In this document: positions 1 to 64,000 of the stretch, piece by piece | Numbering within the stretch: position 1 is the first letter of the stretch | How the letters are laid out: every line of letters begins with the position of its first letter | Notes under the pieces: generated by a model | The model's input: only the letters and a program-made list of their open reading frames with translations | Told to the model about the DNA's origin: nothing | Database searches by the model: none | From: an uncultured Bacteroidales bacterium | GTDB lineage: Bacteria > Bacteroidota > Bacteroidia > Bacteroidales > GWA2-32-17 | Assembly (NCBI GenBank): GCA_964431135.1 | Contig: CAYSIN010000001.1 | Span: forward strand, 5,096 to 69,095 | Direction: 5' to 3' | DNA: 64,000 nt | Translations under genes and position numbers: made by a program

Positions 1-1810
1 CTATAGTTCCAGAGGCCGCAGGTGTATATAATTCAGATATGGTATTATTATATAAATTCACTGTGGTACCGTTAGTAACAACTATACCAGCAGAAGTAGA
101 AGAAGCAGCACTTGCGGTTATATCATAAATAGTATTATGGTATATGTTGGATAATGCATTTGTTCCTGATGCACCACAAGTAATTCCTATTATGCTTCCT
201 GCTGTTGTAGTTAAATGATGAATAGTATTATCATAAACATTTTGCATGGTAGTACCATTTCCACCTGCATTAATGGCAGTAATGTTGGCACCATTGGTAA
301 TGTTTTCGATAACATTATTAAATAGTTGATGTGTTCCCATGTTTACAGAAATGCCTGTTATATTACCAGTGCCACCTGTGCAATTTTTAATTGTATTGTT
401 TGAGATGGTTTTAACAGGTGCATTTCCATTTAAACCATCATAATCATAAATGGCAGTAAACACGGTAGCACCTGTAAGGGTTACATTTTCTATCAGATTA
501 TTTGTAATATACTTTGTTACAGTGGATGGTGAAGAAGAATTGGTATAATAAAAATTAACTGTACCACCAGAGCCCGATTTATTCAATAACGACACGTGAT
601 TACTATCTATGACTTGTGTACCGTTAGCGGGTATTGTATTGTTGGATTGTATTACCATTACATTGGCAGTGGTATTTGGAGTGAGATTAAAAATGTTTTT
701 ACGAATATATTGATTTTTTGCACTTCCCAAATGACGAATACCATAAACAACGGCACCATTAGCCACGGTTGAATAAATATCATTAATGGTATTGCCAATA
801 ACGTTATTAGTTATCATATTGTTATAATTATCAAGCATTATTCCATATATAGTTTGGGTGGCAGCACTTTTAAGGCTGATATTATTGTTGTTAAAATTAT
901 TGTTAATGGTAATAGTAGTAGGCAAAGTACCATTAGCGTGGTCATAAATTCCACCCAAAGTGCCAGAGGTATCTGTTCCATTGGAGGTTAATACATTTCC
1001 ATAAATATTCTTGGTTAGAACATTGTTAATGATAATACCATTAACCGATGATGTAAACACATTTATGAATGAAGAAAAATTGCCGGTCAACCCAAACGTA
1101 ATAGTATTGTTTCCTATTTCTAAATCATTAGCCATATAATTGCCCGTTTCAGAGCCCACTAAAACGATACCCATATTTACATCTTGTATAGTATTTCCCG
1201 TTATAACAAGATTGTTGAATGCTCCACTGGCACTGGTAATATCAGATTCTGTAAGCAAATCGGTAGCATTAGTACAACTTGTAGCAAAGATGCCAAAAGC
1301 ATTTTGATAAGTAACACCTAACTGAATGGTGTTATCCTGTATAGTAATATGTTCAGGTCCATCGGTGGTGGAAGTATAAAACAAAGCAACGCCAAATTCT
1401 GTCATATTATTGGTTGATGCGGAGGTAGTTGTATTGGAACTGTTTTCGTTCATAACAAAATGTTGAATGGTAATATAGTTACCACCGATAATTTTAAAAA
1501 TAGCATCATTTAATGTGCCACTTGTCTGAGGTGTAAATGCAGTAATTGTATTGCCATTACCTTCAATAACAATCGGATTTGATGAAGTTCCCGTAGCAGT
1601 AATCGTGTATCCTCCGAGCGTTGCAGTTTGCGGATTACCGGCAGTAAGATTTATGGTAACGCCACCAGTTCCTACCCCTTGTGTGTTTAAGTCAGTGATA
1701 GCTGCTTCAAGGGTTGCATAATCGCTAGGGATGTTTTTTGTCCCTGTAAGTTGCCCAAAGGTAAAAACTACCCAAAGTAACAAGCCTGTAAATAAAAATA
1801 AACGTTTCAT
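1..1810 (-). CDS. Secreted parallel beta-helix repeat surface protein, N-terminal ~603 codons only (gene continues past the left edge)
   Basis: Absent from ORF track because it is edge-truncated. Manual minus-strand translation from ATG 1810-1808 gives MKRLFLFTGLLLWVVFTFGQ (signal peptide). The frame is still open at position 2 (...NLYNNTISELYTPAASGTI). N/T/G/I-rich quasi-repeats are typical of right-handed beta-helix adhesins. No competing >=60 aa ORF is listed for 1-1938. Only both ends were translated codon by codon. Confidence 0.7.
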   Translation of the reverse strand, partial: MKRLFLFTGLLLWVVFTFGQLTGTKNIPSDYATLEAAITDLNTQGVGTGGVTINLTAGNPQTATLGGYTITATGTSSNPIVIEGNGNTITAFTPQTSGTLNDAIFKIIGGNYITIQHFVMNENSSNTTTSASTNNMTEFGVALFYTSTTDGPEHITIQDNTIQLGVTYQNAFGIFATSCTNATDLLTESDITSASGAFNNLVITGNTIQDVNMGIVLVGSETGNYMANDLEIGNNTITFGLTGNFSSFINVFTSSVNGIIINNVLTKNIYGNVLTSNGTDTSGTLGGIYDHANGTLPTTITINNNFNNNNISLKSAATQTIYGIMLDNYNNMITNNVIGNTINDIYSTVANGAVVYGIRHLGSAKNQYIRKNIFNLTPNTTANVMVIQSNNTIPANGTQVIDSNHVSLLNKSGSGGTVNFYYTNSSSPSTVTKYITNNLIENVTLTGATVFTAIYDYDGLNGNAPVKTISNNTIKNCTGGTGNITGISVNMGTHQLFNNVIENITNGANITAINAGGNGTTMQNVYDNTIHHLTTTAGSIIGITCGASGTNALSNIYHNTIYDITASAASSTSAGIVVTNGTTVNLYNNTISELYTPAASGTI

Positions 1811-1851
1811 ATAAATACTATTTAAGTTAAAAAAATATAAAATTCATTTTG

Positions 1852-1859
1852 CAAAGATA
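1852..1859 (-). promoter_or_regulatory. Candidate Bacteroidota -7 promoter box (TATCTTTG)
   Basis: Reverse complement reads TATCTTTG, matching TAnnTTTG, 41 nt upstream of ATG 1810. Confidence 0.35.
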
Positions 1860-1938
1860 ATAAATTTGAATTACAATATCAAAATTAGAAAAAAAATATT
1901 TTTATATGTGTCGATACTCATCTTTTAACCAGTTGGTG

Positions 1939-3192
1939 CTATTCATATCGCAAGGCATCGATAGGATTAAGTTTTGCTGCTTTGGTTGCAGGGAGATATC
2001 CCGATAAAATACTCACTGTAAAACAAAGAAGTACTCCCGATATCATCCAAAACCATGGAACAACGAAAGGACCTTTAATCAGCAATGCTATAATATTTCC
2101 AGCAATAACACCAAGTATTATTCCAAAAATGCCCCCCAATTGTCCAATGTAAATGGCTTCGATAAGAAATTGTTGCTTGATAGTTTGTGGAGTGGCTCCC
2201 ATTGCCTTTCGTGTTCCTATTTCCTGAGTTCGTTCTGTAACCGAAACAAGCATAATGTTCATAAGCCCTATGGAAGCACCTATTAGTGTAATTATTCCAA
2301 TCAATGTAGCAGCAATAGTAACATAACTAATATTTTCCATCAGCATATTGATAAGACTGTCGCTTTTGGAGATTTCAAAATTACTTGCCTCGCCAGCCCT
2401 AAGTTTGCGTATTACTCTGAAAATGCTTTCTGCTTCGGATATGGCAGGGTCAATCATCTGAACATCTTGTGGCATTACATTTATAACAAAACTAGGATTT
2501 TGTAATGATAATTGAGAACGTGCATTTTGAACGGGTATGTAACATTGTTTATCGCCACTGCCGCCAAAACTTGACCCTTTGGATTTTAAAACTCCGATAA
2601 CGGTATAACGCCCATTGCCGATTAATATCTTTTTCCCTACCGGATTTTCGTTGGCAGGAAACATGGTGGTTTGAATTTCCTTACCAATAATTACTACAAA
2701 CGACCCTTGCATTGCTTCCTGAAAGGAAAAATTCCGTCCTTCTTCGATTTCATATCCTGAAACGGTAAAATAATTTTCGTCCACCCCAAAAACTACGATA
2801 TTAGGATTGGACTTTTTGGATTGATATTTTACTATTCCCATGTCTGTGCCTTTAATAGAAATAGCCGCCACAGAAGGGAAGGAATACCTTTCTTTGAATT
2901 GCTGGGCTTCTGCAAAACTGATATTCTTGTATTCAATCCGTTCATGGTCTTGTCCACTTCTTTTCATAGACCAACTGGTTATTCTAAATGTATTGCTTCC
3001 CAGATGACTAAAATTGGAATTTAAAGAACTGCGTATGGCTTCTATGGCGGTTAAAATGCCCACCAGTGCCATAATGCCAATGGCAATAATGAAAACTGTG
3101 AGTATGGCTCTCAATTTATTGGTCTTTAAACTTTGAGACGCTACTCTTAAATTCTCTGCTACCAGTGCACTTCTTTTTAAATGAACTCGCAT
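1939..3192 (-). CDS. ABC transporter permease, MacB/FtsX family (no ATPase partner in window)
   Basis: 417 aa. N-terminal TM (LRAILTVFIIAIGIMALVGIL), a large periplasmic MacB-like domain, then a C-terminal FtsX-type 3-TM bundle (TERTQEIGTRKAMGAT... motif). Confidence 0.85.
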   Translation of the reverse strand: MRVHLKRSALVAENLRVASQSLKTNKLRAILTVFIIAIGIMALVGILTAIEAIRSSLNSNFSHLGSNTFRITSWSMKRSGQDHERIEYKNISFAEAQQFKERYSFPSVAAISIKGTDMGIVKYQSKKSNPNIVVFGVDENYFTVSGYEIEEGRNFSFQEAMQGSFVVIIGKEIQTTMFPANENPVGKKILIGNGRYTVIGVLKSKGSSFGGSGDKQCYIPVQNARSQLSLQNPSFVINVMPQDVQMIDPAISEAESIFRVIRKLRAGEASNFEISKSDSLINMLMENISYVTIAATLIGIITLIGASIGLMNIMLVSVTERTQEIGTRKAMGATPQTIKQQFLIEAIYIGQLGGIFGIILGVIAGNIIALLIKGPFVVPWFWMISGVLLCFTVSILSGYLPATKAAKLNPIDALRYE

Positions 3193-3236
3193 TTTAAAAG
3201 TTAAGTATTTTTTATTTATTCGTAATTTATTTGGTG

Positions 3237-3244
3237 CAAATATA
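3237..3244 (-). promoter_or_regulatory. Candidate -7 promoter box (TATATTTG)
   Basis: Reverse complement TATATTTG, 44 nt upstream of ATG 3192. Confidence 0.35.
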
Positions 3245-3284
3245 CTTGTTTATTTAATGGGACAAATGTTAACTTTTAATTTTA

Positions 3285-4409
3285 TTATTTCGTATGGTCT
3301 TTTATTTTGATAAATGATTTATTGATTTCGTTCATGCGGACATAGTTTTTAAAATGTTTGCGGGTCAATTTTTCTAATTTATCCAGTTCTTCTATACTTA
3401 ATTCATCTATAAAACAGGTAGGGTCTTCGTTAAAAACATCGCCGGTATGATAATAAGCCATAACACGGCAACCGCCGCATGTCCAGTTATATTTACAGTT
3501 GCCACATTTACCCTTTAACGAAGGTCGATTAATTATTTTTTTCATTAAATCTGATTCAAATAGAATTTCTTTTAACGGTGTTTGATATACATTGCCAGCC
3601 GAGATATTATCAGAAAGCAAAGGACAAGGTGCTACATCACCTGCGGGATTGATGCCATAGAAAGAACCCACCCAGCAACCAACCGAGGGTTGAATGGGCA
3701 CTTCTGTAGAAAAAGCCTTAATCCCTGTAATTTCTTCATAATCGTTGGGATTTAGAAAAAAGGGAACAAAACTTACAAAACCATGATACGATTTCATAAG
3801 TGCCGGATGAAGATATTCTTTCAAAATCTTTTTATCAAACATCATTTCTTTATGTGTTGAATGTCGTGGCGAAAAGGGAATTCGATTGTAGGGCAAACTT
3901 TGCTGTATTATTCTTTCAATAGTATTTGAAAATGTTTGACAATTAAAACTTCCCATGGTTACAGAGATATTGGTGTTGATGCTATTTTCCAGCAACAGGT
4001 TCAACTTTTCTTCAAAAAAAGATATTTCACGATAACGAGTATCTTCATTTTCATCGTCAAACGAATTAATGCCTAACGAAATGAGTAAGTTATGCCCCAG
4101 TATTTTTTTTAATTCGGTTATTGTTTTTTGGTTGATAAGTGAACCATTGGACGAGATGCCTATTTTAAATCCCAATTTGTTTGCCCTATCCAATAACTCA
4201 AAGGCATCATTTCTTAATAAAAATTCACCACCGGAAAAATCAATAAATTCAGTACCAAGATTTCTGGCAGGGATTAAAATGTAGTTGATTAAATCAAGGG
4301 TACTTTTATCTTCTTCCCACAATGCTGGATTGTTAGAACCACTCGAGCAATGCGGACATCTGAAATTACAACGTCGTGTTGTCTCAAAATATAAAGTATG
4401 GAAAAGCAT
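3285..4409 (-). CDS. Radical SAM enzyme with C-terminal SPASM domain (peptide/protein-modifying maturase type)
   Basis: 374 aa. N-terminal CNFRCPHC (CxxxCxxC) radical-SAM cluster motif. C-terminal Cys pattern C-x16-C ... CGNCKYNWTCGGC ... DPTC fits a full SPASM twin auxiliary 4Fe-4S domain. Confidence 0.9.
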   Translation of the reverse strand: MLFHTLYFETTRRCNFRCPHCSSGSNNPALWEEDKSTLDLINYILIPARNLGTEFIDFSGGEFLLRNDAFELLDRANKLGFKIGISSNGSLINQKTITELKKILGHNLLISLGINSFDDENEDTRYREISFFEEKLNLLLENSINTNISVTMGSFNCQTFSNTIERIIQQSLPYNRIPFSPRHSTHKEMMFDKKILKEYLHPALMKSYHGFVSFVPFFLNPNDYEEITGIKAFSTEVPIQPSVGCWVGSFYGINPAGDVAPCPLLSDNISAGNVYQTPLKEILFESDLMKKIINRPSLKGKCGNCKYNWTCGGCRVMAYYHTGDVFNEDPTCFIDELSIEELDKLEKLTRKHFKNYVRMNEINKSFIKIKDHTK

Positions 4410-4417
4410 ATTTGCTG

Positions 4418-4425
4418 CAAAATTA
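4418..4425 (-). promoter_or_regulatory. Candidate -7 promoter box (TAATTTTG)
   Basis: Reverse complement TAATTTTG, 8 nt upstream of ATG 4409. This implies a very short leader and a promoter of its own for the rSAM gene. Confidence 0.35.
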
Positions 4426-4483
4426 TCAATTATTCATCACAAATCCTTATTAACGGTAACCGTATTATCTTTTTATAAAAGTT

Positions 4484-7400
4484 TTATTTTTTTATCATAT
4501 TCATATTGTATTGCTTGTTATCCAGCAAAACTTTTACAAAATAATTGCCTTTTGCTAAATGGTGCAGTGACAGGGTTTCCGATATATCTTTTTTAGTGGG
4601 TATGATACATTTGGATAGAACCTTTTGTCCTGTGCTGTTATATAGTTCAACACTTATATTTTTCAACATATATTCTGTTTGGATAGACAGTGTAAAATTA
4701 TTGTCGGTAGGATTTGGATAAAGGGCAACATGGATACCTGCTTCCATATCGGAAATAATAGAATTGGCTTGCTGAACGGTAAAACTCATAACGGTAGAAC
4801 ATCCATTACCACTGGTAACCGTAACCGTATAAGTACCTATGGGAATATTGTTTAAATCTTCGGTAGAAGCACTATTGTTCCAACTAAATATATATGGTGG
4901 AACGCCATTGGTTATGGTTATATCAATAGCACCGTCTGAAGCCGTAGCAGACGAAGCATTGGTAATGCTGGCTATTAAAGTAACCGATGCCAAAACAGTA
5001 ACAGTAATCTGTGATGTATCCGTACAACCGTTGGAACTGGTACCTGTTACTATATAAGTATTGGTTGATGGTGGTGTAAAAGCAATTCCATCCGAAACGC
5101 CATTGTTCCATTCATACGAGGAAGCACCGTTTCCAGTCAAAATTACCATATCACCTTCACAAACGGGGTTAACGCTTGCAGTAGCCGTAACGGATGGATT
5201 TGGATTGACTGTTACAGTATAAGTAAGTGTATCCTGTTGTGAACCATTGTAAGCCACCAGCGTTACATTGCATGAACCCGTTGTATTAAATGTTACGGTT
5301 GGACTGGCTTGTGTGCTGGAAGTAGGCGAACCACCAGAAAAAGTCCAAGCATACGAAGTTGCATTGGTACTTGTATTGGTAAAGGTTATCGATTGTCCTT
5401 GACAAACAGAACTGCTCGAAACGGTAAAGTTTGCAGTGGGAGCATCACTCGAAGTAATTGTTGCTACAACGGGAACTCGTGCACTGGTACAAGGGTCTTG
5501 CTGTACTTGCCAATTATAAAAATAATAGTAATAATTGGTTGCACCTGCTGCCGTATTTCCTGTTATGGAAATCAGATCGGTCACAGTATAGGGATAATTA
5601 GCACCTGCATTATCTCTCCATAAATTATTTTGCCCATAAGTACCCAAAACATATCCTGTACCTGCGGGAACATGGAAATTTAGCGTTACGGTTTGTGTAC
5701 CACTTGGAATATTAACAACTAACGAATCTATAACCATACCATTACTGTTTTGAAGCCAAATAGTTCTGGATGCGGTAGAATTGGAATATACTTTTACCGA
5801 TTTAATAGTAAGGTCGGCTAATACGTCAAAAATAAGACCAAAATTTCCATTATAATTTGTTCCATAATAGTATCCACCGGTTGATGTTTTATTGATAAGT
5901 CCGGCAGCATGAACAGTATGTATTATGTCATTTTCAACATAATACGTTGTAGTTTGCGAGAGCACAGGTGTTGTATAAGATGTTCCCGTTGCAATGGGTG
6001 TTCCTCCTGTTGCAGTAGTGTACCATACAAGTGTGTCACTGCTACTTGCGGTAAGGGTAACACTGCATGGTCCAACACAAGAACCTCCTGTTGCAGTAGG
6101 ACTTGTTGGCAAGTTAATGGTAACATAACTTGTTTTAGTCATGATATTATCTCCAAAACTGTTAGTTGCTTTTAGCGAAACGGTATATGTTCCGCTGGTG
6201 GTATAGGTATGCGTAGGATATTGCAATGTGGAGGTTGTTCCATCACCGAAATTCCAAAGCCATGAAGTGGGTTCGTTGGTAGAATTGTCCATAAATTGAA
6301 TTATTCCCGTACAACTGGAAGTTGTATTGCTACAAAAATTGGCAACAGGTGGTACATCATGTGGTGTACCTCCCTTATAAACAATATAGTTTGCCAATCC
6401 CCCAATCAGGTCACTGCCATAAGAAATATACATGTATCCGTTTATTCCCCAAGTTGAGCCCCATGAATTTCTCATTATCCAATATCCACCACCGTCAATA
6501 GTGGCACTATCGCACCACCCAACCAACACTACGGCATGATTCAGTTCGCTTCCTGTTTCAGTAAAAATGCCACCTGTATAATTTGAAAATGCAGTACTGC
6601 CCGCATCTATAGTAACCCATATTGGACCGTAATCATAAATAGCCTGTTTCATATTGTCATCGGGAGGAATGTAATTTTGGTCTTGCCCTGGTACATCTGC
6701 ATAACTGTCAATGGTTTCGTGAGGAGGATAGCCCGAAGTATTGCAGGTGCCTGTATTTCCTGTACTGTTACATGTTGTAGGACAGTCTGTTTCATATACA
6801 GCACCACCACCTAATGGATTGGCTCCTGTATAAGAGGCTATCCATGCCTGATGAGCACACCATCCACCGTCACAACCGTAGCAATCCTCAGTGTAACAAT
6901 CGGTAACAAACTCTTCGGAAATAGTTTTTGTAACGCCATCTCTAATTTTAATATTGCATTCCAATGTGGCAACAGATGCATACGCCCAGCAATCACCGCA
7001 ATACATTTGATTTTTTATGGGAGTGCAATGTGGACGCCAATCCCAACTGGAAGGAACAGATTTGGTTGTAGAAGTAACATGTTTGGGCAATTCTTTTTTC
7101 TGCGGAAGATAATTGCCTGTGTATTTACCACTGGATATAACCGTTATGGAATAAGTTTGTATGGGTATCGCATTCTTTTCCCAAGGACGTCTTAATTCAA
7201 GGTTTAATGTAGTAGTACCTACCGATGTTCCTTTGTAATGAATAATCTGAATACCTGATTGCCCTACACGATGTTTTCCATTTTTGGAATCTATGAAGTT
7301 ATCGGCAATAAACAAATCATCTCCCACATTTTCAATAGAACGTTGTATGGATTTATCCATTGCATTGGGTGATTCACACCAAATATATCCCGTAGAAGAT

Positions 7401-7546
7401 AATCGTGGCAATTTTATTTCCAACACCTTATCCGGGGACAGATTGATGGTTTGACCGTTATTGTTTTCATGAACGCTTATAAAATTTTGTCCATAACCGT
7501 ATGCTACAATTAAAAGGACGCTGAATAAAAGTAATGCTTTTTTCAT
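4484..7546 (-). CDS. T9SS-secreted multidomain papain-family (C1A) cysteine peptidase with N-terminal chagasin-like (I42) inhibitor domain, PKD/Ig modules and one SprB repeat
   Basis: 1020 aa with a signal peptide. Chagasin loop motifs: SSTGYIW, VGQSG, RRPWE. C1 catalytic motifs: QMYCGDCWAY (Cys), NHAVVLVGW (His), RNSWGSTWG (Asn). Two PKD-like modules (WNFGDGTTS..., WTFSGGSPTS...). One SprB-type repeat (GVPPYIFSWNN...TYTVTVTSGNGC). C-terminal type-A sorting domain (LYPNPTDNNFTL...GNYFVKVLL). Confidence 0.88.
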   Translation of the reverse strand: MKKALLLFSVLLIVAYGYGQNFISVHENNNGQTINLSPDKVLEIKLPRLSSTGYIWCESPNAMDKSIQRSIENVGDDLFIADNFIDSKNGKHRVGQSGIQIIHYKGTSVGTTTLNLELRRPWEKNAIPIQTYSITVISSGKYTGNYLPQKKELPKHVTSTTKSVPSSWDWRPHCTPIKNQMYCGDCWAYASVATLECNIKIRDGVTKTISEEFVTDCYTEDCYGCDGGWCAHQAWIASYTGANPLGGGAVYETDCPTTCNSTGNTGTCNTSGYPPHETIDSYADVPGQDQNYIPPDDNMKQAIYDYGPIWVTIDAGSTAFSNYTGGIFTETGSELNHAVVLVGWCDSATIDGGGYWIMRNSWGSTWGINGYMYISYGSDLIGGLANYIVYKGGTPHDVPPVANFCSNTTSSCTGIIQFMDNSTNEPTSWLWNFGDGTTSTLQYPTHTYTTSGTYTVSLKATNSFGDNIMTKTSYVTINLPTSPTATGGSCVGPCSVTLTASSSDTLVWYTTATGGTPIATGTSYTTPVLSQTTTYYVENDIIHTVHAAGLINKTSTGGYYYGTNYNGNFGLIFDVLADLTIKSVKVYSNSTASRTIWLQNSNGMVIDSLVVNIPSGTQTVTLNFHVPAGTGYVLGTYGQNNLWRDNAGANYPYTVTDLISITGNTAAGATNYYYYFYNWQVQQDPCTSARVPVVATITSSDAPTANFTVSSSSVCQGQSITFTNTSTNATSYAWTFSGGSPTSSTQASPTVTFNTTGSCNVTLVAYNGSQQDTLTYTVTVNPNPSVTATASVNPVCEGDMVILTGNGASSYEWNNGVSDGIAFTPPSTNTYIVTGTSSNGCTDTSQITVTVLASVTLIASITNASSATASDGAIDITITNGVPPYIFSWNNSASTEDLNNIPIGTYTVTVTSGNGCSTVMSFTVQQANSIISDMEAGIHVALYPNPTDNNFTLSIQTEYMLKNISVELYNSTGQKVLSKCIIPTKKDISETLSLHHLAKGNYFVKVLLDNKQYNMNMIKK

Positions 7547-7625
7547 AAAAAATTTATTATCTTCATGAAGACGACTTTATATTTTAATAGGTTGCTTGTA
7601 TAGTGAAATTATTTTTTTACAGTTG

Positions 7626-9215
7626 CTATCTTTTTTTTGATAATGAAATAGCCATTTTTACTGCTTTTTCAGCATTAACAATTCCACCGGTTTTGGAAAG
7701 TTTTGTAAAAGGTATCCGTTTATTATATTCAGATTTAGAAGGAAGTAAAACACGAATTTTATAAATATTAACGGAAGAAAGAATAATATTACGTATTTCG
7801 GATGATGTGAGTTCAGGGAAATAGGACATTAGTAAGGCGGCAATGCCTGTAACCACAGGACATGAGGCGCTTGTGCCATTAGATGCACGAAAACTGTTAT
7901 GAAGTCCAGTAGAAAAAATTTTGACACCGGGAGCAAATACATCCACCGTTTTTTTTCCGTAATTGCTAAACGGAGCAGCCAGATTTTCGTCCACCTTAAT
8001 TCCTGATGCCCCTACATCTATCCATCGTTTAGTCAGAAGTTTGTTATTAATTCCTACAGGACTTGGGAAATGTGGAATTTTATCATTGTTGTTAGATTCG
8101 TTACCTGCTGCATGAATAAAGATAACACCCTTACTTTCGGCATAAGTTATGGCGTCATCTACCATATTTTTTTCGGGTGAATATTGTTTTCCAAAACTCA
8201 TGTTCAGGATTTTTGCACCATTATTAACAGCATATTTAATGGCATTGGCAACATCCTTATCACGTTCATCACCACCGGGGACAATGCGTAAAATCATTAT
8301 TTGAACACAATCGGCAATGCCAAAGGCATTATTTCCATTGTGTCGGTCGGCAGCAATAATTCCTGCTGTAAATGTCCCGTGATTGCATGATGGTCCCATA
8401 ATATCATTATTCCCGTATATTGAATCATTTATATTGAAAGGATTATCGCCAACTATATATCGTGCATCAAAATCAGGATTTAATTCGGTCTTTAATTTTT
8501 TTTCTGTAACAAGAGCCGCATTTTTTATTTGAGCAAGTTCATATCCTGCCTTTTTTGATTGATAATATCGTGAGGCAAAAGTTTTAATCGTGTCGTTTTG
8601 GCATGTGAGCAATGGTTTTAATTTTGATTCGGTAAGCGTATCGGTATGTAAATATTGCTTCAGTGCATTTTCCATACGCGTAACATTTTTAATAACTATA
8701 GTATAATAGGTCAATTCTTCGTTGGCTTCTTTTACACGGTTTTGATAATCATTTCTTATTCTGATGTACAAATCAAACTCCTTTTTATCATTCCCTTTCA
8801 AATGAAGTGTATCAATGTTGTTAAATTTTTTAAACATTCGGCTATACATGCGTGTTACTTCCAGCGATTCGGCATCAATGTTTTGTCCTTTGGCATTACC
8901 TAAGAAATTCCAGCCATGCACGTCATCTATAAAACCATTATGGTCATCGTCTTTTCCATTGGCAGGAATTTCGTTTGGGTTCTGCCACAAAAAATGTTTA
9001 ATATCTTCATTGGTAGTATCTACACCACTATCAAGAATAGCCACAATTACAGGTTTAGGTTTTCTGTCTTTTAATAAAGTATAAGCCTTATGAAGGCTAA
9101 TACCCGCATAGCCATCATCAGTATAATCTTGAAAATGCCAGTTTTGTTGTCCGAAAGAACAAATAGAGCCTATCATCAAGGTTATAAGCATTAACTTTTT
9201 CATCATCTTCGTCAT
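7626..9215 (-). CDS. Subtilisin-family (S8) serine peptidase, secreted
   Basis: Catalytic triad motifs VAILDSGVD, HGTFTAGIIAA, GTSASCPVVTG. The track start 9239 is TTG. The first ATG at 9215 (MTKMMKKLMLITL... signal peptide) lies 11 nt downstream of a near-consensus box TAACTTTA (9227-9234). Confidence 0.85.
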   Translation of the reverse strand: MTKMMKKLMLITLMIGSICSFGQQNWHFQDYTDDGYAGISLHKAYTLLKDRKPKPVIVAILDSGVDTTNEDIKHFLWQNPNEIPANGKDDDHNGFIDDVHGWNFLGNAKGQNIDAESLEVTRMYSRMFKKFNNIDTLHLKGNDKKEFDLYIRIRNDYQNRVKEANEELTYYTIVIKNVTRMENALKQYLHTDTLTESKLKPLLTCQNDTIKTFASRYYQSKKAGYELAQIKNAALVTEKKLKTELNPDFDARYIVGDNPFNINDSIYGNNDIMGPSCNHGTFTAGIIAADRHNGNNAFGIADCVQIMILRIVPGGDERDKDVANAIKYAVNNGAKILNMSFGKQYSPEKNMVDDAITYAESKGVIFIHAAGNESNNNDKIPHFPSPVGINNKLLTKRWIDVGASGIKVDENLAAPFSNYGKKTVDVFAPGVKIFSTGLHNSFRASNGTSASCPVVTGIAALLMSYFPELTSSEIRNIILSSVNIYKIRVLLPSKSEYNKRIPFTKLSKTGGIVNAEKAVKMAISLSKKR

Positions 9216-9311
9216 TTTATCGTGTGTAAAGTTAGACAAATTTTTCTCAGTCTTTCCTGACTAAAAGAATATTCAAAAAATAAACTTTGGTTTGATATGG
9301 ATTACAGCACT

Positions 9312-9381
9312 TAATACCAAACCGCTAACCAAAGCACACTAACAAAATTCATTTCATTTTTTTGTTAGCGGTTTGGTATTA
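9312..9381. mobile_element. MITE-like element with perfect 18-bp terminal inverted repeats
   Basis: TAATACCAAACCGCTAAC (9312-9329) and its exact reverse complement GTTAGCGGTTTGGTATTA (9364-9381). The 66-bp core is flanked by TA on both sides. The interior is related to copies at 32251-32270 and 46809-46828. Confidence 0.55.
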
Positions 9382-9522
9382 TATGAAGAAGTGGCTGCAT
9401 GGTGAGATTGCTTCGCTACGCTCGCAATGACGAGATGGGGCGAATAGTTACAAATAAGTTTTTAAGGGATGACTAGTTATTTGTCCCCCAAATAATAAAG
9501 GTAAATAAATTCCATTTGGTAT

Positions 9523-10122
9523 TTATGGGAACATATTTTTTTCTACTATTTCGCACAAAATATGTCCAATCAAAATATGCGATTCCTGTATTCGTGGCGT
9601 ATCGGTGGAAGGTACGCTAATCATCAAATCACTTAACGATATTATATTCGCAGTATTCATCCCCGTCATGGCAACCGTTGTAACACCTTTTTCACGGGCT
9701 ACTTCAAAGGCACGAAGAATGTTTTTTGAATTTCCCGAGGTGGACAACCCTACCAGCGTATCGCCGGGTTGAGCAAATCCATGAACATAACGGGCAAACA
9801 CTTCTTGATAGCCGTAATCGTTGGCAACGGCGGTAAGATAAGATGTATTCACATGCAACGCTTCGCTAGGCAATGGTTGTCTGTCAAAATAATATCTTCC
9901 TGAAAGTTCAGACGCAATATGCTGGGCATCGGCAGCACTTCCACCATTACCGCAAAACCACACTTTATTCCCGTGCTTAAAGGTTTCTGTCCACAATGTC
10001 GCTACTTGCGAAATGGTTTCGAGCAATGCGGTGTTTTTTAGCAAAAGTTCTTTTATCTGAATGCTTTGCAGAATGCGTTGTACAACTATTTCCACTTGAC
10101 CAGATGACGATGATTTATCCAT
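9523..10122 (-). CDS. gmhA: D-sedoheptulose-7-phosphate isomerase (SIS domain)
   Basis: WFCGNGGSAADAQHIASEL, STSGNS and SIS-fold motifs. Start revised to ATG 10122 (MDKSSSS...), giving 199 aa, typical for GmhA. It overlaps the upstream stop by 8 nt (ATGGATAA). Confidence 0.85.
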   Translation of the reverse strand: MDKSSSSGQVEIVVQRILQSIQIKELLLKNTALLETISQVATLWTETFKHGNKVWFCGNGGSAADAQHIASELSGRYYFDRQPLPSEALHVNTSYLTAVANDYGYQEVFARYVHGFAQPGDTLVGLSTSGNSKNILRAFEVAREKGVTTVAMTGMNTANIISLSDLMISVPSTDTPRIQESHILIGHILCEIVEKNMFP

Positions 10123-11278
10123 TGAACGTATTATTTCGATAAGAAAGTTTGGAATATAAAATATGAATGGTCTCTTCCATTCGTTTCCATGAATATTTAT
10201 TTTTTTCGATGGCTGCCATGGTTGAAAAATCTTTTTCCTTATGCTCCGTATAGAATTTTGTAATGGCTTGTGCAATGGCTGTCGGTTCGGGCGGAACCAC
10301 ATATCCTACTTTCCCATGTTGAACCATTTCGGGCAACCCACCCACTTTGGTAACAATCATGGGCTTATTAAAGTGATAGGCTATTTGAGTTACACCGCTT
10401 TGTGTTGCATCCTTATAGGGTTGTACTACCATATCGGCAGCACAAAAGAAATAGGGTACCATTTCGTCGGGAATGAATTGTGCATAGATATGGAATTTTT
10501 GAGTTAATCCGTATTGTTCTATCATTGCTCTGTATTTTGCTTCATCCGAATAAAATTCGCCTGCTACGAGCACATCAAAATTGACGGGCATGGATTGTGT
10601 TAAGTGTACGGCTTCTATGAGCAAGTCCAAACCCTTATAATCGCGAACAAGCCCAAAAAATAAAATGTAATTTTTATTGATATTCAATTGTAATGATTTT
10701 TTGGCATCTTCTTTGGAAAGTGGTTTTCCATAATGGTCAAACAACGGGTGTGGACAATATTCTATCTGTTTGTTCTTATATTTTTTTTCAATTTCCGCTT
10801 TTACACTGTGCGACATAACAATACATCCATCCACGGCTTTAATGAAGTAACCCGCAAGCATTTTATCCGTTACTTTTTTTTCGTGTGGTATAAAATTATC
10901 TACCAGGGCAATGATTTTTGTTTGTTTGTTTTTTTTAATCTTACGAATAATAGTACCAAACGCAGGTGCCAGATAGGGTAACCAATAGCGAACCATTACC
11001 AAATCAGGTTTTGCTTTTTTTATTTCACGTCCTACGGCATGCCAGTTAAATGGATTAATAGAATTAATACGTCTTTTAATATTCAAATCGGGAGGCTTTG
11101 ATTGTTCGGAAAATTGTGTCTTGCCCGGAAAAAAAAGTTTGGGATATTGCAATGAAAAGGTGTAAAGGGTAACTGTTATGCCAGATTTAATAAATTCCTG
11201 TGCTAACCGTTCATTGGTAGCGGCTATTCCTCCACGATAAGGATAAGCAGGACCTATAATAATTACATTGCGAATCAA
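10115..11278 (-). CDS. Glycosyltransferase, GT4 (group 1) family
   Basis: GT-B type sequence with C-terminal ...PYKDATQSGV...GGLPEMV motif. Start moved to TTG 11278 (M-IRNVIIIGPAYPYRGG, typical GT4 N-terminus), because a -7 box lies inside the longer ATG-11326 version. Confidence 0.75.
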   Translation of the reverse strand: MIRNVIIIGPAYPYRGGIAATNERLAQEFIKSGITVTLYTFSLQYPKLFFPGKTQFSEQSKPPDLNIKRRINSINPFNWHAVGREIKKAKPDLVMVRYWLPYLAPAFGTIIRKIKKNKQTKIIALVDNFIPHEKKVTDKMLAGYFIKAVDGCIVMSHSVKAEIEKKYKNKQIEYCPHPLFDHYGKPLSKEDAKKSLQLNINKNYILFFGLVRDYKGLDLLIEAVHLTQSMPVNFDVLVAGEFYSDEAKYRAMIEQYGLTQKFHIYAQFIPDEMVPYFFCAADMVVQPYKDATQSGVTQIAYHFNKPMIVTKVGGLPEMVQHGKVGYVVPPEPTAIAQAITKFYTEHKEKDFSTMAAIEKNKYSWKRMEETIHILYSKLSYRNNTFNG

Positions 11279-11296
11279 AGCCAAATAATTTTCAAG

Positions 11297-11304
11297 CAAA
11301 ATTA
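11297..11304 (-). promoter_or_regulatory. Candidate -7 box (TAATTTTG) for the GT4-gmhA unit
   Basis: Reverse complement TAATTTTG, 18 nt upstream of TTG 11278. Confidence 0.35.
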
Positions 11305-11326
11305 AGGAATATTTTTTTAAAATCAT

Positions 11327-11334
11327 TACTTTTG
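11327..11334 (+). promoter_or_regulatory. Candidate -7 box (TACTTTTG) for the GT2 gene
   Basis: TACTTTTG, 16 nt upstream of ATG 11351. Back to back with the divergent box at 11297-11304. Confidence 0.35.
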
Positions 11335-11350
11335 TTTTTTTATTTGAAGA

Positions 11351-12262
11351 ATGATGTATCGAATTTCATATATAATATGCACATACAATCGTGCTGTATA
11401 TTTAAAAAAAGCGCTGACAGCCTTGACACTGCAAACATATCACAACCCTCAAGAATATGAAATAGTAGTGATAGACAACAATTCTACCGATAACACCGAA
11501 GAAGTAGTTCATCATTTCAAACTGGAACATCCAATGTTGGCTATTACTTATGCTAAAGAAGAAAAGCAGGGACTGTCGCATGCACGCAACAAAGGCATTG
11601 AAGTTTCCAAAGGAGAATGGCTTGCTTTTTTAGACGATGATGCCTATATACATCCCGATTATACCAACTATGTAATGGCATTTATTCATGACCACATAGA
11701 TGTCAAAGCCATAGGAGGACCTATTCTGTTGGATTTCGAAAGCAAGCCACCTGCGTGGTACACCCCTTATCTCGGTTCTTTATTCGGTTATTTTAAGCCA
11801 TATCAAGTTACTATGGCTTTTTCAAAAAAAAGTTATCCGCGCGGTTCCAATATGATTTTTCATCGTTCGCTGTTTGATGTATATGGACTTTTTAATCCAG
11901 ACCTTGGACGTACAGGGAATAATATGCTGGGAAGTGAAGAAAAAGACATGTTTCAACGAATCTATCAAGGCAACGAACGGGTATATTATTTAAGCAATGC
12001 CATCATCTATCATCTTGTACCCGATTTTAGAACCACCCCTATTTTTATTAAAAAACAAGCCATAGGCGTTGGCAAAAGCGAACGTATTCGTATCCGTCAA
12101 AGCAAAAGGCAACTGTTTAAGAAAATAATGGATGAGTTGATAAAATGGGCTGCTTCGATGGTATTATTCTTTTTTTATACGCTTGCATTTACACCCTCCA
12201 AAGGAATAATGCTGTTACGGTTTCGCTATTGGGTGTTAAAAGGATTGTGTATGAAAACTTAA
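11351..12262 (+). CDS. Glycosyltransferase family 2
   Basis: 303 aa. YIICTYNRAVYLKKAL..., VVIDNNSTDNT, FLDDDA (DxD) motifs of GT-A GT2 enzymes. Confidence 0.85.
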   Translation: MMYRISYIICTYNRAVYLKKALTALTLQTYHNPQEYEIVVIDNNSTDNTEEVVHHFKLEHPMLAITYAKEEKQGLSHARNKGIEVSKGEWLAFLDDDAYIHPDYTNYVMAFIHDHIDVKAIGGPILLDFESKPPAWYTPYLGSLFGYFKPYQVTMAFSKKSYPRGSNMIFHRSLFDVYGLFNPDLGRTGNNMLGSEEKDMFQRIYQGNERVYYLSNAIIYHLVPDFRTTPIFIKKQAIGVGKSERIRIRQSKRQLFKKIMDELIKWAASMVLFFFYTLAFTPSKGIMLLRFRYWVLKGLCMKT

Positions 12263-12317
12263 AACATACTATAAATAAAAAATTTATGAAAATTTTTTTT
12301 TGTTAATAAATATTGTG

Positions 12318-12325
12318 TATATTTG
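12318..12325 (+). promoter_or_regulatory. Candidate -7 box (TATATTTG) for the giant adhesin gene
   Basis: TATATTTG, 21 nt upstream of ATG 12347. Confidence 0.4.
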
Positions 12326-12346
12326 CTTAATTAAATTTTTTAATTT

Positions 12347-15300
12347 ATGAAAAAATATTTATTTTCTATTGTACTGATATTCAGTATGTTAAATTTTTAT
12401 GGACAAGCATACCTTATCAGTTCAGGAGGAACTGTTTCTACCTGTTCGGGTTATTTTTACGATAGCGGTGGTAGCGGAGGTACATACCAGAACGATGAAA
12501 ACTATACCATGACGATATGCTCAAGTAATGGTGGGCACATTGTTGCTACATTTACTGCTTTCAATACAGAAGCAAGTTATGATTATTTATATATATATAA
12601 TGGACCGAATACAGGCAGTCCATTAATAGGTTCTTATAACGGCACTACATCACCTGGCACTATTACTTCCAGTGGAACCTGTCTTACTTTTGTGTTTACT
12701 TCTGATGTTAGTGTAATGTATGATGGATGGGCTGCAACATTATCTTGTACCACACCAGTTGCTCCAAATACACAGGATTGTGCAGGGGCAATACCATTAT
12801 GCTTTTCTACTTATTCCACTACTGCTTCTTATTCTGGTCAGGGAAATTTCCCAACTGAAATTCCAACACATTTACCATATTCAGACGACATGTGTCCCGG
12901 CAATTGTTTACTGGCAGGAGAACTTAACGATGTTTGGTACACATTTACCGTTCAAACTTCTGGAACACTTACATTTCAGATTACTCCCAATAGTAGCGGT
13001 GATGATTATGATTGGGCGGTATATAATTTAACCAATGCCGAATGTGCAGATATTTATTCGAACCCAAGTTTGCAGGTAAGTTGTAATTTTTGCGGTGTAC
13101 CAGGAGCGACAGGTCCTACCGGTGGAGGTTCTTCTTCGTGTATGTATGGCGACCCGGCTTATTGTACAACTTACAATTCTGCTATTAGTGTAACTGCTGG
13201 ACAAACATACGTGGTTAATGTAAGTAATTTCAGTTCAACACAAAATGGATATAGTATTACTTTTGGAGGTACGGCTCAAGTAGTGGACAATACAGGTCCA
13301 TATTTGTACAATGTTGTTCAATCGCCGGCATGTGGACAAAATCAGGTTATCATTCGTTTCAGTGAAAATGTGTCATGCACTACGGTGCAGGCATCCGATT
13401 TTACTATCAGCGGTCCAGGTGGACCCTATACCGTTACATCTGTGAGTGGTGCTATTTGTGCTGCTGGGGGCAGTTACGAAAGAGATTATGTATTAACAGT
13501 AAGCCCTGCTTTTGTACAAGGAGGAACCTATACTATTAGTTTAGTAAGTAATTCTGTTTCTGATATATGTTCACATCCAACCGGTGGGCAAAATTTGACC
13601 TTCAGCGTTACCGGTGTAACTGCTTCGGCTTCGGTAGTAAGTAATGTTTCATGTTATGGTGGAAATAATGGCTCTGCAACGGCAAGCGGTTCAGGCGGCA
13701 CTTCTCCATATTCTTACTCATGGAGCAATGGTTCTACGTTGGCAAATCCAACCGGTTTGGCTGCAGGAACTTATACCGTTACGGTAAGAGATGCCAATGG
13801 CGTTTGTAATGCAACGGCACAAATCACAATAACACAACCTACAATACTTGCCGCTACCATTAGTTCTTCACCTGTTTTATGTAATGGTGGAAGTACCGGT
13901 TCTGCAAGCGTAAGTCCTTCTGGCGGAACGTCTCCTTATTCATATTTATGGAGTAACAGTTCCACCGCATCTTCTATTTCCGGTTTATCACAAGGAACTT
14001 ATTCTGTTACAATAACTGATAATAAGGGTTGCACTTTGGTAAAAAGTACCACAGTATCTCAACCAACAGCGTTATCTGTTTCAACATCTCAGACAAATGT
14101 GAGTTGCAATGGAGGGAATAACGGCAGTGCAACTGTTTCGGTAAGTGGAGGCACTCCCTTATATTCATACACATGGAGTAACGGTCAATCAACAGCAACA
14201 GCATCAGGTTTAACGTCGGGCACATACACCGTTACAATTCGTGATGCCAATAGTTGTTCAACAACGCGTACTTTCACTATTACACAGCCCGCTACTTTGA
14301 CTTCTTCCATTGCCTCGCAAACAAATGTTTCCTGTTTTGGTGGCTCAACAGGCTCTGCAACAGTAACACAAAGCGGTGGCACTTCTCCTTATAATTATAC
14401 ATGGTCCAATAGTCAAACCACACAAACTGCTACAGGATTAACAGCCGGTACTTATACTGTTACTGTTAGAGATGCCAATAATTGTACTTCTATTTCGTTG
14501 GTAACAATCTCGCAACCAACTGCGGTGAGTGTTGGCATTTCGGGTTCAAATGTAACCTGTAACGGTAGCAGTACAGGAAGCGCTACTGCAAATCCTACTG
14601 GTGGAACGCCAACCTATACCTATTTATGGTCCAACAGTCAAACATCGCAAACCATTTCGGGACTTGCTGCCGGTACTTATACGGTTACAGTCCATGATAT
14701 CAATAATTGTTCGGCTGTAAACAGCATAACCATAACACAACCATCAACATTAACTTCTTCCATTTCATCACAAACAAATGTAAGTTGTAACGGTGGCAAT
14801 AATGGAACGGCAACCGTAACAGGAAGTGGTGGTACACCTTCTTATACTTACACCTGGTCTAATAGTCAAACATCACAAACAGCCACAGGATTGTCTTCGG
14901 GAACTTACTATGTTACTGTAAAGGACACTCATAATTGTACTTCGGTATCGTCTGTTACCATTACGCAACCCGCAGCACTGTCCGTAAGCATGACAAAGAC
15001 TAATGTTGCTTGTAATGGTGGAAGTACAGGCAGTGCAACAGCAACACCAACAGGCGGAACACCGGGCTATTCTTATCAATGGACTGGTGGACAAACAACA
15101 CAAACTATTTCAGGATTGTCAGCAGGAACTTATTATGTTACGGTGAGAGATGCCAACAATTGTTCACAAGTAAATTCTATTTCCATAACACAGCCAACTG
15201 CTGTAAGTGCCAGCATTTCATCTTCCACTAATGTAAGTTGTAATGGCGGTAATAATGGAACGGCAACAGTAAATGCAACAGGTGGTACACCGTCCTATAC

Positions 15301-18300
15301 TTATAATTGGTCAAACAGTCAAACTACGGCTACTGCTACTAGTCTGGCAGCAGGAACATATAATGTAACCGTATATGATGCGAACAATTGCACTTCTACT
15401 ACTTCAGTAAGTATTACCCAACCGGCTGTTTTAAATGCAACGTTATCTTCTACTAATACCAGTTGCTATGGTGGTTCAAATGGAAGTGCCACAGCAACAC
15501 CCACAGGAGGTACCGGCCCTTATACTTATTTATGGGTTCCTGGCGGACAAACAGGTTCAACAGCAACGAATTTAAGTGCAGGTACCTATAATGTAACTAT
15601 TACTGATATTAAAGGATGTACAAAAACAGGCTCTGTAACGGTATCACAACCAGCATCTCTGACACTTACTATGAGCAAAACAGATGCTACTTGTGGTAAC
15701 AGTAACGGAAGTGCTTCTGTTTCGGTAAGTGGAGGGACACCTTCTTATTCATATTTATGGTCTAACAGTGCTACTACAATTTCTATAACCAATGTACCTG
15801 CTGGTACTTATTCAGTAACCGTAACTGACAGTCATAGTTGTACCAATGTAAATAACGTGGCAGTAAATAATTCCGGTGCTCCGGTTGTAACCGTAAATTC
15901 AGTTACAAATGTTACTTGTAACGGTGGCTCAACTGGTGGAGCCAGTATTTCTGCCAGTGGTGGAACACCATCTTATTCGTATCACTGGTCTAATGGTGCA
16001 ACAACAACATCCATATCTAATGTAGCAGCAGGAACTTATTCTATTACTGTAACCGATGCATTGACATGTATAGGTACGGCTTCAGTAACTATTACTCAAC
16101 CGTCAGCAGTAGTAGCAACTATTACAAGTAATATCAGTCCATTGTGCAATGGTGCTTCCAATGGAAGTGCTACGGTAAGCGCTTCCGGTGGAACACCCGG
16201 ATATAATTATCAATGGTCTAATGGACAAACAACTGTAACTGCTATAAATTTGGCAGCGGGCACATACAGTGTTACAGTTAAGGATACCCATAATTGTACA
16301 ACAACAACTTCCGTAACTGTCACTCAACCAACTGTTGTTACCTCATCCATCACTTCATCATCCAATGTTAGTTGCAATGGAGGTGCTAATGGTAGTGCAA
16401 CTGCTTCTGGAAGTGGTGGTACACCTGGTTATACCTATGGATGGTCCAGCGGCGCTAGTTCGGCTACAGCATCGGGATTAAGTGCAGGCACTTATTATGT
16501 TACTGTAAAAGATGTCAACAATTGTTCTTCAATATCTTCTGTAACTATATCGCAACCTGCGGCACTAACTTCCACTTTCAACACAACCAACGTAAATTGC
16601 AATGGTGGTTCGAATGGCTCATTAACTGTTAATCCAACAGGTGGGACATCACCTTATACCTATTCGTGGTCAAACAGTCAAACAACACAAACCATTAACG
16701 GACTGATAGCAGGTACATATTCTGTTACCATTACTGATAGTCATAGTTGTACCATGGTCAACAGTGCAACTGTTACTCAACCCACCACGTTAACTTCTTC
16801 CATTACTGCTCAAACCAACGTATCATGTAATGGCGGAAACAATGGAAGTGCTACGGTAACAGCCACGGGAGGAACAACAAATTATTCCTATCTATGGTCT
16901 AACAGTGCAACTACAAGTTCTATAACGAATGTTACTGCTGGTACTTATTCTGTGACGGTAACCGATGCGCACTTGTGCACCAATACTTCTTCGGTTACTA
17001 TTACACAGCCATCAGTAATTACTGCAACAACGTCTGGAACAAGTGTTCTTTGCAACGGTGGAAATACAGGAACGGCTTCTGTTGCTGCCAGTGGAGGAAC
17101 ACCGGGATATACCTATCTTTGGTCAACTACTGCAACCACTTCATCCATTAGTGGATTAGCGGCAGGTACTTATTCCGTCACCATTCGCGATGCTAACAAT
17201 TGTTCCAAAATTGCAACCTATACCGTAACTCAACCTGCTGTATTAACTGCTACCATATCATCATCAACACAAGTTTCATGTTATGGAGGAAACAATGGTG
17301 CAGCAACAGTTAGTGTATCAGGTGGAACTACAGCATATTCATATTTATGGTCATCGGGACAAACAACGGCTATGGTTAATGGATTGGTTGCCGGAACCTA
17401 TACCGTAACAGTTAGAGATGCCAACAATTGTTCTACAACGGCTAATGTTACCATCAATCAACCAACTCAACTTATATCTACCATGGGAATTCCTACTAAT
17501 GTTTCGTGTAATGGTGGAAATAACGGAACTGTTACTGTTACAGCATCAGGAGGAAGCCCAACGTATTCGTACCTTTGGTCGAATGGGCAAACTGCAGCAA
17601 CAGCCTCCAATTTAACTGCAAATTCGTATTCAGTCACCATAACCGATTCTCATAGTTGCACTTCAACGGCAAGTGTTACCATAACGCAACCGGCTGTTTT
17701 AACTTCCAGTATTTCTGCTTCAAACCAAGTAACATGCTTTGGAACAGCAACAGGTTCTGCAACTGTAACACAAAGCGGTGGCACATCACCTTATTCTTAC
17801 TTATGGTCAAATAGTCAAACGACTCAAACAGCGACGGGCTTAACAGCGGGAAATTATACAGTAACCATTACTGATAATAAAGGCTGTACAACCACAAGTT
17901 CTGTTACAATAACACAACCGTCGGCACTCTCTGCCAGCATTAATTCTTCCACAAATGTATTGTGTAATGGTGGGAACAATGGTTCTGCATCGGTTAGTGT
18001 TACAGGAGGAACACCTGCGTATGTTTACAGTTGGACTACAGGGCAATCAAGTTCATCTATTACGGGGCTTACTGCCGGGAACTATACGGTAACAGTTACA
18101 GATAATAACAGTTGTACAAGTATTGCCAATGTAACCATTACTCAACCTACTGTTATTTCAATAACTATGAATTCTGTTAATGTATCCTGCCATGGTGGAA
18201 ACAATGGTTCTGCAACAGCATCGGTTTCTGGTGGTACACCTGCATATACATATATCTGGTTGCCTGGTGGAGCGGTTACATCATCTATTAACGGACTTTC

Positions 18301-21300
18301 TGCAGGGACTTATACTGTAACGGTAACTGATGATAATGGCTGTACAAAGGCTTCCGTTGTAAATATTACTGAACCTACTGCCATGACGGTTAATCCAACC
18401 GTTGCGGATGCTACTTGTGGCAATTCAAATGGAACAGCAAGCGTTACAGTTAGCGGCGGAGTTAATCCTTATTCTTATCACTGGTCAACGGGCGCAACTA
18501 CCGCATCTATTTCAGGTATTCCCGCAGGAAATTATGGCATTACTGTGAGCGATGCCAATAGTTGCAGTACCATATCTACTGTTTCCATTAATAATACAGG
18601 TGCACCTACCATTACGGTAGATAATGTAACACCTGTTGTTTGCTTTGGTGGCAGTAGTGGTTCCATATCCATTTCTGTTACAGGCGGAAGTCCAAGTTAT
18701 ACTTACAGTTGGTCTAATGGCGCAGATAGCACTTATTTGACTGGACTTACAGCAAACAATTACTCCGTCACAGTAACCGACAGTATAGGATGTCAGGCAA
18801 CGCAAAATATTACGATAACTCAACCAACGGCCATCAATGCTTCTATTATATCCGTACTGCCTCCATCATGCTATGGTTATTCTAATGGTTCTGCTTCGGC
18901 AGTAGCATCAGGTGGAACACCTTCTTATTTTTATTCGTGGTCAAATGGTGCCAATACGGCTAATGTTAATAATTTATCAGCAGGAAACTACACCGTAACT
19001 GTTACCGATTCACATGGTTGTACGACAACCGCTTCTACCAGTGTTTCTCAACCAGCAGGTATGTCTGCCATGTTGGTTTCTCAAACGAATGTTTCCTGTC
19101 ATGGAGGTAACGATGGTGCTGCTACCATTTCCGTTTCGGGTGGTACATCACCTTATACCTATTCATGGAATAATGGTTCTACATCAGCGTCTATTAGCAA
19201 TTTGATAGCAGGCAGTTATACGGTTACCATTACGGATAATAATATGTGTACGATTTCTTCCGGTGCTTCTATTATTGAACCACAAGCCATCAACATTAAT
19301 GTACCTATTTTAAATAATGTTACCTGTAATGGTTTAAGTAATGGTGCGGCATCTGTTAATGTTACAGGTGGAACCTTGCCTTATGGATATCAGTGGTCAA
19401 ACGGTTCAACTATAAATAGTATTACCAATGTGCCTGCTGGTACTTATGATTTAACTGTAACCGATGGACATTTATGTACATCAACTACCCAAATTACCAT
19501 AACAGAACCATCATCTATAATGTCCACTGTTACGCAAACAGCATCGATTAGTTGCTTTGGCGGTAATAATGGTGCAGCAACGGTCAGTGCATCAGGTGGA
19601 ATAAACCCTTATGGTTACCACTGGTCAACCAATCAAAGTACGCCAACCATTTCCAATTTAAGTGCAGGAACCTATTTCATTACGGTTAACGATTTGAACG
19701 GTTGTACCAAAGTGGACAGTATTGTTATCGTTCAGCCCACTGAAATCGTATTATCCTTTGCCGATGATTCGGTACTTTGTTATGGTGCAGTCAATGGAAA
19801 TATTGATTTGACTGTTAACGGTGGTACACCTTCTTATACATATCTTTGGAGCAATAATCAATTAAGTGAAGATATAACAGGTTTGGCGGCAGGCACTTAT
19901 ACTGTTACGGTTCACGATGCTAATCATTGTCCTATGATATCTTCTACAACTATTTATGAACCTCCAGTTTTGACCAATACCTTCAACATGATAAATTCAC
20001 ATTGCAATCTGTCAGATGGAAGTTTGCAAACCAGCGTTTCAGGCGGTGTTGGTCCTTATACTTATTTATGGGATGCACAAGCCAATGGACAAACAACATC
20101 TACTGCCATTAATTTAAGTGCTGGCACTTATTCTGTTTCGGTACACGATAGTCATGGCTGCCTGTCTGTATTTACAGGCAGTGTGTCGGATATTAATGCA
20201 CCACAACTTTCATTTAATATTGTGCAATTACCTAATTGTAATGGCGATTCTACCGGTAAAGTTTATTCAACGGTGCAAGGTGGTACTAATCCTGTTTCAC
20301 TATTATGGTCAAATGGAGTTACCGCTGATTCTATTGTGAATGTACCTGCTGGTATTTATTATTTAACGGCAACCGATGGTGCAGGTTGTATTACAATTGA
20401 TTCTGTTACAGTTACGCAACCCAATGTGTTGGCATTTAATATTGATGATGTTGTTTCACCAAGTTGTTTTGGACTTACCAATGGTTCTATTCATCTGCAT
20501 GCTGAAGGAGGTACTTTACCATATACTTATACATGGCAGGATGACCAGGGAACATCTCTTGGCAACAATTCATCCATAACAAATGTTGGCGTTGGCAATT
20601 ATTTTGTTACTGTAGTCGATTCGCATGGTTGTAGCACAATGTTAAATCTTAGTTTATCGCAGCCATCCTTATTAGTTGCAGATACGATAAGTCATATCTC
20701 TCCACTGTGTGCCAACAGCAATGATGGAATGGCTAATGTACAGGTTTCTGGTGGTACTACTCCTTATACTTATATTTGGAATGATGCTTTGCATACGCAA
20801 AATGATACATTAAGTAATGTAGATGGGAATCATTTCTATTATGTAACTGTAACTGATGCCAATGGCTGTACCATTATTGATTCAGTCTATATTACTGCAC
20901 CTGCTCCAGTCAATGCTATTGCTTCAGGATTTTCAGCCAATTGTAATTCACAAAATGGCTGGGCATACGTTCAGGCAAGTGGTGGAACATTACCTTATAC
21001 CTATTTATGGTCCACAGGTGCAAATACTGATACGGTACAAGGTTTATCCAGCGGAAATTATCATGTAACTGTTTACGACAGTCATGCATGCTCTGCAATT
21101 CAAACGGTTCAAATTACCAATCTGCCGGCTGGCAATATTGTAGTTGATTCTATTCAGGATGTTTCATGTTATGGTGAATCATCAGGCAATATTAGTATAA
21201 GCGTGAATGGTGGCACAGCACCTTATTCATATTTATGGAGTAATGGGAGTACTTCATCCTCTTTATCAGGTGTGGTTGCCGGACAATACTCTGTAACCGT

Positions 21301-22303
21301 TACCGATGTTAACCATTGTACAGACGATACTGTTTTGCAAATCACACAACCTCCGATATTGCTTGTGGATGCTGCTGTTCAAAATATTACATGTAATGGA
21401 TTGCAAAATGGCAGTATTGTATTGACCGTAAATGGCGGTGTAAGTCCTTTCAGTTATATATGGAATACAGGTTTTTTAACACCTTCCATTAACAATTTGA
21501 CAGCAGGAACTTATACGGTTACGATTACCGATTCTCATCATTGCACGGTCATTTATCAGCATAACATTACAGAACCTGCACCGTTGCAGGTAAATACTTC
21601 AGGTACAAATCCGTTGTGCTATAATGGCAACGATGGTGCTATACATGCTACTCTCATAGGCGGAACACCACCGTATTCGTATGCATGGTCAACGGGAGAG
21701 ACGACTCAAGACATTCAAGGATTGACGGCAGGTTCTTATCAGGTTACCATAACCGACAGCAATCTCTGTGTTGTTACAGCCGTAGCGATTATTGCCAATC
21801 CTCTACCCATGCAAACCACGGCAACACAAAGTCAAGACCCTGTCAACAATTTAGGGAATGTGCAATTAACTACTATTGGTGGCACCCTGCCTTATTCCTA
21901 TTCATGGTCTAATGGTGCACAATCAAGCAACGTTAGCGATTTGGTTGCCGGTACTTACTATGTAACCATTTCGGATGCCAATAACTGCATGATGATTGAC
22001 ACCTTTATTGTTGACATACAACTCGTTATTCCATCAGTTATAACACCTAATGAAGATGGGAAAAATGATGCATTTGAAATATTAGGTATTGGCGGATATA
22101 ACCAAGTTGATATTGAAATATACAATCGCTGGGGCGATTTATTGTTTAGTTATTCCGGTTCTGGTATGGACTATACCGATGTTACGAAACAATGGGATGG
22201 CAAATTCAACGGAAAAAAATTACCCATGGGACCTTACTTGTATGTTATTAAAATAAGTGATATTAAAGACCCTATTACAGGTACCATTACCATAAAATAT
22301 TAA
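12347..22303 (+). CDS. Giant SprB-repeat cell-surface adhesin-like protein with T9SS type-B (gliding-motility-associated) C-terminal domain
   Basis: 3318 aa with a signal peptide. CUB-like N-terminal domain (YFYDSGGSGGTYQNDENY...YLYIYNG...DGWAATLSC). 37 consecutive ~76-aa SprB repeats (C.GG.NGSA....GGT.PY.Y.WSNG.T......L.AGTY.VTV.D...C). C-terminus IPSVITPNEDGKNDAFEI...IYNRWGDLLF...WDGKFNGKKLPMGPYLYVIK matches the type-B sorting domain pattern. Confidence 0.92.
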   Translation: MKKYLFSIVLIFSMLNFYGQAYLISSGGTVSTCSGYFYDSGGSGGTYQNDENYTMTICSSNGGHIVATFTAFNTEASYDYLYIYNGPNTGSPLIGSYNGTTSPGTITSSGTCLTFVFTSDVSVMYDGWAATLSCTTPVAPNTQDCAGAIPLCFSTYSTTASYSGQGNFPTEIPTHLPYSDDMCPGNCLLAGELNDVWYTFTVQTSGTLTFQITPNSSGDDYDWAVYNLTNAECADIYSNPSLQVSCNFCGVPGATGPTGGGSSSCMYGDPAYCTTYNSAISVTAGQTYVVNVSNFSSTQNGYSITFGGTAQVVDNTGPYLYNVVQSPACGQNQVIIRFSENVSCTTVQASDFTISGPGGPYTVTSVSGAICAAGGSYERDYVLTVSPAFVQGGTYTISLVSNSVSDICSHPTGGQNLTFSVTGVTASASVVSNVSCYGGNNGSATASGSGGTSPYSYSWSNGSTLANPTGLAAGTYTVTVRDANGVCNATAQITITQPTILAATISSSPVLCNGGSTGSASVSPSGGTSPYSYLWSNSSTASSISGLSQGTYSVTITDNKGCTLVKSTTVSQPTALSVSTSQTNVSCNGGNNGSATVSVSGGTPLYSYTWSNGQSTATASGLTSGTYTVTIRDANSCSTTRTFTITQPATLTSSIASQTNVSCFGGSTGSATVTQSGGTSPYNYTWSNSQTTQTATGLTAGTYTVTVRDANNCTSISLVTISQPTAVSVGISGSNVTCNGSSTGSATANPTGGTPTYTYLWSNSQTSQTISGLAAGTYTVTVHDINNCSAVNSITITQPSTLTSSISSQTNVSCNGGNNGTATVTGSGGTPSYTYTWSNSQTSQTATGLSSGTYYVTVKDTHNCTSVSSVTITQPAALSVSMTKTNVACNGGSTGSATATPTGGTPGYSYQWTGGQTTQTISGLSAGTYYVTVRDANNCSQVNSISITQPTAVSASISSSTNVSCNGGNNGTATVNATGGTPSYTYNWSNSQTTATATSLAAGTYNVTVYDANNCTSTTSVSITQPAVLNATLSSTNTSCYGGSNGSATATPTGGTGPYTYLWVPGGQTGSTATNLSAGTYNVTITDIKGCTKTGSVTVSQPASLTLTMSKTDATCGNSNGSASVSVSGGTPSYSYLWSNSATTISITNVPAGTYSVTVTDSHSCTNVNNVAVNNSGAPVVTVNSVTNVTCNGGSTGGASISASGGTPSYSYHWSNGATTTSISNVAAGTYSITVTDALTCIGTASVTITQPSAVVATITSNISPLCNGASNGSATVSASGGTPGYNYQWSNGQTTVTAINLAAGTYSVTVKDTHNCTTTTSVTVTQPTVVTSSITSSSNVSCNGGANGSATASGSGGTPGYTYGWSSGASSATASGLSAGTYYVTVKDVNNCSSISSVTISQPAALTSTFNTTNVNCNGGSNGSLTVNPTGGTSPYTYSWSNSQTTQTINGLIAGTYSVTITDSHSCTMVNSATVTQPTTLTSSITAQTNVSCNGGNNGSATVTATGGTTNYSYLWSNSATTSSITNVTAGTYSVTVTDAHLCTNTSSVTITQPSVITATTSGTSVLCNGGNTGTASVAASGGTPGYTYLWSTTATTSSISGLAAGTYSVTIRDANNCSKIATYTVTQPAVLTATISSSTQVSCYGGNNGAATVSVSGGTTAYSYLWSSGQTTAMVNGLVAGTYTVTVRDANNCSTTANVTINQPTQLISTMGIPTNVSCNGGNNGTVTVTASGGSPTYSYLWSNGQTAATASNLTANSYSVTITDSHSCTSTASVTITQPAVLTSSISASNQVTCFGTATGSATVTQSGGTSPYSYLWSNSQTTQTATGLTAGNYTVTITDNKGCTTTSSVTITQPSALSASINSSTNVLCNGGNNGSASVSVTGGTPAYVYSWTTGQSSSSITGLTAGNYTVTVTDNNSCTSIANVTITQPTVISITMNSVNVSCHGGNNGSATASVSGGTPAYTYIWLPGGAVTSSINGLSAGTYTVTVTDDNGCTKASVVNITEPTAMTVNPTVADATCGNSNGTASVTVSGGVNPYSYHWSTGATTASISGIPAGNYGITVSDANSCSTISTVSINNTGAPTITVDNVTPVVCFGGSSGSISISVTGGSPSYTYSWSNGADSTYLTGLTANNYSVTVTDSIGCQATQNITITQPTAINASIISVLPPSCYGYSNGSASAVASGGTPSYFYSWSNGANTANVNNLSAGNYTVTVTDSHGCTTTASTSVSQPAGMSAMLVSQTNVSCHGGNDGAATISVSGGTSPYTYSWNNGSTSASISNLIAGSYTVTITDNNMCTISSGASIIEPQAININVPILNNVTCNGLSNGAASVNVTGGTLPYGYQWSNGSTINSITNVPAGTYDLTVTDGHLCTSTTQITITEPSSIMSTVTQTASISCFGGNNGAATVSASGGINPYGYHWSTNQSTPTISNLSAGTYFITVNDLNGCTKVDSIVIVQPTEIVLSFADDSVLCYGAVNGNIDLTVNGGTPSYTYLWSNNQLSEDITGLAAGTYTVTVHDANHCPMISSTTIYEPPVLTNTFNMINSHCNLSDGSLQTSVSGGVGPYTYLWDAQANGQTTSTAINLSAGTYSVSVHDSHGCLSVFTGSVSDINAPQLSFNIVQLPNCNGDSTGKVYSTVQGGTNPVSLLWSNGVTADSIVNVPAGIYYLTATDGAGCITIDSVTVTQPNVLAFNIDDVVSPSCFGLTNGSIHLHAEGGTLPYTYTWQDDQGTSLGNNSSITNVGVGNYFVTVVDSHGCSTMLNLSLSQPSLLVADTISHISPLCANSNDGMANVQVSGGTTPYTYIWNDALHTQNDTLSNVDGNHFYYVTVTDANGCTIIDSVYITAPAPVNAIASGFSANCNSQNGWAYVQASGGTLPYTYLWSTGANTDTVQGLSSGNYHVTVYDSHACSAIQTVQITNLPAGNIVVDSIQDVSCYGESSGNISISVNGGTAPYSYLWSNGSTSSSLSGVVAGQYSVTVTDVNHCTDDTVLQITQPPILLVDAAVQNITCNGLQNGSIVLTVNGGVSPFSYIWNTGFLTPSINNLTAGTYTVTITDSHHCTVIYQHNITEPAPLQVNTSGTNPLCYNGNDGAIHATLIGGTPPYSYAWSTGETTQDIQGLTAGSYQVTITDSNLCVVTAVAIIANPLPMQTTATQSQDPVNNLGNVQLTTIGGTLPYSYSWSNGAQSSNVSDLVAGTYYVTISDANNCMMIDTFIVDIQLVIPSVITPNEDGKNDAFEILGIGGYNQVDIEIYNRWGDLLFSYSGSGMDYTDVTKQWDGKFNGKKLPMGPYLYVIKISDIKDPITGTITIKY
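13620..22020 (+). repeat. Tandem array of 37 SprB-repeat coding units (~225-230 bp each)
   Basis: Counted from the protein by the recurrent PY.Y.W ... AGTY.VTV.D..C signature. Units are diverged at synonymous sites, so this is not a recent amplification. Confidence 0.9.
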
Positions 22304-22315
22304 TTAGTTTTAAAA

Positions 22316-22346
22316 AAGGCTATTCGGTTTGAATAGCCTTTTTTAT
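22316..22346 (+). terminator. Rho-independent terminator after the adhesin gene
   Basis: AAGGCTATTC (22316-22325), loop GGTTT, GAATAGCCTT (22331-22340), then TTTT. It begins 13 nt after the stop codon. Confidence 0.7.
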
Positions 22347-22366
22347 CATTTATCAAAAAATAACCG

Positions 22367-22374
22367 TATTTTTG
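22367..22374 (+). promoter_or_regulatory. Candidate -7 box (TATTTTTG)
   Basis: 16 nt upstream of ATG 22391. Confidence 0.35.
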
Positions 22375-22390
22375 TGAAGAATAATAGTGT

Positions 22391-23584
22391 ATGATTTTTA
22401 TTGAGATAATATTTTGGATTTGTGTTGTGGCTATTTTTCATACCTATTTATTATATCCTTTTATACTTAAAATATTTTTTATACTCAGAAAAAAATCGTT
22501 ATGTAACAAAGATACTAAATATGCCGAATTGCCTGTCAATATTTTGATGGCAGCCTATAACGAAGAAAAAGTAATAGAAGAAAAAATAAACAGTATTTTT
22601 CAAAGCCATTATCCATCCCATTTAATAGAAGTCTGGGTTGGTTCTGATAATTCTTCGGATAGAACGAATGAAATTTTGGGGCAGTTATCGCAAAAATATA
22701 CGAACCTGCATACTGTTTTTTTTAAACAACGAAATGGAAAAATAAATATCATCAATCATTTAGTATCAAAGGCAACCGCAGATACGCTTATCATTACAGA
22801 TGCCAACGTAATATTTGACAAAGATACGATTCAGGAGTTAGTCAATTCCATTAATGAAGACAACGTTGGATTGGTGGACACCAATATGTTGCATAGCGGA
22901 ATTAGAGCCGATGGTATTTCAAAACAGGAAAATTTATATATCAGCACTGAGGTTAAAATCAAATATTATGAAAGTGTTTTGTGGGGAACCATGATGGGAC
23001 CCTTTGGTGGCTGCTATGCTGTAAAAAAGAATTTATTTAAGCCTGTGCCTTCTCATTTTTTAGTAGATGATTTTTATATCAACATGCAAGTATTGACGCA
23101 AGGTTATAAAGCCATTAGCAATTTAAAGGCTTATGTTTATGAAGATGTATCTAACAATTTAATGGATGAATATCATCGTAAGGTAAGAATTGCTACAGGC
23201 GATTTTCAGAATTTATTTTATTTTAAATCGGTATTCAAAAAAATTTGTTCACCGGTCAGTTTTTGTTTTTTTTCGCATAAAGTATTGCGATGGTTTACAC
23301 CTTTCTTTTTTGTAATTGCTTTTATCGCATTAGGTATTCTTTTCCTATTGGGCAAAAAAATCTATGGGTATTTATGGCTTTTGGCAGTTGCCGTTATTTT
23401 TATCGTATTATTGGAACGATTATTATCGGCAATGAGAATAAACATGGGGATACTTCGTCTGTTGACACATTTCTTATATATGAACATAGCATTGATGTCA
23501 GGTTTTTTTAAGTTTTTGTCGGGAGTAAAATCAAGTATTTGGGAACCAACACCGCGTCATCAGGGAGAAAATAAAGTTTATTAG
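22391..23584 (+). CDS. Integral-membrane glycosyltransferase family 2 (possible processive polysaccharide synthase)
   Basis: 397 aa. N-terminal TM, GT2 core (ILMAAYNEEKVI, VGSDNSSDRT, ITDANV), a C-terminal ...HKVLRWF... motif weakly reminiscent of Q(R/Q)xRW, followed by 3-4 TM helices. Confidence 0.75.
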   Translation: MIFIEIIFWICVVAIFHTYLLYPFILKIFFILRKKSLCNKDTKYAELPVNILMAAYNEEKVIEEKINSIFQSHYPSHLIEVWVGSDNSSDRTNEILGQLSQKYTNLHTVFFKQRNGKINIINHLVSKATADTLIITDANVIFDKDTIQELVNSINEDNVGLVDTNMLHSGIRADGISKQENLYISTEVKIKYYESVLWGTMMGPFGGCYAVKKNLFKPVPSHFLVDDFYINMQVLTQGYKAISNLKAYVYEDVSNNLMDEYHRKVRIATGDFQNLFYFKSVFKKICSPVSFCFFSHKVLRWFTPFFFVIAFIALGILFLLGKKIYGYLWLLAVAVIFIVLLERLLSAMRINMGILRLLTHFLYMNIALMSGFFKFLSGVKSSIWEPTPRHQGENKVY

Positions 23585-23622
23585 AACATTGTCAGTAAGA
23601 TATATTTGCTCCATTACCATTT

Positions 23623-25140
23623 TTAAAACTGAAAATATATAAAGGGCTGAATGTTGCTTGATTTTAACTGATATAAAATAAATATTACCATAATGGTATA
23701 ACATATTTTTACCCAAAGTGGGGTTTGAATAAAATAGCCTCTGCATTTTTCCTTAATGGATGAAGGTAGCCAGTGAATAATAAATGTTAGCCATATTAAT
23801 GCAAATACCAACGGCTCAGCCTTAATAAACAAGGGCAGTACTTCGCTATGGAATGAAGTAAATATTTGCGAAAACATTATAGAAGCGTCGTGCATGGAAT
23901 GTGCCCTAAAAAAAACCCACGTTAGACAAACAAAATTAAAGGTTATAAAAATACTTATTGCCTTGCCCCATGTTTTATTAATAGGAACATTGAAATGAAG
24001 TTGTTTAATCCATTTATGAAACATTAAGGCAATACCATGAATACCGCCCCAAATAACAAAACGTAAATTAGCACCATGCCATAATCCGCCTAGCAACATG
24101 GTAATCATAAGATTGATATACTGTCTTACTTTACCTTTGCGATTTCCACCCAGCGAGATATATAAATAATCGCGAAGCCATGAACTCAATGAAATATGCC
24201 ATCGTCGCCAAAAATCGGTAATATTGGTGGCTTTATAAGGGACATTAAAATTTATAGGCAAACGAAATCCAAGAAGCATCGCTACGCCAATGGCTATATC
24301 GGTATATCCACTAAAATCACAATATATTTGTGCTGCATACCCGTATATTGCCATCAAATTTTCTACACCCGAAAAAGCCGACGGGTTATCAAACACCCTA
24401 TCCACAAAATTGATAGAAATAAAATCGCTTACCACAATTTTTTTTAATAGTCCGTTTAATATTAACAATAAGGCATGCGAAAATTCCTGTCGAGAAAGAC
24501 TGTACTTTTGATATAACTGTGGAATAAATTCAGATGCCCGAACAATAGGACCAGCCACCAACTGTGGAAAAAAGGTTACATAAAAGGCAAAATCAATAAA
24601 ATTGTTTACCGGCTTGATTTTTTTTCTATATACATCAATGGTGTAACTCATGGACTGAAATGTGTAAAAGGAAATGCCCACAGGAAGGATAATAGTGCTC
24701 ACATCGAAGTGTGTGCCTGTCCATTGATTGCTCCACAATGCCAGTATGTTTTGAACCCTGTACGAAGTACCAAAAAGGGAATTTAATACATCCGTAAAAA
24801 AATAGGCATATTTGAAGTATGCCAGTACGCCAAGATTGGCGACAATGCTTATGGTAATCCAGCCTCTGCGTTTACGTGTGGACATATTTTTTCCCAACAT
24901 CAAGCCCACACAGTAATCAATAACAATGGTTAAAATAAGCAACGAGAAAAAATATCCACCCGACTTGTAATAAAAAAACAAAGAAGCAGCAAACAAATAG
25001 GCATTTCGCAACGTGTTTTTTTTGTAAATAAAAGAATATCCTATTAAAACGATGGCAAAAAATCCCCAAAAATAAAATTGACTGAACAGCAAAGGTTCAT
25101 TTTCGTGATAGGACAATATGTCGAGCAGCCATTCTTTCAT
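23623..25140 (-). CDS. MBOAT-family membrane O-acyltransferase (AlgI / PatA / DltB-like)
   Basis: 505 aa, polytopic. FWRRWHISLSSWLRDYLYISLGGNRKG and the conserved His region (LLGGLWHGAN) are typical of MBOAT. Confidence 0.88.
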   Translation of the reverse strand: MKEWLLDILSYHENEPLLFSQFYFWGFFAIVLIGYSFIYKKNTLRNAYLFAASLFFYYKSGGYFFSLLILTIVIDYCVGLMLGKNMSTRKRRGWITISIVANLGVLAYFKYAYFFTDVLNSLFGTSYRVQNILALWSNQWTGTHFDVSTIILPVGISFYTFQSMSYTIDVYRKKIKPVNNFIDFAFYVTFFPQLVAGPIVRASEFIPQLYQKYSLSRQEFSHALLLILNGLLKKIVVSDFISINFVDRVFDNPSAFSGVENLMAIYGYAAQIYCDFSGYTDIAIGVAMLLGFRLPINFNVPYKATNITDFWRRWHISLSSWLRDYLYISLGGNRKGKVRQYINLMITMLLGGLWHGANLRFVIWGGIHGIALMFHKWIKQLHFNVPINKTWGKAISIFITFNFVCLTWVFFRAHSMHDASIMFSQIFTSFHSEVLPLFIKAEPLVFALIWLTFIIHWLPSSIKEKCRGYFIQTPLWVKICYTIMVIFILYQLKSSNIQPFIYFQF

Positions 25141-26357
25141 GGTTTGGAAATATTCTCCATGTAAGTGTTTAAAAAAGCATCAAAAAACAAATCACCTTGC
25201 AGTTGATAACCATGGGTATTCAAATGCAGTTTATCTGGTGCAGACAGATGACCGAGATTCCATTGCGACATACCCGTTTCGCCTCCCGAAACAGTATAAA
25301 AATCCCATACGGCAGCATGATTTTTAGTAACTATGTCGAGCATGATATTTTTCATGCTGATTACATTTGAATTAATAATATTTTTTTTACGATAATGTGA
25401 CATGGGTGTGGTTAATAAGATGGCTATATTCGGATTGTCCTGTCGAATGGAGGCTAATAACGTTTGAAATGATTGACTTACACTTATGCTGTCAAAGGCA
25501 GGAAGGTAACAATCGTTGGTTCCAAGCGAAAGAATAACCCAATCGTAGTGCATATATTTTATAAAAGATGGAAGCAGTGTATTGTTAAACAAACTTGCTT
25601 TGGCACCATTAATGCCTAAGGTATGATACATGATGCCGGGGTCATCGTTGAACGGAATTATGCCATACAGTTTAAATTCAAACGTATCACTGAATACCTT
25701 AAAAAAAAGAGTGGTTGAATCGGTGTAACAATTATATATAAATTCATGACAAAAAATGCTGTCATTAAAAATGTGTATCCTGTGAATGGAAGGAATTACA
25801 GTATTTAAAGCAATATGTGACGAGTCGTCATTACAGAAAACAAGAAGTTTACTAAAACTTGCATTCGAGTCTTCTTGTGTTCGAACATGTATCATTATTT
25901 TTGATAAGCATGTATCATGCGAACATGCCGTCAATCCAAGCAAACTACTAAATTGCGATTTTTGTGCAACAGAGTATCCTGTCCAATTCCCATTGCAAAT
26001 AACCGAAACAGCATAAGGATTATTTGATTTTAATATGCCATAAGGGAAAGCAATGGCAGGGGGTTCGGTCAAGTTGAAAAATGTTTTGGCAAAATTTCTG
26101 CGAATTTCACACGTCAATAAATCTGCCTGAATATGCGAATCACCTACCTGTAAAATGCGTATTTGTTCATTTCCAGATATTTGCAATCTATTAAATTTTT
26201 TGAAAAGGCTGTCGTATCCAATACTTTCTTTGGCATTAATAAAAAAATTACTGTCGCATTTGAATAATAATAAATCGTTATCTTTATCTTGTCCGTTGGA
26301 AAAGTAATAAAAAAACAATGCTGTTACTAGGAGAATACCTGTGCTAAATTTATTCAT
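25137..26357 (-). CDS. SGNH/GDSL hydrolase-fold protein (acetyltransferase or esterase partner of the MBOAT)
   Basis: Block I ILQVGDSHIQAD, block III ILSLGTNDCY, block V APDKLH (DxxH). Start revised to ATG 26357 (MNKFSTGILLVTALFF... signal), overlapping the upstream stop by 8 nt (ATGAATAA). Its stop overlaps the MBOAT start (ATGA). Confidence 0.8.
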   Translation of the reverse strand: MNKFSTGILLVTALFFYYFSNGQDKDNDLLLFKCDSNFFINAKESIGYDSLFKKFNRLQISGNEQIRILQVGDSHIQADLLTCEIRRNFAKTFFNLTEPPAIAFPYGILKSNNPYAVSVICNGNWTGYSVAQKSQFSSLLGLTACSHDTCLSKIMIHVRTQEDSNASFSKLLVFCNDDSSHIALNTVIPSIHRIHIFNDSIFCHEFIYNCYTDSTTLFFKVFSDTFEFKLYGIIPFNDDPGIMYHTLGINGAKASLFNNTLLPSFIKYMHYDWVILSLGTNDCYLPAFDSISVSQSFQTLLASIRQDNPNIAILLTTPMSHYRKKNIINSNVISMKNIMLDIVTKNHAAVWDFYTVSGGETGMSQWNLGHLSAPDKLHLNTHGYQLQGDLFFDAFLNTYMENISKP

Positions 26358-27795
26358 GATGTTGTGTTGTTTGATATTGATTTTTTCGCTGACGATAGTG
26401 CACATATTCATTATAGATAGCATGGTACAATAATGTAGCCATATGTTTAGCCCCTACTGTTGTAAAATGAGTATAATCTTTAGCACCGAGTGGCGGTTTT
26501 GAATTAACCCATACGGGCATTGAATTTTCTCCACCCATGGCTTCGTACATATCCCAAAAGGCACAGCCGGCTTTAAACGCTGCTTTGCGTTGCTGGTCTC
26601 TTATTTTCATAATTTCTGGATAAGAAACATAACCGCTGTCGGTATGCATGGACATATCGGAAACACCTATAACAAGAATGCTCATGGTTGGTTTTATCTG
26701 TTTTAAAAAACGCAATTGTCTGTATAACCATTGCTCGTAATCATCGGTATGCGTATGAATATAAGGAATAACATTTACACCAAACTCATAAATAAGCAAG
26801 CGAACATTCATTTGTTTATAAATATTCGCCAGTTCAGAGGCTTGTAATAAAGTGAATTCGGTGCCTGAACTTCCACGCAATGGAATATTGTCAACCATGA
26901 TGCCCGTTTCGGTTTCAAAACTGATACCGTATATGTCGGGACTGTCTTTGCCAATAAAGTCCAACGTTAGCGAGTTTAAATTTGCAGGAACAGTAAACGT
27001 GGCTGTTTCTAAAGTAGAAGTAGAGGGCAGTGATTTCATACATAAAAATTTTTCACCACTATATAGTTGCAGCAATACGGGTTTACTTAAATTACCGTAC
27101 AGTAAGCGAACTTTAGAAAACGAAAAATTGGATGAAGCCGCATTTTTATTGGGTTTGAATGTAAGACTTGCTTCATAAACTGTTGAATCGTTTTGTGTGG
27201 AATCGGTTTTAATTGGTGTAAAACGTATATACTGCAACATGGGTCCATAAAAGCGTTTTTTTTGTTTAACCGTATTTCCGAATAATGTATAGCGAAACCA
27301 ATTACCCTGTGATTCTACATCAATACCTTGAACAATATTATTAACCTTAATGGGACAAATAAATCCCACACCCTTACCGCCCCATATACTTTGAAAATGA
27401 GAACGTAAATAACCTGTTATTCTGTCTCCCTCAATTTGGCTGTCGCCGTAATGCAACACATGGATAACCTGCGTATCGCCAAGGGCACTAAAAAAAGCAT
27501 CAAGTGCCGAATAGGTACAATCAGGAAACGCAATGGGAACATTTACAGGCAATATCGTATCTTTTAAAATGGAAACAATTTTGCTTGAAGCATATTCCTT
27601 AACAAGATGTTGCACAATGGCAACCGCTTTTTTGTTTTGCAACGATGGTGTTTTTTGGAATGAAAAATTTATGGTCGGTACTTTTATATCAAATGCCTGC
27701 GTATGGATAGAATGAGAAATGGGAAGAAAAGAAATGACAGCAAAGACAATAAAAATAATAAGTAAAACAAGAAGAGAATGTATGGGTTTAAACAT
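26350..27795 (-). CDS. SGNH/GDSL hydrolase-fold protein, membrane-anchored (second paralogous partner)
   Basis: 481 aa. N-terminal TM anchor, block I VLHYGDSQIEGD, GxN block (EFGVNV), block V AKDYTHFT (DxxH). Confidence 0.78.
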   Translation of the reverse strand: MFKPIHSLLVLLIIFIVFAVISFLPISHSIHTQAFDIKVPTINFSFQKTPSLQNKKAVAIVQHLVKEYASSKIVSILKDTILPVNVPIAFPDCTYSALDAFFSALGDTQVIHVLHYGDSQIEGDRITGYLRSHFQSIWGGKGVGFICPIKVNNIVQGIDVESQGNWFRYTLFGNTVKQKKRFYGPMLQYIRFTPIKTDSTQNDSTVYEASLTFKPNKNAASSNFSFSKVRLLYGNLSKPVLLQLYSGEKFLCMKSLPSTSTLETATFTVPANLNSLTLDFIGKDSPDIYGISFETETGIMVDNIPLRGSSGTEFTLLQASELANIYKQMNVRLLIYEFGVNVIPYIHTHTDDYEQWLYRQLRFLKQIKPTMSILVIGVSDMSMHTDSGYVSYPEIMKIRDQQRKAAFKAGCAFWDMYEAMGGENSMPVWVNSKPPLGAKDYTHFTTVGAKHMATLLYHAIYNEYVHYRQRKNQYQTTQHHE

Positions 27796-27798
27796 CTT

Positions 27799-29310
27799 TT
27801 AATGTTTTGGAATAATTAGCAACTGACCAATTTTTATAACGGTATTCTTATTAATATTATTAGCCTTGCACAATTCATTTATAGAAACATTATATTGCTG
27901 TGCAATAGAAAAAAGAGTGTCCCCTCTTTTCACGGTGTAGTTGGACGAATTTATTGCCCTCGTTTTTACAGTGGTATCTGGCATGGATATGTTTGTTTTT
28001 GCCGTAGTATCGGTGAGTTGTTTTGGAGGTTCCGGTTTCTTTTTCATTACAAAAATCACGATGTTTCGTCCTGCCTTAATGGTTTTTTTACCATAAATAT
28101 TGTTCCATGCTCTTAAATCGGACACTGTTACATGATATTTTCGGGCAATAGATTGTAATGTTTCGCCACTGCGTACTTTATGGTAAACAGCCACTTCTTC
28201 GTAATCGTTATATTTTGAACCCATAGCAGCATATAAACTTGGACGAATACTTTTAAACAAAAGTGTGTCCTTGTAACGATAAATGGAATCGCTCAGTGTA
28301 ATAAAACTGGATATGTTTTCTGATGGCAAGTATAGGGGCATGGGAAAATCGGACGATGCCGGTATAATGTCTTTTTTATAGGAAGGGTTTATCAGTTCGA
28401 GCATTTCGAGAGGAATACGCAGAACTTCAGCAACCTGACGCAAGTGCAACATTTTGTTGACATAAATAGTATCTACATGCAAAGGCAAATATGTTTGACG
28501 TGGAGTAATATTTAATTCCTTATAATAATGAAAGGTATAGGCTGCACCAATAAAGGCTGGCACGTAGCCACGCGTTTCTCGTGGTAAATAACGATACATT
28601 CCCCAATACGTTGTTTTTCCTGAACGTTTAATTGCCTTAACAATATTTCCAGGTCCACAATTATAGGCAGCAATGGCTAAATGCCAATCCTGAAAAACAT
28701 TGTATAAATCACGTAAATACCGTGCTGCAGCATCCGACGATTTTATAGGGTCCATTCGTTCATCTATAAACGAAGTCGTTTTAAGTCCATACAGTTTTGC
28801 CGTTGGTAAAATGAATTGCCATAATCCTACGGCTCGTGCTCTGCTGTATGCACGAGGGTTTAATGCCGATTCTATTACAGGCAAATATTTAAGTTCAAGC
28901 GGTAAACCATACCGGTCCAGCGCTTCTTCAAAATATGGAAAATAATATTGGCTGTTCCCCAGCATATACGAAACAAGATTTCGTCTTTTGCGTGCATAAA
29001 AATCGATATATTGATGAGTAATATGGTTAAAGGTCATTTCAATATAGGAATTCATACGGTTTAACTGAGTAATCAGCACATCATCCGGGAAAAAAGGGGC
29101 AGTAGTAGTATCATTGGCAAATAAATCTTTTTCAAGTTCTTTGTTAAAAGGAACATTTTGATTGTACCACAGATAAAGTAAACTGTCGGTATAGGATTCA
29201 AATTCTTTAAAATCAGATTCTCCAATATTTTCTATGGTGTCGTTTTGTGCCCAACTAAACACAGGTAACAATATCAACAATATCCATATCTTTCTAATTC
29301 TCATCGCCAT
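27799..29310 (-). CDS. Membrane-bound lytic murein transglycosylase D-like (SLT domain + 2 LysM)
   Basis: SLT motifs ESALNPRAYSRARAVGLWQF and AAYNCGPGN. Two C-terminal LysM repeats (YHKVRSGETLQSIARKY..., YTVKRGDTLFSIAQQY...). Confidence 0.88.
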   Translation of the reverse strand: MAMRIRKIWILLILLPVFSWAQNDTIENIGESDFKEFESYTDSLLYLWYNQNVPFNKELEKDLFANDTTTAPFFPDDVLITQLNRMNSYIEMTFNHITHQYIDFYARKRRNLVSYMLGNSQYYFPYFEEALDRYGLPLELKYLPVIESALNPRAYSRARAVGLWQFILPTAKLYGLKTTSFIDERMDPIKSSDAAARYLRDLYNVFQDWHLAIAAYNCGPGNIVKAIKRSGKTTYWGMYRYLPRETRGYVPAFIGAAYTFHYYKELNITPRQTYLPLHVDTIYVNKMLHLRQVAEVLRIPLEMLELINPSYKKDIIPASSDFPMPLYLPSENISSFITLSDSIYRYKDTLLFKSIRPSLYAAMGSKYNDYEEVAVYHKVRSGETLQSIARKYHVTVSDLRAWNNIYGKKTIKAGRNIVIFVMKKKPEPPKQLTDTTAKTNISMPDTTVKTRAINSSNYTVKRGDTLFSIAQQYNVSINELCKANNINKNTVIKIGQLLIIPKH

Positions 29311-29331
29311 AATTTTTGGCTGTAAGTTTAA

Positions 29332-29892
29332 TTATTTTTCTAACGTTAAACAAATTTTCAATCCAGTTGAAACCGCTGAGCGTTGTGCAAGCATAAACAG
29401 CGTAGGTTGTACCTTCATGCTCAGGTTATCGCTCACGTCAAAATCTATCAAATATGCATCTACAGTGGCATCAATAATGTTGAGCACATAAATACCTGCT
29501 GTTAAAATCAAACACAAATCTCTGTTTTTGCGGTAATGTTCCTTTTCGGCTTGAAGCCCTGTAAGAGTAAAGGACGTATTATACATGTAGTAATATCCGT
29601 TTGGGTCTGTGCTATAAAGTTCTTTATAGGCATTTTTAAAATTTTTATAGTATGAATTATTTTGAATGCTCATATATATCAATGTTCCCGATGCAACATA
29701 TATGATAGGTATTTTCCAGTATTTCTTATTGTAAGCCTGTCCCAAGCCTGGAAGTACTGCCGACATGGCTGTTGCCAATTTAGGCGAATGCTTAGGCTTC
29801 AAACTGTCTGCCTTTTCTTGTGATATACCATCCAATACACATAGAAAGCAGAAGAAAAATAGGATTATCTTATGAGCAAAATGCATATACAT
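29332..29892 (-). CDS. Small membrane protein, DUF5683-like
   Basis: Motif SAVLPGLGQAYNKKYWKIPIIY. Start moved from 29961 to ATG 29892 (or 29886), because a TACCTTTG box and a degenerate repeat lie inside the longer version. Confidence 0.55.
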   Translation of the reverse strand: MYMHFAHKIILFFFCFLCVLDGISQEKADSLKPKHSPKLATAMSAVLPGLGQAYNKKYWKIPIIYVASGTLIYMSIQNNSYYKNFKNAYKELYSTDPNGYYYMYNTSFTLTGLQAEKEHYRKNRDLCLILTAGIYVLNIIDATVDAYLIDFDVSDNLSMKVQPTLFMLAQRSAVSTGLKICLTLEK

Positions 29893-29912
29893 GCCTCTCT
29901 TCAATAAAAACA

Positions 29913-29920
29913 CAAAGGTA
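29913..29920 (-). promoter_or_regulatory. Candidate -7 box (TACCTTTG) heading the DUF5683-MltD-SGNH-SGNH-MBOAT unit
   Basis: Reverse complement TACCTTTG, 20 nt upstream of ATG 29892. Confidence 0.4.
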
Positions 29921-29940
29921 TGAATTTTACACGAATAATT

Positions 29941-30132
29941 CATCTCGTTAAAAAAACTCATTGAGGAATTTGATGAGATTTTCTTTGCGTTTTGCGTTTG
30001 CGAACTTAGCGGTTATATAAAAACATTATCTTTAAGTACTTTTTTTACATTATTTTTTTACTTTTACAACAAATTTTGAAAGTGAAAAAATATTTTCTTT
30101 TTATAGGTTTTATCTTGTTAGCAAGTCGGTAT
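29941..30132. repeat. Intergenic repeat island (degenerate modules)
   Basis: Degenerate hairpin module CATCTCGTTAAAAAAACTCATTGAGGAATTTGATGAGAT (29941-29979). TCTTTGCGT-rich module (29981-30016, related to 58484-58524). Solo terminus GTTAGCAAGTCGGTAT (30117-30132). Confidence 0.4.
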
Positions 30133-30218
30133 CAAATGTAGATGGGGAAACACGAACAAACAGATGATATTACCATTTTGGGGCTCAAATTTTAATTCAT
30201 TGGTACTAAAAAAAACAC

Positions 30219-30226
30219 TACCTTTG
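30219..30226 (+). promoter_or_regulatory. Candidate -7 box (TACCTTTG) for dxs
   Basis: 16 nt upstream of ATG 30243. Confidence 0.45.
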
Positions 30227-30242
30227 CAAGTTAATATAAGGG

Positions 30243-32141
30243 ATGACTAAGAACGAATATAGTATATTATCAACCATTAATTCTCCCGCTGACATTAAAA
30301 AATTAAGCCAACAAGATTTATTGACGTTGGCAAAAGATGTTCGCAAATATATCATTGATGTTATTTCAAGTCATCCCGGACATTTAGGTGCCAGCCTAGG
30401 TGTAGTAGAGTTAACCATTGCATTGCATTATGTTTTTAATACACCCTATGACCGCATTATTTGGGATGTAGGGCATCAATCTTATGCGCATAAAATATTG
30501 ACGGGACGACGTGACAATTTTGATACGCTTCGTAAAAAGGGCGGCATTAGTGGTTTTCCAACACCCAAAGAAAGCGAATACGATGCGTTTGGCGTAGGAC
30601 ACTCATCTACTTCGGTATCGGCAGCCTTGGGTATGGCTATCGCCGATAAACTTCAACATGTTACTGACAGAAACATTATTGCCGTTATAGGTGATGGTAG
30701 CATGACGGCAGGTATGGCATTTGAAGCTATTAACAATGCCGGCGTTTCCAAAGCCAATATTATTGTTGTATTAAACGACAACAAGATGTCGATTAATCCA
30801 AATGTGGGCGCTATCAGTGAATACCTGCTTGATATAGCGACTTCCAAAACATACAATAAGGTGAAGGATGAAGTATGGCGTTTTTTGGACCGTATGGAAA
30901 TAGCACAAAAAGCAGTACAGAAAGTAGATAATGCCATAAAAAGTATGGTACTTCATCACAGCAATTTATTCGAAGCATTGGGTTTTAGATATTTTGGACC
31001 AACCGATGGGCACGATTTGCTTTATTTGACCAAAGTACTTGAAGATTTAAAAAAATTTCCTGGTCCAAAGTTGTTGCACATTATTACACAAAAAGGAAAG
31101 GGATTTAAACAGGCAGAACTCGACCAGATTACGTTTCATGCACCCGGAAAATTTGACCGAGAAACAGGAGAAATTATCATTGAAAAAAAAGAAAATGAAA
31201 CATATCCATTGTATCAAGATGTATTTGGATATACTTTAACCGAACTGGCACAAAGCAATGATAAAATTGTCGGTATAACTCCAGCCATGCTAACGGGCTG
31301 TTCGATGAATATTTTTAAACAACATTTTCCCGAACGAACGTTTGATGTGGGAATAGCCGAACAACATGCCGTTACTTTTTCTGCTGGCTTAGCAAAAGCC
31401 GGTATGAAGCCTTTTTGTAATATTTATTCTTCATTCATGCAACGTGCCTACGACCAAACAATTCACGATGTTGCCATTCAAAATCTACCTGTGGTTTTCT
31501 GTCTTGACCGCAGCGGATTGGTGGGTGAAGATGGCATTACTCATCAAGGGATTTATGATTTGGCATATTTACGATGTATTCCCAATCTTATTATCTCAGC
31601 ACCTAAAGATGAAATTGAACTTCGAAATTTGATGTTTACGGCGGCAAATTTCCCATCTCCGTTTGTCATTCGCTATCCACGCGGAAAAGGTATTCATTCA
31701 CGCTGGCAACTACCTTTTGAAACTATTTCGGTTGGAAAGGGAGAAAAAATTTTAGACGGAAAGGATGTCGCTGTGTTAGCCATTGGATTGCCTGTAAACT
31801 TTGCATTAAAGGCTGCAACAATACTTCACGATAAAGGAATCAACATTGGTCTTTACAATATGCGATTTGTCAAACCATTGGACAATGAATTATTGCATGA
31901 AGCCTGTCAACATTATCAGTATTTAATTACGGTTGAAGATGGGGTATTGGCAGGTGGTTTTGGCAGTGCCGTCCTGGAATTTATGCAAAATCATCATTAT
32001 TTTAATCCTGTTGTACGATTAGGTATTCCTGATAAGTTTATTGAACATGCATCACAATCGGAACAATATGAAGAATGCAACATCGATGCGAATACTATTG
32101 CTAACACCGTTGAAAAATTGATTTCATCCAATACCAAATAG
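30243..32141 (+). CDS. dxs: 1-deoxy-D-xylulose-5-phosphate synthase
   Basis: 632 aa. GHLGASLGVVELTIALHYVFNTPYDRIIWDVGHQSYAHKILTGRR and the TPP-binding GDGSMTAGMAFEALN region. Confidence 0.95.
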   Translation: MTKNEYSILSTINSPADIKKLSQQDLLTLAKDVRKYIIDVISSHPGHLGASLGVVELTIALHYVFNTPYDRIIWDVGHQSYAHKILTGRRDNFDTLRKKGGISGFPTPKESEYDAFGVGHSSTSVSAALGMAIADKLQHVTDRNIIAVIGDGSMTAGMAFEAINNAGVSKANIIVVLNDNKMSINPNVGAISEYLLDIATSKTYNKVKDEVWRFLDRMEIAQKAVQKVDNAIKSMVLHHSNLFEALGFRYFGPTDGHDLLYLTKVLEDLKKFPGPKLLHIITQKGKGFKQAELDQITFHAPGKFDRETGEIIIEKKENETYPLYQDVFGYTLTELAQSNDKIVGITPAMLTGCSMNIFKQHFPERTFDVGIAEQHAVTFSAGLAKAGMKPFCNIYSSFMQRAYDQTIHDVAIQNLPVVFCLDRSGLVGEDGITHQGIYDLAYLRCIPNLIISAPKDEIELRNLMFTAANFPSPFVIRYPRGKGIHSRWQLPFETISVGKGEKILDGKDVAVLAIGLPVNFALKAATILHDKGINIGLYNMRFVKPLDNELLHEACQHYQYLITVEDGVLAGGFGSAVLEFMQNHHYFNPVVRLGIPDKFIEHASQSEQYEECNIDANTIANTVEKLISSNTK

Positions 32142-32234
32142 TAATAACAAATTTTGATTTCTGGTTTTGGTACAAAAAAAATGATTTGGTGAAACGTTTA
32201 AACATAAATGTTAGTAGGTTTTTAAAAACATCTG

Positions 32235-32487
32235 ATACCAGACCGCTAACAAAAGAATGAAATGAATTTTGTCCCGTCAAAAACTCTTGTTAGAGTTTGA
32301 CGGGATGCCGACAGACTAACCGTTTAACCCCGACTTAGATAAAGTTATATTTTTAGAGCAAAGAGAATAAAAATATTACCTTATCTTTGTCGCCTATGTA
32401 ATTCATGAAACTAAGTTTTATGAATTATTCGGGTTTAAAACAAAAGCGAAGCGAATTGTTTTAATGAACTGGTTAGCAATTCGGTAT
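32235..32487. repeat. Composite intergenic repeat island between convergent genes
   Basis: Terminus + interior ATACCAGACCGCTAACAAAAGAATGAAATGAATTTT (32235-32270). Hairpin module + GCCGACAGACTAACCGTTT (32271-32325). 110-bp insert (32326-32435). AAAACAAAAGCGAAGCGAATTGTTTTAATGAACTGGTTAGCAATTCGGTAT (32436-32487). Confidence 0.65.
32326..32435. mobile_element. 110-bp insertion with inverted ends nested in the composite repeat
   Basis: Absent from the otherwise collinear copy at 37322-37426. Ends AACCCCGA... / ...TTCGGGTT. Internal hairpin 32400-32426. TATCTTTG box 32382-32389. Confidence 0.45.
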
Positions 32488-32496
32488 AAAATTTTC

Positions 32497-33600
32497 CTAT
32501 TTTTTTTTATCCTGAGGAATAAAAAGATTCATTTTACAAAGTGAAATGCTGTCAAAATACAAGTTAAGACTGCCTTTTTTAAACGAAACCTGTTCCAATT
32601 TTACATGGCAACGTTGTTCATGAATATAAAGGCTTACCAATCCTTGTTTTGCTTCGATAAGATTTTCTTCCTCTTCATATAAGGTAATTAATTCTTCTGG
32701 CGATGGAATGGTGAGATTATCTTCTATAAAAAATATCTTTAATAGTTGATTGGAAGGTTCAATAGAGGTCGTATAAAAACTTTCTCGCTGCAGATAAGGT
32801 AAAAATATTTTACCATAAACATATTGACCAATGCCAACCTGTTTAAATATATAAAGTGTATCGTTTTGATAAAAGGCTTTTTCATTATAAGCAGCAGGAG
32901 CGGTTTCGCACGATTGAATTAAATTATTTGCCTGTTCGTGTATCAGTTTCTCGTGAATAGCAACGAGTGAACGTTGAGAGGCAGTATCTATTACGCCCGC
33001 AGTCGTTATGGTTTTGACAGGGGAGTGTTTAAATTTCTTTCTGTTTTTGAATGCCGTATGCAAGGCATAAAGATTAACTCCAATGCCAAAGTTGGGCAAA
33101 ATATACCAGTCTTTGTTATAACAGGGATGCGTACTTTTATTAAAAATCAACATGCCAGGGTCTATGGAAACTCCCAGTTCGACATTAAACAATTCTTCCC
33201 GTATCTCCAGTCCTAAAAGAAAGGCTGTACCATATACGGTTGAATGATAAGAATCAGTGCCGATATCGGGATGATAATAATTATTAAGCCATCCGGTGTA
33301 TATGCCACTGTATAATTGCCAACTTCCCTGTTTGCGAAAGTAATAATATCGTAAACATGCACCCGTATTATATGATGCATCCACATCATGGTCGTAAATA
33401 TATTGTGACCCCTGATATCCGCCATCCAGGGCTATACTGAAATGATTCCTTCGATATTCAACATTAACGCCCCAACCCCCGTAAACAATACCCTGCCCAA
33501 TTTTTACATTAACATAACGGTTATATAAAAATTGAGCCTCGCTCTTCGTTATCATTCCGAAAAACAATACTATAAAAATTTGTATTATCTTTTTTTTCAT
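32497..33600 (-). CDS. Secreted protein of unknown function (Tyr/Gly-rich beta-barrel-like N-half plus unknown C-half)
   Basis: 367 aa with a signal peptide (MKKKIIQIFIVLFFGMITKSEA). Alternating aromatic/Gly strands in residues ~25-190. Its start overlaps the kinase stop (ATGA). Confidence 0.6.
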   Translation of the reverse strand: MKKKIIQIFIVLFFGMITKSEAQFLYNRYVNVKIGQGIVYGGWGVNVEYRRNHFSIALDGGYQGSQYIYDHDVDASYNTGACLRYYYFRKQGSWQLYSGIYTGWLNNYYHPDIGTDSYHSTVYGTAFLLGLEIREELFNVELGVSIDPGMLIFNKSTHPCYNKDWYILPNFGIGVNLYALHTAFKNRKKFKHSPVKTITTAGVIDTASQRSLVAIHEKLIHEQANNLIQSCETAPAAYNEKAFYQNDTLYIFKQVGIGQYVYGKIFLPYLQRESFYTTSIEPSNQLLKIFFIEDNLTIPSPEELITLYEEEENLIEAKQGLVSLYIHEQRCHVKLEQVSFKKGSLNLYFDSISLCKMNLFIPQDKKK

Positions 33601-35048
33601 GCAGGCAATAAATAATGTTTGACAGGAATATCTATTCTTAAAGAAATACCTTTACTTAAACGTTCAAAAATAATACTTCCACCCAAACTTTTTATGCGAA
33701 TATTCATTAAAAATAAGCCTTGCTGAGTTGCATTTTCTTTTGGTACAAGAATGGCTTCATAATCAAAACCTTTGCCATCATCACGATAAGAAATTGTAAA
33801 ATAATTTTCTTTTTCTGTAATATGAATAACAACTTGTTGAGCATCGGCATGTTTTAAACTGTTATGTACAAGTTCGGTAACCGTTCGGTAAGCAATGTTT
33901 TCCAATACCGGGTTAAAACGTTCATGTAAAAGCAAAATAGTAAATTTTAATTCCGGTTTCTCTAATTTGGAAAAACGTTCCTGAAGTTTTAAAAAGGCTT
34001 TTTCCAAGCCGTATTCTGATAAAACATTGCTGGAAGATATATTGGACAACTGACGAATACACTGAATGGAATCTTCAATCAACATTCGCGATTCGTTGAT
34101 TAATTCATTTTTTTCCGACATTGTTTTGGTAGGATGTACAGCCATTTCCAAATATCTGTTTGCTGTTGTGAGTGTAGGTGCAACAACATCGTGCAAATGT
34201 TCGGAAATTCTTGTACGTTCTTTTTCTTCGGTAACAGTAGCAATAGTTAAAAATTCACGTTGAAGTTGTTTATAATTGGTTATATCTCTCATAGTGATGA
34301 CTGCATAATGCTGTTCATCGCTCTTAATTATTTTAGCATTGATTTGGCAGGTTCTATAAATGTTTTTTGCCTTATGGCATATATCTATTTCAAAATCGGT
34401 AATGTATTTTTCTTTAACAAGTTTGTGAAAGGCTATTTTTAAAAGATGACGATTCGTTTCTAAATTGAAAATGGTTTTTCCTATTATTTTCTCCGGTGAA
34501 ATCTGTAAAAGTGATTCTATGGCAGGGCTTATTTCAATAATACGAAAGCGAGAATCAAGTATAGCAAAAACATCTTGCATGTTTTCAAAAATCAAGCGAA
34601 ACTTTTTTTCGTTTTGAGCAATAATTTGTTGCTGAAGTTCAATTTGCATCTGATAGTTGAAGTTTATAATCGTCTTTTCTATCGAAGGTTTCAGATTGGC
34701 AAGAAAATTTGAATCCTTTATGAGGTAATCGCTAACACCCAACCTCAGAAAATTAATTGCCACTTCTTCACTTCCTTCACCCGTAATCACTATAAATGGA
34801 ATATTTTTTTTAGTTTGATGTACTCGTTTTACAAGTTCTATTCCGTTGATGTCGGGAAGTTCAAAGTCGATAATGACTAACAGCGAATCGGTGCTCTTCA
34901 AAATATAGGGCAGTGCATTATTTCCATTGATAAAATTTTCAACAAGAAACCCCATGCTGTCAATTTTTTGTTTCAGCAATTCGCTTAATGCAAAATCATC
35001 TTCTATAATAACAATGGTTTCTATATTTTTTTGATTATTTTTAGCCAT
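33597..35048 (-). CDS. Cytoplasmic hybrid sensor: receiver (REC) + PAS + HisKA_3/HATPase histidine kinase
   Basis: 483 aa with no TM segment. REC (IVIIEDDFALS...VIIDFELPDINGIEL...VITGEG). PAS-like middle. H-box ERTRISEHLHDVVAPTL (NarX/DegS-type HisKA_3). ATPase motifs HNSLKHA, DDGKGF, GLFLMNIRIKSLGG. Confidence 0.82.
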   Translation of the reverse strand: MAKNNQKNIETIVIIEDDFALSELLKQKIDSMGFLVENFINGNNALPYILKSTDSLLVIIDFELPDINGIELVKRVHQTKKNIPFIVITGEGSEEVAINFLRLGVSDYLIKDSNFLANLKPSIEKTIINFNYQMQIELQQQIIAQNEKKFRLIFENMQDVFAILDSRFRIIEISPAIESLLQISPEKIIGKTIFNLETNRHLLKIAFHKLVKEKYITDFEIDICHKAKNIYRTCQINAKIIKSDEQHYAVITMRDITNYKQLQREFLTIATVTEEKERTRISEHLHDVVAPTLTTANRYLEMAVHPTKTMSEKNELINESRMLIEDSIQCIRQLSNISSSNVLSEYGLEKAFLKLQERFSKLEKPELKFTILLLHERFNPVLENIAYRTVTELVHNSLKHADAQQVVIHITEKENYFTISYRDDGKGFDYEAILVPKENATQQGLFLMNIRIKSLGGSIIFERLSKGISLRIDIPVKHYLLPA

Positions 35049-35051
35049 GAT

Positions 35052-36296
35052 TTATTCTTTTTCTTTCCAAATATAAACTTTATCGTTTCGGCGTACTACT
35101 GTATTTACAGGAAAACTAATCAAGGATTTTTTTTCGGCACGTATTACCTTTTTATCCTCTATTCTTATTTCCGAGACCATATTTTCAACAACACCCGTTG
35201 TAGGTCCAATGATGAGTATGGATTGACCTACTGAAAGTTCACACGCTTCCATCCACATTTCGGCGATACCTGTTTTTTTGAAATAGTTGGTTATCTTGCC
35301 TGCATATATTTTCTGTTTGGTCGCATTGCTTCCATAAGTTGAACTCCACTCACCCAATTTGGCACCCATATAATAGCCTTCCCAAAAGCCACGATTATAC
35401 ACCTGTTTTAGACGATGTATCCACTCGCTAATTTTCTCTTCATTGTACGTGTGATTCTGACAGGCATCTACTGCTTCGTGATAGCATTGTGTAACTGTTT
35501 TAACGTATTCTGGAGAACGTGCCCTGCCTTCAATCTTTAAAACACTCACTCCTGCGTTCAAAATTGGAGCAAGAATATGAATAGTGCATAAATCTTTGGG
35601 CGACATGATATATTCGTTTTCAATATCAAGTTGATGACCTGTTTCTTTATCGGCAACCGTGTATGAGCGACGACAATTCTGAAGGCAACTACCTCTGTTG
35701 GCGGAATGATTGTTTTCGTGCAAACTCAAATAGCATTTCCCACTTATAGACATGCAAAGAGCACCATGAACAAAAAGTTCTATGCGTACTGGTTTGCCAT
35801 TGGGTCCGCAAATTTGCTGTTCCGTTATTTGTTGACAAATCCGGAATGTCTGTTCTAGTGTCAATTCCCTTGCAAGAACCATAACATCACAATAAGTTGA
35901 AAAAAAACGTACGGCTTCAAGGTTACTGATATTGAGTTGCGTTGATGCATGCACTTCCATTGAAATACTTCGTGCATAGTCCAAAACCGCTATGTCCGTA
36001 ACAATAATAGCATCTATACCTACCTCTTTAGCCGTATTGACTAATTGTTTCATTTCTTCGATTTCATTATCATAAATAACGGTGTTTACTGTCAAATATG
36101 CCCTGACATGATGCTGACGACAAAGCGAGACAATTTGTTTTAAATCATCCATAGTAAAATTCAGGGTGGACGCAGCACGCATGTTCAATTTCCCCACACC
36201 AAAATATACCGATTGTGCTCCTCCCTGAATGGCAGCCATAAGCGTTTCATAAGAACCAACAGGAGACATGATTTCTATGGGCTGTATAGCGGTCAT
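35052..36296 (-). CDS. Peptidase U32 family protein (collagenase-like; family now linked to O2-independent RNA/quinone hydroxylation)
   Basis: 414 aa. Matches the U32 signature E-x-F-x2-G-[SA]-[LIVM]-C-x4-G-x-C-x-[LIVM]-S as ELFVHGALCMSISGKCYLS. Further Cys residues in NRGSCLQNCRR. Confidence 0.88.
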   Translation of the reverse strand: MTAIQPIEIMSPVGSYETLMAAIQGGAQSVYFGVGKLNMRAASTLNFTMDDLKQIVSLCRQHHVRAYLTVNTVIYDNEIEEMKQLVNTAKEVGIDAIIVTDIAVLDYARSISMEVHASTQLNISNLEAVRFFSTYCDVMVLARELTLEQTFRICQQITEQQICGPNGKPVRIELFVHGALCMSISGKCYLSLHENNHSANRGSCLQNCRRSYTVADKETGHQLDIENEYIMSPKDLCTIHILAPILNAGVSVLKIEGRARSPEYVKTVTQCYHEAVDACQNHTYNEEKISEWIHRLKQVYNRGFWEGYYMGAKLGEWSSTYGSNATKQKIYAGKITNYFKKTGIAEMWMEACELSVGQSILIIGPTTGVVENMVSEIRIEDKKVIRAEKKSLISFPVNTVVRRNDKVYIWKEKE

Positions 36297-37276
36297 AAGA
36301 ATTTTCTAATTTGACTTATAATTTCATCTGCATGTTGAAGGTTCATACATTGGAAATGTTTTTTTGGACAGCGTTCATATCCTAATTTGCTGCATGGACG
36401 ACAAGATAGATTTTTTACTTCGTGAATGGAATAGTTTGCTGCATCGGTATAGGGATACATGCCAAATTCAGGAATAGTATTCCCCCATACAGACACAATT
36501 TTTTTATGAAATGCTGCAGCAACATGCATCATGCCTGTATCAGGAGTTAATATAACGGTTGCCTTTTTTATTAAGGATGCCGATTGCATAATGGAATATT
36601 TGCCACACGCATTAAACAGGTCATCCCTGTTACTTTTACCTATGACCGATTCGGCCATGGCATAATCATTTTTATCACCTATAAATAGAACAGGCACCTT
36701 TATTTCTGCTATTATTTTGGATAATAATGTTTCTGGAATTTGTTTCGTATTATGCCTGGCACCTGTTACCACTGCCATAAAGCCATGCGCTAAAAACGAC
36801 GGTAATGTATTCAGTTCTATTTCATCTGAGGGTGATAGGTACAATTCCAAGCCTTTTCCGTCATTGTGTACATCAAAAAGTTTAACGGTCTCAAAATAAC
36901 GTTCTACAATATGAATCGAAGGCAATTTGTTAATTTTAAAATGAACCATCCATGCTTTCTGGATATTCAATTTAGGAAATGCAAATGCCAGCAGATGTGT
37001 TTTGTGCTTAATAATCGATGTCCGTAAATTGTGATGCAAGTCAATAATATAATCATAATGATTTGCCTTAATCTCTTGAATAGTATCGTTCAATTTAGTT
37101 TGAAGCAATAATAATGAATCTATATATGGATTATTCTGAAGCAAGGGTGCATACGCTGGTTTTGTCAAATAATGAACTTCAGAATCTTCCACCTGTTCTT
37201 TTAAACAACGAACAACAGGAGTAGTTAATACTATATCGCCTATGGAACTAAATCGAATGATTAAAAATTTTACCAC
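36293..37276 (-). CDS. Glycosyltransferase family 9 (heptosyltransferase-like)
   Basis: 327 aa. N-terminus (M)VKFLIIRFSSIGDIVLTTPVVRCLK is typical of GT9. GTG start at 37276. Its stop overlaps the U32 start (ATGA). Confidence 0.8.
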   Translation of the reverse strand: MVKFLIIRFSSIGDIVLTTPVVRCLKEQVEDSEVHYLTKPAYAPLLQNNPYIDSLLLLQTKLNDTIQEIKANHYDYIIDLHHNLRTSIIKHKTHLLAFAFPKLNIQKAWMVHFKINKLPSIHIVERYFETVKLFDVHNDGKGLELYLSPSDEIELNTLPSFLAHGFMAVVTGARHNTKQIPETLLSKIIAEIKVPVLFIGDKNDYAMAESVIGKSNRDDLFNACGKYSIMQSASLIKKATVILTPDTGMMHVAAAFHKKIVSVWGNTIPEFGMYPYTDAANYSIHEVKNLSCRPCSKLGYERCPKKHFQCMNLQHADEIISQIRKFL

Positions 37277-37298
37277 ACTCCTTTTATTAATTTTGATA

Positions 37299-37306
37299 CA
37301 AATGTA
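37299..37306 (-). promoter_or_regulatory. Candidate -7 box (TACATTTG) for the GT9-U32-kinase-unknown unit
   Basis: Reverse complement TACATTTG, 22 nt upstream of GTG 37276. Confidence 0.35.
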
Positions 37307-37321
37307 AGAACAAATGTGGAA

Positions 37322-37528
37322 ATCTCGTCAAACACAAAAAAGAGTTTGACGAGATGCCGACAGATTAACCGTTTTAAAACAAAAGCGAAGCGAATGGTTT
37401 TAATGAACTTGATAGCAAGTTGGTATTATCAAATTATATTAGGTATAAACCGAATTGAAATGCTTTACCAATTAAACATTTTTGAATGCATATCGGTATA
37501 AATTATTTTTTTGTTAGCGGTTTGGTAT
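37322..37528. repeat. Composite intergenic repeat island
   Basis: 12-bp perfect hairpin ATCTCGTCAAAC/GTTTGACGAGAT + GCCGACAGATTAACCGTTTT (37322-37375), fused to AAAACAAAAGCGAAGCGAATGGTTTTAATGAACTTGATAGCAAGTTGGTAT (37376-37426, followed by TA). Solo terminus GTTAGCGGTTTGGTAT (37513-37528). Confidence 0.65.
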
Positions 37529-37547
37529 AAAAAGTTTTTTGTCAACT

Positions 37548-37583
37548 TATATTTGCTTTTTATCAAACAGAGTATTACCTTTG
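37548..37583 (+). promoter_or_regulatory. Two tandem candidate -7 boxes (TATATTTG 37548-37555; TACCTTTG 37576-37583)
   Basis: Both match TAnnTTTG. They lie 185 and 157 nt upstream of ATG 37741, implying a long leader. Confidence 0.35.
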
Positions 37584-37740
37584 TCAAAAAAGGGATTATA
37601 CAGGAAACTAAAAAAGTAAATATACGTTTAATTGAAAAAAAAAGGTTATGAAACGAATATTAACGACATTGAATTTAATTGGACTTGTATCAATAAATAG
37701 AAAAAATGAAATTTTAGATATAACTTATTAAAAAAATAAA

Positions 37741-40700
37741 ATGAAAAATATTTTACAAATATTGAGGAAAAGTATTTTTCTTGTTACTCTCTGTATTATT
37801 CAATTAGTTGTTTTATTCAGCATCAATGCACAGGCGCAATGTACTTATGGAACTAAGATGCCTGCTGCTACACAAACACCTCCAAGCGATGGAACTTTAT
37901 ATGGACCAATAGCTTCAGCAACAGCCAGGTTCTTTCAGGCTACGGTTGTTCCGGGGGTAGAATACATAGTATATGATACTTATGCTGATTTTCTGACCGT
38001 TTGGGGAACCTCTAACGGAACCGGTTTATTGGGAACAGAAACTCAATATGTTTTTTTTACGCCCACAGGTAATTCAGTCTGGATTGATTTTGCTTATACA
38101 AGTGCTTGCCCTAGTGATAATTATACTTTAGATGCTTATATCGCAGCTGCCCCCCAACCAACAGGAATACCTTCAGGCGTTGTTTGTATCGGACAAACAA
38201 TTACTATCACAGGGACAGCTCTTGCAGGCTCCGGAGGGGCAAACTATATTGGTTTTACAGGGGGTGCCACTGCAACAGCATTTAACGTTACAGCAACTTC
38301 ACTGGATGTTGTAATACCAGCAGGAGCTCAATCTGGTCCTATAACGGTTCAAAACGATCTTGTAATATCAACTACAGCGTCATCACTAGATATAAGAACC
38401 GCAACCGGAGTAACTTCTTCTCCAACCGCTGGAGGTATTGGAGACAATATTGTTATTAGCGGATATAATCTGTTAGGAGCAACTAATGTTCGGGTCAATG
38501 GAACACTGGCTACAAATGTAGTTATTGTTAGCAGTACAAAGATCACTTGTACAGTTGCACCGGGAACTGTCGGTAGTGGAAATGTAACTTTTACAGATGG
38601 CTGCGGAAATGCCGTAACAGCAAGTGCATTTACTGTGGTTGCACTTACCAACTATTATTCCAAAGCTGCAGGTTATCTGAATTTATTGGCAACATGGGGA
38701 ATTAATCTGGATGGTTCTGGTGCTGCGCCTGCGAATTTCACAACACAGGGCCAGCGGTTTAATATTCGAAACAGAACTACGGCCACAATCGGAGCTGCAT
38801 GGACAGTCAGTGGTGCGGGAGCGGGAGTAAATGTCGGGGATGGCACCAACCCTTGTAATTTTACTGTTCCATCAAATTTTACTTTCTCTGGGAATGTTAT
38901 TAATATTAATAGTAATGCAACGCTTACTTTAAACAGGAACCCACTACCCACTTTAACTTTCTGCACATGTGCACCAACAAGCACTGTTGTAATTGGTGTA
39001 ACTAATGCATCCATAACCGTTCCTGGTATTACTTACGGGAACCTTACCATTTCTGCTGCCGCTCCCACCAGAATATTCACCTTCGGAGGTAACAGTACCA
39101 TTGCAGGGACATTAACCGTTTCGACCACAGGAACTGTCAGACTGAATAATGCATCTACACCGAAAATCTTTTATATCAACAATTTTGTAATGTCAAATGG
39201 CACTCTGGACGGAGGGTCAGTAGATCCATCAAGCGGGAATTACTCTTCAATAACCTATTTCACTGGAAACTTCAGCAAGACTGCAGGGACCATAACGAAT
39301 TCTTCTCCATCGAGCATAAACAATTTTCTTTTCAGCGGGGGAGGTTCACAAACTTTTTCAAATACAGGAACGTACCTTTATAACGTAACGCAAATAATTA
39401 ACAACACTACACTTATCCTGAATTCAACCTATACACAGGACGGAATTACAGGAACAGCCTTTTACGTCGAAAACGGTAGTACGCTGGAATGTGGAACGAA
39501 CCAACTGACCACCAGCGCAAGTCCTGTGACCTTCGATATCGAAGGGACCCTGAAAACGGCCAATACTGCCGGACTGAACGGCACCGCACTGACTACCCTC
39601 AGTTCGACAAACTCACCTACTATAAAGTTAAGCAGTTCTTCTACTATTGAATATAATTCAAGTTCTCCCCAAACAGTTACAGGAAGGTCGGATTATGCAA
39701 ACTTGATAATAAGTAATGGTTCCACAAAAACTGCAAATAATCCCTTAACTGTCTCAGGTGTATTAACTCTTAATGGAGGAAATCTTGTTACTACATCTAC
39801 CAATCTTCTTACCATGGCAGCAGGTTCTTCTGTTTCACCTGAGGGTGGTTCTGCCACAAGTTTTGTGGATGGTCCCATAGCAAAAGTCGGAAATACCGCT
39901 TTTATTTTCCCAACAGGTAATGGAACAACATGGGCACGTATCGCCATTGGAACACCATCTGCATCAGAAACATTTACTGCTCAATATTTTCATTCAGGGT
40001 ATGGAGATTATACCGTTACTCAAATTCCTAATACCATTGACCATGTGAGCAAGTTGGAATACTGGACATTAAGCAGGGCTGGTACTGCCAATGCTACCGT
40101 ACAGTTATTTTCTGAAAATGCTTCAACAAGTTATATTACCAGTTGTTCAGATTTGAGAATTGCACATTGGAATGGTTCGGCATGGGAAAATAACAATGAT
40201 GAAGTTACAACAATATTTGGTACTTGCCCAAGCCCTCTTACAACTGAAAGTGGTAGTATTAAAACAAATACCAATGTTACTTCCTTTAGTCCTTTTACAT
40301 TTGGGTCTAAGATAGGAACCAATCCTCTTCCTGTGGAATTTTACTCTTTTAACGGTACATGTAGTGGGAATAAAAACATCATTACTTGGCAAACTGCCAG
40401 CGAAAGCAATAACTATGGATTTTATGTTCAAAAAAGCAACGATGCTTCCTATTGGGAAAATGTCAGTTTTGTCAATGGACATGGAAACAGCAATACACTG
40501 CTGACTTATCAAACAGAAGATGGTCAACCTTTTGAACCTACTACATATTATCGCTTATTACAAGTGGATAATAATGGAGAATCAAAATACTCTACCATCA
40601 TTTCGGTTCAATGTCCGTCACAAACAGCAGATGAAAGTATTACGCCTTTTTATTCGGATGAAAATCGTATTTCATTCGCAATAAAGGGACAGACAGGTAT

Positions 40701-40881
40701 TACCTATCACATTTATCTGACCAATTATTTGGGACAAGTACTCTATGAAAAAAATATATTGCTCGAACAAACCAATCAAACCATTATAATAGAAAAGCCT
40801 TTATCATCGGGAATATATTATATTACACTTATTAGCAATAAAAGTGTTATTTCAAAACCTATGATGATACAAAAAAATTAA
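37741..40881 (+). CDS. T9SS-secreted surface protein with IPT/TIG-like Ig domains and a long T/S/N/G-rich beta-solenoid region
   Basis: 1046 aa with a signal peptide. IPT-like modules (GQTITITGTAL...SLDVVIPAGAQSGPITV; GDNIVISGYNL...KITCTVAPGTVGSGNVTF). C-terminal LPVEFYSF...WQTASESNNYGFYVQKS...YYRLLQVDNNGESKYS module, then a type-A sorting domain (SSGIYYITLISNKSVISKPMMI). Confidence 0.8.
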   Translation: MKNILQILRKSIFLVTLCIIQLVVLFSINAQAQCTYGTKMPAATQTPPSDGTLYGPIASATARFFQATVVPGVEYIVYDTYADFLTVWGTSNGTGLLGTETQYVFFTPTGNSVWIDFAYTSACPSDNYTLDAYIAAAPQPTGIPSGVVCIGQTITITGTALAGSGGANYIGFTGGATATAFNVTATSLDVVIPAGAQSGPITVQNDLVISTTASSLDIRTATGVTSSPTAGGIGDNIVISGYNLLGATNVRVNGTLATNVVIVSSTKITCTVAPGTVGSGNVTFTDGCGNAVTASAFTVVALTNYYSKAAGYLNLLATWGINLDGSGAAPANFTTQGQRFNIRNRTTATIGAAWTVSGAGAGVNVGDGTNPCNFTVPSNFTFSGNVININSNATLTLNRNPLPTLTFCTCAPTSTVVIGVTNASITVPGITYGNLTISAAAPTRIFTFGGNSTIAGTLTVSTTGTVRLNNASTPKIFYINNFVMSNGTLDGGSVDPSSGNYSSITYFTGNFSKTAGTITNSSPSSINNFLFSGGGSQTFSNTGTYLYNVTQIINNTTLILNSTYTQDGITGTAFYVENGSTLECGTNQLTTSASPVTFDIEGTLKTANTAGLNGTALTTLSSTNSPTIKLSSSSTIEYNSSSPQTVTGRSDYANLIISNGSTKTANNPLTVSGVLTLNGGNLVTTSTNLLTMAAGSSVSPEGGSATSFVDGPIAKVGNTAFIFPTGNGTTWARIAIGTPSASETFTAQYFHSGYGDYTVTQIPNTIDHVSKLEYWTLSRAGTANATVQLFSENASTSYITSCSDLRIAHWNGSAWENNNDEVTTIFGTCPSPLTTESGSIKTNTNVTSFSPFTFGSKIGTNPLPVEFYSFNGTCSGNKNIITWQTASESNNYGFYVQKSNDASYWENVSFVNGHGNSNTLLTYQTEDGQPFEPTTYYRLLQVDNNGESKYSTIISVQCPSQTADESITPFYSDENRISFAIKGQTGITYHIYLTNYLGQVLYEKNILLEQTNQTIIIEKPLSSGIYYITLISNKSVISKPMMIQKN

Positions 40882-40920
40882 ACCACTTCTAACAATAAAT
40901 CTTTACTTTATTGACATGAT

Positions 40921-40956
40921 AAAAAAAAGAGGCGAGCAAAAATTGAGCGCTCGGCG
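40921..40956 (-). terminator. Candidate intrinsic terminator for the ECF operon (minus strand)
   Basis: Minus-strand read: GCCGAGC (40949-40955), 11-nt loop, GCTCGCC (40931-40937; 7-bp stem with 1 mismatch), then TCTTTTTTTT (40921-40930). Confidence 0.45.
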
Positions 40957-41129
40957 AAGTTTTGCGTGTAGGCAAGTGTAGTAGCTAACTCGTCGGACTT
41001 AAAAGTTAGTTTTCAAACTAAGCAAAAAATAGCGTATAGTTGTGCAAACCAAAAATGATGACAACAGGTTATGCCATTTTTTTGAAATAATAAATTACGA
41101 CGAAGTCTGCCTGTACTCATCACGTGTGG

Positions 41130-41948
41130 TTAAAAATATAGAGAAAGTCCGGCAGTCCATGGATATAAACTGGGACCTTTGTCTTTTTTAAACAGAGAGG
41201 ATAACTGACATTCACCAAATACACCTATATTATTATATCCTACTCTTAACTGTGCCGAATATGCCAATGGTGAAAGAAAATAATTTCTAAATTCCTTATT
41301 TGTTTTTTTATCACCGTTTATTTCATAAACTTGCTTTATATGCGAACCTATTCGCAAAGCACCTACCACACCCGCATTTATAAATACCCTATCTCTGTGA
41401 TGGTTAACAGGAATATGAAATTCAATCAATAACGGCAATTTAAGATAATCTATCGCAAGTTTGTTTTTACGATATTTGTACAGAGTATCCATGGTATAAG
41501 TAAGTGCCGTTGAATCACTGATAAGATGGATATTCTTATCAAAAAAGTAGTTGTTAAATGATACTCCCAAGCCCGATACAATTCCTATGTATTTTTTATA
41601 AATACTGATGTTCCACTCTAAAAAATTCAGATTTATATTTATTGATTTTGCCTGATTCAGTTCTAAATAACTTTGGCTTGTAGGCAATGAAAACGAATAG
41701 TCAGAAGTTATATATCCATTTAATCCTATATCTATCCCTGCCCAACGTCCCTTGAAACGATTGCTCTGATGAGGATGAATATTTTTTTCTACCGTATCAT
41801 TTACCATTATTTTGTGGATAGAAGTATCTTGTTTATCAGAAATAATAAGAATTTTATTTTTCCCAAATGAAATGGTAGCGGTATCTTGTTGAGCATATAT
41901 TCCAGATGCTGTTGCCATTAAAACGAAAAGTACCAATAATTTTTTCAT
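41130..41948 (-). CDS. Outer-membrane beta-barrel protein (small porin/PorT-like family)
   Basis: 272 aa with a signal peptide (MKKLLVLFVLMATASGIYAQ). Alternating hydrophobic strands. C-terminal ...TAGLSLYF ends in an aromatic residue (OMP beta-signal). Confidence 0.7.
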   Translation of the reverse strand: MKKLLVLFVLMATASGIYAQQDTATISFGKNKILIISDKQDTSIHKIMVNDTVEKNIHPHQSNRFKGRWAGIDIGLNGYITSDYSFSLPTSQSYLELNQAKSININLNFLEWNISIYKKYIGIVSGLGVSFNNYFFDKNIHLISDSTALTYTMDTLYKYRKNKLAIDYLKLPLLIEFHIPVNHHRDRVFINAGVVGALRIGSHIKQVYEINGDKKTNKEFRNYFLSPLAYSAQLRVGYNNIGVFGECQLSSLFKKDKGPSLYPWTAGLSLYF

Positions 41949-42003
41949 AACATCTTTGTTTTTATTCTTAAAAATAGGACGAATACACTGAAAAAAGGTT
42001 ACA

Positions 42004-43086
42004 TTATTTTTGCGAAAATGTTCTGCTAAAAGAAAAATTACCTATCCGAACATAGTGCTTAATTTGTTTCGTATCGGTGTACTCGTTTTCTTTTATTTGA
42101 ATATTTGATCCTGTTATTTCATTAATTTTTTTTGAGCCGTTTTCCAATACATTCCATAAACTTCCGCTTTCATGATGAGGAAGATATACCTGTTTTTCGT
42201 TTTCCACTTCCTGTACCATATCGTGAAAATAATGAAACCGATTTTGAGCAAAAAGACGCTCTAAACTTTTATTCAATATGCTATCGCTGGGTACTGATTT
42301 TTTTTCTACACTTAATGGTTGCTCTATGGGTATAGAAGATGGTTCGTTTTGACGTATCGTATCGTTAACTATTATTTTCTGTTGTACCAGCAGTTCTTCA
42401 ACTTTTTCAGATTCCGACAATGTTGATTTTTGTTCTTTATATGTGCTTTGTACATAGTGCTTTACTGTTTTTTGGTGAAAATGTTTTGTTTTTGTGGATG
42501 AAAATGAAGTTACATTTTTATTATGCAGCATGTATTTATTAGTTGAAATGGCAACCAGTTTTTTCCCAGTATGTTCTTTTAAATTTGTAATCCTATTAAT
42601 ATATAAAGTCAATATTAGCAAAATGGATGCTGCAACAGTAGTAATCCAATATAGGCGAACATTATTTCTTATTGCTCTTTGAGGTATTTGTTTTAATTTC
42701 GCCTTGTCAGAATATGTTATTGAAAGGTCAGGCTCTAACTTGGTTTTATAATATAATTGAATTTCCTTTTCTTTTTCGGGATGAAATTTAAGTTCGTTGG
42801 ATAGCCATTGCTTTTCATTTTCGGTTAAACTATTTTCTGCCGAAGCAATAAAGAGTGTTTCCAATTCTTCTTTTGAAATTACGGGAATATTTTTTTTGAG
42901 ACGGTCTTTTTGTGGATAATGCAACGCAGGTGGATTCAGTTTGAGCGATTTATAAAGTTGAAACTCTTCATACAAATCGGGATATAGTTTCAGAAAGTCA
43001 ATAAGTTCTTTTTCTTCTGAAGGTGAAAGATTTCCTTCGAAATAATCGAAAAACACTTGTTCTATATGGTTTCTGTCAATTTTCAT
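42004..43086 (-). CDS. Putative anti-sigma factor (single-pass membrane protein)
   Basis: 360 aa. One TM (LYWITTVAASILLILTLYI) at about residue 155. Its start shares one nucleotide with the sigma-factor stop (TAATG). Confidence 0.6.
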   Translation of the reverse strand: MKIDRNHIEQVFFDYFEGNLSPSEEKELIDFLKLYPDLYEEFQLYKSLKLNPPALHYPQKDRLKKNIPVISKEELETLFIASAENSLTENEKQWLSNELKFHPEKEKEIQLYYKTKLEPDLSITYSDKAKLKQIPQRAIRNNVRLYWITTVAASILLILTLYINRITNLKEHTGKKLVAISTNKYMLHNKNVTSFSSTKTKHFHQKTVKHYVQSTYKEQKSTLSESEKVEELLVQQKIIVNDTIRQNEPSSIPIEQPLSVEKKSVPSDSILNKSLERLFAQNRFHYFHDMVQEVENEKQVYLPHHESGSLWNVLENGSKKINEITGSNIQIKENEYTDTKQIKHYVRIGNFSFSRTFSQK

Positions 43087-43571
43087 TATAGCAACACCGA
43101 TATACTTCCAATATAATCTTTTAAATAGGCACGTGCTCTAAAAATATATACTTTAACTTGTGCTTCCGAAAGTCCTGTAATTTCACCTATTTCCTTGTAT
43201 GAATAACCTTCATAGTCGCGAAGCAAAATACTTGCTTTCTGGTCGGGTGGCAAGTTTTCTATGGCTTGATGCAATATTTCTTGTATGTCGTGATTTGGCG
43301 TTTCATAAGAATGAAAATTTTCATAAAGGGGCTCATAGGGAATGTTTCGTTTTTCCTTTCTTACCATATCTATTAATGTATGATAGGCAGTCGTAAAAAG
43401 ATAAGATTTGCCTTTGGATGATTCGATATAGGATGCATTTTTCCATAATTTTTCAAAACTTTCTTGAACAATATCTTCCGCTTTTTCATGATTTTTTATA
43501 TTTTTCAGAATAAAACGATAAAGCCCATCGGCATATTTATCAACGGTGGTATTGTACTCTTCGGCAGTCAT
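43086..43571 (-). CDS. ECF-type RNA polymerase sigma-70 family factor
   Basis: 161 aa. Region 2 (ADGLYRFILKNIKNHEKAEDIVQESFEKLW) and region 4 (ILLRDYEGYSYKEIGEITGLSEAQVKVYIFRAR). Confidence 0.88.
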   Translation of the reverse strand: MTAEEYNTTVDKYADGLYRFILKNIKNHEKAEDIVQESFEKLWKNASYIESSKGKSYLFTTAYHTLIDMVRKEKRNIPYEPLYENFHSYETPNHDIQEILHQAIENLPPDQKASILLRDYEGYSYKEIGEITGLSEAQVKVYIFRARAYLKDYIGSISVLL

Positions 43572-43590
43572 TTTTTAATTGTGTTCATAA

Positions 43591-43615
43591 GACGGTGTAA
43601 ACATAAAATAGTTAC
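43591..43615 (-). promoter_or_regulatory. Candidate ECF-type autoregulated promoter (GTAAC-N16-CGTC)
   Basis: Minus-strand read tGTAAC tattttatgtttacac CGTCt. The -10 element ends 19 nt upstream of ATG 43571. No TAnnTTTG box is present in this spacer. Confidence 0.45.
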
Positions 43616-43616
43616 A

Positions 43617-43655
43617 CCATAAAAAAGGCTGTCTAAAAAAATAGAACAGCCTTTT
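43617..43655 (-). terminator. Rho-independent terminator after the 164-aa membrane protein gene
   Basis: Minus-strand read AAAAGGCTGT, 13-nt loop, ACAGCCTTTT, then TTTTTAT. It begins 23 nt after the stop at 43678. Confidence 0.6.
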
Positions 43656-43677
43656 AATACTTGTAATTTTAAAATGA

Positions 43678-44172
43678 TTAACTCATGTGTTTTAAATTCA
43701 CAGCATAAAGAATAACCATAATAATAGGAACAATAAATCCCATAGTAGCAAAGAATCCGCCAATTCCAAAGCCTACAAGAATTAACGTAATAATAGGAGC
43801 GGCTAATTCACCTACTAAATACACATAAAATCCCTTCTTTAAAAGTTTCCACATCCAAAGAACGCCAAGCAAACAAATTAAGGCGCAAATAATGTTAACA
43901 ATACCAAGTGCGGTAGCATTTTGTGCCAGTTTGTTAGCAGCATCAACGGCTTGATTTAATCCTGCCATAGCACTATCCATGCCTTCTACATTTTGCATCT
44001 CTTGCGAGAGATTGCTTCCAGTACCGGTAACAGCACTGGTAACGGCACCGGCACCCATGGTAATAAAACCTTGAATAATTTGCCATGCAATGCCAATAAA
44101 ACTTAAAATTCCCAATACTGTAATAAATACAGGACGTTTTTTGGTTTCAACAGGTTGAACTTGTTCTTCCAT
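43678..44172 (-). CDS. Small polytopic membrane protein, unknown function
   Basis: 164 aa with about 4 predicted TM helices (FITVLGILSFIGIAW..., IVNIICALICLLGVLWMW..., ELAAPIITLILVGFGIGGFF..., FIVPIIMVILYAV). Confidence 0.6.
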   Translation of the reverse strand: MEEQVQPVETKKRPVFITVLGILSFIGIAWQIIQGFITMGAGAVTSAVTGTGSNLSQEMQNVEGMDSAMAGLNQAVDAANKLAQNATALGIVNIICALICLLGVLWMWKLLKKGFYVYLVGELAAPIITLILVGFGIGGFFATMGFIVPIIMVILYAVNLKHMS

Positions 44173-44205
44173 AATAAAATAATTTTAGTTAAACATAAAT
44201 TTGCA

Positions 44206-44213
44206 CAAAGGTA
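44206..44213 (-). promoter_or_regulatory. Candidate -7 box (TACCTTTG)
   Basis: Reverse complement TACCTTTG, 33 nt upstream of ATG 44172. Confidence 0.4.
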
Positions 44214-44284
44214 AAATATTTTTTTTTCTTTGCAAAAAAAAGTTAATAAAAATAAAATTTTGTTGAAAAAAGATGGAAAAATAG

Positions 44285-44292
44285 TACCTTTG
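44285..44292 (+). promoter_or_regulatory. Candidate -7 box (TACCTTTG) for glyA
   Basis: 21 nt upstream of ATG 44314. It lies inside the over-extended track ORF that starts at 44230. Confidence 0.45.
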
Positions 44293-44313
44293 CTTGTCCA
44301 AAAAAAAATTAAT

Positions 44314-45594
44314 ATGGAAAAAGATAAGTTGTTATTTGATTTAATTGAAGAAGAATACCAGCGTCAGTTGAATGGTATAGAATTAATTGCTTCCGAGAAC
44401 TTTGTCAGTCCTTATGTATTGCAGGCTATGGGTTCGGTAATGACTAATAAATATGCCGAAGGATATCCTGGGCATCGTTATTATGGAGGTTGTGAAGTAG
44501 TTGATAAATCGGAACAGTTAGCCATTAATCGGCTCAAGGAATTGTTTGGTGCAGAATATGCCAATGTGCAACCTCATTCAGGTGCACAGGCAAATGCAGC
44601 CGTAATGCTATCCATATTGAAACCGGGTGATACGTTTTTAGGCTTAGACCTGTCTCATGGCGGTCATTTGACTCATGGTTCACCAGTAAATTATTCAGGA
44701 ATACTGTATAAACCGGTCGCATATCAGGTAAGCGAAAAAACAGGTACCATTGATTATGACCAAATGGAAAAATTAGCCATAGAACATAAGCCTAAATTAA
44801 TAGTAGCCGGAGCCTCTGCATACAGTCGTGATTGGGATTTTGCACGTATGCGTGCTATTGCCGATAAAGTGGGTGCTTTGTTAATGGCAGATATTGCACA
44901 TCCAGCAGGATTGATTGCTGCCAAAGAATTAAACAATCCATTTCCACATTGTCATGTTGTTACTTCTACCACCCATAAGACATTGAGAGGACCGCGTGGT
45001 GGCATTATTTTAATTGGTAAAGATTTTCCTAATCCATGGGGATTAAAGACACCCAAAGGCGAAATAAAAATGATGTCCGCTTTAATTGATTCGGCCGTAT
45101 TCCCTGGCATTCAAGGTGGACCTCTGGAACATATTATTGCTGCCAAAGCCGTTGCCTTCGGTGAAGCACTACAACCTTCATATAAAGACTATATTAAACA
45201 GGTACGTAAAAATGCAAAAACAATGGCAGAATCTTTTATTTCCAAAGGATATAAAGTTATTTCAGGAGGTACCGACAATCACTTAATGCTTATCGACTTG
45301 AGAACAAAGTTTCCCGATATTACAGGCAAACAAGTAGAAAATACGCTGGTAAAAGCACATATCACTATCAATAAAAACATGGTTCCTTTTGATAGTCGTT
45401 CCCCCTTTCAAACATCGGGCATTCGTGTTGGAACACCTGCGGTTACTACACGCGGACTAAAAGAAAAGGATATGCCTGTAATGGTTGATTTTATTAATCA
45501 AATTATTTCCAATATTAATAACGAAGATGTGATTGCCAAAGTAGGTGGTGAAGTAAAAGAAATGATGTCAAAATTACCCTTGTTCGCATATTAA
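44314..45594 (+). CDS. glyA: Serine hydroxymethyltransferase
   Basis: Start at [30 protein letters not shown] (426 aa). PLP-Lys motif [12 protein letters not shown]. Confidence 0.95.
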
Positions 45595-45624
45595 TCAGTC
45601 GCTCAAAAGAGGTATTAATTGTAC

Positions 45625-45679
45625 ATTCAGTCAAATTAATTGAGCATTTCGTCAAATATTTATGTAAATTCGTCAATTC
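45625..45679 (+). promoter_or_regulatory. Three direct repeats ATTyMGTCAAWT with exact 21-bp phasing
   Basis: The G of GTCAA falls at 45630, 45651 and 45672. Copies: cATTCAGTCAAATt, cATTTCGTCAAATa, aAATTCGTCAATTc. They lie 90-145 nt upstream of ATG 45770. Confidence 0.4.
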
Positions 45680-45756
45680 ATTGTATCTTTTTTATATTTT
45701 AGCAGTATAAAGGAGTGTGTTTATCAAAATTTTAAGAAAGGAAAAAATAAACCACT

Positions 45757-45764
45757 TAATTTTG
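45757..45764 (+). promoter_or_regulatory. Candidate -7 box (TAATTTTG)
   Basis: Only 5 nt upstream of ATG 45770, which would imply a leaderless or near-leaderless mRNA. Confidence 0.3.
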
Positions 45765-45769
45765 CATTC

Positions 45770-46519
45770 ATGAAACGAATTTATATAATAATAATTGTAT
45801 TGATTGTTGTAGGATTGATTTCAGTTATCGGTGTAAATTTTTATAATAAAATTATTGGCGATAACAAAATTTCTACAGTAGATTCGTCACCAAAACCTAC
45901 TTTATTATCACTAAGTCTTCGTACAGATATTCCTATTACTTATACCAATACTTTTAATGGGAAATTTGAACTTATAGAAAGAACACTTTATGATACCTCG
46001 CAATATATCATCTATATTCATAACGATAAAGCAAGAATTGATAAAAATTATAGAACTACCAAAAAGGAATCCTATTTATTGAATTTGAAAACAGGAGAAA
46101 TGATAGCACTGAATCATCAAAAAAAATTGTATTCTTCTATTCCCGTAGTTGAAGAAAAACCTTCGCTCGATTCAACATTTACTGTTATAAAAACTAATAT
46201 TAATAAAAATATCTTAGGGCAAAACTGTGCTCAATGGCGTGTTAAAAATCGTAATGATAATACAGAAATTACGTATTGGGTTTCAACCAACAACTATGGA
46301 TTTTATTATTATTTAAACAAAGTATGGGATGCCAGTAAAAAATATCATAAATATTTTCAGATTATTCCCCAGTCGTTTGGATTTATGCCATTTGAAATTG
46401 TAGAACGAAATTTATTAAGAGATATTAAATCTTCAGTAAATATGACATCCATCTCCAATCAAATGTTAGATACATCTCTTTTTACTGTTCCATCGGATTA
46501 TAAACACTTTTCCAATTAA
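45770..46519 (+). CDS. Membrane-anchored protein of unknown function (paralog of 54506-55186; possibly DUF4412-like)
   Basis: 249 aa. N-terminal TM (IYIIIIVLIVVGLISVIGV). Shares NCAQWRVKNRNDNTEITYWV / ...LFTVPSDYKHFSN with PCYQWRVRNKSQNTEISYWV / ...LFILPKDYKSYSD of the other gene. Confidence 0.6.
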   Translation: MKRIYIIIIVLIVVGLISVIGVNFYNKIIGDNKISTVDSSPKPTLLSLSLRTDIPITYTNTFNGKFELIERTLYDTSQYIIYIHNDKARIDKNYRTTKKESYLLNLKTGEMIALNHQKKLYSSIPVVEEKPSLDSTFTVIKTNINKNILGQNCAQWRVKNRNDNTEITYWVSTNNYGFYYYLNKVWDASKKYHKYFQIIPQSFGFMPFEIVERNLLRDIKSSVNMTSISNQMLDTSLFTVPSDYKHFSN

Positions 46520-46581
46520 TGTTTGTTCATAATTTCAGTCTTATTAAATTCAGATAATAACCGCACGAATAGTGTATTCCA

Positions 46582-46956
46582 ATTCGGTTTTGTTTTAATG
46601 AACTTGTTAGCAAGTCGGTATAATTACTATTTTGTAATGAGTAAAGTGAACTGCGTGAGGAACATCCCCCTTAATTCCCCCTTCAACGGGGGAGGTGTTG
46701 AGCAATAGTCCATTCCCCAAATTCCTCCCCCTTTGAAGGGGGTTTGGGGGATGTCCTATCCCATTGCACACTTCCCTATTCTTCCACACATAATACCAAA
46801 CCGCTAACAAAAGAATGAAATGAATTTCGTTGGTTTGGTTTATGCCGAATGCGAAGCACTTCGGCATCGGATTGGGTTAATGTTAATTATCACATTTACA
46901 CAACTTGTCTCGGCATCCCGTCAGAATGACGGGATGACAAGATTTTTACATTTTCT
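46582..46956. repeat. Intergenic repeat island with four different modules
   Basis: Partial MITE-like copy ending GTTAGCAAGTCGGTAT (46582-46621). 98-bp GC-rich nested palindrome (46659-46756). TA-flanked copy ATACCAAACCGCTAAC...GGTTTGGTTTA (46793-46841). 8-bp hairpin ATGCCGAA/TTCGGCAT (46842-46867). 58-bp GC hairpin module (46899-46956). Confidence 0.7.
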
Positions 46957-47015
46957 AATTATTTTTACCCTCTTTGAATACAACTTGGTATAACAGTATT
47001 TCTTTCACAGTATCT

Positions 47016-47441
47016 CTATTCTGCCTTGTTGGGCAACATATTTATAACATCGTCCAGTTTATCATCAAAACGTAAATCCTGAATTTGCCAATGGTCGCCA
47101 TGATTGTATAAATTAAATACAATTTTTATCGGCTGGCGGTCAAACAACATCAAGTATCCTAGTTGTGCAAACGAATTACCTACTTGCTTTTTTAAGTACA
47201 AATCGTAACTGTAAAATTTCCCAATAATCGGCAATGCCTTGTTAAATTTATCTTTTAACGTATTAACCACTTCTGGGTTTTGTTTTAAATACTTGTTAGT
47301 AGAAAAAACATACTGCAAACTTCGTTCAACACCATTTTTTTTAAAATGATAAAAAAATGAATCGGCAACGGCTTCGGGTGTTTGCTGCCCATACAGATTA
47401 ACTGTCATTAAAAACAGCATTGGAAAAATAATACTTTTCAT
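47016..47441 (-). CDS. Small secreted protein, unknown function
   Basis: Start at MKSIIFPMLFLMTVNLYGQ (signal peptide); 141 aa. Confidence 0.55.
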   Translation of the reverse strand: MKSIIFPMLFLMTVNLYGQQTPEAVADSFFYHFKKNGVERSLQYVFSTNKYLKQNPEVVNTLKDKFNKALPIIGKFYSYDLYLKKQVGNSFAQLGYLMLFDRQPIKIVFNLYNHGDHWQIQDLRFDDKLDDVINMLPNKAE

Positions 47442-47458
47442 AATTATAATCAATAAAA

Positions 47459-48877
47459 CTAACGATTTTCATGGTTGAATTGCTTAAAATATGGCACAAA
47501 TTCAGCATTTGGGGGTGGAGCATTTTTGTTTATAAGTTCTCCATTTGGATTAAACAGATAGTACGATGGGGTAGCCTTTACCTGTAACATCTTTTTCAAC
47601 AAATCGGGTTGAGTACAGGTAACAAAAAACCAATCAAAATTTTCTTTTTTTAGCATTTCTTTCAATGACGACAAGTTGGGATAAAGCACAACAGTAATCA
47701 TCTGCAAATTGCTATTTATAGACTTTATATTGGCTTTCATTAATCTCTGGTCGGTATAAAAATCATAACTTCTAAAATCATGTACACATACATACAAATA
47801 TTTGCCTCTGAAATTGCGTAACAGAATATTTTCGCCGTCCAGTGATTTCAATGGAATTTCATCATAGCAATATTGCATGTTCTCAGTAGAAAATTTGGTT
47901 TTTATATGCTGTGCGATGGCTCTTAATTCAGGTGTTTTTGCCACTATTCCCATAGAATCCAGTGTCATCAGCAGTTGTTTTTTTGGAAAAGAAACTTTCT
48001 GAGCGTCATTGGTTTCCATGCAGGCATCGTGCAATCCTTTTAAAATAACCAAATCTATAAGCGTATCGTTCGTTAAGGCTGGATTATGCTTTAACGTATG
48101 ACGTAATTCGTAAGGACTTTTAGCCTTAGCAATATTATCAAAAACAGGAGCACCCCATGATGTTTGGCATATGTATGAAAAATAATCCGCAAACAATTGG
48201 TTAAACATATCCATATATCCCGTGTTGGTGAGCAATACAGGTTGAGCGTTAAAATAATATTTAATAATGAAATTCTGGTCTCGTTCGTAGGACAAGTACT
48301 TTATCATTATCATTTTATAAAACATGTAATTATGAAAATATGTTGACTTGACATACGAATAATAAGTATTGAACTGTGAGATAGAAGAATCGATAAAACT
48401 TTTTCTTATTTTATAATGCAACTGTTTAATATTTTTTTCGATAAACGCATCGTAGCGATTGTCAAAATCTCCAATAGCCGTATGGGCATTGCTTGAATCA
48501 TGATTCAACACCAACGGATAAATAATAATAGGTGAAAAATATGCATTAAGCGAATCTACGACAGACATGTATTGTTTGCGTGGTATTTTGATTTGATATG
48601 AAGTATTGGGTTCAACATAAAGCCATGCTTCAAAAAAGTAAAGCGGAATATGAATCAGCATGGGTTCTTTGCATGTAAAATCTACTTTCCATTGTCCCTC
48701 TTTATTGACAGTGGAGGAGGTCAACGTATCCATAAGATTGGTGATGAAATCCTTTTCTTTCGTTACATACAGAGTATCGCCCGCATAAGATTTATTGGTA
48801 AACGAAACATGCACTTGCTGGTTAAATGCCATCAAGGCATTTAAAATAAGACAAAGCAATAAAAGAAATTTATTCAT
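47459..48877 (-). CDS. Secreted protein with C-terminal TlpA/thioredoxin-like fold lacking the CxxC motif
   Basis: Start revised to MNKFLLLLCLILNALMAF (ATG 48877, overlapping the coaD stop as ATGAATAA). The C-terminus LKSLDGENILLRNFRGKYLYVCVHDFRSYDF...ATPSYYLFNPNGELI aligns by eye to the TlpA pattern, with HDFRSYDF where W-C-x-x-C is expected. Confidence 0.55.
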   Translation of the reverse strand: MNKFLLLLCLILNALMAFNQQVHVSFTNKSYAGDTLYVTKEKDFITNLMDTLTSSTVNKEGQWKVDFTCKEPMLIHIPLYFFEAWLYVEPNTSYQIKIPRKQYMSVVDSLNAYFSPIIIYPLVLNHDSSNAHTAIGDFDNRYDAFIEKNIKQLHYKIRKSFIDSSISQFNTYYSYVKSTYFHNYMFYKMIMIKYLSYERDQNFIIKYYFNAQPVLLTNTGYMDMFNQLFADYFSYICQTSWGAPVFDNIAKAKSPYELRHTLKHNPALTNDTLIDLVILKGLHDACMETNDAQKVSFPKKQLLMTLDSMGIVAKTPELRAIAQHIKTKFSTENMQYCYDEIPLKSLDGENILLRNFRGKYLYVCVHDFRSYDFYTDQRLMKANIKSINSNLQMITVVLYPNLSSLKEMLKKENFDWFFVTCTQPDLLKKMLQVKATPSYYLFNPNGELINKNAPPPNAEFVPYFKQFNHENR

Positions 48878-49334
48878 ACAAGTCAATGCCATCGGGAACA
48901 AATTTGGATACATCGCCACCATATCGAATTATTTCACGAACAATAGTACTGGTAATGGAAGTATGTTCGGGTGTTGTAAGCAAAAAAACCGTTTCAATTC
49001 CTTCTTCCAAAAAACGATTGGTTTGAGCAATGGCACGTTCATATTCGAAATCGGCTGCTGTACGCAAGCCTCGTAATATAAAAGTTGCATGAAGTTCCTT
49101 GCATAGCGTAACCGTAAGTCCATTGTAGGTTATTATATCAATTTTTGGCTGATGATGAAAAACTTGTTTTATCCAGTATATTCTTTTTTCAATAGAAAAA
49201 TACGGAGCCTTGTTTTCGTTCGTGCCAATGGCAATATAAATTTTATCGAACAAGGGCAATGCACGATTAATCACTGATTCGTGCCCTCGTGTAATAGGGT
49301 CAAAGGAACCGGGAAAAACAGCAATGTTACTCAT
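48870..49334 (-). CDS. coaD: Phosphopantetheine adenylyltransferase
   Basis: 154 aa. AVFPGSFDPITRGHESVI (HxGH-type nucleotidyltransferase motif). Confidence 0.93.
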   Translation of the reverse strand: MSNIAVFPGSFDPITRGHESVINRALPLFDKIYIAIGTNENKAPYFSIEKRIYWIKQVFHHQPKIDIITYNGLTVTLCKELHATFILRGLRTAADFEYERAIAQTNRFLEEGIETVFLLTTPEHTSITSTIVREIIRYGGDVSKFVPDGIDLYE

Positions 49335-49359
49335 ACGAGATATTGTTTAAATCAACATT

Positions 49360-50253
49360 TTATAATGAATCCAAGATAGTTGTCAAGGCAGCATCGGAGA
49401 TGGATGTCATAGTAACGTTTGCCTGAAAATTGGCAGTAACCGCTGTTTCCTGATAATAATAATACAATTGATGACTGCTATTGATTCCTATCAAAATAAT
49501 TTTAACGTTTTGTCCAACGGGAGCATTGCCCGATGTTTGATTATACACTTGCATCAAACTTTTTAAGGATGGGAAATACATGAATGAGGCAACATTATGC
49601 AAATCGTCGGTAGTAGAAGTAAAATTACATGCAGTAAATGAGCCTGTATTAATGGCTACCTTTCCACATCCTACCCATCCAAGTTTGGCTATATTTCCCA
49701 AATATCCATAAGCCGTTGTGTTAAATACACCAACAGGGTTAGGAACCCAGTTTACATAACTTAATGTATCTACACCATAATAAATATTCATGCCCGGAAG
49801 AGGAGTTTGATTGGGTAATTCTATCGCCCATGTTTTATTGGGACGCAACAACAGTTCCTGTCCGTTTTTATAAGCCCGTATTCTTACTTCACCTCCCGTA
49901 GTAAGTAAACTGCCACTGGCAACGGTGGGCATCTGATAATAAATCATGTCTTTGGGTTTGAACAGTTCTATTAACTTAACAATATATGGATAATAAACGC
50001 TGTCTCCATTGGGGAACATTAGTTTGCTCTTGTCTGCCCATATTTTTGTTCCCTGATTACCAATAATAGGATTCGTACCATTAGTGTCGATGGTAAACAC
50101 TTGTTCCTGTTGCTTTTTTGTGTCAAAATATTCATTTATAGGATTGTATGCATTGAGTTGTTGCTCTTCAATACGGTCTTTGGAACAACTACCGAACAAT
50201 GTTATACATAGAATAATGCATCCAAAAATTTTTGTTTGATTTACCGTTTTCAT
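49360..50253 (-). CDS. Lipoprotein of unknown function
   Basis: Start revised to MKTVNQTKIFGCIILCITLFGSC (lipobox LFGSC); 297 aa. Confidence 0.55.
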   Translation of the reverse strand: MKTVNQTKIFGCIILCITLFGSCSKDRIEEQQLNAYNPINEYFDTKKQQEQVFTIDTNGTNPIIGNQGTKIWADKSKLMFPNGDSVYYPYIVKLIELFKPKDMIYYQMPTVASGSLLTTGGEVRIRAYKNGQELLLRPNKTWAIELPNQTPLPGMNIYYGVDTLSYVNWVPNPVGVFNTTAYGYLGNIAKLGWVGCGKVAINTGSFTACNFTSTTDDLHNVASFMYFPSLKSLMQVYNQTSGNAPVGQNVKIILIGINSSHQLYYYYQETAVTANFQANVTMTSISDAALTTILDSL

Positions 50254-50278
50254 TTTAAATAAAATTAAGTTAATAAAT

Positions 50279-50827
50279 TTAATCGTTATAAGCAGGACAA
50301 TAATGTATTTCATAAACATTTCTATGCTGTTTTCCGCCAGAAGAACTTCCCGAATTTTTGCAATGAAAGAAATACATAAGTCCCAACTGAAGATTAGTTT
50401 CTTTCCAATGCAGGTTATATCTATATTCCAGAAAGGGATGCAGACATCGGTTGGTTTTTATACCCAAGCCTCCTTCCAAGTCCCAATTGGAATATTTGGC
50501 ATCATTTATAGGAGAATCCTTATAATTAATCCATCCATTATAAGCACCGCCAAGTAATGCATAAAAAGTAAATTTCTTTGTACTGAATAAATTGCAATGA
50601 ATGCCAACGCCAGCATAATATTCATTGATTTTATTAAACCCCGGATAAAAAGCAACTTGAGGAACAATGCTAAACCGGTTGACAGGAAATTCTGCTCGAA
50701 TGCCCGCACCAAAACTTTCTGTTTGAAAATTATAAATAGCCGATGCACCTATGCCGAAATTTTGAGAATAGGTTGTTGCTGTAATTAGACAGATTAATAA
50801 AACGAGTATGTTTTTTTTTAAACTCAA
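50279..50827 (-). CDS. Small outer-membrane beta-barrel protein
   Basis: There is no in-frame ATG. TTG 50827 gives (M)SLKKNILVLLICLITATTYSQ (signal peptide). A near-consensus box TATATTTA (50845-50852) lies 17 nt upstream. Alternating aromatic strands, ending ...QLGLMYFF before a tail. Confidence 0.55.
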   Translation of the reverse strand: MSLKKNILVLLICLITATTYSQNFGIGASAIYNFQTESFGAGIRAEFPVNRFSIVPQVAFYPGFNKINEYYAGVGIHCNLFSTKKFTFYALLGGAYNGWINYKDSPINDAKYSNWDLEGGLGIKTNRCLHPFLEYRYNLHWKETNLQLGLMYFFHCKNSGSSSGGKQHRNVYEIHYCPAYND

Positions 50828-51004
50828 ATCGATACAATGTTTTTTAAATATATGCGACAAACCTACAATTTTTTTTTATATAAACCAATATCATGAACTA
50901 ATAAAATATTTTCATTCGTAAAGTTCATTCATGAATGGTCTATACGAGTAAATTGGGTGAAATAATCAATGGAGAAAATATTTTTTTCTTTTAAAAAAAA
51001 GTAT

Positions 51005-51012
51005 TATATTTG
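51005..51012 (+). promoter_or_regulatory. Candidate -7 box (TATATTTG)
   Basis: 42 nt upstream of ATG 51055. It overlaps the track TTG start at 51010, which argues against that start. Confidence 0.4.
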
Positions 51013-51054
51013 CCTTTAATTTTAAAGACCAACAATAATTTTAATTTTTCAATC

Positions 51055-54000
51055 ATGAAAAAGATATTTTTGCTTTTATTTATTTTTATAGCAACTTTTT
51101 CTGTTGCTCAAAAAGGTAATTCTGTAGATGTAAAACCAAAAGGAATTATACAAGTTGTTGAAAAAAATAAGAAAAGTGCTTTCAAAACAAGAATTATATG
51201 GAACAATAATGTCCAGTGCAACTCAAAAACTATTTTCTCTGCTTATATTCCAAAAGGGTTTACTTGCTTTGGCTTTGGGTGGAAATTGGCAAAAAATATA
51301 AAATCCATTGATATTAAAATTAATTATAGAGTTAAAATAGAGGATAAATGGTCGTCATATAAATTGATTCCCGGTGATATTTCTCCAAAAGAAACACCTA
51401 CCAACATGTATTGGACAGATTTGGAATTTACACCAAATCAAAATAGCGCTCACTTGATTGAGTTTGAAATAATCGGTATTGAAAATTTTTATTTAGACAC
51501 ATTCATGTTAGATATGTATTATATAGAACAGGATGTAGAATTATTAAATAATAGAATGAAAGGTATTAAAGCATCTTGCCCTTATAGACCTTATGTTATT
51601 CCACGTTCAGTATGGTTAGACCCATATTATACTCAACCACCCTATACTTCTACTATAATCAATCCAACGCATTGTGTAATTCATTACGGTGCGTCACCCG
51701 ATACTTATAACGATGGTGCTGCCATTGTTCGTTCCTATTGGAATTATCATGTTAATACTAATGGCTGGTCAGATATAGGATATAACTATCTGATAGATAA
51801 ATTTGGAAATCTATATCAGGGAAGACAAAATACAAGTCCTACTACTCAAGACGTTCAGGGTGCACATGCAGGTGCGTCTAATGCATATTCCATTGGATTT
51901 AATTTTTTAGGAAATACAGATGTAACTTTACCTACAACCATACAATTGGACACGGCTAAACAATTTTTAGCATGGTGGTTTAATTGGAGAGGTTTTGACC
52001 CAACTTCGTCGGCACTATTACAGTTGCAAAGTGGAGGTTCGGCTGTTGTACCACGTATTTTAGGACATAAAGATACAAATATAGGAGGTACAGATTGTCC
52101 CGGAACTGTTTTATATTCTAAATTAGGCGAAATCAGAACAGATACCAAAAATATTATTTCCGCATGTTCTTTTACTTCCCCTACTAATTTAACAGTTGGA
52201 ACACCTTCATGTCCAAATAATTCTGTTACTTTCAGTTGGCAAAATTCCGGTACAGGTTGGTACATCCTTCTTTCAAATTCTTCTTCCTATACCAATCCCT
52301 ATATTAAATGGGTGTCCGGATTAACATCCTATACTGGACCCGCAGGTTTTGTTTTACAAGCAGATGGAACAACACCCCTCACCTTTTTACCTTCTACTAC
52401 ATATTACTGGAAAATTTGGGATGGTTCTACTTTTACCAGTGGACCTTCGTTTACCACACTAAATTGCGATAATATTAATCCTACTACAGCCATTTCTACA
52501 CCCGTAAACTGGAAAACACAAGATTTTACAGCCACCTTTTCCGATTCAGATAACGTTAATGTGGAAAAAGCTTTTTATCAGGTACTCGATTTTGATGGAC
52601 AATATTGGAGTGCTAATCCTAATCGTGGTTTTTTTGGCGATAACTTTGATATTTTACAACCTCACTGGCACGTTTTTTCGGGTACATGGAACGTTACAAA
52701 CGGCGAACTGATACAAAGCGATGAAACGCAGAACAATACTAATATTTATGCAGCATTAACGCAAACATTGTCCAACCGTTATTTGTATCACTTTATTGCA
52801 AAACTGGGCGGAAGTGAAACAAACAAACGTTTCGGTTTTCACTTGTTCTGCGATGATGCAAACTATACTAACCGGCACAATTCTTATTTTGTTTGGTTCA
52901 GAATTGACGACCAAACACTTGAATTTTATAAAGTAGTGAACGATTCCTTTACGCAAGAACTCGTTATTCCAAATGTTACCACAAACTTGAATCAATCGTA
53001 TGATTTTAAAATAACCTACGATAGAATTTTAGGAAAAATAGCCGTGTGGCGTGATAATATTTATATGGGAAGTTGGACAGATACATCACCTTATTCTTCC
53101 AATGGAAATTATATCAGTTTTAGAACAGGGAACTGCACTATGAATATTACCGAATTAAAAGTGTATCGTTCGCGTTATCCTACGGTTACGGTTACATTAG
53201 GCGATAATACCAAAGACATACGCTATCAAAATCCCAATCCTGCCACATCATCAGCCAAAATCAAATCTATAGTCGTGGACGGGAACTATAATCTCTCGTC
53301 CATAGTTTATCACGATTTAAACGTTGACTGGACACCCCCTATCTTATCGACAGTAAACGATGGCTCTTCTTCTGATATAGATACCGTTTTCGACAATACT
53401 ACGGTATCGGTCAATTGGCAGGCAGGTGTTGATGCCCATTCAGATATTCAGGAATATTTTTATGCATTGGGTACTACTGCGGGCAGCGACGATGCCGTTG
53501 CATGGACTTCTTCAGGAACTAATACTGCGGTTACCTTGTCCAATTTGAATTTAACGTTCGGAAATAAATATTATTTCTGTGTTAAAGCGGTGAATCATGC
53601 CGGTTTGACTTGCAATCCCATTTCTTCCGATGGTTTTATTGTTTCATCGCTCAATCTTCCGGTAGCCGATTTTTATGCGGTAGAGGATACGATTTATATA
53701 TCCAACCCTACAGCACTTTTTGTCAATCAAAGTCAGCATGCTGTATCGTATTTATGGGATTTTGGTGATGGTGGAACTTCTACACAAGTCAACCCATGGC
53801 ATACGTATGCACAGACAGGTATTTATCCCATTCAACTTGTTGCCATGAACCCACCCTTTCCTAACGATACACTGTTAAAGAATAATTATCTGTATGTATT
53901 GGACAATAATTTTATCATTCCCAATCCTTATGTCCATCAAATTTATCCCAATCCGTTTATTGATAACATTCACATTGTTTTTGTCCGTCCTTTTACCGGA

Positions 54001-54168
54001 ACGATTGAACTGACCGATATGCTGGGTAGAACCATTATGAATACTGCATTTGAAAATGTATCACAAGCAAATTGTCGTATATGGCAACCACTGGAAAAAG
54101 GAGCATATATTATTAAAATAAAAAATGTACAGGGTGAAGTTATAACCTCTTCTATATTAATAAAATAA
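51055..54168 (+). CDS. T9SS-secreted N-acetylmuramoyl-L-alanine amidase (Amidase_2/PGRP-type) with lectin-like, PKD and type-A sorting domains
   Basis: Start MKKIFLLLFIFIATFSVAQ. Amidase_2 motifs: CVIHYGAS, WSDIGYNYLIDKFGNLYQGR, GAHAGASN, LGHKDTNIGGTDCPG (Zn ligands His/His/Cys). PKD (WDFGDGGTSTQVNPWHTY). CTD (IYPNPFIDNIHIVF...GAYIIKIKN). Confidence 0.85.
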   Translation: MKKIFLLLFIFIATFSVAQKGNSVDVKPKGIIQVVEKNKKSAFKTRIIWNNNVQCNSKTIFSAYIPKGFTCFGFGWKLAKNIKSIDIKINYRVKIEDKWSSYKLIPGDISPKETPTNMYWTDLEFTPNQNSAHLIEFEIIGIENFYLDTFMLDMYYIEQDVELLNNRMKGIKASCPYRPYVIPRSVWLDPYYTQPPYTSTIINPTHCVIHYGASPDTYNDGAAIVRSYWNYHVNTNGWSDIGYNYLIDKFGNLYQGRQNTSPTTQDVQGAHAGASNAYSIGFNFLGNTDVTLPTTIQLDTAKQFLAWWFNWRGFDPTSSALLQLQSGGSAVVPRILGHKDTNIGGTDCPGTVLYSKLGEIRTDTKNIISACSFTSPTNLTVGTPSCPNNSVTFSWQNSGTGWYILLSNSSSYTNPYIKWVSGLTSYTGPAGFVLQADGTTPLTFLPSTTYYWKIWDGSTFTSGPSFTTLNCDNINPTTAISTPVNWKTQDFTATFSDSDNVNVEKAFYQVLDFDGQYWSANPNRGFFGDNFDILQPHWHVFSGTWNVTNGELIQSDETQNNTNIYAALTQTLSNRYLYHFIAKLGGSETNKRFGFHLFCDDANYTNRHNSYFVWFRIDDQTLEFYKVVNDSFTQELVIPNVTTNLNQSYDFKITYDRILGKIAVWRDNIYMGSWTDTSPYSSNGNYISFRTGNCTMNITELKVYRSRYPTVTVTLGDNTKDIRYQNPNPATSSAKIKSIVVDGNYNLSSIVYHDLNVDWTPPILSTVNDGSSSDIDTVFDNTTVSVNWQAGVDAHSDIQEYFYALGTTAGSDDAVAWTSSGTNTAVTLSNLNLTFGNKYYFCVKAVNHAGLTCNPISSDGFIVSSLNLPVADFYAVEDTIYISNPTALFVNQSQHAVSYLWDFGDGGTSTQVNPWHTYAQTGIYPIQLVAMNPPFPNDTLLKNNYLYVLDNNFIIPNPYVHQIYPNPFIDNIHIVFVRPFTGTIELTDMLGRTIMNTAFENVSQANCRIWQPLEKGAYIIKIKNVQGEVITSSILIK

Positions 54169-54200
54169 GAAAATAATAGATTGCATCGCAGACAGGCGTT

Positions 54201-54503
54201 TCATACTATCTTTACTATATAACTGACAATAATTATGCACACATTGATAATAAACCAGTACAGTAAAACTTTGGCGCCATTATTAAATTTGAATTTTATA
54301 TGAAGCAGTAAATATATAAACATGCCCATCAAGGGAAGTAAGGCTGGATATGTAATAAAACTTTCATAAAAGTTGCCCTTTAACAAGGCAATAAAAGCAC
54401 GCTGCATGCCACATCCTGGACATTCTATGCCAAAATATTTATAATAAAAACATGTTCCTGCATGAGATTCGAGCCAATGTATCAACGATTCGTACAGGTT
54501 CAT
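54201..54503 (-). CDS. DUF2752-like small membrane protein
   Basis: 100 aa. CPGCGMQRAFIALLKGNF motif plus 2-3 TM helices. Confidence 0.65.
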   Translation of the reverse strand: MNLYESLIHWLESHAGTCFYYKYFGIECPGCGMQRAFIALLKGNFYESFITYPALLPLMGMFIYLLLHIKFKFNNGAKVLLYWFIINVCIIIVSYIVKIV

Positions 54504-54505
54504 TG

Positions 54506-55186
54506 CTAATCGCTATAACTCTTGTAATCCTTTGGAAGAATGAACAGATTTTTATCCAACTCTTTTTTTTCAATGGAAATAACGCGTAATGTCATTTTTT
54601 GTTCACGTAAAGTAGTACGTTCTTCGCTCAATATGGGAAAATATCCTTTACTGTCGGGTATCTTTAGAAAATAAAGGGCATGTCGCTCGGAACGATTCCA
54701 GATAGTAAGCAAATCAATAAAAAAATCAAAATTGTCTTTAGCAACCCAATACGATATTTCTGTGTTTTGTGATTTATTCCTTACTCGCCATTGATAACAC
54801 GGATAGTTTTGAATTTTTTTGCAGTTATTGGTTTTGATAATTTTATAATTTTCATCATTCATATCTATTTGTGCTGGTTTGACAGCCAAATCCAAATACA
54901 TTTTTCTTGATGGACTTACCGCCACAATAGTTTTTTTATTCAAATCAAACAGTAAATAATTATTGGCGATTCGGCATGTTTTACAGCGATTGTATTCATC
55001 CATTCTAACCATTCTACCTTTTATATAATAGGTATAATAAAAAGTATCGGATAGCATTTCCTGCGAAAAATATATACTCCCTTCAAAAGGTTTATTATTG
55101 TTACCCGTTATCGCACTGCTAACAGCCGGCTGACTTACTGCTTCCCACGATATTATGACTAAAAAAGAAAAATATAAATACTTCAT
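54506..55186 (-). CDS. Secreted protein of unknown function (paralog of 45770-46519)
   Basis: Start at ATG 55186 (MKYLYFSFLVIISWEAVSQ); the track start 55192 is TTG. See the shared motifs listed for 45770-46519. Confidence 0.6.
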   Translation of the reverse strand: MKYLYFSFLVIISWEAVSQPAVSSAITGNNNKPFEGSIYFSQEMLSDTFYYTYYIKGRMVRMDEYNRCKTCRIANNYLLFDLNKKTIVAVSPSRKMYLDLAVKPAQIDMNDENYKIIKTNNCKKIQNYPCYQWRVRNKSQNTEISYWVAKDNFDFFIDLLTIWNRSERHALYFLKIPDSKGYFPILSEERTTLREQKMTLRVISIEKKELDKNLFILPKDYKSYSD

Positions 55187-55271
55187 TGGCAATGTTAAAT
55201 TAAATCAAAAAACACTTTTTATACAGAAATATTTAAAAAAAGTTTCATTTATTTTGAAAAAAGTTTATTTT

Positions 55272-55640
55272 GTGAAAGCAACGCATCTTAATGTTGGTAT
55301 AAAAGGTGAAAATATCGCTGTTCAATTTTTGAAAAATAAAGGATATGATATTTTGTTTACACGCTGGAGATATAAACACAAGGAAATAGATATCATAGCC
55401 AAACAGGAAGATTTTTTAGTATTTGTAGAAGTAAAAACGCGTTCGAGCGATTATTTTTCCCAACCCGAAGATTCGGTTCACCGTGCTAAACAACAATTTC
55501 TTGCCGAAGCAGCCGAAGCATTTATTACCGAATACAACGATTTTAAGGAGATTCGCTTTGATATCATTTCTATTATTATTAAGCAGAACGAATTTTCTGT
55601 CTATCATATAGAAAATGCATTTTATCCGATAAATGAGTAA
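55272..55640 (+). CDS. yraN: YraN-family (UPF0102) endonuclease-like protein
   Basis: GENIAVQFLKNKGYDILFTRWRYKHKEIDIIAKQEDFLVFVEVKTR. GTG 55272 gives 122 aa (typical size) and avoids overlap with the divergent gene; the exact start is uncertain. Confidence 0.75.
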   Translation: MKATHLNVGIKGENIAVQFLKNKGYDILFTRWRYKHKEIDIIAKQEDFLVFVEVKTRSSDYFSQPEDSVHRAKQQFLAEAAEAFITEYNDFKEIRFDIISIIIKQNEFSVYHIENAFYPINE

Positions 55641-55642
55641 GT

Positions 55643-56095
55643 ATGAGAACGGTTATTCAACGAGTAAATAAAGCAAGTGTAAGCATAAGTAAACAAACCA
55701 TTGCTTCCATTTCTGAAGGATTATTGATTTTTATAGGTATTGAAGACAACGATACTTTTGAAGATGCCTCTTGGCTGGCAAAAAAAATTATCAATCTTAG
55801 AATTTTCAATGACACTGCTGGAGTAATGAATTTATCTGTCAAAGATATTAATGGAGAAATTTTAGTAGTTAGTCAATTTACATTGCATGCTTTGACAAAA
55901 AAGGGGAATCGTCCTTCTTACCTTCGTGCTGCCAAACCGGATAAAGCCATACCCTTGTATGAGTATTTTCAGAAGGAACTGGTTCTTGAATTGGGCAAGC
56001 AAATAAAATCGGGTGTATTTGGTGCCATGATGCAAATTGAATTAATAAATGATGGTCCTGTTACTATTTTTATAGATACAAAAAATAAGGAATAA
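55643..56095 (+). CDS. dtd: D-aminoacyl-tRNA deacylase
   Basis: 150 aa. MRTVIQRV...GLLIFIGI...VSQFTL motifs. Confidence 0.92.
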   Translation: MRTVIQRVNKASVSISKQTIASISEGLLIFIGIEDNDTFEDASWLAKKIINLRIFNDTAGVMNLSVKDINGEILVVSQFTLHALTKKGNRPSYLRAAKPDKAIPLYEYFQKELVLELGKQIKSGVFGAMMQIELINDGPVTIFIDTKNKE

Positions 56096-56445
56096 TGAAA
56101 CATGCTGAAAAAACATTAGACGAACTGCAACAATTAACAGACCAATGGATAAAAACCGTAGGCGTCCGGTATTTTAACGAACTTACCAATACGGTACTGT
56201 TAATGGAGGAAGTTGGCGAACTTGCCCGCATAATGGCACGTACGTATGGCGAACAATCGTTCAAAAAGAGTGATAAAAAATCGTCCATGAAAGAAGAAAT
56301 GGCAGATGTACTATGGGTGCTGATTTGCCTTGCTAATCAGACGGGCATAAACCTAACCGATGCGTTTTTAGAAAAATTGAAAAAACGTACACAACGGGAT
56401 AAGGAAAGGCACAAAAAAAATGATAAATTAGCAACATCACACTAA
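56095..56445 (+). CDS. MazG-like nucleotide pyrophosphohydrolase (small single-domain type)
   Basis: 116 aa. EEVGELARIM...EEMADVLWVLICLAN (EExxE/D metal motifs). Its start shares one nucleotide with the dtd stop (TAATG). Confidence 0.82.
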   Translation: MKHAEKTLDELQQLTDQWIKTVGVRYFNELTNTVLLMEEVGELARIMARTYGEQSFKKSDKKSSMKEEMADVLWVLICLANQTGINLTDAFLEKLKKRTQRDKERHKKNDKLATSH

Positions 56446-56679
56446 GTTCATGATAACAACTATAGAATTAGGTGCATGAATTTGTTATTTTAAAAACACG
56501 AGCGATTGCTTCTATAAAATATTATTTCATTGTTATCGTTAATAGTTTAAAAAATGATTAATTTTACATCAGCAAAAAGAAAGAGGGAACTTAACCATAA
56601 GTTCCCTCTAAACCCTAAAACATGTTATTTGGAAGAACAAGTATTATTAAGACGACAAAAAATTTGCCAAAGTTGCTTT

Positions 56680-58095
56680 ATGAATAAAATAAACGCAAAA
56701 ATAATACCTTTTATTTCGTTTTCGTTATTGTTTTTTTTCTTTTCGTGCAAAAAGGAAAATTTTTATACGGGCAGCGAACCCATACTCAATTTTTCTACCG
56801 ATACGGTTCAGTTTGATACGGTATTTACTACCATAGGCAGTGCTACCCAATCATTTATAGTTTATAATTCATTAAACAAACCTGTAAAAATAAATTCCAT
56901 ACGGCTTGCCAAAGGGACAAATTCCTTTTTCCGTTTAAACATTAATGGTATTAGTACCCGCGAACTTAAAGACGAAGAATTGGCTGCCAACGACAGTTTG
57001 TTTATTTTTGTGGAAGTAAAAGTGGACCCTACCAATTCCAACAATCCAATGGTAGTCCAAGATTCCATAGAATTTCATATAAATCAAAGCATGCAAAATG
57101 TAAAGTTAGTGGCGTATGGACAAGATGTACATTTAATTAACGCCGAAGTCATCCATCAAAATACTACATGGATTGCCGATAAACCTTATCTGGTATATAA
57201 TTCCATGCTTGTTGACAGTAATGTTACGCTCCAAATTTCTTCTGGGGTAACCGTTTATTTTCATCATCAGTCGCGAATGTATATTATGGGAACGATGCTC
57301 GCCAATGGCTCTCACGATGAACCTATTCTTTTTAGAGGCGACCGGCTTGAACATTGGTATGACGATGTCCCAGGTCAATGGGATGGCATTTATTTCGTTA
57401 TGGGAAGCAAAGACAATACGATGAATTATTGCGAAGTTAAAAACGCCATTATTGGAATTCAAGTGGACACGCTCGCATCGCTGGCACAACCCACACTTAC
57501 CATTTCAAACAGTAAAATTTTAAATATGAATGCTGTTGGCATATTTGCACAGGGCAGTACCATTAAAGCATGGAACTGTATTGTAGCACAGTGTGGACAA
57601 TTTGCATTGGCACTGGCCATTGGCGGCTCTTACGAATTTTATCATTGTACTATATACAATACATGGGCGTATAATAATAGACAAACACCTTCTATTTGGC
57701 TCAACAATTATTACAAAGATATAAATGGCAATTATCAAATAAGACCGCTGGACAAAGCTACCTTTGCCAATTGCATTATTTATGGAAACAAGGACAACGA
57801 AATATTGCTTGATAATTATTCTACTACCAGTCCGTTTCAGTATATTTTTCAACATTGCTTACTCAAAATTTCCAATGATATTCCAACAACCGATGCCCAG
57901 CATTGGATGAATATATACAAGAATAATGACCCACTATTAGTTAATCCATACTACGATAAATTCCAACTCGATTCCACTTCATTTTGTATTAATAAGGGCG
58001 ATTTAAATATAGGTGCACAATTTCCATGGGATTTTGATGGTTACAGCAGGTTATCAGATAATCAACCTGACTTGGGGGCTTATGAATGGCATTAA
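56680..58095 (+). CDS. Lipoprotein with probable parallel beta-helix region, unknown function
   Basis: Start revised to MNKINAKIIPFISFSLLFFFFSC (lipobox). Internal repeats such as NVTLQISSGVTVYF, NAIIGIQVD, ISNSKILNM suggest a beta-helix. Confidence 0.55.
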   Translation: MNKINAKIIPFISFSLLFFFFSCKKENFYTGSEPILNFSTDTVQFDTVFTTIGSATQSFIVYNSLNKPVKINSIRLAKGTNSFFRLNINGISTRELKDEELAANDSLFIFVEVKVDPTNSNNPMVVQDSIEFHINQSMQNVKLVAYGQDVHLINAEVIHQNTTWIADKPYLVYNSMLVDSNVTLQISSGVTVYFHHQSRMYIMGTMLANGSHDEPILFRGDRLEHWYDDVPGQWDGIYFVMGSKDNTMNYCEVKNAIIGIQVDTLASLAQPTLTISNSKILNMNAVGIFAQGSTIKAWNCIVAQCGQFALALAIGGSYEFYHCTIYNTWAYNNRQTPSIWLNNYYKDINGNYQIRPLDKATFANCIIYGNKDNEILLDNYSTTSPFQYIFQHCLLKISNDIPTTDAQHWMNIYKNNDPLLVNPYYDKFQLDSTSFCINKGDLNIGAQFPWDFDGYSRLSDNQPDLGAYEWH

Positions 58096-58136
58096 TCGAA
58101 ATTTCCTATTAAGTGTCTGTATATAAAAGTCAGTAT

Positions 58137-58618
58137 CATCAAACTCTGATAAGAGTTTTGAAAGGGCTATACAAGAAAATATAGAGGTTTTAAGGATAAT
58201 GAAGCAATGGAACATGGTTAATAGATACGTCATTTATACTAACCCGCTAACAAAAGCGAAGCGAATTGTTTTAATGAACTGGTTAGCAAGTCGATATTAT
58301 ATAGCAAAATTAAAATATCAAATTTAAAATATCAAATTTAAAATTTAAAAAAATAGCACACAGATTACACAGATGTAATGGATTAAAACTGATAAATAAA
58401 TATTTACAAACCTACTTCATCATTCTCACAACTTGTCTCGGCATCCCGTCAGAATGACGGGATGACAAGATTTTCACATTTTCTTTTGCGATCTTTGCGT
58501 AATATCTTTGCGTTCTTGGCGGTTTATCAGAATTCAAATTTCAGAATTAAAATTTAATACCAAACCGCTAACAAAAGCGAAGCGAATTGTTTTAATGAAC
58601 TGGTTAGCAAGTCGGTAT
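58137..58618. repeat. Largest intergenic repeat island (619-bp spacer)
   Basis: Degenerate hairpin module (58137-58165). 62-bp MITE-like copy A (58236-58297). AT-rich 14-bp tandem AAATATCAAATTTA x2 (58312-58340). CACAGATTACACAGAT (58358-58373). 58-bp GC hairpin module (58427-58484). TCTTTGCGT-rich module (58484-58524). 62-bp MITE-like copy B (58557-58618). Confidence 0.7.
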
Positions 58619-58714
58619 TAGTTGGTTTTATTGATAAACATGCTTTACAAAAAAGAAAAATTTTGTAATAGGAAATGTATTACCTTTACACGTTTTTTTG
58701 CAAAAAAAAATTGA

Positions 58715-59263
58715 ATGAAAAAGAGAGTGAACATATTAGGCAAGACCTTTGAACTATCCATATCGGAACAAAAAATTGCCAATGCTGTAAAAACAATGGC
58801 AAACCAACTCAATCATGATTTTTCTAATTCCGATAAGGAAATATTGTTTTTAGGTATTTTAAACGGCTCATTTATGTTTGCTGCCGATTTATTTAGACAA
58901 ATCACCTTCCCCTGTAAAATCACTTTCTTAAAATTAGCTTCCTATCAAGGAACACATTCCACAGGGGTTGTCAGAAGTCTTATAGGAATTAATGAAAACC
59001 TGAAAAATAAAATAGTCATTGTATTAGAAGATATTGTGGATACGGGTGAAACATTAGAAAATATCACCTGTCAACTTAAAGGCTACGAACCGTTCGAAAT
59101 AAAACTGGCAACTTTTCTTTTTAAGCCCGATGCATATAAAAAAAACATCACCCTTGATTATGTAGGAATGAAAATTCCCAATGATTTTATTGTTGGTTAT
59201 GGGTTAGATTACGATGGCTATGGACGCAATTTACCTGAAATATATTCATTAGTTAACAAATAA
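58715..59263 (+). CDS. hpt: Hypoxanthine phosphoribosyltransferase
   Basis: 182 aa. PRPP-binding loop VIVLEDIVDTGETL; C-terminal DFIVGYGLDYDGYGRNL. Confidence 0.92.
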   Translation: MKKRVNILGKTFELSISEQKIANAVKTMANQLNHDFSNSDKEILFLGILNGSFMFAADLFRQITFPCKITFLKLASYQGTHSTGVVRSLIGINENLKNKIVIVLEDIVDTGETLENITCQLKGYEPFEIKLATFLFKPDAYKKNITLDYVGMKIPNDFIVGYGLDYDGYGRNLPEIYSLVNK

Positions 59264-59274
59264 ACCTTTTGCGT

Positions 59275-59856
59275 ATGATTAATTTAGTACTTTTTGGTCC
59301 TCCGGGTTCCGGCAAGGGAACACAAGCAAAACGAATGGTAAGTCATTTCGGATTACAGCATTTATCTACGGGTGACATTCTTCGCAGAGAAATTGCCGAA
59401 CAAACGTCGCTTGGACGTGTTGCCCAACATTATCTCGATAAAGGTGAACTTGTACCTGATGAAATTGTTATAGGCATGATAGACGAACTGTTTAAAAAGA
59501 ATACTGAATCTAAAGGTTACATTTTTGATGGTTTTCCTAGAACAGTGGCACAAGCAAAAGCATTGGACAATTTATTAAATACGCATAAACAAAAAATATC
59601 GCTCACCTTGTTTTTACATGTAGATGAACAGGAATTGTTAAAACGACTGACTAAAAGAGCCAAAGTAGAAGGCAGAAAAGACGATGATATACAAATTATA
59701 GAAAACCGCATAAAAGTTTACCAATCTCAAACCATGCCTGTTTATGATTATTATTTGGAGCAGAAAAAAGTAAAAGAAATAGACGGGATGAAAACCGAAG
59801 AGCAGGTATTTGAACAAATCGAAAAAGCGGTAAGCGGAATATGCCGTAAGAAGTAA
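59275..59856 (+). CDS. adk: Adenylate kinase
   Basis: MINLVLFGPPGSGKGTQA P-loop. ATG 59275 is preferred to the track TTG 59269. Confidence 0.93.
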   Translation: MINLVLFGPPGSGKGTQAKRMVSHFGLQHLSTGDILRREIAEQTSLGRVAQHYLDKGELVPDEIVIGMIDELFKKNTESKGYIFDGFPRTVAQAKALDNLLNTHKQKISLTLFLHVDEQELLKRLTKRAKVEGRKDDDIQIIENRIKVYQSQTMPVYDYYLEQKKVKEIDGMKTEEQVFEQIEKAVSGICRKK

Positions 59857-59858
59857 GC

Positions 59859-60857
59859 ATGCCCGAAAACAATTTTATTGATTTAATAAAAATTTATATC
59901 CGCTCTGGCAACGGAGGAAAAGGAAGTGTACACTTTTATCGCGACAGACGAACACGCAAAGGCGGTCCCGATGGTGGCGATGGAGGTCGGGGTGGTCATA
60001 TTATTTTCAAAGGGAACAGAAATTTGTGGACATTGCTTCACTTGCGGTATCACAAACATTTTATAGCACAAAACGGTGGTGACGGTGCATCCAACAATTG
60101 TACCGGTGCCGATGCACCTGATATTTATATTGAAGTGCCATTGGGAACCATGGTAAAAGATTCTGAAACCAGCGAAATATTAGGTGAAATAACGAAACAT
60201 GAACAGGAAGTTATTATTTTAAAAGGTGGGCGTGGCGGAAAGGGTAATGCCTTTTTTAAATCGGCCACTCACCAAACACCACGCTTTGCACAACTAGGCG
60301 AATTGGGCATGGAGAAATGGCTTCAGGTGGAATTAAAAATCTTAGCTGATGTAGGCTTGGTTGGATTGCCCAATGCTGGAAAAAGCACATTACTTTCATC
60401 TGTCTCCGCTGCCAAACCCAAAATTGCCGATTATCCTTTTACTACCATCGTTCCCAATATTGGAATTATAAAGGTATTTGACAAACATTCTTTTGTAATG
60501 GCAGATATACCCGGAATAATAGAAGGTGCGCACGAAGGAAAGGGATTGGGATTAAGATTTTTACGACATATTGAACGCAATGCTGTGTTACTTTTTCTTA
60601 TTTCAGCAAATGCTGAAAATGTAATTCAGGAATACAAAACTCTTTTAAAGGAATTGGAACTTTATAATCCTGAATTATTAACCAAAAAAAGAATTATCAG
60701 CATATCAAAAGTTGATTTAATAAACAGTACAGAACAAAAATGTATAATAAATAAATTTCAGAAAATACATGAACCGGTTATTATGTTTTCATCTATCACT
60801 GGAAATGGAATAAATGAACTGTTATCACTTCTATGGAAGACATTAAATGAGGACTGA
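59859..60857 (+). CDS. obg: GTPase Obg/CgtA
   Basis: Gly-rich Obg fold (GGPDGGDGGRGGHIIF); G1 GLPNAGKST; G3 DIPGIIEGA. Confidence 0.93.
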   Translation: MPENNFIDLIKIYIRSGNGGKGSVHFYRDRRTRKGGPDGGDGGRGGHIIFKGNRNLWTLLHLRYHKHFIAQNGGDGASNNCTGADAPDIYIEVPLGTMVKDSETSEILGEITKHEQEVIILKGGRGGKGNAFFKSATHQTPRFAQLGELGMEKWLQVELKILADVGLVGLPNAGKSTLLSSVSAAKPKIADYPFTTIVPNIGIIKVFDKHSFVMADIPGIIEGAHEGKGLGLRFLRHIERNAVLLFLISANAENVIQEYKTLLKELELYNPELLTKKRIISISKVDLINSTEQKCIINKFQKIHEPVIMFSSITGNGINELLSLLWKTLNED

Positions 60858-60929
60858 CAAGTTGTCTATAAAAAATTAATTGGCAAAACTTTTGTTAAAA
60901 AAGGACGCATCTAAAAGATAAATAGTGTT

Positions 60930-61541
60930 ATGAATGAAAATGAAGTTATAGAAACCAACGAATCAAAAAACAATGAAAATCAGCAACAGGCTGAAAATAC
61001 TATACCTGAAGCAGAACAAAAAGAGTCTTCGGTAAAAAATAAAAAGCCAAAAAAAATCAATAAAAACGAACAAGAACTGAACCATTTAAAAAAGGAACTA
61101 TCTGAATGGAAAGAAAAATACGAAGCACTTAACGATAAACATTTGCGTTTGGCAGCCGAATTTGATAATTACAAAAAAAGAACACTGAAAGAAAAGAGCG
61201 ATTTGTTGCGTTATGGCGGTGAGACAGTTCTTACAAACCTCTTGCAAATTATAGACGATATTGAACGTGCCAATATGTCAATAAAAACGAGTACCGACAT
61301 AGACAGTATAAAAAATGGAATAGAACTGATTTTTTCAAAATTTAATGAGTTTTTGAAACAGCAGGGAGTAAAGGAAATTGAAACCAAAGATGCTGTTTTT
61401 AATACTGATGTTCATGAAGCCGTAACACGCATACCTGCTACATGCGAAGAACAGAAAGGGAAAGTGGTAGATGTTATTCAAAAAGGATACATGTTGCAGG
61501 ACAAAGTTATTCGCTTTGCTAAAGTTGTTGTTGGAGAATAA
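60930..61541 (+). CDS. grpE: Nucleotide exchange factor GrpE
   Basis: 203 aa. [13 protein letters not shown] motif and C-terminal beta domain. Confidence 0.9.
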
Positions 61542-61552
61542 ATATTAATAAC

Positions 61553-62713
61553 ATGACCAAACGAGATTATTACGAAATATTAGAAGTACCTAAAAGTGCT
61601 ACCAAAGATGAAATAAAAAAAGCATATCGCAAAAAGGCACTCCAATATCATCCCGACAGAAATCCGGGAGATAAAAGTGCGGAAGAAAAATTTAAAGAAG
61701 CCGCCGAGGCTTACGATGTGTTAAGCGATGATGAAAAACGCAGACGCTATGACCAATATGGACATGCAGGTGTAAGTGGTGCTTCCGGTGGTGGCGGATT
61801 CGAAGGATTTAACATGGAAGATATCTTTAGTCGTTTTGGCGATATTTTCGGTGATTTTGGTTTTGGTTCGTTTGGCGGTTTTGGCGGAAGAAACAGAACA
61901 TCATCGCACTCTAATGTAAGCAAAGGAAGCAATCTGAGAGTAAAAGTAAAACTTACTCTGAACGAAATAGCCACAGGAGTTGAAAAAAAGATTAAAGTAA
62001 AAAAATTGGTTTCGTGTAGTGCCTGTAATGGAACAGGCACTCGCGATTCATCATCTTATAAACAATGCAGCACATGCAATGGTCAGGGATATGTAACACG
62101 CATTACACGTACTATCCTGGGACAAATGCAAAGTACTTCTCCCTGCCCTACCTGCAATGGCGAAGGGAAAATTATTACGAATAAATGTCCTAAATGTGCG
62201 GGTGAAGGCGTTGTTCATGACGAAGAAATTATTTCTATTAATATTCCTGCGGGTGTAGCAGAGGGTATGCAACTATCCATGAGCGGAAAGGGTAATGCTG
62301 CCCGACATGGCGGCTTGCCTGGTGATTTAATCGTTTTGGTAGAAGAAGAAAAACATCCCGATTTTATTCGTGAAGAGAATAATTTGATTTATAATCTTAT
62401 CATTTCTATTCCGCAGGCTATTACCGGAACCACTGTTGAAATTACATTGATAGACCATAGCAAAATAAAAGTTAAAATTGACCCGGGTACTACTTCCGGG
62501 AAATTGCTTCGCATACGCGGCAAAGGTTTGCCAGACGTTCAAGGCTATCAATCGGGCGATTTGATTGTACGAACCATTGTATATATACCTTCCAACATTT
62601 CCAAAGAAGAACGAAAATTACTTGAAAAACTTGACGAATCTCCTAACTTTAGCCCTCAAAATGCCAAAAAAGACAAAAACTTTTTCGAACACCTTAAAAA
62701 ATATTTTTCATAA
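61553..62713 (+). CDS. dnaJ: Molecular chaperone DnaJ
   Basis: J domain (DYYEILEV...YHPDRNPGD), G/F region, four CxxCxGxG zinc-finger repeats. Confidence 0.95.
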
Positions 62714-62804
62714 ACAGATTTTTGAAGTAGATTTGTCCAAAATAATTTTATGGGCTTATATACATATATTAATTACAATAAATAGGGCATTTTAAATAAT
62801 TAAT

Positions 62805-64000
62805 ATGAAAGAATCATTTTCATCAGAGCAATTTCATCAATTCTTCACTACTAAAAAAGCTTTGATGGTCTTGGTCGTACTTACTTTTTTGATTTTATGC
62901 TTTTTTTATCCCAAAGCCATTTTTTCTCCGAACAAATATTTATTCAGTGATTCGGGCGATGGATTGAAAAATTATTACACGTATGCTTATTATATTAAAA
63001 ACGATACGTCATTTACTAATTCCAACTGTGTAAATTATCCCTATGGCGAACATTTTAACTATCTCGATTCTCAACCTGCCCTGTCTTTTCCACTTAAACT
63101 TATGTCTCAACTTTTTCCTGGAATAGCCAATTACAGCATCGGCATTTTAAATTTTTTTATGATGCTGTCGGTATTGTTCGCATCCATTTTTATTTTTCTA
63201 ATTCTTAAAGAATTTAAGACAGGAAATGTATTTGCCCTGATGGCTTCACTTTCTATTACTTTTCTTTCTCCTCAATTTCTCAGGCTTAGCGGACATTATG
63301 GACTTTTTTATCTGTTTCCATTGCCTTTGATTTGGTACTTCATTATTAAATTTTTTAAAACTTCTCAACAGAAATACACGGTTTATATTACACTTTCACT
63401 TTTTATAATCTTCTTTATTCATGCCTATTTGGGGCTTATTTGTGCAGCGTTTCTTTTTTTAAGCGAACTATGCTATTTCATATTTTACAAAAAAAATAGA
63501 ACCTTAAAAAATATTCTTTTTTGGTTTGTACAAATAGTTATTCCCGTTTTGCTGTATTTAGCCATCACTACTTTTACCGATACTCATACCGACAGGTCAG
63601 ATAATCCAGCCGGTTTATACGATTATAATGCATCTATCAATACTGTTTTTTTGCCATATAATTATATTTTACAAATACCTTACAGATTACTTTTTTCCAT
63701 AGGTGTACAGCAGTGGGAAGGTATAGGTTATATAGGAATACTTTCAAACTTAATGCTGTTCGCATTTATTCTTTATCTTATATCATTACTTATAAAACGA
63801 AAGTTGACAGATATAAATCAATTTGTTCCAAAGGAAATGTGGATTTTTCTACTATCGTCCATTTTATTGTTACTTATCTCCATGGCTACTCCTATTAAAT
63901 TCATTATTGATTTTGTACTTGAGTATATAAAACCATTGCGGCAATTCAGAACATTGGGCAGATTTTCGTGGCCTTTTTATTATGTAATAAATATTTTTGT
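62805..64000 (+). CDS. Large polytopic membrane protein, N-terminal ~398 codons (continues past the right edge); function unknown
   Basis: Absent from ORF track because it is edge-truncated. Manual translation from ATG 62805: MKESFSSEQFHQFFTTKKALMVLVVLTFLILCFF... The frame was checked codon by codon in several stretches and is open to 64000. It shows more than 8 hydrophobic helices. Confidence 0.6.
   Translation, partial: MKESFSSEQFHQFFTTKKALMVLVVLTFLILCFFYPKAIFSPNKYLFSDSGDGLKNYYTYAYYIKNDTSFTNSNCVNYPYGEHFNYLDSQPALSFPLKLMSQLFPGIANYSIGILNFFMMLSVLFASIFIFLILKEFKTGNVFALMASLSITFLSPQFLRLSGHYGLFYLFPLPLIWYFIIKFFKTSQQKYTVYITLSLFIIFFIHAYLGLICAAFLFLSELCYFIFYKKNRTLKNILFWFVQIVIPVLLYLAITTFTDTHTDRSDNPAGLYDYNASINTVFLPYNYILQIPYRLLFSIGVQQWEGIGYIGILSNLMLFAFILYLISLLIKRKLTDINQFVPKEMWIFLLSSILLLLISMATPIKFIIDFVLEYIKPLRQFRTLGRFSWPFYYVINIF

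Follow-up and report, generated by a model that had tools for sequence, protein, structure and literature searches.

The reverse strand of the 64,000-nucleotide stretch of uncultured Bacteroidales DNA analysed here (the window) encodes a secreted multidomain papain-like (C1A) peptidase precursor in which a chagasin-family (MEROPS I42) inhibitor domain occupies the position of the propeptide. We consider it probable that this protein is a papain-family protease made as a self-inhibited zymogen, with the I42 domain acting as its pro-domain and keeping the enzyme off until after export. For the broader proposal, that I42-C1 proteins constitute a distinct phylum-spanning zymogen class in which an inhibitor fold known for tight binding in trans was recruited as a cis pro-domain replacing I29, we regard the chances as evenly balanced.

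Architecture of the precursor

The gene (4484..7546, reverse strand, as are all of its features described below) is one unbroken ORF with an ATG start and a stop codon at 4484-4486, coding for 1020 amino acids. On the basis of the reading frame, Pfam matches and motifs, the order of its domains is signal peptide, I42, linker, Peptidase_C1, PKD, Ig_7, an unannotated module, PKD, an Ig_7-like domain, SprB and a T9SS type A C-terminal sorting domain (CTD). All motifs quoted in a first-pass annotation of this DNA were found in the ORF in the order given there, and its domain calls were correct: I42, C1, PKD, Ig_7 and Por_Secre_tail score above the curated Pfam cutoffs, and SprB does so when its segment is scanned alone. 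The signal peptide (residues 1-19, 7490..7546), assigned from the sequence and the N-termini of homologues, is hydrophobic, ends in AYGYG and is presumably cleaved between MKKALLLFSVLLIVAYGYG and QNF. Gln at position +1 is also present in close homologues, and a Gln stands immediately ahead of the I42 start in 34 of the 42 fusions that carry a CTD.

The I42 domain spans residues 21-140 (7127..7486; Pfam core 36-136) and is predicted to be all-beta. Inhibitor_I42 (PF09394) matches over profile positions 2-91 of 91 with 53.1 bits (cutoff 27.2, E 4e-14), and the inhibitor domain proposed in the first-pass annotation for residues 20-140 is thereby borne out. Comparison of the segment with PDB sequences retrieved amoebiasin-2 (3m86, E 7.6e-7), chagasin (2nqd/2nnr, E 1.4e-4) and the ICP of P. 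aeruginosa (2wgn, E 8e-4). In the AF2 model the domain is built from nine beta-strands with pLDDT >90, the Foldseek matches of the model being dominated by the C1 domain. The three loop signatures stand in the expected order: L2 (BC), SSTGYIW (residues 50-56, 7379..7399), and L6 (FG), RRPWE (residues 119-123, 7178..7192), were assigned by motif and family conservation, and L4 (DE), VGQSG (residues 94-98, 7253..7267), by these and the AF2 model. The core of the signatures (G, Y, W, G and RPW) is preserved; the query departs from the consensus in L2, with LS for NP (residues 49-50), and in L4, with GQSG for GxGG.

The I42 domain begins one to two residues past the predicted cut of the signal peptide, and its end lies 23 residues ahead of the mature N-terminus VPSSWDWR. 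It thus spans the region from the signal-peptide cut to a papain-type mature N-terminus and lies in the propeptide position, as had been suggested. Relatives devoid of I42 possess a pro-region of ~55-65 aa at the same position. In canonical C1A zymogens the catalytic domain is preceded by an I29 propeptide; here, residues 21-140 are I42, and the whole-protein Pfam scan gave no I29 (PF08246) match at E<=1. Plant and protist homologues among the search matches do carry PF08246.

The linker (residues 141-163, 23 aa, 7058..7126) was delimited from alignment conservation, gaps and pLDDT. It begins with a conserved GKYTG and continues into a variable, gappy stretch (~150-163); in the AF2 model the pLDDT falls from 92 for residues 141-150 to 71 for residues 151-160. 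The variable part is likely the processing region and would contain the cleavage site. The Peptidase_C1 domain (PF00112, 143.6 bits) covers residues 164-389 (6380..7057) and is papain-like (C1A) also according to PDB sequence matches with dionain, bromelain and ficin and to Foldseek (actinidin 2act, TM 0.86; TM 0.82-0.87 across actinidin, cruzain and cathepsin K). The catalytic set Gln180, Cys186, His337 and Asn360 is present and aligned; the characteristic motifs are CGDCWAY (183-189), GCDGG (224-228), NHAVVLVGW (336-344) and NSWG (360-363). In the family alignment the mature N-terminus is conserved as LPSSFDWR, as it is in processed papain-like enzymes.

C-terminal modules and genomic neighbourhood

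Downstream of the catalytic domain, Pfam assigns a first PKD domain (residues 399-477, 6116..6352), an Ig_7 domain (CHU_C-associated Ig-like, residues 480-539, 5930..6109) and a second PKD domain (residues 701-780, 5207..5446, 40.4 bits). The module of ~160 aa at residues 540-700 (5447..5929) has no Pfam match at E<=10 and no PDB sequence relative, and is also found in 12 related proteases. An Ig_7-like second domain (residues 784-851, 4994..5197) scores 22.8 bits, below the Pfam cutoff of 27.3. The single SprB-type repeat (residues 853-928, Pfam core 860-893, 4763..4990), which the first-pass annotation had listed together with the PKD/Ig modules, is indeed present: SprB (PF13573) reaches 30.7 bits (cutoff 28) in a separate scan of residues 849-937, having been missed in the whole-protein scan, and the unit matches ~37 of the repeats in the 3318-aa adhesin encoded nearby (best domain E 5.6e-14). 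The idea of domain exchange among T9SS cargos, which had been derived from this likeness, holds for a generic sharing of modules but not for a recent exchange with the adhesin. The mean identity between the protease unit and the adhesin repeats is 34%, compared to 48% among the adhesin repeats themselves, and the 66%-identical orthologue P0189 already has a SprB unit (65% identical).

The T9SS type A CTD (residues 942-1020, 4487..4723) is recognized by Por_Secre_tail (PF18962, residues 942-1013, 40 bits, cutoff 27) and by the NCBIfam model for this sorting domain (TIGR04183, 36.5, cutoff 23). With a signal peptide and a type A CTD the protein is a predicted T9SS cargo. Two more CTD-bearing cargos are encoded in the window, the CHU_C adhesin (12347..22303) and a Por_Secre_tail amidase (51010..54168); T9SS machinery genes were not identified within it.

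Upstream of the protease gene, separated by a 79-bp gap, lies an S8 subtilase gene (7626..9239, reverse strand, assigned by Pfam), whose product is a possible processing partner. A single-protein search of genome contigs yielded four loci, all from uncultured MAGs. An S8 subtilase gene adjoins the closest orthologue P0189 in the same arrangement, is nearby but convergent at locus L001 and is absent at L002 and L003; this link is too weak for a conserved activation partner. A promoter and terminator scan, based on a sigma-70 model ill-suited to Bacteroidota, was uninformative about operon structure.

Predicted docking and proposed mechanism

Consistent with these features we propose a first scenario for the latency of the enzyme, in which an I42 beta-sandwich stands in for the helical I29 propeptide common among such enzymes. 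Once the protein has been exported by Sec and has lost its signal peptide, the wedge composed of L2 (STGYxW), L4 (GxxG) and L6 (RPW) would enter the C1 active-site cleft of its own chain, where it would be held by the short tether of ~20 aa, so that the enzyme would be inactive in the periplasm and in transit. In the Bacteroidota member the type A CTD would direct the folded precursor through the T9SS, and the PKD, Ig, SprB-type and unannotated modules might serve as stalk or binding modules. Activation would finally require cleavage in the variable linker (~150-163) and the removal or degradation of I42. We infer that the active-site cleft forms the interface and that I42 inhibits there, as well as where, when and by what I42 would be removed. 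Intramolecular latency, as predicted in the first-pass annotation, fits the loop conservation, the intact catalytic residues, the narrow linker and the rigid AF2 models of two distant members.

The AF2 model of query residues 21-398 reached a pLDDT of 93 and a pTM of 0.92, and that of the full-length, 38%-identical relative P0033 a pTM of 0.81 despite ~85 disordered residues. Both pTM values lie far above the ~0.55-0.6 which, from the definition of pTM, would be expected with only the larger domain placed. The two domains are thus predicted to pack rigidly in both proteins, bearing in mind that AF2 confidence is self-reported and that AF2 can over-pack domains. In both models DSSP reports isolated beta-bridges at the hydrophobic residue preceding the invariant L4 Gly (V94 in the query, L105 in P0033) and at the Gly of GCDGG equivalent to papain Gly66 (G228 and G248, respectively). 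A pairing of V94 with G228 appears plausible from the models, the DSSP output naming no bridge partners. These secondary-structure details would fit a canonical docking of L4 in the non-prime cleft; the DE loop of chagasin takes the non-prime site as E-64 does (PMC3317066), and its three loops fill the active-site groove (PMC3317066, PMC7863939).

A Foldseek comparison of the two-domain model with the PDB returned matches to the catalytic domain only (TMq <=0.52) and no solved single-chain I42-C1 structure. Mean-field DCA of 171 fusion sequences (Neff ~160) gave no loop-cleft covariation signal; loop positions are touched by 4 of the 30 top inter-domain pairs, and the top pairs look lineage-driven. 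The residues of the I42 loops are too conserved to covary, and the analysis was uninformative about the interface.

Chagasins bind very tightly, in the pM-nM range (PMC7863939), and cleavage of the linker alone would therefore not free the activity. That a release mechanism is not evident speaks against the zymogen reading, as do the departures of the query from the L2 and L4 consensus and the lack of C1 genes beside standalone I42 genes (see below), and such tight binding argues against simple release (PMC7863939). The I42 domain might instead be attached permanently, either as a reversible lid responding to substrate, pH or surface attachment or as a partial block that reshapes the specificity of the cleft in the manner of cathepsin C, whose exclusion domain is listed among the beta-barrel inhibitor-like folds (PMC7863939). 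The rigid packing and the conserved, partly ordered linker start would suit a permanent attachment. However, the canonical wedge covers the catalytic Cys together with both the S and the S' sites and leaves no space for a substrate, the variable, gappy and lower-confidence segment of the linker resembles a processing site, and the mature N-terminus is conserved as in enzymes that are processed. Based on these properties, we judge permanent attachment to be rather unlikely and prefer a pro-domain that is removed.

A family of I42-C1 fusions

Although considered unusual in the first-pass annotation, the fusion defines a large recurrent family. In a survey of its frequency, 170 of the 326 fetched proteins carry it, always in the order I42 then C1 and never C1-I42, and 122 of the 138 new representatives at 50% identity have the same layout. 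Members were found in Bacteroidales and Anaerolineae. The linker has a median length of 17 residues and measures 10-29 aa in 160/170 fusions. The catalytic residues are kept almost throughout (Gln 170/170, Cys 170/170, His 169/170, Asn 165/170). Conservation over the 170 fusions amounts to 97% for G53, 88% for Y54 and 96% for W56 in L2, and to 95% for G95, 96% for R120, 83% for P121 and 91% for W122 in L4 and L6. The frequencies in fused and standalone I42 domains are 0.97 and 0.99 for G53, 0.96 and 0.99 for W56, 0.95 and 1.0 for G95, 0.96 and 0.94 for R120, and 0.91 and 0.93 for W122; at the sequence level, the chagasin loops in the fusions are as conserved as those of standalone I42 proteins. 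In a comparison addressing a single origin of the fusion, the nearest neighbour of a C1 domain carries the same label in 166/168 fused and 75/80 unfused cases, but average-linkage clustering leaves fused and unfused C1 domains unseparated.

A T9SS CTD like that of the query occurs in only ~42/170 fusions (about a quarter), and the Anaerolineae members are without it. The I42-C1 core is therefore independent of the T9SS, and a coupling of I42 release to T9SS export, which is a speculation for the query, cannot be general.

The same survey bears on the question whether I42 acts on its own chain. In a bifunctional surface protein the I42 domain would inhibit papain-like proteases of a host, predator or competitor in trans, with the C1 domain independently active. 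The N-terminal I42 would then cap the outer end of a stalk anchored via the T9SS, and action in trans is described for the standalone chagasin-like Cip1 of P. syringae (PMC5014320) and for the surface-anchored Cpi1 of Pseudomonas (bioRxiv 10.64898/2026.06.02.729523). Moreover, standalone I42 genes are unlinked to C1 genes: those closest to the fused type have a C1 neighbour at 0/4 loci, so that no operon offers a precedent for a cognate I42/C1 pair. However, the strict domain order, the narrow tether length and the high pTM values reached by two members point to a partner in cis, and a free pan-C1 inhibitor 20 residues away from an uninhibited C1 site would be expected to bind that site. We consequently regard a role in trans as unlikely.

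The pro-domains of C1A peptidases, I29 propeptides included, are intramolecular chaperones, and the position of I42 equals that of a propeptide. The I42-derived domain might thus aid the folding or export of C1 without meaningful inhibition. In contrast to this view, the strongest selection is exerted exactly on the three inhibitory loops, with residue frequencies equal to those of genuine inhibitors, which a pure chaperone would have no need to keep; such a role is therefore improbable. Finally, an artefact, be it an erroneous joining of adjacent inhibitor and protease genes during sequencing or assembly or a fortuitous motif match, found no support and is rejected in view of the single ORF, the 170 independent proteins in many assemblies and the significance of the I42 match.

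Implications and comparison with known systems

Many bacterial chagasin homologues come from genomes in which C1 peptidases are few or absent, and most homologues lack a known endogenous target; the handful so far characterised target proteases of the host. An I42 domain tethered to an intact C1 enzyme provides natural cognate inhibitor-enzyme pairs that are open to direct study. Should the proposed zymogen class be real, at least part of the chagasin family would gain the cognate bacterial targets it has long lacked, and activation or release in this class would differ from the acid-triggered unfolding of I29 propeptides. If latency is conferred by I42, pro-domains of at least two unrelated kinds serve papain-family zymogens, and a wedge of pM-nM affinity raises the biochemical question of how the inhibitor is released. 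Expressed as latent precursors, these secreted modular proteases from uncultured members of the Bacteroidales and Anaerolineae could also be of use in enzyme discovery. In a literature search, neither an I42-C1 fusion nor a chagasin in a T9SS context was found described, and a papain-family survey from 2023 expressly refrained from analysing multidomain prokaryotic C1A peptidases (PMC10380794); the I42-C1 architecture apparently represents a large bacterial protein family without prior study.

With the chagasin/ICP inhibitors (chagasin 2NQD, amoebiasin-2 3M86, ICP 2WGN) the query shares the Pfam family, the loop signatures and their order, and a domain of about 110-120 aa that is predicted to be all-beta. 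These inhibitors are, however, free-standing proteins of ~100-170 aa that act in trans, whereas the I42 domain of the query is covalently attached N-terminal to C1 by a tether of ~20 aa. The I29 zymogens (propapain, procathepsins L and K) correspond to the query in the N-terminal slot of the pro-region, an xPxxxDWR-type mature N-terminus and a presumed latency, but their small helical propeptide runs with its C-terminal strand backwards through the cleft, while the pro-region of the query is a presumed beta-sandwich from an inhibitor family unrelated to I29; in Foldseek, the alignment of the query with procathepsins is confined to the catalytic domain. The gingipains RgpB and Kgp (C25) are T9SS-secreted via a type A CTD and kept latent by an N-terminal beta-rich pro-domain with a loop in the active site. 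They would resemble the query in combining such a CTD with an N-terminal pro-domain, but belong to clan CD instead of clan CA, and their pro-domain is unrelated, with no sequence relationship.

In cathepsin C (DPPI), an N-terminal beta-barrel inhibitor-like domain is placed on a papain fold and fills part of the cleft (PMC7863939). Unlike the I42 domain of the query, this exclusion domain is not of the I42 type, stays in the active enzyme and blocks only beyond S2. Staphostatins and staphopains are encoded in an operon as separate polypeptides, the former restraining the papain-like protease, whereas inhibitor and enzyme are fused in the query. That I42 can be joined to other modules is documented by the stefin-chagasin fusion of B. 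fragilis (PMC2784779), which links an inhibitor to an inhibitor, in contrast to the inhibitor-enzyme fusion described here.

Domain architecture of the protease

The protease is encoded by a single, uninterrupted reading frame of 1020 amino acids (window 4484..7546, minus strand). A predicted signal peptide covers residues 1-19 and leaves Gln at +1; it is followed by the chagasin-type I42 domain (21-140), a linker (141-163) that opens with a conserved GKYTG and then becomes variable and gappy, and the papain-like C1 domain (164-389). The C-terminal half is composed of PKD (399-477), Ig_7 (480-539), an unannotated module of ca. 160 residues (540-700; window 5447..5929, minus strand), a second PKD (701-780), an Ig_7-like domain (784-851), an SprB-type unit (853-928) and a type A sorting domain (CTD, 942-1020) for the type IX export route (T9SS).

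Profile searches fully confirm the domain content proposed in the first-pass annotation. The quoted I42 motifs SSTGYIW (50-56), VGQSG (94-98) and RRPWE (119-123) are all present, as are the C1A motifs CGDCWAY (183-189), NHAVVLVGW (336-344) and NSWG (360-363). Inhibitor_I42 (PF09394) matches residues 36-136 with 53.1 bits against a Pfam cutoff of 27.2 (E 4e-14) and Peptidase_C1 (PF00112) residues 164-389 with 143.6 bits, above its curated cutoff. PKD_4/PKD (two copies) and Ig_7 likewise exceed the curated Pfam cutoffs, and the T9SS-type C-terminus is recognized by Por_Secre_tail (942-1013, above the Pfam cutoff) and TIGR04183 (36.5 against 23, NCBIfam). Compared by sequence with solved structures, the I42 segment is related to amoebiasin-2 (E 7.6e-7), chagasin (1.4e-4) and P. 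aeruginosa ICP (8e-4), the C1 domain most closely to plant papain-like enzymes and cathepsins. The I42 domain indeed occupies the propeptide position, between the signal-peptide cut and the papain-type mature N-terminus VPSSWDWR, whose P165 and W170 are near-invariant in the family; a Pfam scan of the protein gave no match to the I29 propeptide (PF08246).

The Tyr/Asn/Gly-rich module 540-700, with the first Ig_7 on its N-terminal and the second PKD on its C-terminal side, has no Pfam match at E<=10 and no sequence relative in the PDB. It recurs in 12 related C1 proteases (E 1e-14 to 1e-65; P0189, P0043, P0207, P0022 and others) and probably represents a binding or stalk domain not described so far.

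The predicted single SprB repeat was found at residues 860-893 (PF13573, 30.7 bits against 28) with the segment scanned alone; hmmscan of the entire protein does not list it even at E<=1, and it exceeds the cutoff only with residues 849-937 (window ca. 4736..5002) in isolation. Matches to the unit number ca. 37 in the neighbouring 3318-residue adhesin (12347..22303, plus strand). This adhesin has a CUB domain at its N-terminus and a CHU_C type B T9SS signal at its tail, and Pfam recognizes 35 SprB repeats in it. These repeats have a period of ca. 76 residues and share on average 48% identity among one another, versus a mean of 34% (maximum 41%) with the unit of the protease, which is 65% identical to its counterpart in P0189, the closest orthologue. 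Of the suggested domain exchange among T9SS cargos, a shared module family thus stands; a recent exchange between protease and adhesin does not, given 34% versus 48% identity and the unit already present in P0189.

Predicted structure of the I42-C1 core

The AlphaFold2 model of residues 21-398, based on 68 aligned sequences, has a pLDDT of 93, with dips only at an I42 insertion loop and linker residues 151-160, and a pTM of 0.92. As a test that might have gone the other way, full-length P0033, a distant fusion relative (38% identity), was modelled as well; it reached a pTM of 0.81 although ca. 85 of its 422 residues, in the signal peptide, C-terminal tail and linker (151-180), are disordered. 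From the definition of pTM we would expect independently placed domains to yield a value near the larger-domain fraction, ca. 0.55-0.6, so that both predicted models imply a defined I42/C1 interface. DSSP assigned isolated β-bridges in both models to the hydrophobic residue preceding the invariant Gly of chagasin loop L4 (V94; L105 in P0033) and to the second Gly of GCDGG (G228; G248). The latter is the equivalent of papain Gly66, which hydrogen-bonds the P2 residue of the substrate. This pattern fits canonical chagasin docking, with the docking site as we infer it from DSSP strings, which mark bridges but not their partners. In chagasin complexes the active-site groove is filled by a wedge of three loops, of which the DE (L4) loop sits, E-64-like, in the non-prime site (PMC3317066; PMC7863939).

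Distribution of the fusion

A word-indexed search with residues 1-398 yielded ca. 48 clusters in which PF09394 and PF00112 occur together, some from Bacteroidales and Anaerolineae MAGs and labelled by NCBI merely as 'C1 family peptidase'. With a limit of E<=1e-30, an exhaustive HMMER search over 1.84 billion 50%-identity representatives gave 638 proteins. Among 138 top representatives fetched anew, 122 were I42-C1 fusions, the fusion-cluster count being an 'at least' value drawn from the best 150 representatives. Own HMMs divided 326 fetched proteins into I42-C1 (169), I42-I42-C1 (1), C1-only (86), I42-only (68) and I42-I42 (1) architectures; the order C1-I42 did not occur among them. The fusions span 265 to 3100 residues. 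P0189 (1019 residues) is 66% identical to the protease over its full length with identical architecture, and the genomes closest to the locus are uncultured Bacteroidales MAGs (56-60% identity).

A CTD like that of the protease is found in only ca. 42 of 170 fusions, and the Anaerolineae fusions carry different C-terminal modules. The I42-C1 core is therefore older than, and independent of, T9SS routing, with the taxonomic breadth judged from a few named MAGs.

Several family members deviate. One Bacteroidales MAG (L002) encodes two paralogues on the same strand ca. 4 kb apart (334..2196, 620 residues, 41% identity to the protease; 5935..7359, 474 residues, 55%). In P0282 ca. 214 residues separate I42 from C1, in P0202 (2063 residues) the I42 domain begins at residue 471, and one protein bears two tandem I42 domains ahead of C1.

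Gene neighbourhood

The protease gene is directly preceded on its strand, at a distance of 79 bp, by an S8 subtilase gene (7626..9239, minus strand). The pair is seen again beside P0189 (S8 at L005 1353..2942); in another Bacteroidales MAG (L001) a 44% identical homologue (9509..11185) is nearby but convergent, and in two other MAGs compared none was found near the protease gene. The subtilase has no T9SS CTD match and stays below all NCBIfam cutoffs. Its pairing is too sparse to claim it as activation partner. Downstream are a radical SAM/SPASM gene (3285..4409, minus strand; 74 bp away), below every NCBIfam equivalog cutoff (best NirJ2/AhbD-like, ca. 121 bits versus 500), and a MacB/FtsX-type permease gene; no connection of either to the protease is evident. 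Two further cargos with a CTD are encoded in the window: the SprB adhesin and a protein of 1052 residues (51010..54168, plus strand) that combines an N-acetylmuramoyl-L-alanine amidase domain (Amidase_2) with PKD and Por_Secre_tail and is possibly a secreted cell-wall hydrolase.

Mechanistic implications

Within the I42 domain of the fusions conservation is highest at the three inhibitory loops, and residue frequencies there essentially equal those of 68 standalone I42 proteins, the initial NP of L2 being the sole relaxed position. The catalytic residues are retained nearly throughout (Gln and Cys 170/170, His 169/170, Asn 165/170). Judged from their sequences, the fusions are live enzymes with live-looking inhibitors. 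The tether between I42 and C1 measures 10-29 residues in 160 of 170 fusions; so narrow and short a range would be the expected product of a geometrically constrained cis interaction. Relatives without I42 carry a short pro-region of ca. 55-65 residues at its position.

We favour, with moderate confidence, a scenario in which the protease is a self-inhibited precursor and I42 its pro-domain. The I42 domain, in place of a propeptide, would keep the precursor inhibited during export, in this organism presumably first by Sec and next by T9SS; for activation, the variable linker would have to be cut and I42 disposed of. The main difficulty is tight binding: chagasin affinities are in the pM-nM range (PMC7863939) and cleavage of the linker alone should therefore not release the enzyme. 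No release mechanism for I42 is evident in the sequence. That I42 stays attached for good as a lid or specificity domain, in the manner of cathepsin C, appears unlikely. We also give little weight to I42 inhibiting foreign proteases in trans, as characterised standalone bacterial chagasins do (bioRxiv 10.64898/2026.06.02.729523), while fused to a protease that works independently. Those standalone I42 genes that most resemble the fused type (130-154 residues; L006, L007, L009, L010, L011 and P0142's JGI contig) have unrelated neighbours (hydrogenase maturation, heat-shock operon, Lgt, ChrB), and in none of four cases was a C1 peptidase gene found within 4 kb. A function of I42 solely as folding chaperone is improbable. 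An artefactual fusion can practically be disregarded, since the architecture's recurrence refutes it.

Comparison with known systems

Both halves of the protease are ordinary I42 and C1A members and display the testable features of their families. Canonical C1A zymogens carry an I29 propeptide, whereas the protease lacks I29 and bears I42 instead; known I42 proteins are free-standing, whereas here I42 is joined to C1. The only fusion mentioned in a 2009 paper is the stefin-chagasin fusion of B. fragilis (PMC2784779), and a full-text literature search turned up neither an I42-C1 fusion nor a chagasin in a T9SS setting. On the other hand, precomputed Pfam annotations of public proteins show the I42-C1 architecture plainly. 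Its novelty is not categorical; what sets it apart from known systems is the combination of the two halves, in what would be a zymogen whose pro-domain is non-canonical and derived from an inhibitor.

Follow-up and report, generated by a model that had tools for sequence, protein, structure and literature searches.

Within the 64-kb window (the whole 64,000-nt stretch of uncultured Bacteroidales DNA that was analysed), five closely spaced genes on the minus strand form an operon encoding, in this order, a DUF5683 protein, an MltD-like lytic transglycosylase, two SGNH proteins (SGNH1 and SGNH2), and an MBOAT acetyl-translocase. The ORFs and their intergenic gaps of 21, 3, −8, and −4 nt (negative values are overlaps) agree with the initial annotation of this DNA. 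The first gene starts with an ATG at 29892, and the 8-nt overlap between SGNH1 and SGNH2 stems from the internal ATG that serves as the SGNH2 start. The single promoter-like box noted previously (TACCTTTG, 29913..29920, minus strand) was also recovered; it is of the Bacteroidota −7 type and precedes the first ATG by 21 nt, a position that fits a promoter. By itself the box has no statistical weight, since the TAnnTTTG class is not enriched in the 64-kb window (100 matches found vs. 102.7 expected) and three further matches are located on the minus strand within the operon. The five genes are probably expressed as a single transcript.

The DUF5683 protein (186 aa, 29332..29892, minus strand; Pfam PF18935, E 1e-49) is hydrophobic at its N-terminus and is predicted to contain membrane segments. 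It is followed by the MltD-like lytic transglycosylase (503 aa, 27799..29310, minus strand), which combines a signal peptide (...SWA/Q), an SLT domain (Pfam, E 3e-28) with the catalytic Glu-Ser motif (VIESALN), and two LysM domains at the C-terminus (E 4e-31). E. coli MltD (family 1D) likewise has two LysM domains behind an SLT domain with a Glu-Ser motif. In contrast to the E. coli enzyme, the window protein stays below the cutoff of the NCBIfam MltD equivalog (NF008050; E 1e-61, 208 bits vs. a 508-bit cutoff), and its signal is of the signal-peptidase-I type, as the N-terminus (MAMRIRKIWILLILLPVFSWAQ) lacks the lipobox cysteine of a lipoprotein signal. The Bacteroidales form further differs in being paired with DUF5683 and in lying mostly downstream of ParA-ParB. 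Of 62 informative loci, 28 have a DUF5683 gene preceding MltD; an HMM search recovered the same 28, and according to the ORF maps ParB is encoded upstream of DUF5683 in all but one of these. DUF5683 may have a role in the system.

At the other end of the operon, the MBOAT acetyl-translocase (505 aa, 23623..25140, minus strand; Pfam MBOAT, E 4e-32) is of the PatA type, whose members depend on acyl-CoA and have the acyl shuttle fused to them. Its residues His315 (WRRWH) and His355 (GLWHG) align with the conserved histidines of DltB (6BUG), and its C-terminal hexapeptide FIYFQF (23626..23643, minus strand) matches the acyl-shuttle motif FxYxxF, with Tyr502 as the tyrosine. The same terminus is present in 48 of 55 MBOAT ORFs of related loci; in PatA, FxYxxF has been shown to carry acetyl-Tyr and to function as an acetyl shuttle (PMC12148441). 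An identity as DltB (D-alanylation) was rejected: the protein reaches 183 bits vs. a cutoff of 375, no Dlt genes are adjacent, and the MBOAT protein itself carries the Tyr motif, which in the DltB system resides on the separate microprotein DltX.

SGNH1 (481 aa, 26350..27795, minus strand) occupies the 'Ape1b' position and is an Ape1-fold paralogue with a weak, below-cutoff match to Pfam Lipase_GDSL_2 (E 0.004). A 20-residue hydrophobic helix (4–23) provides a membrane anchor and is followed by a linker of ~90 aa up to ~residue 108; in the predicted model (pLDDT 82), the SGNH domain is interrupted by a CBM35-like beta-sandwich. SGNH2 (406 aa, 25137..26357, minus strand), in the 'Ape1c' position, is an Ape1-type protein that matches Lipase_GDSL_2 and has a cleavable signal peptide (...FSNG/Q). 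Its model (pLDDT 88) contains a beta-sandwich at ~117–248 and is colinear there with SGNH1 and Ape1. As annotated initially, the GDS and DxxH motifs are intact in both proteins, with GDS at 117–119 and DYTH at 440–443 in SGNH1, and GDSH at 72–75 and DKLH at 375–378 in SGNH2. Ser119, Gly308, Asn341, Asp440, and His443 are invariant in the SGNH1 family alignment, as are S74, G251, N281, D375, and H378 in that of SGNH2; both sets could be placed on N. meningitidis Ape1 via sequence alignments. The GDSH, GINGA, and GTND blocks of SGNH2 are the same as in Ape1; those of SGNH1 (GDSQ, RGSSG, GVNV) are diverged.

By sequence and by profile, the only PDB matches of the two SGNH proteins are Ape1 esterases. 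With its family profile, SGNH2 aligns to N. meningitidis Ape1 along the entire length of the latter (E 3.7e-45) and also hits C. jejuni Ape1 (E 9e-35); the corresponding values for SGNH1 are E 1e-29 and 5e-9. In Foldseek searches, N. meningitidis Ape1 (4K3U) was matched with E 1.8e-23 and TM 0.84 by SGNH2 and with E 4.5e-20 and TM 0.80 by SGNH1. Across the N. meningitidis and C. jejuni (8GKD/8GLD) structures, the predicted folds reach TM 0.73–0.84 (E 1e-18 to 1e-23), while the next-best folds have E values of ~1e-6 to 1e-7. SGNH1 and SGNH2 are colinear paralogues (hhalign E 3.7e-35), and sequence, profile, and predicted fold identify both as homologues of Ape1-type O-acetylpeptidoglycan esterases. 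The initial proposal of a PatB transferase paired with an Ape1 esterase is not supported, as neither is a PatB/DUF459-type protein: even with E values of up to 10 admitted, neither SGNH1 nor SGNH2 matches PF04311 (DUF459/PatB), the PatB structures 7TJB and 8TLB are not among their sequence, profile, or Foldseek matches, and the PatB-type change of the block II Gly to Ser/Asn (type I beta-turn oxyanion hole) was not found in either protein. Gly308 of SGNH1 and Gly251 of SGNH2 instead align with the oxyanion Gly of Ape1. No third SGNH paralogue is encoded within the 64-kb window.

Relatives of the locus are present in at least 598 species genomes, and the operon is conserved across the Bacteroidota. 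As in the window, most of 80 related loci encode two Ape1-family proteins followed by an MBOAT protein on one strand. Of 71 informative loci, 54 have a co-oriented MltD gene ahead of SGNH1 (median gap ~14 nt), and of 58 such loci for MBOAT, 47 have it downstream; the order MltD-SGNH1-SGNH2-MBOAT, with or without DUF5683, is present in 31 of 51 fully flanked loci. In this collection, for which SGNH1 served as the query so that clusters of SGNH2 and MBOAT only would escape, SGNH1 and MBOAT occur without SGNH2 in 6 of the 51 fully flanked loci (seven such loci overall), and SGNH1-SGNH2 without an adjacent MBOAT in five loci. Some SGNH2 relatives occupying the same SGNH1-SGNH2-MBOAT slot contain an inserted LysM domain. 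Where MAG loci carry the label 'Bacteroides sp.', they are not closely related to the gut Bacteroides in culture.

Convergent with the operon and separated from it by a 38-nt spacer is a membrane GT2 gene (22391..23584; Pfam GT2, E 8e-22; containing VLRW), which had been thought to keep an exopolysaccharide substrate possible. Related loci yielded only partial GT2 matches (21–28% identity), which differ in position and occur on both strands; because it is not a conserved partner, this gene is no reason to assume such a substrate. We consider it very unlikely that the system modifies an exopolysaccharide or another envelope glycan, e.g. the product of this GT2. Alginate, cellulose, and secondary wall polysaccharides are substrates of MBOAT/SGNH pairs elsewhere, and the GT2 weakly resembles processive synthases (PgaC, E 5e-16, which falls well short of the cutoff), but AlgX-, AlgJ-, or WssI-type similarity was not detected, and peptidoglycan is favoured by the Ape1 fold as well as by the LysM insertions and the linkage to MltD. 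The data support the earlier interpretation of MBOAT and SGNH as a glycan O-acetylation system. Peptidoglycan, the substrate favoured from the outset, is the best-supported one, and is strongly supported by two Ape1-like SGNH proteins, the LysM insertion in some SGNH2 relatives, and the conserved MltD linkage.

The alternative assignment to an AlgI/AlgJ/AlgX-type system is backed by neither sequence nor fold, as searches of SGNH1 and SGNH2 by sequence, profile, Pfam, and fold gave no match to AlgX or AlgJ. Both systems combine an MBOAT with a pair of periplasmic SGNH-type proteins, of which one is anchored, like AlgJ, and the other is soluble and bears a carbohydrate-binding module, like AlgX (see also PMC4148444). 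In contrast, neither AlgF nor alginate synthesis genes are found here, and the neighbours are peptidoglycan enzymes. The parallel in topology, together with the two SGNH genes preceding MBOAT in most loci, would fit a relay in the style of the alginate system, in which the acetyl group passes from MBOAT via the anchored SGNH1 to the soluble SGNH2 and on to peptidoglycan, both SGNH proteins being transferases and the operon containing no esterase. Such a relay is unlikely: the two SGNH proteins are dissimilar to AlgJ and AlgX and have true esterases as their closest matches, SGNH2 is absent from the six to seven loci that keep SGNH1 and MBOAT, and wall O-acetylation next to a lytic transglycosylase implies that the cell needs a de-O-acetylase.

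A similar cluster, ape1b-ape1c-patA, was described for Bacteroides and Porphyromonas in a study that also measured O-acetyl peptidoglycan (Weadge, Pfeffer & Clarke 2005, PMC1199599). The proteins of that study come from B. thetaiotaomicron, B. fragilis, and P. gingivalis and include NP_811593-5. The two arrangements belong to the same phylum and share the order SGNH1-SGNH2-MBOAT as well as the GDS and DxxH motifs. That description does not mention an upstream MltD or DUF5683 and names a cation-efflux gene for Bacteroides. Furthermore, its Ape1c was described without the ~100-aa segment after motif I, whereas SGNH2 is predicted to keep the beta-sandwich, and it called both Ape1b and Ape1c esterases, leaving no transferase named. 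As for the novelty claimed initially, the core order has been known for these genera since 2005. A literature search found no description of a linkage of MltD or DUF5683 to the cluster, so this part may be undescribed, although it is commonplace across the phylum and not special to this window; the operon genes themselves are ordinary and widespread. Base-labile O-acetate as a share of muramic acid amounted to 69% in B. fragilis and 27% in B. thetaiotaomicron, Porphyromonas not being measured (PMC1199599), and PMC11382707 cites 56–66% peptidoglycan O-acetylation for Bacteroides. According to a 2024 review, Pat-type enzymes belong to Pseudomonadota and Campylobacterota but not to Bacteroidota, which it lists only among lineages with OatA/OatB-type O-acetylation.

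With the PatA/PatB/Ape1 systems of Neisseria and Campylobacter, the operon shares the catalytic MBOAT His and the C-terminal FxYxxF acetyl-Tyr shuttle, and an esterase of the Ape1 fold into which a CBM35-like domain is inserted. The MltD-like enzyme in the operon also parallels a functional coupling known from Neisseria, where Ape1 and the lytic transglycosylase LtgA stimulate each other within a complex (PMC7083599). Unlike in those systems, the PatB/DUF459-type SGNH protein is replaced here by a second, membrane-anchored Ape1-fold paralogue, and the operon itself includes the gene of the lytic transglycosylase, an arrangement that we did not find reported for proteobacterial clusters.

Taken together, we propose, with a probability of roughly 0.6, that this operon represents the O-acetylpeptidoglycan (OAP) cluster as it occurs in Bacteroidota, sharing a transcript with an MltD-type enzyme and its partner DUF5683, and that it works as follows. 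The MBOAT protein would transfer acetyl from cytoplasmic acetyl-CoA to Tyr502 of its periplasmic FIYFQF tail via His355/His315. Ser119 of the membrane-anchored SGNH1, an Ape1 fold with diverged active-site blocks, would then accept the acetyl group and deliver it to membrane-proximal peptidoglycan, at the C6-OH of MurNAc. The soluble SGNH2, as the closer Ape1 orthologue, would strip O-acetyl groups at sites where cleavage of the wall is required. Such de-O-acetylation would license the co-expressed MltD-like enzyme, because the latter needs a free C6-OH to form 1,6-anhydroMurNAc.

The division of labour in this proposal, with SGNH1 as the transferase replacing PatB and SGNH2 as the esterase, is moderately supported. 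It is suggested by the closer similarity of SGNH2 and its blocks to Ape1 (E 3.7e-45 vs. 1e-29), by the loci with SGNH1 and MBOAT but without SGNH2, and by the N-terminal anchor and linker of SGNH1. An anchor and a ~100-residue linker also precede the SGNH domain of PatB and are echoed in SGNH1 only, a resemblance that is not evidence of homology. Against SGNH1 as a transferase stand the block II Gly retained in both SGNH families and the five SGNH1-SGNH2 loci with no adjacent MBOAT; moreover, the analysis covered 64 kb of the genome, and PatB or OatA may be encoded elsewhere. The same points could indicate that both SGNH proteins are esterases, with the transferase partner of MBOAT (PatB/DUF459-type or another SGNH protein) encoded outside the inspected portion, as a canonical Gly at this position is typical of hydrolases. 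We regard this as quite unlikely, given that the window holds no other SGNH paralogue, that an SGNH partner is adjacent in all characterised MBOAT systems, and that the tight phylum-wide linkage of SGNH1/SGNH2 to MBOAT is hard to explain if neither is the partner.

The roles could also be swapped, with the soluble SGNH2 taking the acetyl group from the MBOAT tail as the transferase and the anchored SGNH1 acting as the esterase. Both proteins have full catalytic sets, the SGNH2 gene directly adjoins MBOAT with a 4-nt overlap, and SGNH2 has a Leu before the catalytic His (DKLH), a position held by Ile/Val in PatB; the LysM-bearing SGNH2 relatives presumably bind peptidoglycan, which is compatible with either role. 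This assignment is nonetheless fairly unlikely, since it is SGNH2 that is nearer to the proven esterases (with both the N. meningitidis and the C. jejuni enzyme) and has their block I–III signatures, since the PatB-like anchoring is found in SGNH1, and since six to seven loci pair MBOAT with SGNH1 and not with SGNH2.

Returning to SGNH1 as the transferase, we tentatively suggest, at somewhat less than even odds, that Bacteroidota lack PatB and have recruited the duplicated, anchored Ape1-fold SGNH1 ('Ape1b') as an O-acetyltransferase reading the acetyl-Tyr tail of MBOAT. If true, a transferase and its opposing esterase would have arisen from a single esterase fold in the absence of the block II change regarded as defining for SGNH transferases, and both would be co-expressed with a lytic transglycosylase whose activity they gate, with a possible coupling to chromosome segregation or division via the ParAB-DUF5683-MltD block. 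Which Ape1 paralogue is the transferase bears on the generality of the published SGNH 'transferase signature'. The tight and widespread MltD linkage lends genomic support to a model of lytic transglycosylase control by acetylation that has hitherto rested on work in Neisseria. The heavy O-acetylation of Bacteroides peptidoglycan shapes lysozyme resistance and muropeptide release in the gut. This locus and its relatives represent a concrete candidate for the O-acetylation machinery of the Bacteroidota.

The six ORFs reported in the initial annotation are present as described, with matching coordinates and spacings. On the minus strand, DUF5683 (29892..29332), the MltD-like gene (29310..27799), SGNH1 (27795..26350), SGNH2 (26357..25137) and MBOAT (25140..23623) follow one another with gaps of 21 nt and 3 nt and overlaps of 8 nt and 4 nt, and the GT2 gene (22391..23584) converges with this operon across a 38-nt spacer. 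The ATGs of DUF5683 (29892) and SGNH2 (26357) are internal to longer mechanical ORFs, and sensible signal sequences begin at both. A TACCTTTG box (29913-29920, minus strand) has the first operon ATG 21 nt downstream. The TAnnTTTG class is not enriched within the window (100 found, 102.7 expected), so that position is the one feature pointing to a promoter here. A second exact TACCTTTG box (30219-30226, plus strand) lies 16 nt upstream of the divergent dxs ATG (30243), giving the 350-nt intergenic region a back-to-back pair of promoter-like boxes. Scans for sigma-70 promoters and terminators returned nothing above chance bearing on the operon.

The flanks hold further features. A 3318-aa protein (12347-22303, plus strand) has an N-terminal CUB domain, 35 SprB repeats and a type IX secretion signal of the CHU_C kind, and a terminator-like hairpin (22311-22345; stem of 16 bp) comes immediately after its gene. 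On the other side, a hybrid response-regulator/PAS/HisKA_3/HATPase protein (33597-35048, minus strand) overlaps by 4 nt with a 367-aa ORF (32497-33600, minus strand) that has a signal-like N-terminus and lacks a Pfam match.

Pfam assigns a DUF5683 domain (E 1e-49) to the first protein of the operon, SLT and two LysM domains to the MltD-like protein, Lipase_GDSL_2 to both SGNH proteins (weakly to SGNH1), an MBOAT domain (E 4e-32) to the last protein, and a GT2 domain to the convergent neighbour. Among NCBIfam models, MltD matches the transglycosylase (E 1e-61) and DltB the MBOAT protein (E 9e-54), both with scores well under the equivalog cutoffs. A literature search on DUF5683 found nothing relevant.

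Aligned with DltB, the MBOAT protein shares both conserved histidines. Its C-terminus reads FIYFQF, which fits the FxYxxF motif whose tyrosine in PatA is auto-acetylated and then serves as donor to the SGNH partner (PMC12148441); the C-terminal motif recurs in 48 of 55 orthologous MBOAT ORFs of related loci. The fusion of this motif to the MBOAT protein indicates a putative acetyl-CoA-using enzyme of the PatA/AlgI/WssH type rather than DltB. A DltB identity was rejected given the sub-cutoff score, the fused tyrosine motif and the absence of a Dlt context.

The two SGNH proteins had been mapped to PatB plus Ape1, with AlgI/AlgJ/AlgX as the alternative. Searched against all PDB sequences, SGNH1 matches only Ape1 of N. 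meningitidis (4K3U/4K40), and SGNH2 only this protein and Ape1 of C. jejuni (8GKD/8GLD). The SGNH2 family profile aligns full-length with the N. meningitidis enzyme (E 3.7e-45; C. jejuni, E 9e-35), and the SGNH1 profile matches the same two at E 1e-29 and E 5e-9, respectively. In AlphaFold2 models of SGNH1 (pLDDT 82) and SGNH2 (pLDDT 88), a beta-sandwich interrupts the SGNH domain, and Foldseek ranks both Ape1 structures first for each (TM 0.73-0.84, E 1e-18 to 1e-23), followed by CE2 esterases and SsfX3 (E about 1e-6 to 1e-7). SGNH1 and SGNH2 are colinear paralogues (hhalign E 3.7e-35, 20% identity; tblastn 21-22% identity), and both retain the Ser, Asp and His of the catalytic set together with the oxyanion-hole Gly and Asn, which are invariant within each family. 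DUF459, the PatB family, gave no Pfam match for either protein even at E up to 10. As both proteins match Ape1 and never PatB, the proposed PatB plus Ape1 mapping fails, and the alginate-type alternative fares no better, AlgJ and AlgX being absent from the sequence, profile and Foldseek matches. Membership in the AlgJ, AlgX or PatB families was rejected on the combined results of the sequence, profile and Foldseek comparisons and of Pfam at E up to 10. Judged by sequence and predicted structure, the operon encodes a pair of Ape1-type proteins and lacks one of PatB type.

A pattern scan in which each species was represented by a single genome gave at least 598 SGNH1 relatives, and 80 loci were fetched from Bacteroidales, Flavobacteriales, Saprospiraceae, Chitinophagales and Cytophagales. 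In this sample, which is biased towards SGNH1, neighbours were counted by tblastn over informative loci: MltD lies upstream of SGNH1 on the same strand in 54 of 71 (within 600 nt in 49; approximate median gap ~14 nt), SGNH2 downstream in 58 of 72, MBOAT downstream in 47 of 58, and DUF5683 upstream in 28 of 62, a more sensitive HMM search for DUF5683 returning the identical 28 loci. Among 51 fully flanked loci, 16 have all five genes, 15 MltD-SGNH1-SGNH2-MBOAT, six SGNH1-SGNH2-MBOAT, five DUF5683-MltD-SGNH1-MBOAT, five SGNH1-SGNH2 only, and four other arrangements (SGNH1 alone in two, SGNH1-MBOAT in one, DUF5683-MltD-SGNH1 in one). The order MltD, SGNH1, SGNH2, MBOAT therefore recurs across Bacteroidota in 31 of 51 loci, with or without DUF5683. 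In 27 of the 80 loci (L001, L006, L014, L020 and 23 others) DUF5683-MltD is immediately preceded by ParA and ParB, which suggests a conserved Bacteroidales block of ParA-ParB-DUF5683-MltD followed by the O-acetylpeptidoglycan genes; the window has neither ParA nor ParB, and the divergent dxs occupies their position.

Five loci (L021, L037, L039, L070 and L074; three are from Cytophagales-type or unassigned Bacteroidia genomes, another is from a Bacteroidales MAG and the last from a MAG labelled Luminiphilus) carry the SGNH1-SGNH2 pair but have neither MBOAT nor MltD within 10 kb, so that the pair can be uncoupled from the acetyl-translocase. The full five-gene arrangement occurs in three MAG records named 'uncultured Bacteroides sp.' (L043, L051 and L072). 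The 120 best relatives of SGNH1 from L043 are environmental MAGs and include no cultured Bacteroides species name, the named ones being Bacteroidota, Bacteroidales or 'Bacteroides sp.' MAGs; the genus label is no sign of gut Bacteroides. By tblastn and clustering, the related loci show no conserved counterpart of the GT2: what matches there are cover a generic GT2 domain in part (21-28% identity), and they vary in position and strand. GT2 was rejected as a system component.

The preference for peptidoglycan as substrate holds up, and four lines of evidence speak for it: the Ape1 resemblance of both SGNH proteins, the conserved linkage to a LysM-bearing lytic transglycosylase, a LysM insertion in SGNH2 relatives, and the occurrence of the like-ordered ape1b-ape1c-patA cluster together with measured O-acetate in Bacteroides (PMC1199599). 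The LysM domain is inserted in the beta-sandwich of about 25 SGNH2 relatives (columns ~225-290 of the family alignment A2); the two loci looked up (L081, 8001-9446; L082, 8001-9419) have it in the SGNH1-SGNH2-MBOAT slot, with ArgS upstream and MltD not adjacent. The 2005 cluster was described from Bacteroides thetaiotaomicron, B. fragilis and Porphyromonas gingivalis; relative to muramic acid, base-labile O-acetate amounted to 27% in the first of these species and 69% in the second (PMC1199599). A 2024 review cites 56-66% O-acetylation for Bacteroides, lists Bacteroidota only among lineages with OatA/OatB-type O-acetylation, and assigns Pat-type enzymes to Pseudomonadota and Campylobacterota rather than Bacteroidota (PMC11382707).

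By analogy with PatA/PatB, acetyl would pass from acetyl-CoA to Tyr502 of the MBOAT protein, then to an SGNH serine and on to O6 of MurNAc. Since lytic transglycosylases require a free C6-OH (PMC1199599), an esterase would be needed to strip O-acetyl where they must act; the Neisseria lytic transglycosylase LtgA is found in a complex with Ape1, each partner stimulating the other (PMC7083599). From sequences and models we infer that SGNH1 is the probable transferase and SGNH2 the probable esterase. SGNH2, with a cleavable signal cut before Gln, is nearer to proven esterases, with which it has the blocks GDSH, GINGA and GTN(D/E) in common, SGNH1 having GDSQ, RGSSG and GVNV in their place; SGNH1 bears a PatB-like 20-residue membrane anchor and linker, and it adjoins MBOAT without SGNH2 in six of 51 fully flanked loci (seven such loci in all). 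Against this split, the block II Gly replacement proposed as a hallmark of SGNH transferases is absent from both proteins, the locus sample is SGNH1-biased, and the view is that of a 64-kb window. An Ape1-fold protein acting as transferase is a tentative proposal, to which we give somewhat less than even odds.

The initial observation is thus confirmed and its interpretation partly supported. Its claim of an undescribed arrangement does not apply to the core cluster, known since 2005 (PMC1199599), to which the window adds one more member; one discrepancy is that Ape1c of that study is described as lacking an insert of ~100 residues, which SGNH2 is predicted to retain. The claim may stand for the linkage of MltD or DUF5683 to the O-acetylpeptidoglycan cluster, of which we found no description in the literature. 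This linkage is common across the phylum and accords with the established view that lytic transglycosylases are gated by O-acetylation.

Follow-up and report, generated by a model that had tools for sequence, protein, structure and literature searches.

The intergenic region between dxs (30243-32141, plus strand) and a convergent gene for a 367-aa hypothetical protein (32497-33600, minus strand) raises the question of how 110 bp came to lie between two repeat modules that are joined without a break elsewhere in the same 64-kb stretch of DNA, all of which was analysed and is called the window here. We put a probability of about 80% on the reading that these 110 bp are a copy of a MITE-type non-coding element, inserted where two older modules of an intergenic repeat meet. 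The split copy of the two-module repeat (site A) and the unbroken copy (site B) had been delimited in a first-pass annotation, and direct reading found both sets of coordinates to be right (Table 1). In a blastn-short comparison with site B, the left flank of site A gave a 34-nt match of 94% identity (E 4e-9) and the right flank a 46-nt match of 93.5% (E 6e-14), a similarity that is far above chance. One T at site B is extra to what the flanks of site A predict, and the borders of the insert are uncertain by 1-3 nt because of a T-run at the junction. Site B is flanked by a glycosyltransferase-9 gene and a TIG-domain gene in divergent orientation. The pair of filled and empty sites proposed in the annotation is real, but site B is a paralogous rather than an orthologous empty site. 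The insert itself occurs once in the 64-kb window, as judged by blastn-short.

Table 1. Coordinates of the split and unbroken repeats and of their parts in the window.
Feature	Position	Strand	Remarks
Site A (filled)			module 1 = hairpin 32273-32304 and ATGCCGACAGACTAACCG 32305-32322; 110-bp insert 32326-32435; module 2 32437-32487
Site B (unbroken)	37322-37426	+	modules 1 and 2 joined at palindrome GTTTTAAAAC (37371-37380); paralogous empty site
Host repeat, left end ATACCAGACCGCTAAC	32235-32250	+	host contains everything to 32487; inverted partner 32472-32487
AACAAAAG, left copy of 8-bp direct repeat	32248-32255	+	second copy 32439-32446
Module 1 hairpin (CCCGTCAAA ... TTTGACGGG)	32273-32304	+	direct reading
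Module 1 tail ATGCCGACAGACTAACCGT	32305-32323	+	94% identical to 37341-37374; runs into insertion point
TTAA left of element	32324-32327	.	putative target-site duplication, left copy
Short-form element core (CCCCGACTTAG ... ATTATTCGGG)	32328-32433	+	106 bp = H1, H2 and right terminal repeat; lacks H0
H1, long imperfect hairpin (CGACTTAGATAAAGTTATATTTTTA ... TAAAAATATTACCTTATCTTTGTCG)	32331-32392	+	holds TATCTTTG at 32382-32389
H2, hairpin (AATTCATGAAACT / AGTTTTATGAATT)	32400-32426	+	
Right terminal inverted repeat (CCCGAATAATTCATAAA on minus)	32417-32433	-	1 mismatch to consensus CCYGNANTATTCATAAA
TTAA right of element	32435-32438	.	follows an extra T at 32434; putative target-site duplication, right copy
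Module 2	32437-32487	+	ends in host right end GTTAGCAATTCGGTAT (32472-32487)

The internal anatomy of the insert was then read against that of its relatives. The core scored 143 bits with a covariance model of the element, a model that detected no diverged copy either in the window or among related loci, and the insert has a fold z of -6.4. The internal hairpin reported for 32400-32426 is real and has 13 pairs, including one G-T. The inverted ends of 8 bp that had been described turned out to be weak: AACCCCGA and AACCCGAA (the reverse complement of TTCGGGTT) agree at 6/8 positions without gaps, and the window copy's own ends have only CCCGA in common. These are not the true termini, since the left terminal repeat of the family, carried on a 49-bp hairpin (H0), is absent from the window. 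On the right, the terminal repeat is the sole match to CCYGNANTATTCATAAA in the window with at most one mismatch. Judged by these features, the 110 bp is a left-truncated form in which the right terminal repeat is kept and H0 is absent. A regular expression for further elements of the form YTAA-CC...GG-YTAA found none in the window.

In order to find copies elsewhere, species-representative genomes were scanned with a 19-mer from the left end and metagenome contigs with an 18-mer. Three true copies were obtained from metagenome contigs, all of JGI Ga0302253: L007 (7801-7907), L009 (2199-2306), and L010 (259-368). They are 97-100% identical to the window copy, with 0-3 of 106 positions differing, on AT-rich contigs that have only repeat families in common with the window. 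The copies in L007 and L010 occupy the same junction of modules 1 and 2 as in the window. The arrangement in L010 is that of the window, with an internal deletion in module 1, and the order in L007 is module 1 (with a different hairpin loop), the 49-bp palindrome H0 (AACCTGCATTATTCA...TGAATAAATGCAGGTT), the element, and module 2. In L009, H0 and the element stand with unrelated sequence at both sides; the 106-nt cores of the window and L009 are identical except for one extra C in L009, and their flanks are unrelated. The 19-mer also led to a diverged relative in Anaerophaga thermohalophila, located between arsR and an arsC of the LMW-phosphatase type. Neither module 1 nor module 2 adjoins the copies in L009 and Anaerophaga. 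Directly 5' of the Anaerophaga element lies a homologous H0, and the alignment of H0 from L007 with that from Anaerophaga scored 35 against a shuffle maximum of 29 (0/2000), which is significant independently of the 19-mer used in the search. The expectation of copies beyond the window was thus borne out by three further contigs at 97-100% identity, in at least two unrelated contexts, and by a diverged copy in another genus. The five family members known were all reached through exact 18- or 19-mers, so that the size of the family, its spread, and the apparent conservation of its segments are biased by the search.

Other matches were set aside. A second 19-mer match, in a 'Bifidobacterium' MAG, lies in an apparent FMN-reductase gene (FNPDLDK) and was judged to be chance; the idea that the insert is a gene fragment was considered and rejected. 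Blastn of the short form, run in distant mode against plasmid and phage collections, returned chance AT-rich matches only, and the two long forms had no match in the plasmid collection. Scans of viral contigs gave 18 matches to a 16-mer of the element, 0 to module 2, and 87 to the consensus of the terminal repeat. The 18 matches look like chance, as they fall in unrelated, apparently coding sequence, and the loose inverted pairs among the terminal-repeat matches (spaced by 722 bp in four related contigs) were treated likewise, being without similarity to the element. Two side observations concern the surroundings of the copies. In Anaerophaga (L003 4216-7860) the element is part of an apparent ars cluster, with genes named from their translations, in which arsR, the element, and the LMW-PTP-type arsC are followed by a small ORF, an arsM-like methyltransferase, and an Acr3-like permease. 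In L009, a terminator-like hairpin AACCCCGAATTGCGTCGGGGTT followed by CTCTTTTT at 2117-2146 stands immediately upstream of the H0 copy, and has the 8-mer AACCCCGA in common with the start of the 110-bp insert, by coincidence or as a related stub.

The relatives that retain H0 define the ends of the complete element. The long form, of about 139-156 bp, consists of H0, TTAA, H1, and H2, and is bounded by imperfect terminal inverted repeats of 18-21 nt. In L009 (element 2149-2304, 156 bp) the termini CCTGCATTATTCATAAAT and CCCGAATAATTCATAAAA match at 14/18 positions, and in Anaerophaga (L003 7353-7491, 139 bp) CCTGAACTATTCATAAAT and CCCGGATTATTCATAAAT match at 15/18, or at 17/21 when extended; binomial tails for these matches range from 1e-5 to 4e-7. 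Exact matches to the consensus CCYGNANTATTCATAAA are found at each end of the Anaerophaga element and, in L007 and L009, at the left end. Next to the ends defined by these repeats stand matching 4-mers, TTAA/TTAA for L009 and CTAA/CTAA for Anaerophaga, and identical flanking 4-mers have a chance of about 0.006 per event. In the window, L007, and L010 the left flank is TTAA and the right flank is T+TTAA, so the duplication is not clean there. A check for target-site duplication found TTAA/TTAA (L009), CTAA/CTAA (Anaerophaga), and TTAA/(T)TTAA (window, L007, L010). TTAA is a palindrome and the targets are AT-rich; the Anaerophaga copy alone can tell a directly duplicated target from inverted repeats that reach further outward. 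Its non-palindromic CTAA pair, a single case, would argue for direct duplication of the target over longer inverted repeats. The flanking duplication would be one of 4 bp (YTAA), and 2 bp (TA) or 5 bp would also be compatible. The reconstructed targets, GTTT-TAAAAC (window), TTTT-TAATAT (L009), and CTTC-TAAAAT (Anaerophaga), have a pattern of T-run, TAA, and A-run in common. As single strands, both long forms fold into three hairpins (z -8.0 and -7.7), and between the window and Anaerophaga the upper stem of H1 has one compensatory pair by RNAalifold, with two apparent by hand.

How the window copy relates to the long form can be followed at the junction. If H0 and one TTAA are taken out of L007 between its two TTAACC repeats, the exact junction of the window results. 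We infer that the window copy lost H0, rather than that the others gained it. This is preferred over a separate insertion of H0 because no solo H0 was seen in about 120 kb of related sequence and because the order H0-TTAA-H1-H2 is kept in Anaerophaga, where the matching flanks are found only around the whole H0-TTAA-H1-H2 unit. The proposed course of events is as follows. A complete element, made up of H0 (a 49-bp palindrome with the left terminal repeat as its outer arm), TTAA, H1, and H2 (with the right terminal repeat as its outer arm), would insert at an AT-rich site centred on TA (TTAA, within GTTT/TAAAAC). As the element carries no gene, its movement would depend on a transposase supplied in trans from another locus. 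This is probably a DDE enzyme of the cut-and-paste kind, which would bind the CCYGNANTATTCATAAA ends and cut in a staggered manner around TA/TTAA. From the window copy, H0 would have been lost afterwards, most likely by deletion between the two TTAACC repeats that bracket it. Because H0 is lost, the window copy is on its own probably a fossil, and its further spread would be possible only by travelling with the host repeat.

Whether site A gained the 110 bp or site B lost it was judged from divergence. The copies of module 2 next to the inserts differ from one another and from site B at 3-6 of 53 positions, more than the inserts do, and for site A against L007 the difference between insert and module 2 was significant (Fisher p = 0.017); the remaining pairs were not significant. 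A deletion at site B would predict the reverse of this lower divergence of the insert. Since its copies are less diverged than the adjoining module, the insert would be younger than the host repeat, or is being homogenised. The reading as an insertion, not a deletion, is upheld by this lower divergence together with the terminal repeats and flanking repeats of the full-length relatives. A single insertion, with the host repeat later copied as a whole, may account for the three junction copies, as an alternative to three separate insertions into a favoured site. On a longer time scale, the hypothetical protein beside site A has two distant relatives, at 62% and 48% identity. The same convergent gene pair is present with the 62% relative, and its 126-nt spacer between dxs and the hypothetical gene bears no visible trace of the site A repeats; the whole 254-bp nest is therefore a probable gain in the lineage of the window.

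The host into which the element went is layered as well. The first-pass annotation had called it composite: the two modules are there, but the repeat is itself nested, with module 1 placed within a 62-bp element between AACAAAAG direct repeats. This AACAAAAG pair brackets module 1 and the insert inside the outer element, and the simple 62-bp outer element at 58557-58618 has a single AACAAAAG at 58570-58577. The AACAAAAG layer is a second nesting, which arose either by insertion or by recombination at a common motif. With 0-2 mismatches, the 16-mer ATACCAGACCGCTAAC occurs at 9314, 46793, 58236, and 58557 on the plus strand and at 9364 and 37513 on the minus strand. Further copies of module 2 stand at 37376-37426, 58249-58299, and 58570-58620, with a partial one at 46590-46623. 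Module 2 and the ATACCAAACCGCTAAC ends are seen again at 9314/9364, 37513, 46590, 46793, 58236, and 58557. At site B the hairpin of module 1 (37324-37353) has the arms CTCGTCAAAC/GTTTGACGAG, in which a compensatory C-G to T-A change keeps the pairing. Related hairpins lie at 46908-46942 and 58436-58470, and the loop is highly variable; in L007 (about 7690-7735) it holds a nested hairpin CTCGTCAATAATGACGAG.

Several observations on these repeats were made along the way. The perfect 16-bp inverted ends ATACCAAACCGCTAAC / GTTAGCGGTTTGGTAT mark a small repeat family (9314-9379, 58236-58297, 58557-58618, 46793, 37513-37528) whose simple forms are 62-66 bp long, with interiors that differ and TA often on both sides, and which encloses site A as its outermost layer. 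Another repeat, about 50 nt long and containing the palindrome CATCCCGTCAGAATGACGGGATG, is found at 46900-46950 and 58428-58478; its stem and the module 1 hairpin are related but oppositely oriented. Site A is a layered nest, an element within a module within a 62-bp inverted-repeat element, and the relative ages of the layers can be read from their divergence. It makes a clean case of layered nesting, which is an ordinary phenomenon and leaves the current understanding of MITEs unchanged.

MITEs are defined as elements of less than about 500 bp that have terminal inverted repeats and flanking direct repeats, are AT-rich and intergenic, and form stable stem-loops (PMC10969869; PMC11602168). 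The window copy measures 106-110 bp and the long form 139-156 bp, which is too short for a transposase. Terminal inverted repeats are present in the long form, and the window copy keeps the right one only. Four copies at 97-100% identity lie on four contigs, in at least two unrelated contexts, and flanking duplications are seen in L009 and Anaerophaga. The long form is thus a MITE by definition, and the window copy is a decayed member. The transposase said to be missing from the window was indeed not detected, with none among 38 ORFs scanned against Pfam and no integrase either; no Pfam transposase was found in 10 ORFs of L007, L009, and L010, and an autonomous partner with CCYGNANTATTCATAAA ends was found neither elsewhere in the window nor in the viral contigs fetched. 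The earlier view of a non-autonomous mobile element agrees with its multicopy state, the unrelated flanks in L009, terminal repeats of 18-21 bp, flanking repeats of 4 bp, and the fact that no transposase was seen. The family seems to be undescribed, having no Rfam, plasmid, phage, or viral match.

Explanations other than transposition have to be weighed against this reading. The mosaic could have been made by recombination or gene conversion at short common motifs, with the 110 bp as a BIME- or BOX-like module that site B happens to lack. The region is indeed modular: module 2 is accompanied by module 1 at 37376 but not at 58570, short repeats (AACAAAAG and TTAACC) mark the borders between modules, one and the same position carries H0 in L007 but not in the window and L010, and three of the four close copies sit at the same junction. 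However, the copies in L009 and Anaerophaga lie away from the adjoining modules, and each has terminal inverted repeats and matched 4-bp flanks. The inserts are also more alike than the adjoining modules, a pattern that gene conversion could mimic, although it could not create flanking repeats. Modular recombination accounts for the mosaic host, but not for the terminal repeats and flanks of L009 and Anaerophaga, and we regard it as unlikely to be the origin of the insert. A recombinase of another kind than DDE is a very unlikely agent: an HUH enzyme of the IS200/IS605 type acting on single-strand hairpins, or an IS110-type enzyme acting at a TTAA core, in which case TTAA would not be a duplication. 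Three strong hairpins, two of them subterminal, would suit such an enzyme, and so would the imperfect T+TTAA right junction in the window. Repeated insertion at one position inside another repeat would be a further point in its favour, as this is typical of relatives of IS110/IS1111. Clear terminal inverted repeats with CTAA/CTAA flanks fit cut-and-paste better, though, and no gene for such an enzyme was seen nearby. The near-identical cores of the window and L009 lie in targets that have only a T-run/TTAA/A-rich context in common, which speaks against guide-based targeting.

More broadly, the unit might be a structure-dependent element that homes to the centres of palindromic junctions (GTTT/TAAAAC-like) within other repeats by means of an HUH- or IS110-type recombinase, or H1 might be a functional RNA or DNA signal retained among Bacteroidota that are only distantly related. 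We consider this quite unlikely, and keep it in view because one junction is repeatedly occupied and because the order H0-TTAA-H1-H2 is kept across genera. The first-pass annotation had also pointed to a -7-like box, and a further explanation would be that the copies are those of a cis-regulatory RNA or of a gene for a structured non-coding RNA, for which the TATCTTTG box would act as promoter. The box is there at 32382-32389, but its motif is no commoner than expected by chance and lacks conservation: shuffles predict 102.7 occurrences of TAnnTTTG in the window and 100 were counted, so one occurrence is uninformative about a promoter, and the box is mutated in L010 (TATCATTG) and Anaerophaga (AATCTTAG). 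The promoter/terminator reading of the insert was rejected, with the box count at chance and no terminator predicted. The stable, conserved fold of several hairpins, the compensatory change at one or more pairs of H1 when the window and Anaerophaga are compared, and the position of the Anaerophaga unit between arsR and arsC on the coding strand would all suit an RNA. Stable stem-loops are, however, expected of MITEs in any case (PMC10969869). The orientation of the unit is inconsistent, being on the strand of the upstream gene in the window, L010, and Anaerophaga but antisense to both neighbours in L007 and L009. Rfam gave no matches at gathering thresholds over the whole window, and only eukaryotic snoRNA/miRNA noise at both loci with E up to 10. 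Given no terminator and a box that occurs at chance and mutates, an RNA gene is highly improbable, and insertion of a MITE-type element is the reading that we retain.

Among known systems, the Correia elements of Neisseria and the RUP elements of Streptococcus pneumoniae are the closest in kind: they are non-coding, AT-rich, intergenic, about 100-160 bp long with terminal inverted repeats, and have in common with the present family a short TA-centred flanking duplication, a strong stem-loop fold, near-identical multiple copies, and mobilisation in trans. The general features of MITEs in this comparison follow PMC10969869 and PMC11602168. The likeness is one of features, with no sequence relationship claimed, and the window family differs in having shorter and less perfect terminal repeats (14-15/18), three separate hairpins rather than one long one, and a duplication that looks like YTAA, not TA. 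The host, in which short modules form a mosaic whose combinations and orientations vary, resembles BIME and BOX, but its modules have their own 16-bp inverted ends (ATACCAAACCGCTAAC), and no RAYT gene or GTAG head of the REP type was seen; a Pfam match of RAYT type (Y1 transposase) was not found among the ORFs scanned. Two further candidates were rejected. A palindrome-associated element derived from IS200/IS605 would explain the hairpins, but inverted termini and matched flanks are present too. For an integron attC site, GTTTAAC on the left fits R'' (RYYYAAC), but GTTTAAA on the right fails R' (GTTRRRY), and no integron integrase or cassette array was found among the window ORFs scanned.

MITEs are abundant in Bacteroidota, where 81,380 distinct ones were listed in 46,051 genomes, most of them genus-specific (PMC11602168), and they are known from Porphyromonas gingivalis, of the same phylum as the window (for example a minisatellite-bearing MITE, PMC4596501). 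The assignment of the window to Bacteroidota is indicated by T9SS sorting domains, DUF5683, and a 3318-aa tandem-repeat surface protein. Unlike the genus-specific MITEs, the present family is common to Anaerophaga and the window organism, which are apparently distantly related, and this presence in both suggests elements that are old or horizontally spread. With its short and imperfect termini, the family would be missed by standard MITE finders, which require terminal repeats of at least 10-15 bp at high identity. Nests of this kind break short-read assemblies and can pass for promoters or small RNAs. Two Logan contigs of SRR8476420 (L001, L002), identical to the window, stop at or near the repeats (32173, 32450, 37395), and the insert region is missing from the gene-anchored Logan contigs, which shows the nests fragmenting assemblies.

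Two other features of the window were recorded. A G/C-rich inverted-repeat element at 46658-46757 (GGAACATCCCCC...GGGGGATGTCC), with internal CCCCC/GGGGG hairpins in AT-rich surroundings, may be a further small mobile repeat. The 3318-aa ORF at 12347-22303 consists of about 40 tandem units of 225/228 nt (75-76 aa, motif GGTxPYxYxWS...GTYxVTVxD), and is presumably a repeat protein of the SprB-type gliding or adhesin kind.

Follow-up and report, generated by a model that had tools for sequence, protein, structure and literature searches.

Intergenic hairpin repeats of an uncultured Bacteroidales bacterium as probable mosaic elements of the REP/BIME or MITE kind

Palindromic repeats of small size are a common feature of intergenic DNA in bacteria. 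Gyrase or IHF binds to REP/BIME sites, Correia elements show a TA duplication as well as effects on promoters and RNase III processing, and 16-nt terminal repeats, a uniform length and AT-rich insertion sites are typical of MITEs mobilised by DDE transposases. For REPs of other bacteria, stabilisation of mRNA and termination of transcription have been described (PMC3733652, PMC6006769). The CGTC-tagged REPs (Di Nocera et al. 2013), for example dRS3 of Neisseria and RPE-4/-6 of Rickettsia, occur in Bacteroidetes and several other phyla, are mostly arranged as head-to-head dimers and have no known dedicated transposase (PMC3733652). Such a REP consists of an unpaired CGTC head, a stem of 8-9 bp starting with AT, a loop of 4-5 nt and a CCA tail (PMC3733652). 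In Bacteroidetes, TnpA-Y1 genes of subclass 2.6 are bordered by secondary structures described as 'atypical', of which more copies are found elsewhere in the genome (PMC6006769).

In this study, we analysed a stretch of 64,000 nucleotides from an uncultured Bacteroidales bacterium (the window; G+C content about 35%) together with 0.43 Mb of repeat-bearing loci from the metagenome Ga0302253 (also about 35% G+C). The window contains two copies of a 58-bp hairpin module (module D) and several elements of a second, larger repeat family (family C). We regard it as probable that both are mosaic intergenic non-autonomous repeats of the REP/BIME or MITE kind, in which the hairpin serves as a recognition structure at the DNA level.

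Comparison with described repeat systems

REPs are imperfect palindromes of about 20-40 nt; they and REPINs are mobilised by RAYT (TnpA-REP), a Y1 HUH transposase resembling those of IS200/IS605, and their clusters are known as BIMEs. The repeats resemble the REP/REPIN-RAYT systems and BIMEs in several respects. They are short, GC-rich, repeated intergenic palindromes, and in module D two of them form an inverted dimer that folds into a larger hairpin, as is often the case in the known systems. They occur in mosaics with other motifs and in high copy number, no target-site duplication accompanies them, assemblies break at them, and a sequence-conserved part lies next to a structural stem. Unlike in REPs and REPINs, the unpaired 5′ GT[AG]G head (GTAG/GTGG) is absent, the foot being TCG/GCCGA here, and the conserved CGTC is located inside the stem beside the loop. 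Furthermore, no RAYT gene flanked by these repeats was found in the window or the 0.43 Mb of loci, and family C is delimited by terminal inverted repeats of 16 nt and has units of a fixed length of about 129 bp.

With the CGTC-tagged REPs, the repeats share the CGTC signature, the head-to-head dimers, the occurrence in Bacteroidetes and the lack of a known dedicated transposase, but modules D and C have the CGTC paired next to the loop, within the stem CATCYCGTCA. The description of the CGTC-tagged REPs fits better to a separate module of the same genomes, i.e. to CATCTCGTC-ATTGCGAG...GAAGCAAT units found at 9380-9440 in the window and in 15 copies in Ga0302253. BOX elements of S. pneumoniae, Correia elements of Neisseria and enterobacterial ERIC elements are likewise intergenic, 60-250 bp in length, bear terminal inverted repeats, consist of interchangeable modules, fold into long hairpins and lie in either orientation to genes; however, none of their sequences or features was found here. 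With respect to MITEs, family C shows the terminal inverted repeats, which module D lacks, and the defined short length; a target-site duplication of at least 2 bp was not detected.

Architecture and distribution of module D and family C

Module D copy 1 (46899-46956, + strand; direct reading, fold and ORF context) lies between convergent genes, namely a DUF4412 gene ending at 46519 and a − strand ORF ending at 47016. Copy 2 (58427-58484, + strand) lies between a beta-helix gene ending at 58095 and hpt starting at 58715. Both sequences read as in the original prediction, which had been made from the letters of the window, and are identical at 57 of 58 positions, with T at 46947 and C at 58475 as the only difference. 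The window holds exactly two occurrences of the 25-nt core GGCATCCCGTCAGAATGACGGGATG (0 of 100 shuffles), and the repeat exceeds 58 bp, extending within the window to 64 nt at 95% identity. In copy 1, the outer stem CTTGTC/GACAAG is formed by 46904-46909 with 46936-46941 and the inner stem by CATCCCGTCA (46914-46923) with TGACGGGATG (46927-46936); the inner stem of copy 2 pairs 58442-58451 with 58455-58464. Thus, the predicted double stem is present, while the inner stem has 10 bp and a GAA loop instead of the proposed 9 bp and AGAAT loop. The hairpin is strong: the RNA fold has −19.6 kcal/mol on the + strand (z −4.1) and −22.2 kcal/mol on the − strand (z −4.6), the DNA fold −13.5 kcal/mol (z −5.8). 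The core of the module can be described as a head-to-head inverted dimer of CTTGTC(TCGGC)ATCCCGTCA, with 5 nt absent from one arm.

Module D recurs at eight places (twice in the window, twice in L097 and once each in the Ga0302253 loci L072, L074, L105 and L110), and a 44-nt core is identical in all eight copies except for one stem site. The module is embedded in larger composites, with a 70-nt leader on the upstream side and a variable number of ACATTTTC and TTTGCG repeats on the downstream side. One such composite of the window (58249-58496, + strand) includes copy 2. Its parts are the right half of one of the short C units, a minisatellite rich in A/T, the leader of 70 nt (CTGATAAATAAATATTTACAAAC...), the hairpin of module D and repeats of ACATTTTC/TTTGCG. 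Over 256 bp, it shares 93% identity with L072, where the flanking genes are unrelated to those flanking the composite in the window.

One hairpin arm connects module D with family C. The 13-mer GACGGGATGCCGA has seven matches with at most two mismatches in the window compared to 0.37 expected; those that are exact or have one mismatch are found at 32299(+), 37348(+), 46910(−) and 58438(−). It represents a hairpin arm overlapping an 'end' motif of family C. The arm had been predicted to be shared by module D and the hairpins at 32 and 37 kb, which holds true, though in module D it lies on the opposite strand. The hairpins at 32 and 37 kb lie within larger elements (32235-32487 and, truncated, 37322-37426) with the layout ATACCAAACCGCTAAC-AAAAGAATGAAATGAATTTTG-(TCTCGTCA GCAA TGACGAGA)-TGCCGACAGACTAAC-MGTTTTAAAACAAAAGCGAAGCGAATTGTTTTAATGAACTT-GTTAGCAAGTCGGTAT, in which ATACCAAACCGCTAAC and GTTAGCAAGTCGGTAT are 16-nt imperfect terminal inverted repeats. 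The CATCYCGTCA/TGACGRGATG-CCGA motif forms the central hairpin of family C, is also part of module D and heads the CGTC-type palindromes (CATCTCGTC-ATTGCGAG...) as well. The hairpins have a length of 23-43 nt, and directly after the family C hairpin, the sequence ATGCCGACAGACTAAC repeats the end motif for a third time and is paired to the right end. The modal length of family C is 129 bp (17 copies). In addition, there are variants of 62-64 bp without hairpin, variants of 127 bp with a different insert in the position of the hairpin, variants of 133-145 bp with long hairpins, variants of 161 bp in which one hairpin is nested within the loop of another (L100, L108), and a single variant of 253 bp.

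The 253-bp variant is the window element 32235-32487 (+ strand; left end ATACCAGACCGCTAAC, right end GTTAGCAATTCGGTAT), which has the convergent dxs gene on one side and an ORF on the other and contains a long hairpin (32271-32307) followed by ATGCCGACAGACTAAC and an extra insert of about 110 bp. The left-truncated element 37322-37426 (+ strand) retains the right half and the right end (37411-37426) and is located in a divergent intergenic region. Its hairpin pairs 37322-37333 with 37344-37355 and is followed by GCCGACAGATTAAC; the perfect 12-bp stem and the subsequent GCCGACAGATTAACCGTTT both read as claimed in the original prediction. Two short 62-bp C units without central hairpin are present on the + strand at 58236-58297 (left end, AAAAGCGAAGCGAATTGTTTTAATGAAC, right end) and 58557-58618, the latter being 95% identical to 58236-58299. 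At 9314-9379, two left ends form a palindromic unit with perfect 16-bp arms (ATACCAAACCGCTAAC/GTTAGCGGTTTGGTAT), directly followed by the module 9380-9440, which is 92-97% identical to Ga0302253 loci and carries CCATCTCGTC-ATTGCGAG...GAAGCAAT, thereby resembling a CGTC-tagged REP. Directly upstream of module D copy 1, the unit 46791-46876 (+ strand) comprises a C-unit left end (46793-46808) plus AAAAGAATGAAATGAATTTCG, and has TTGGTTTGGTTT and a ATGCCGAA/TTCGGCAT hairpin (46842-46867) in place of the CGTC hairpin.

Smaller pieces were detected by repeat-end matches, i.e. an isolated right half with right end at 46590-46621 (+), an isolated right-end fragment at 30117-30132 (−) and an isolated left end in reverse orientation at 37513-37528 (−; GTTAGCGGTTTGGTAT). 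Two degenerate relatives that had been proposed are plausible: the one at 29941-29979 (+; CATCTCGTTAAA...TTTGATGAGAT; fold and alignment) keeps the stem of the long hairpin via two G.T pairs and has on its 3′ side a TTTGCG...GCGGTTA module that is also present 3′ of module D, and the one at 58137-58165 (+; ATCAAACTCT-GATA-AGAGTTTTGA) corresponds to the long hairpin in its distal part. In total, 66 kb of the window genome contain nine places with C-related units or fragments. In same-strain Logan contigs from another sample, all three observed ends lie inside C units: one contig stops at 46616 within the fragment 46590-46621, one begins inside the unit 58557-58618, and one ends in a further C copy just outside the window. 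The window also harbours a 3318-aa gene built of repeats of about 75 aa.

A metagenome scan with the pattern CGTCAN{1,25}TGACGRGATGCCGASASA yielded 48 loci, about 40 of which were from Ga0302253. Including the window, at least 8 copies of module D and at least 38 copies of family C are present at unrelated loci. The heptamer TCYCGTC occurs 209 times in the 0.43 Mb, nearly always inside repeat modules, and 15 of these occurrences belong to CATCYCGTC-ATTGCGAG...GAAGCAAT units resembling CGTC-tagged REPs (cf. PMC3733652). When the window was compared with Ga0302253, only the repeats aligned as DNA (90-97% identity over 100-256 bp); the coding DNA flanking them did not align, and the sole protein match was 61% identical.

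Stem conservation, gene context and RNA-level functions

A covarying stem had been proposed from a difference between the copies at 37 kb and 32 kb (TCTCG..CGAGA versus TCCCG..CGGGA). The difference is real, but two copies are too few: it concerns one Y/R site, which in the larger set occurs in all four combinations, C-G, T-A, T.G and C.A. In module D, four copies have C-G, three T.G and one C.A. The short-loop form of family C has mostly T-A, with three C.A and one T.G, while its long-loop form has C-G except for T-A in the 37-kb copy of the window. Altogether, 2-3 independent compensated switches compare to 5-6 uncompensated states, and no choice of strand makes every uncompensated state a wobble pair. 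The original prediction had named beforehand, as an outcome speaking against it, stem-disrupting substitutions as frequent as compensatory ones, and the uncompensated states are indeed about as frequent as the independent compensatory events. All other core stem positions are invariant in about 50 copies, in agreement with the claim that pairing of the stem is retained in a genome rich in A+T. Across the hairpin subfamilies, several Watson-Crick pair types are seen at the outer stem positions, in a set which had been pre-filtered for pairing and therefore leans towards structure. We read these data as a hairpin whose structure is maintained and whose core is constrained in sequence. Since the core stem is invariant apart from the one Y/R site, sequence-specific recognition by a protein fits better than a generic RNA helix.

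Neither the orientation nor the gene context of the copies was biased. Among the 26 classifiable family C copies, 11 lie between divergent genes, 8 between convergent genes and 7 between tandem genes, the latter in the same (3) or the opposite (4) orientation; further 15 copies are at contig ends and unclassifiable for gene context. No family C copy is inside an ORF. Module D is found in convergent (2-3 of 8), divergent (1-2) and tandem contexts, and its only copy not classed as intergenic (L074) is placed 17 nt within an ORF start that is itself uncertain. The neighbouring genes are unrelated housekeeping genes, which also applies to ten ORFs adjoining family C copies.

For a function at the 3′ end of transcripts, as a terminator, insulator or mRNA-stabilising stem-loop whose pairing is kept for that role, it can be put forward that the hairpin is stable on both strands, that the convergent sites just mentioned include 2-3 of 8 module D and 8 of 26 family C copies, and that REPs elsewhere have such roles (PMC3733652, PMC6006769). 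Like an intrinsic terminator, module D combines a GC-rich stem-loop and, on one strand, a T-rich stretch downstream of it, the complete stem being followed by ATTTTTACATTTTC on the + strand. However, the T run starts only after the outer stem with its internal loop, terminator consensus scans called neither module D copy, and copies are also located in the promoter regions of divergent genes and occur in either orientation. Moreover, a terminator is not required between divergent genes, the context of 11 of 26 family C copies and of 1-2 copies of module D, tandem copies have both orientations, the stem is invariant in sequence instead of covarying freely, its C.A and T.G states favour no consistent strand, and some family C variants lack the hairpin altogether. 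A 3′-end function is thus an unlikely main role of the repeats.

The Rfam covariance-model search gave no match for the whole window at the gathering threshold, only chance-level matches around module D at E up to 10, and no match for ten related loci at the gathering threshold. Consequently, the suggested Rfam check revealed neither a family at the gathering threshold nor a meaningful match at E up to 10. A tRNA or tmRNA was not found in the window, and the promoter consensus scan gave no consistent promoter-like site. By eye, TATCTTTG is present in the TTTGCG module 3′ of module D as part of a possible Bacteroidetes-type promoter (−7 TAnnTTTG/−33 TTTG), but a TTTG at the spacing required for it is absent, and this candidate was discarded. 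A hammerhead or other self-cleaving ribozyme, considered because of CUGACGAG and GAAAC, was rejected by inspection, as CUGACGAG is fully paired and a three-way junction is therefore impossible. An integron attC site, considered because GCTAAC/GTTAGC is similar to the core sites of attC, was also dismissed, given that the elements are located between housekeeping genes instead of in cassette arrays and that their cores deviate from RYYYAAC/GTTRRRY.

The strong folds, and the fact that the composite with module D is conserved at 93% in two organisms over about 250 nt, would suit a small RNA gene or another structured non-coding RNA expressed from the repeats. The Rfam results at both thresholds and the promoter scan argue against it, and mosaic or truncated variants and orientation-free dispersal are unexpected for a gene family, so that we consider a non-coding RNA gene very improbable. 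Of the functions offered in the original prediction, terminator or insulator and sRNA are therefore weak in view of the missing Rfam match, the missing terminator call and the lack of orientation or context bias, and a recognition hairpin for an HUH-type transposase is the favoured, viable option.

The conserved core could also be a binding site for a host protein, either nucleoid-associated or regulatory, that is kept by selection and not spread by transposition. The invariant palindromic core TCYCGTCA/TGACGRGA would suit a dimeric DNA-binding protein, and the repeats are conserved between organisms. Nested hairpins, uniform 129-bp units with terminal repeats and truncated fragments would be left unexplained, and we know of no candidate protein; we give this explanation hardly any weight.

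Mobility and the enzyme involved

Near-identical copies at unrelated intergenic sites, modular variants, nested insertions, truncated fragments, the absence of orientation bias and a conservation of the repeats between two organisms that far exceeds that of the genes all point to repeated palindromic DNA that is probably mobilised in trans. We infer that the repeats move and of which type the enzyme is, and the high identity between organisms may also be due to functional constraint. Under the reading as mobile repeats, the elements would be copied, now or recently, to new intergenic sites by an enzyme acting in trans, and the sequence-invariant hairpin would be its recognition structure. A mechanism via single-stranded DNA, of the HUH/Y1 type as for REPs and REPINs with RAYT, is favoured over DDE cut-and-paste because of the missing target-site duplication, the hairpin-centred architecture and the hairpins nested in hairpin loops. 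Effects on transcripts, for example as a 3′-end hairpin or mRNA stabiliser, would be secondary and site-dependent; individual sites may act as terminators or stabilisers, but this cannot be the reason for the existence of the family.

Alternatively, family C and the module D composites might be MITEs cut and pasted by a DDE-type IS transposase that recognises the 16-nt repeats, with the hairpin as a passenger. The terminal inverted repeats ATACCAAACCGCTAAC and GTTAGCAAGTCGGTAT, the uniform length of 129 bp and the AT-rich flanks (T-W-ATACC...GGTAT-W-A) agree with this, as does the flanking base, which is identical on both sides in 23 of 38 copies compared to 15.7 expected (1 of 200 shuffles reaches 23). 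Against it, target-site duplications of at least 2 bp were not detected around family C copies, and neither an autonomous partner nor a transposase was detected in the 0.43 Mb around the copies. In addition, module D has no terminal inverted repeats of its own and nevertheless recurs in several contexts, and it is the hairpin-plus-flank motif and not the terminal repeats that recurs across families and phyla. We judge a DDE-type origin to be rather improbable.

An autonomous copy was searched for as a pair of terminal repeats 0.5-3 kb apart in the window and the flanks of the loci, without success. Approximate probes for IS200 TnpA and E. coli RAYT did not detect a Y1 transposase in the window. 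Their sole match was a RAYT-like gene (L113, 8194-8829) with a weak PF01797 match and the motifs NHIH and YIINNP, as in subclass 2.4 of PMC6006769. It belongs to a restriction-modification operon, contains in-frame GTAG palindromes of its own and has none of the hairpins studied here on its flanks, and it was rejected as the cognate transposase. The ten ORFs adjoining family C copies included no transposase, all being housekeeping genes, and none was present among the ORFs adjoining copies from Prevotellaceae. A sequence look-up of the 145-aa ORF at 47016-47453 found no record. The closest relative of the DUF4412 gene is 65% identical; synteny does not extend past that gene, and the locus carries no modules, which makes it uninformative as an empty site. 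In viral contigs, the 25 pattern matches were all chance or coding matches, and blastn with the 129-bp consensus gave no match in the PLSDB plasmids. The hairpin sequence does not occur in the available part of the supplementary text of PMC6006769.

A hairpin core in other phyla

A separate scan of species-representative genomes returned about 50 loci from Acidobacteriota MAGs and loci from Rhodanobacteraceae, Prevotellaceae, Flavobacteriales, Verrucomicrobiota, Binatia and Dormibacterota. From 56 aligned copies, the Acidobacteriota element is about 190 nt long and consists of three nested inverted repeats with an almost invariant centre (AAACGCG-CATCTCGTCAG-TGCTTGATTTC-CTGACGAGATG-CCGACTT...ACTAATCC), and its loop is as conserved as its stem. 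In Rfam, one Acidobacteriota copy gave no meaningful match at E up to 5. The Prevotellaceae copies are long nested palindromes too. In a Flavobacteriales MAG, the hairpin takes the anticodon-arm position of tandem tRNA-Leu-like units.

Beyond the search pattern, family C and the Acidobacteriota element have ATGCCGAC in common, followed a few bases on by ACTAAYC. By rough estimates, a hairpin-repeat family would match the 14-nt arm by chance in at most about 0.2% of cases, and the additional 7-mer would be common by chance with about 2-3%. Because of these low values, it appears plausible from the sequence comparison that the two elements are related or are recognised by a common enzyme. Going further, it is conceivable but doubtful that (TCG)GCATCYCGTCA-loop-TGACGRGATGC(CGAC) plus ACTAAYC constitutes the core of an unrecognised superfamily of nested palindromes across Bacteroidota, Acidobacteriota, Rhodanobacteraceae, Verrucomicrobiota and others. 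If so, it would mean spread of a small mobile element between phyla, or one widespread family of recognising enzymes or RNA function.

On our best reading, module D and family C belong to a repeat system that is specific to a lineage of Bacteroidales, new as a family but known in kind. For this lineage, the repeats mainly explain assembly breaks and odd intergenic conservation. Since its 129-bp copies are numerous and nearly identical, insertions are nested and the core does not vary, the family is a well-defined and recently active-looking example of the CGTC type, and genes flanked by the cross-phylum core motif could reveal the missing enzyme of the CGTC palindromes.

Repeats and modules in the window

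On the 3′ side of module D, the 58-bp double-stem hairpin with copies at 46899–46956 and 58427–58484, 8-nt ACATTYTC repeats are followed by TTTGCG motifs spaced at about 10 nt (TTTTGCGWTCTTTGCGTAATATCTTTGCG). This arrangement was found at 58468–58525 and in L074, L105, L072, and L097, loci from a metagenome scan that are mostly of one related organism, with the number of ACATTYTC repeats varying between copies from 1 to about 7. The TTTGCG module is also present at 29980–30015, after a degenerate hairpin. An A/T-rich minisatellite at 58300–58346 (AAAATATCAAATTT and variants), located between a short C unit (family C, an intergenic element with 16-nt inverted-repeat ends) and the module D leader, is kept in L072 and L074.

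Two further modules were observed. The one at 40938–41119 (~180 nt), an intergenic repeat, has no relation to the hairpin and shares 92–94% identity with L092, L074, and L087. The other, a 205-nt module at 46590–46793, contains two G5/C5 hairpins, CCCCCTTCAACGGGGG and CCCCCTTTGAAGGGGG; it shares 86–90% identity with L084, L095, L099, and L115, where it is likewise located 3′ of a C-unit right end. An 86-aa ORF (46607–46867) overlapping this module is probably spurious. At 12347–22303, an ORF of 3318 aa comprises dozens of diverged repeats of 225–228 nt each (about 75 aa), in which Cys, Gly, and Trp positions are conserved; it probably encodes a giant SprB-repeat-type surface adhesin.

Just past the window, at ~65.65 kb on its scale, an extra C-unit right end (ATACCGACTTGCTAACCAGTTCATTAAAAC) was found in L144 (7040–7087), a Logan contig of the same strain from another sample, which stops within this end. 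All three observed ends of the strain's Logan contigs (L001, L143, L144) are inside C units.

Nested palindromes and tandem units in other lineages

Acidobacteriota MAGs carry, in several copies each, a dispersed element of ~190 nt consisting of three inverted repeats nested in one another (L002–L067, e.g., L024 5500–5770; also L077, L086, L093, L096, L112, and L114). Its centre including the loop is near-invariant (AAACGCG-CATCTCGTCAG-TGCTTGATTTC-CTGACGAGATG-CCGACTT..ACTAATCC), and Rfam scans of ten related loci at the gathering threshold and of one Acidobacteriota copy at E up to 5 gave no match. Copies resembling it occur in Rhodanobacteraceae (L003, L011), Binatia, Dormibacterota, and Verrucomicrobiota.

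In a Prevotellaceae MAG, a nested palindrome of ~170 nt (L053 1975–2165; L009 about 3230–3420) is centred on a perfect 36-nt palindrome, GGCATCCCGTCAGGGATGCATCCCTGACGGGATGCC. The adjoining ORFs encode malic enzyme and FGE-sulfatase, with no transposase among these neighbours. In a Flavobacteriales MAG (L004 4440–4724), tandem 132-bp units 3′ of tRNA-Lys and tRNA-Leu genes resemble the 5′ two-thirds of tRNA-Leu, with TCCCGTCACTTGTGACGGGA in place of the anticodon arm, followed by TGCCGAAAGATGTG; ARAGORN made no tRNA call for these units.

A RAYT-like gene with in-frame palindromes

A RAYT-like gene in L113 (8194–8829), recognized by a weak PF01797 match together with NHIH and YIINNP motifs, lies inside a type I restriction-modification operon, flanked by an hsdM-like gene on one side and an hsdS-like gene on the other. 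Several GTAGGGA..TCCCTAC palindromes are located within its own reading frame, a feature also described for TnpA-Y1 subclass 2.4.
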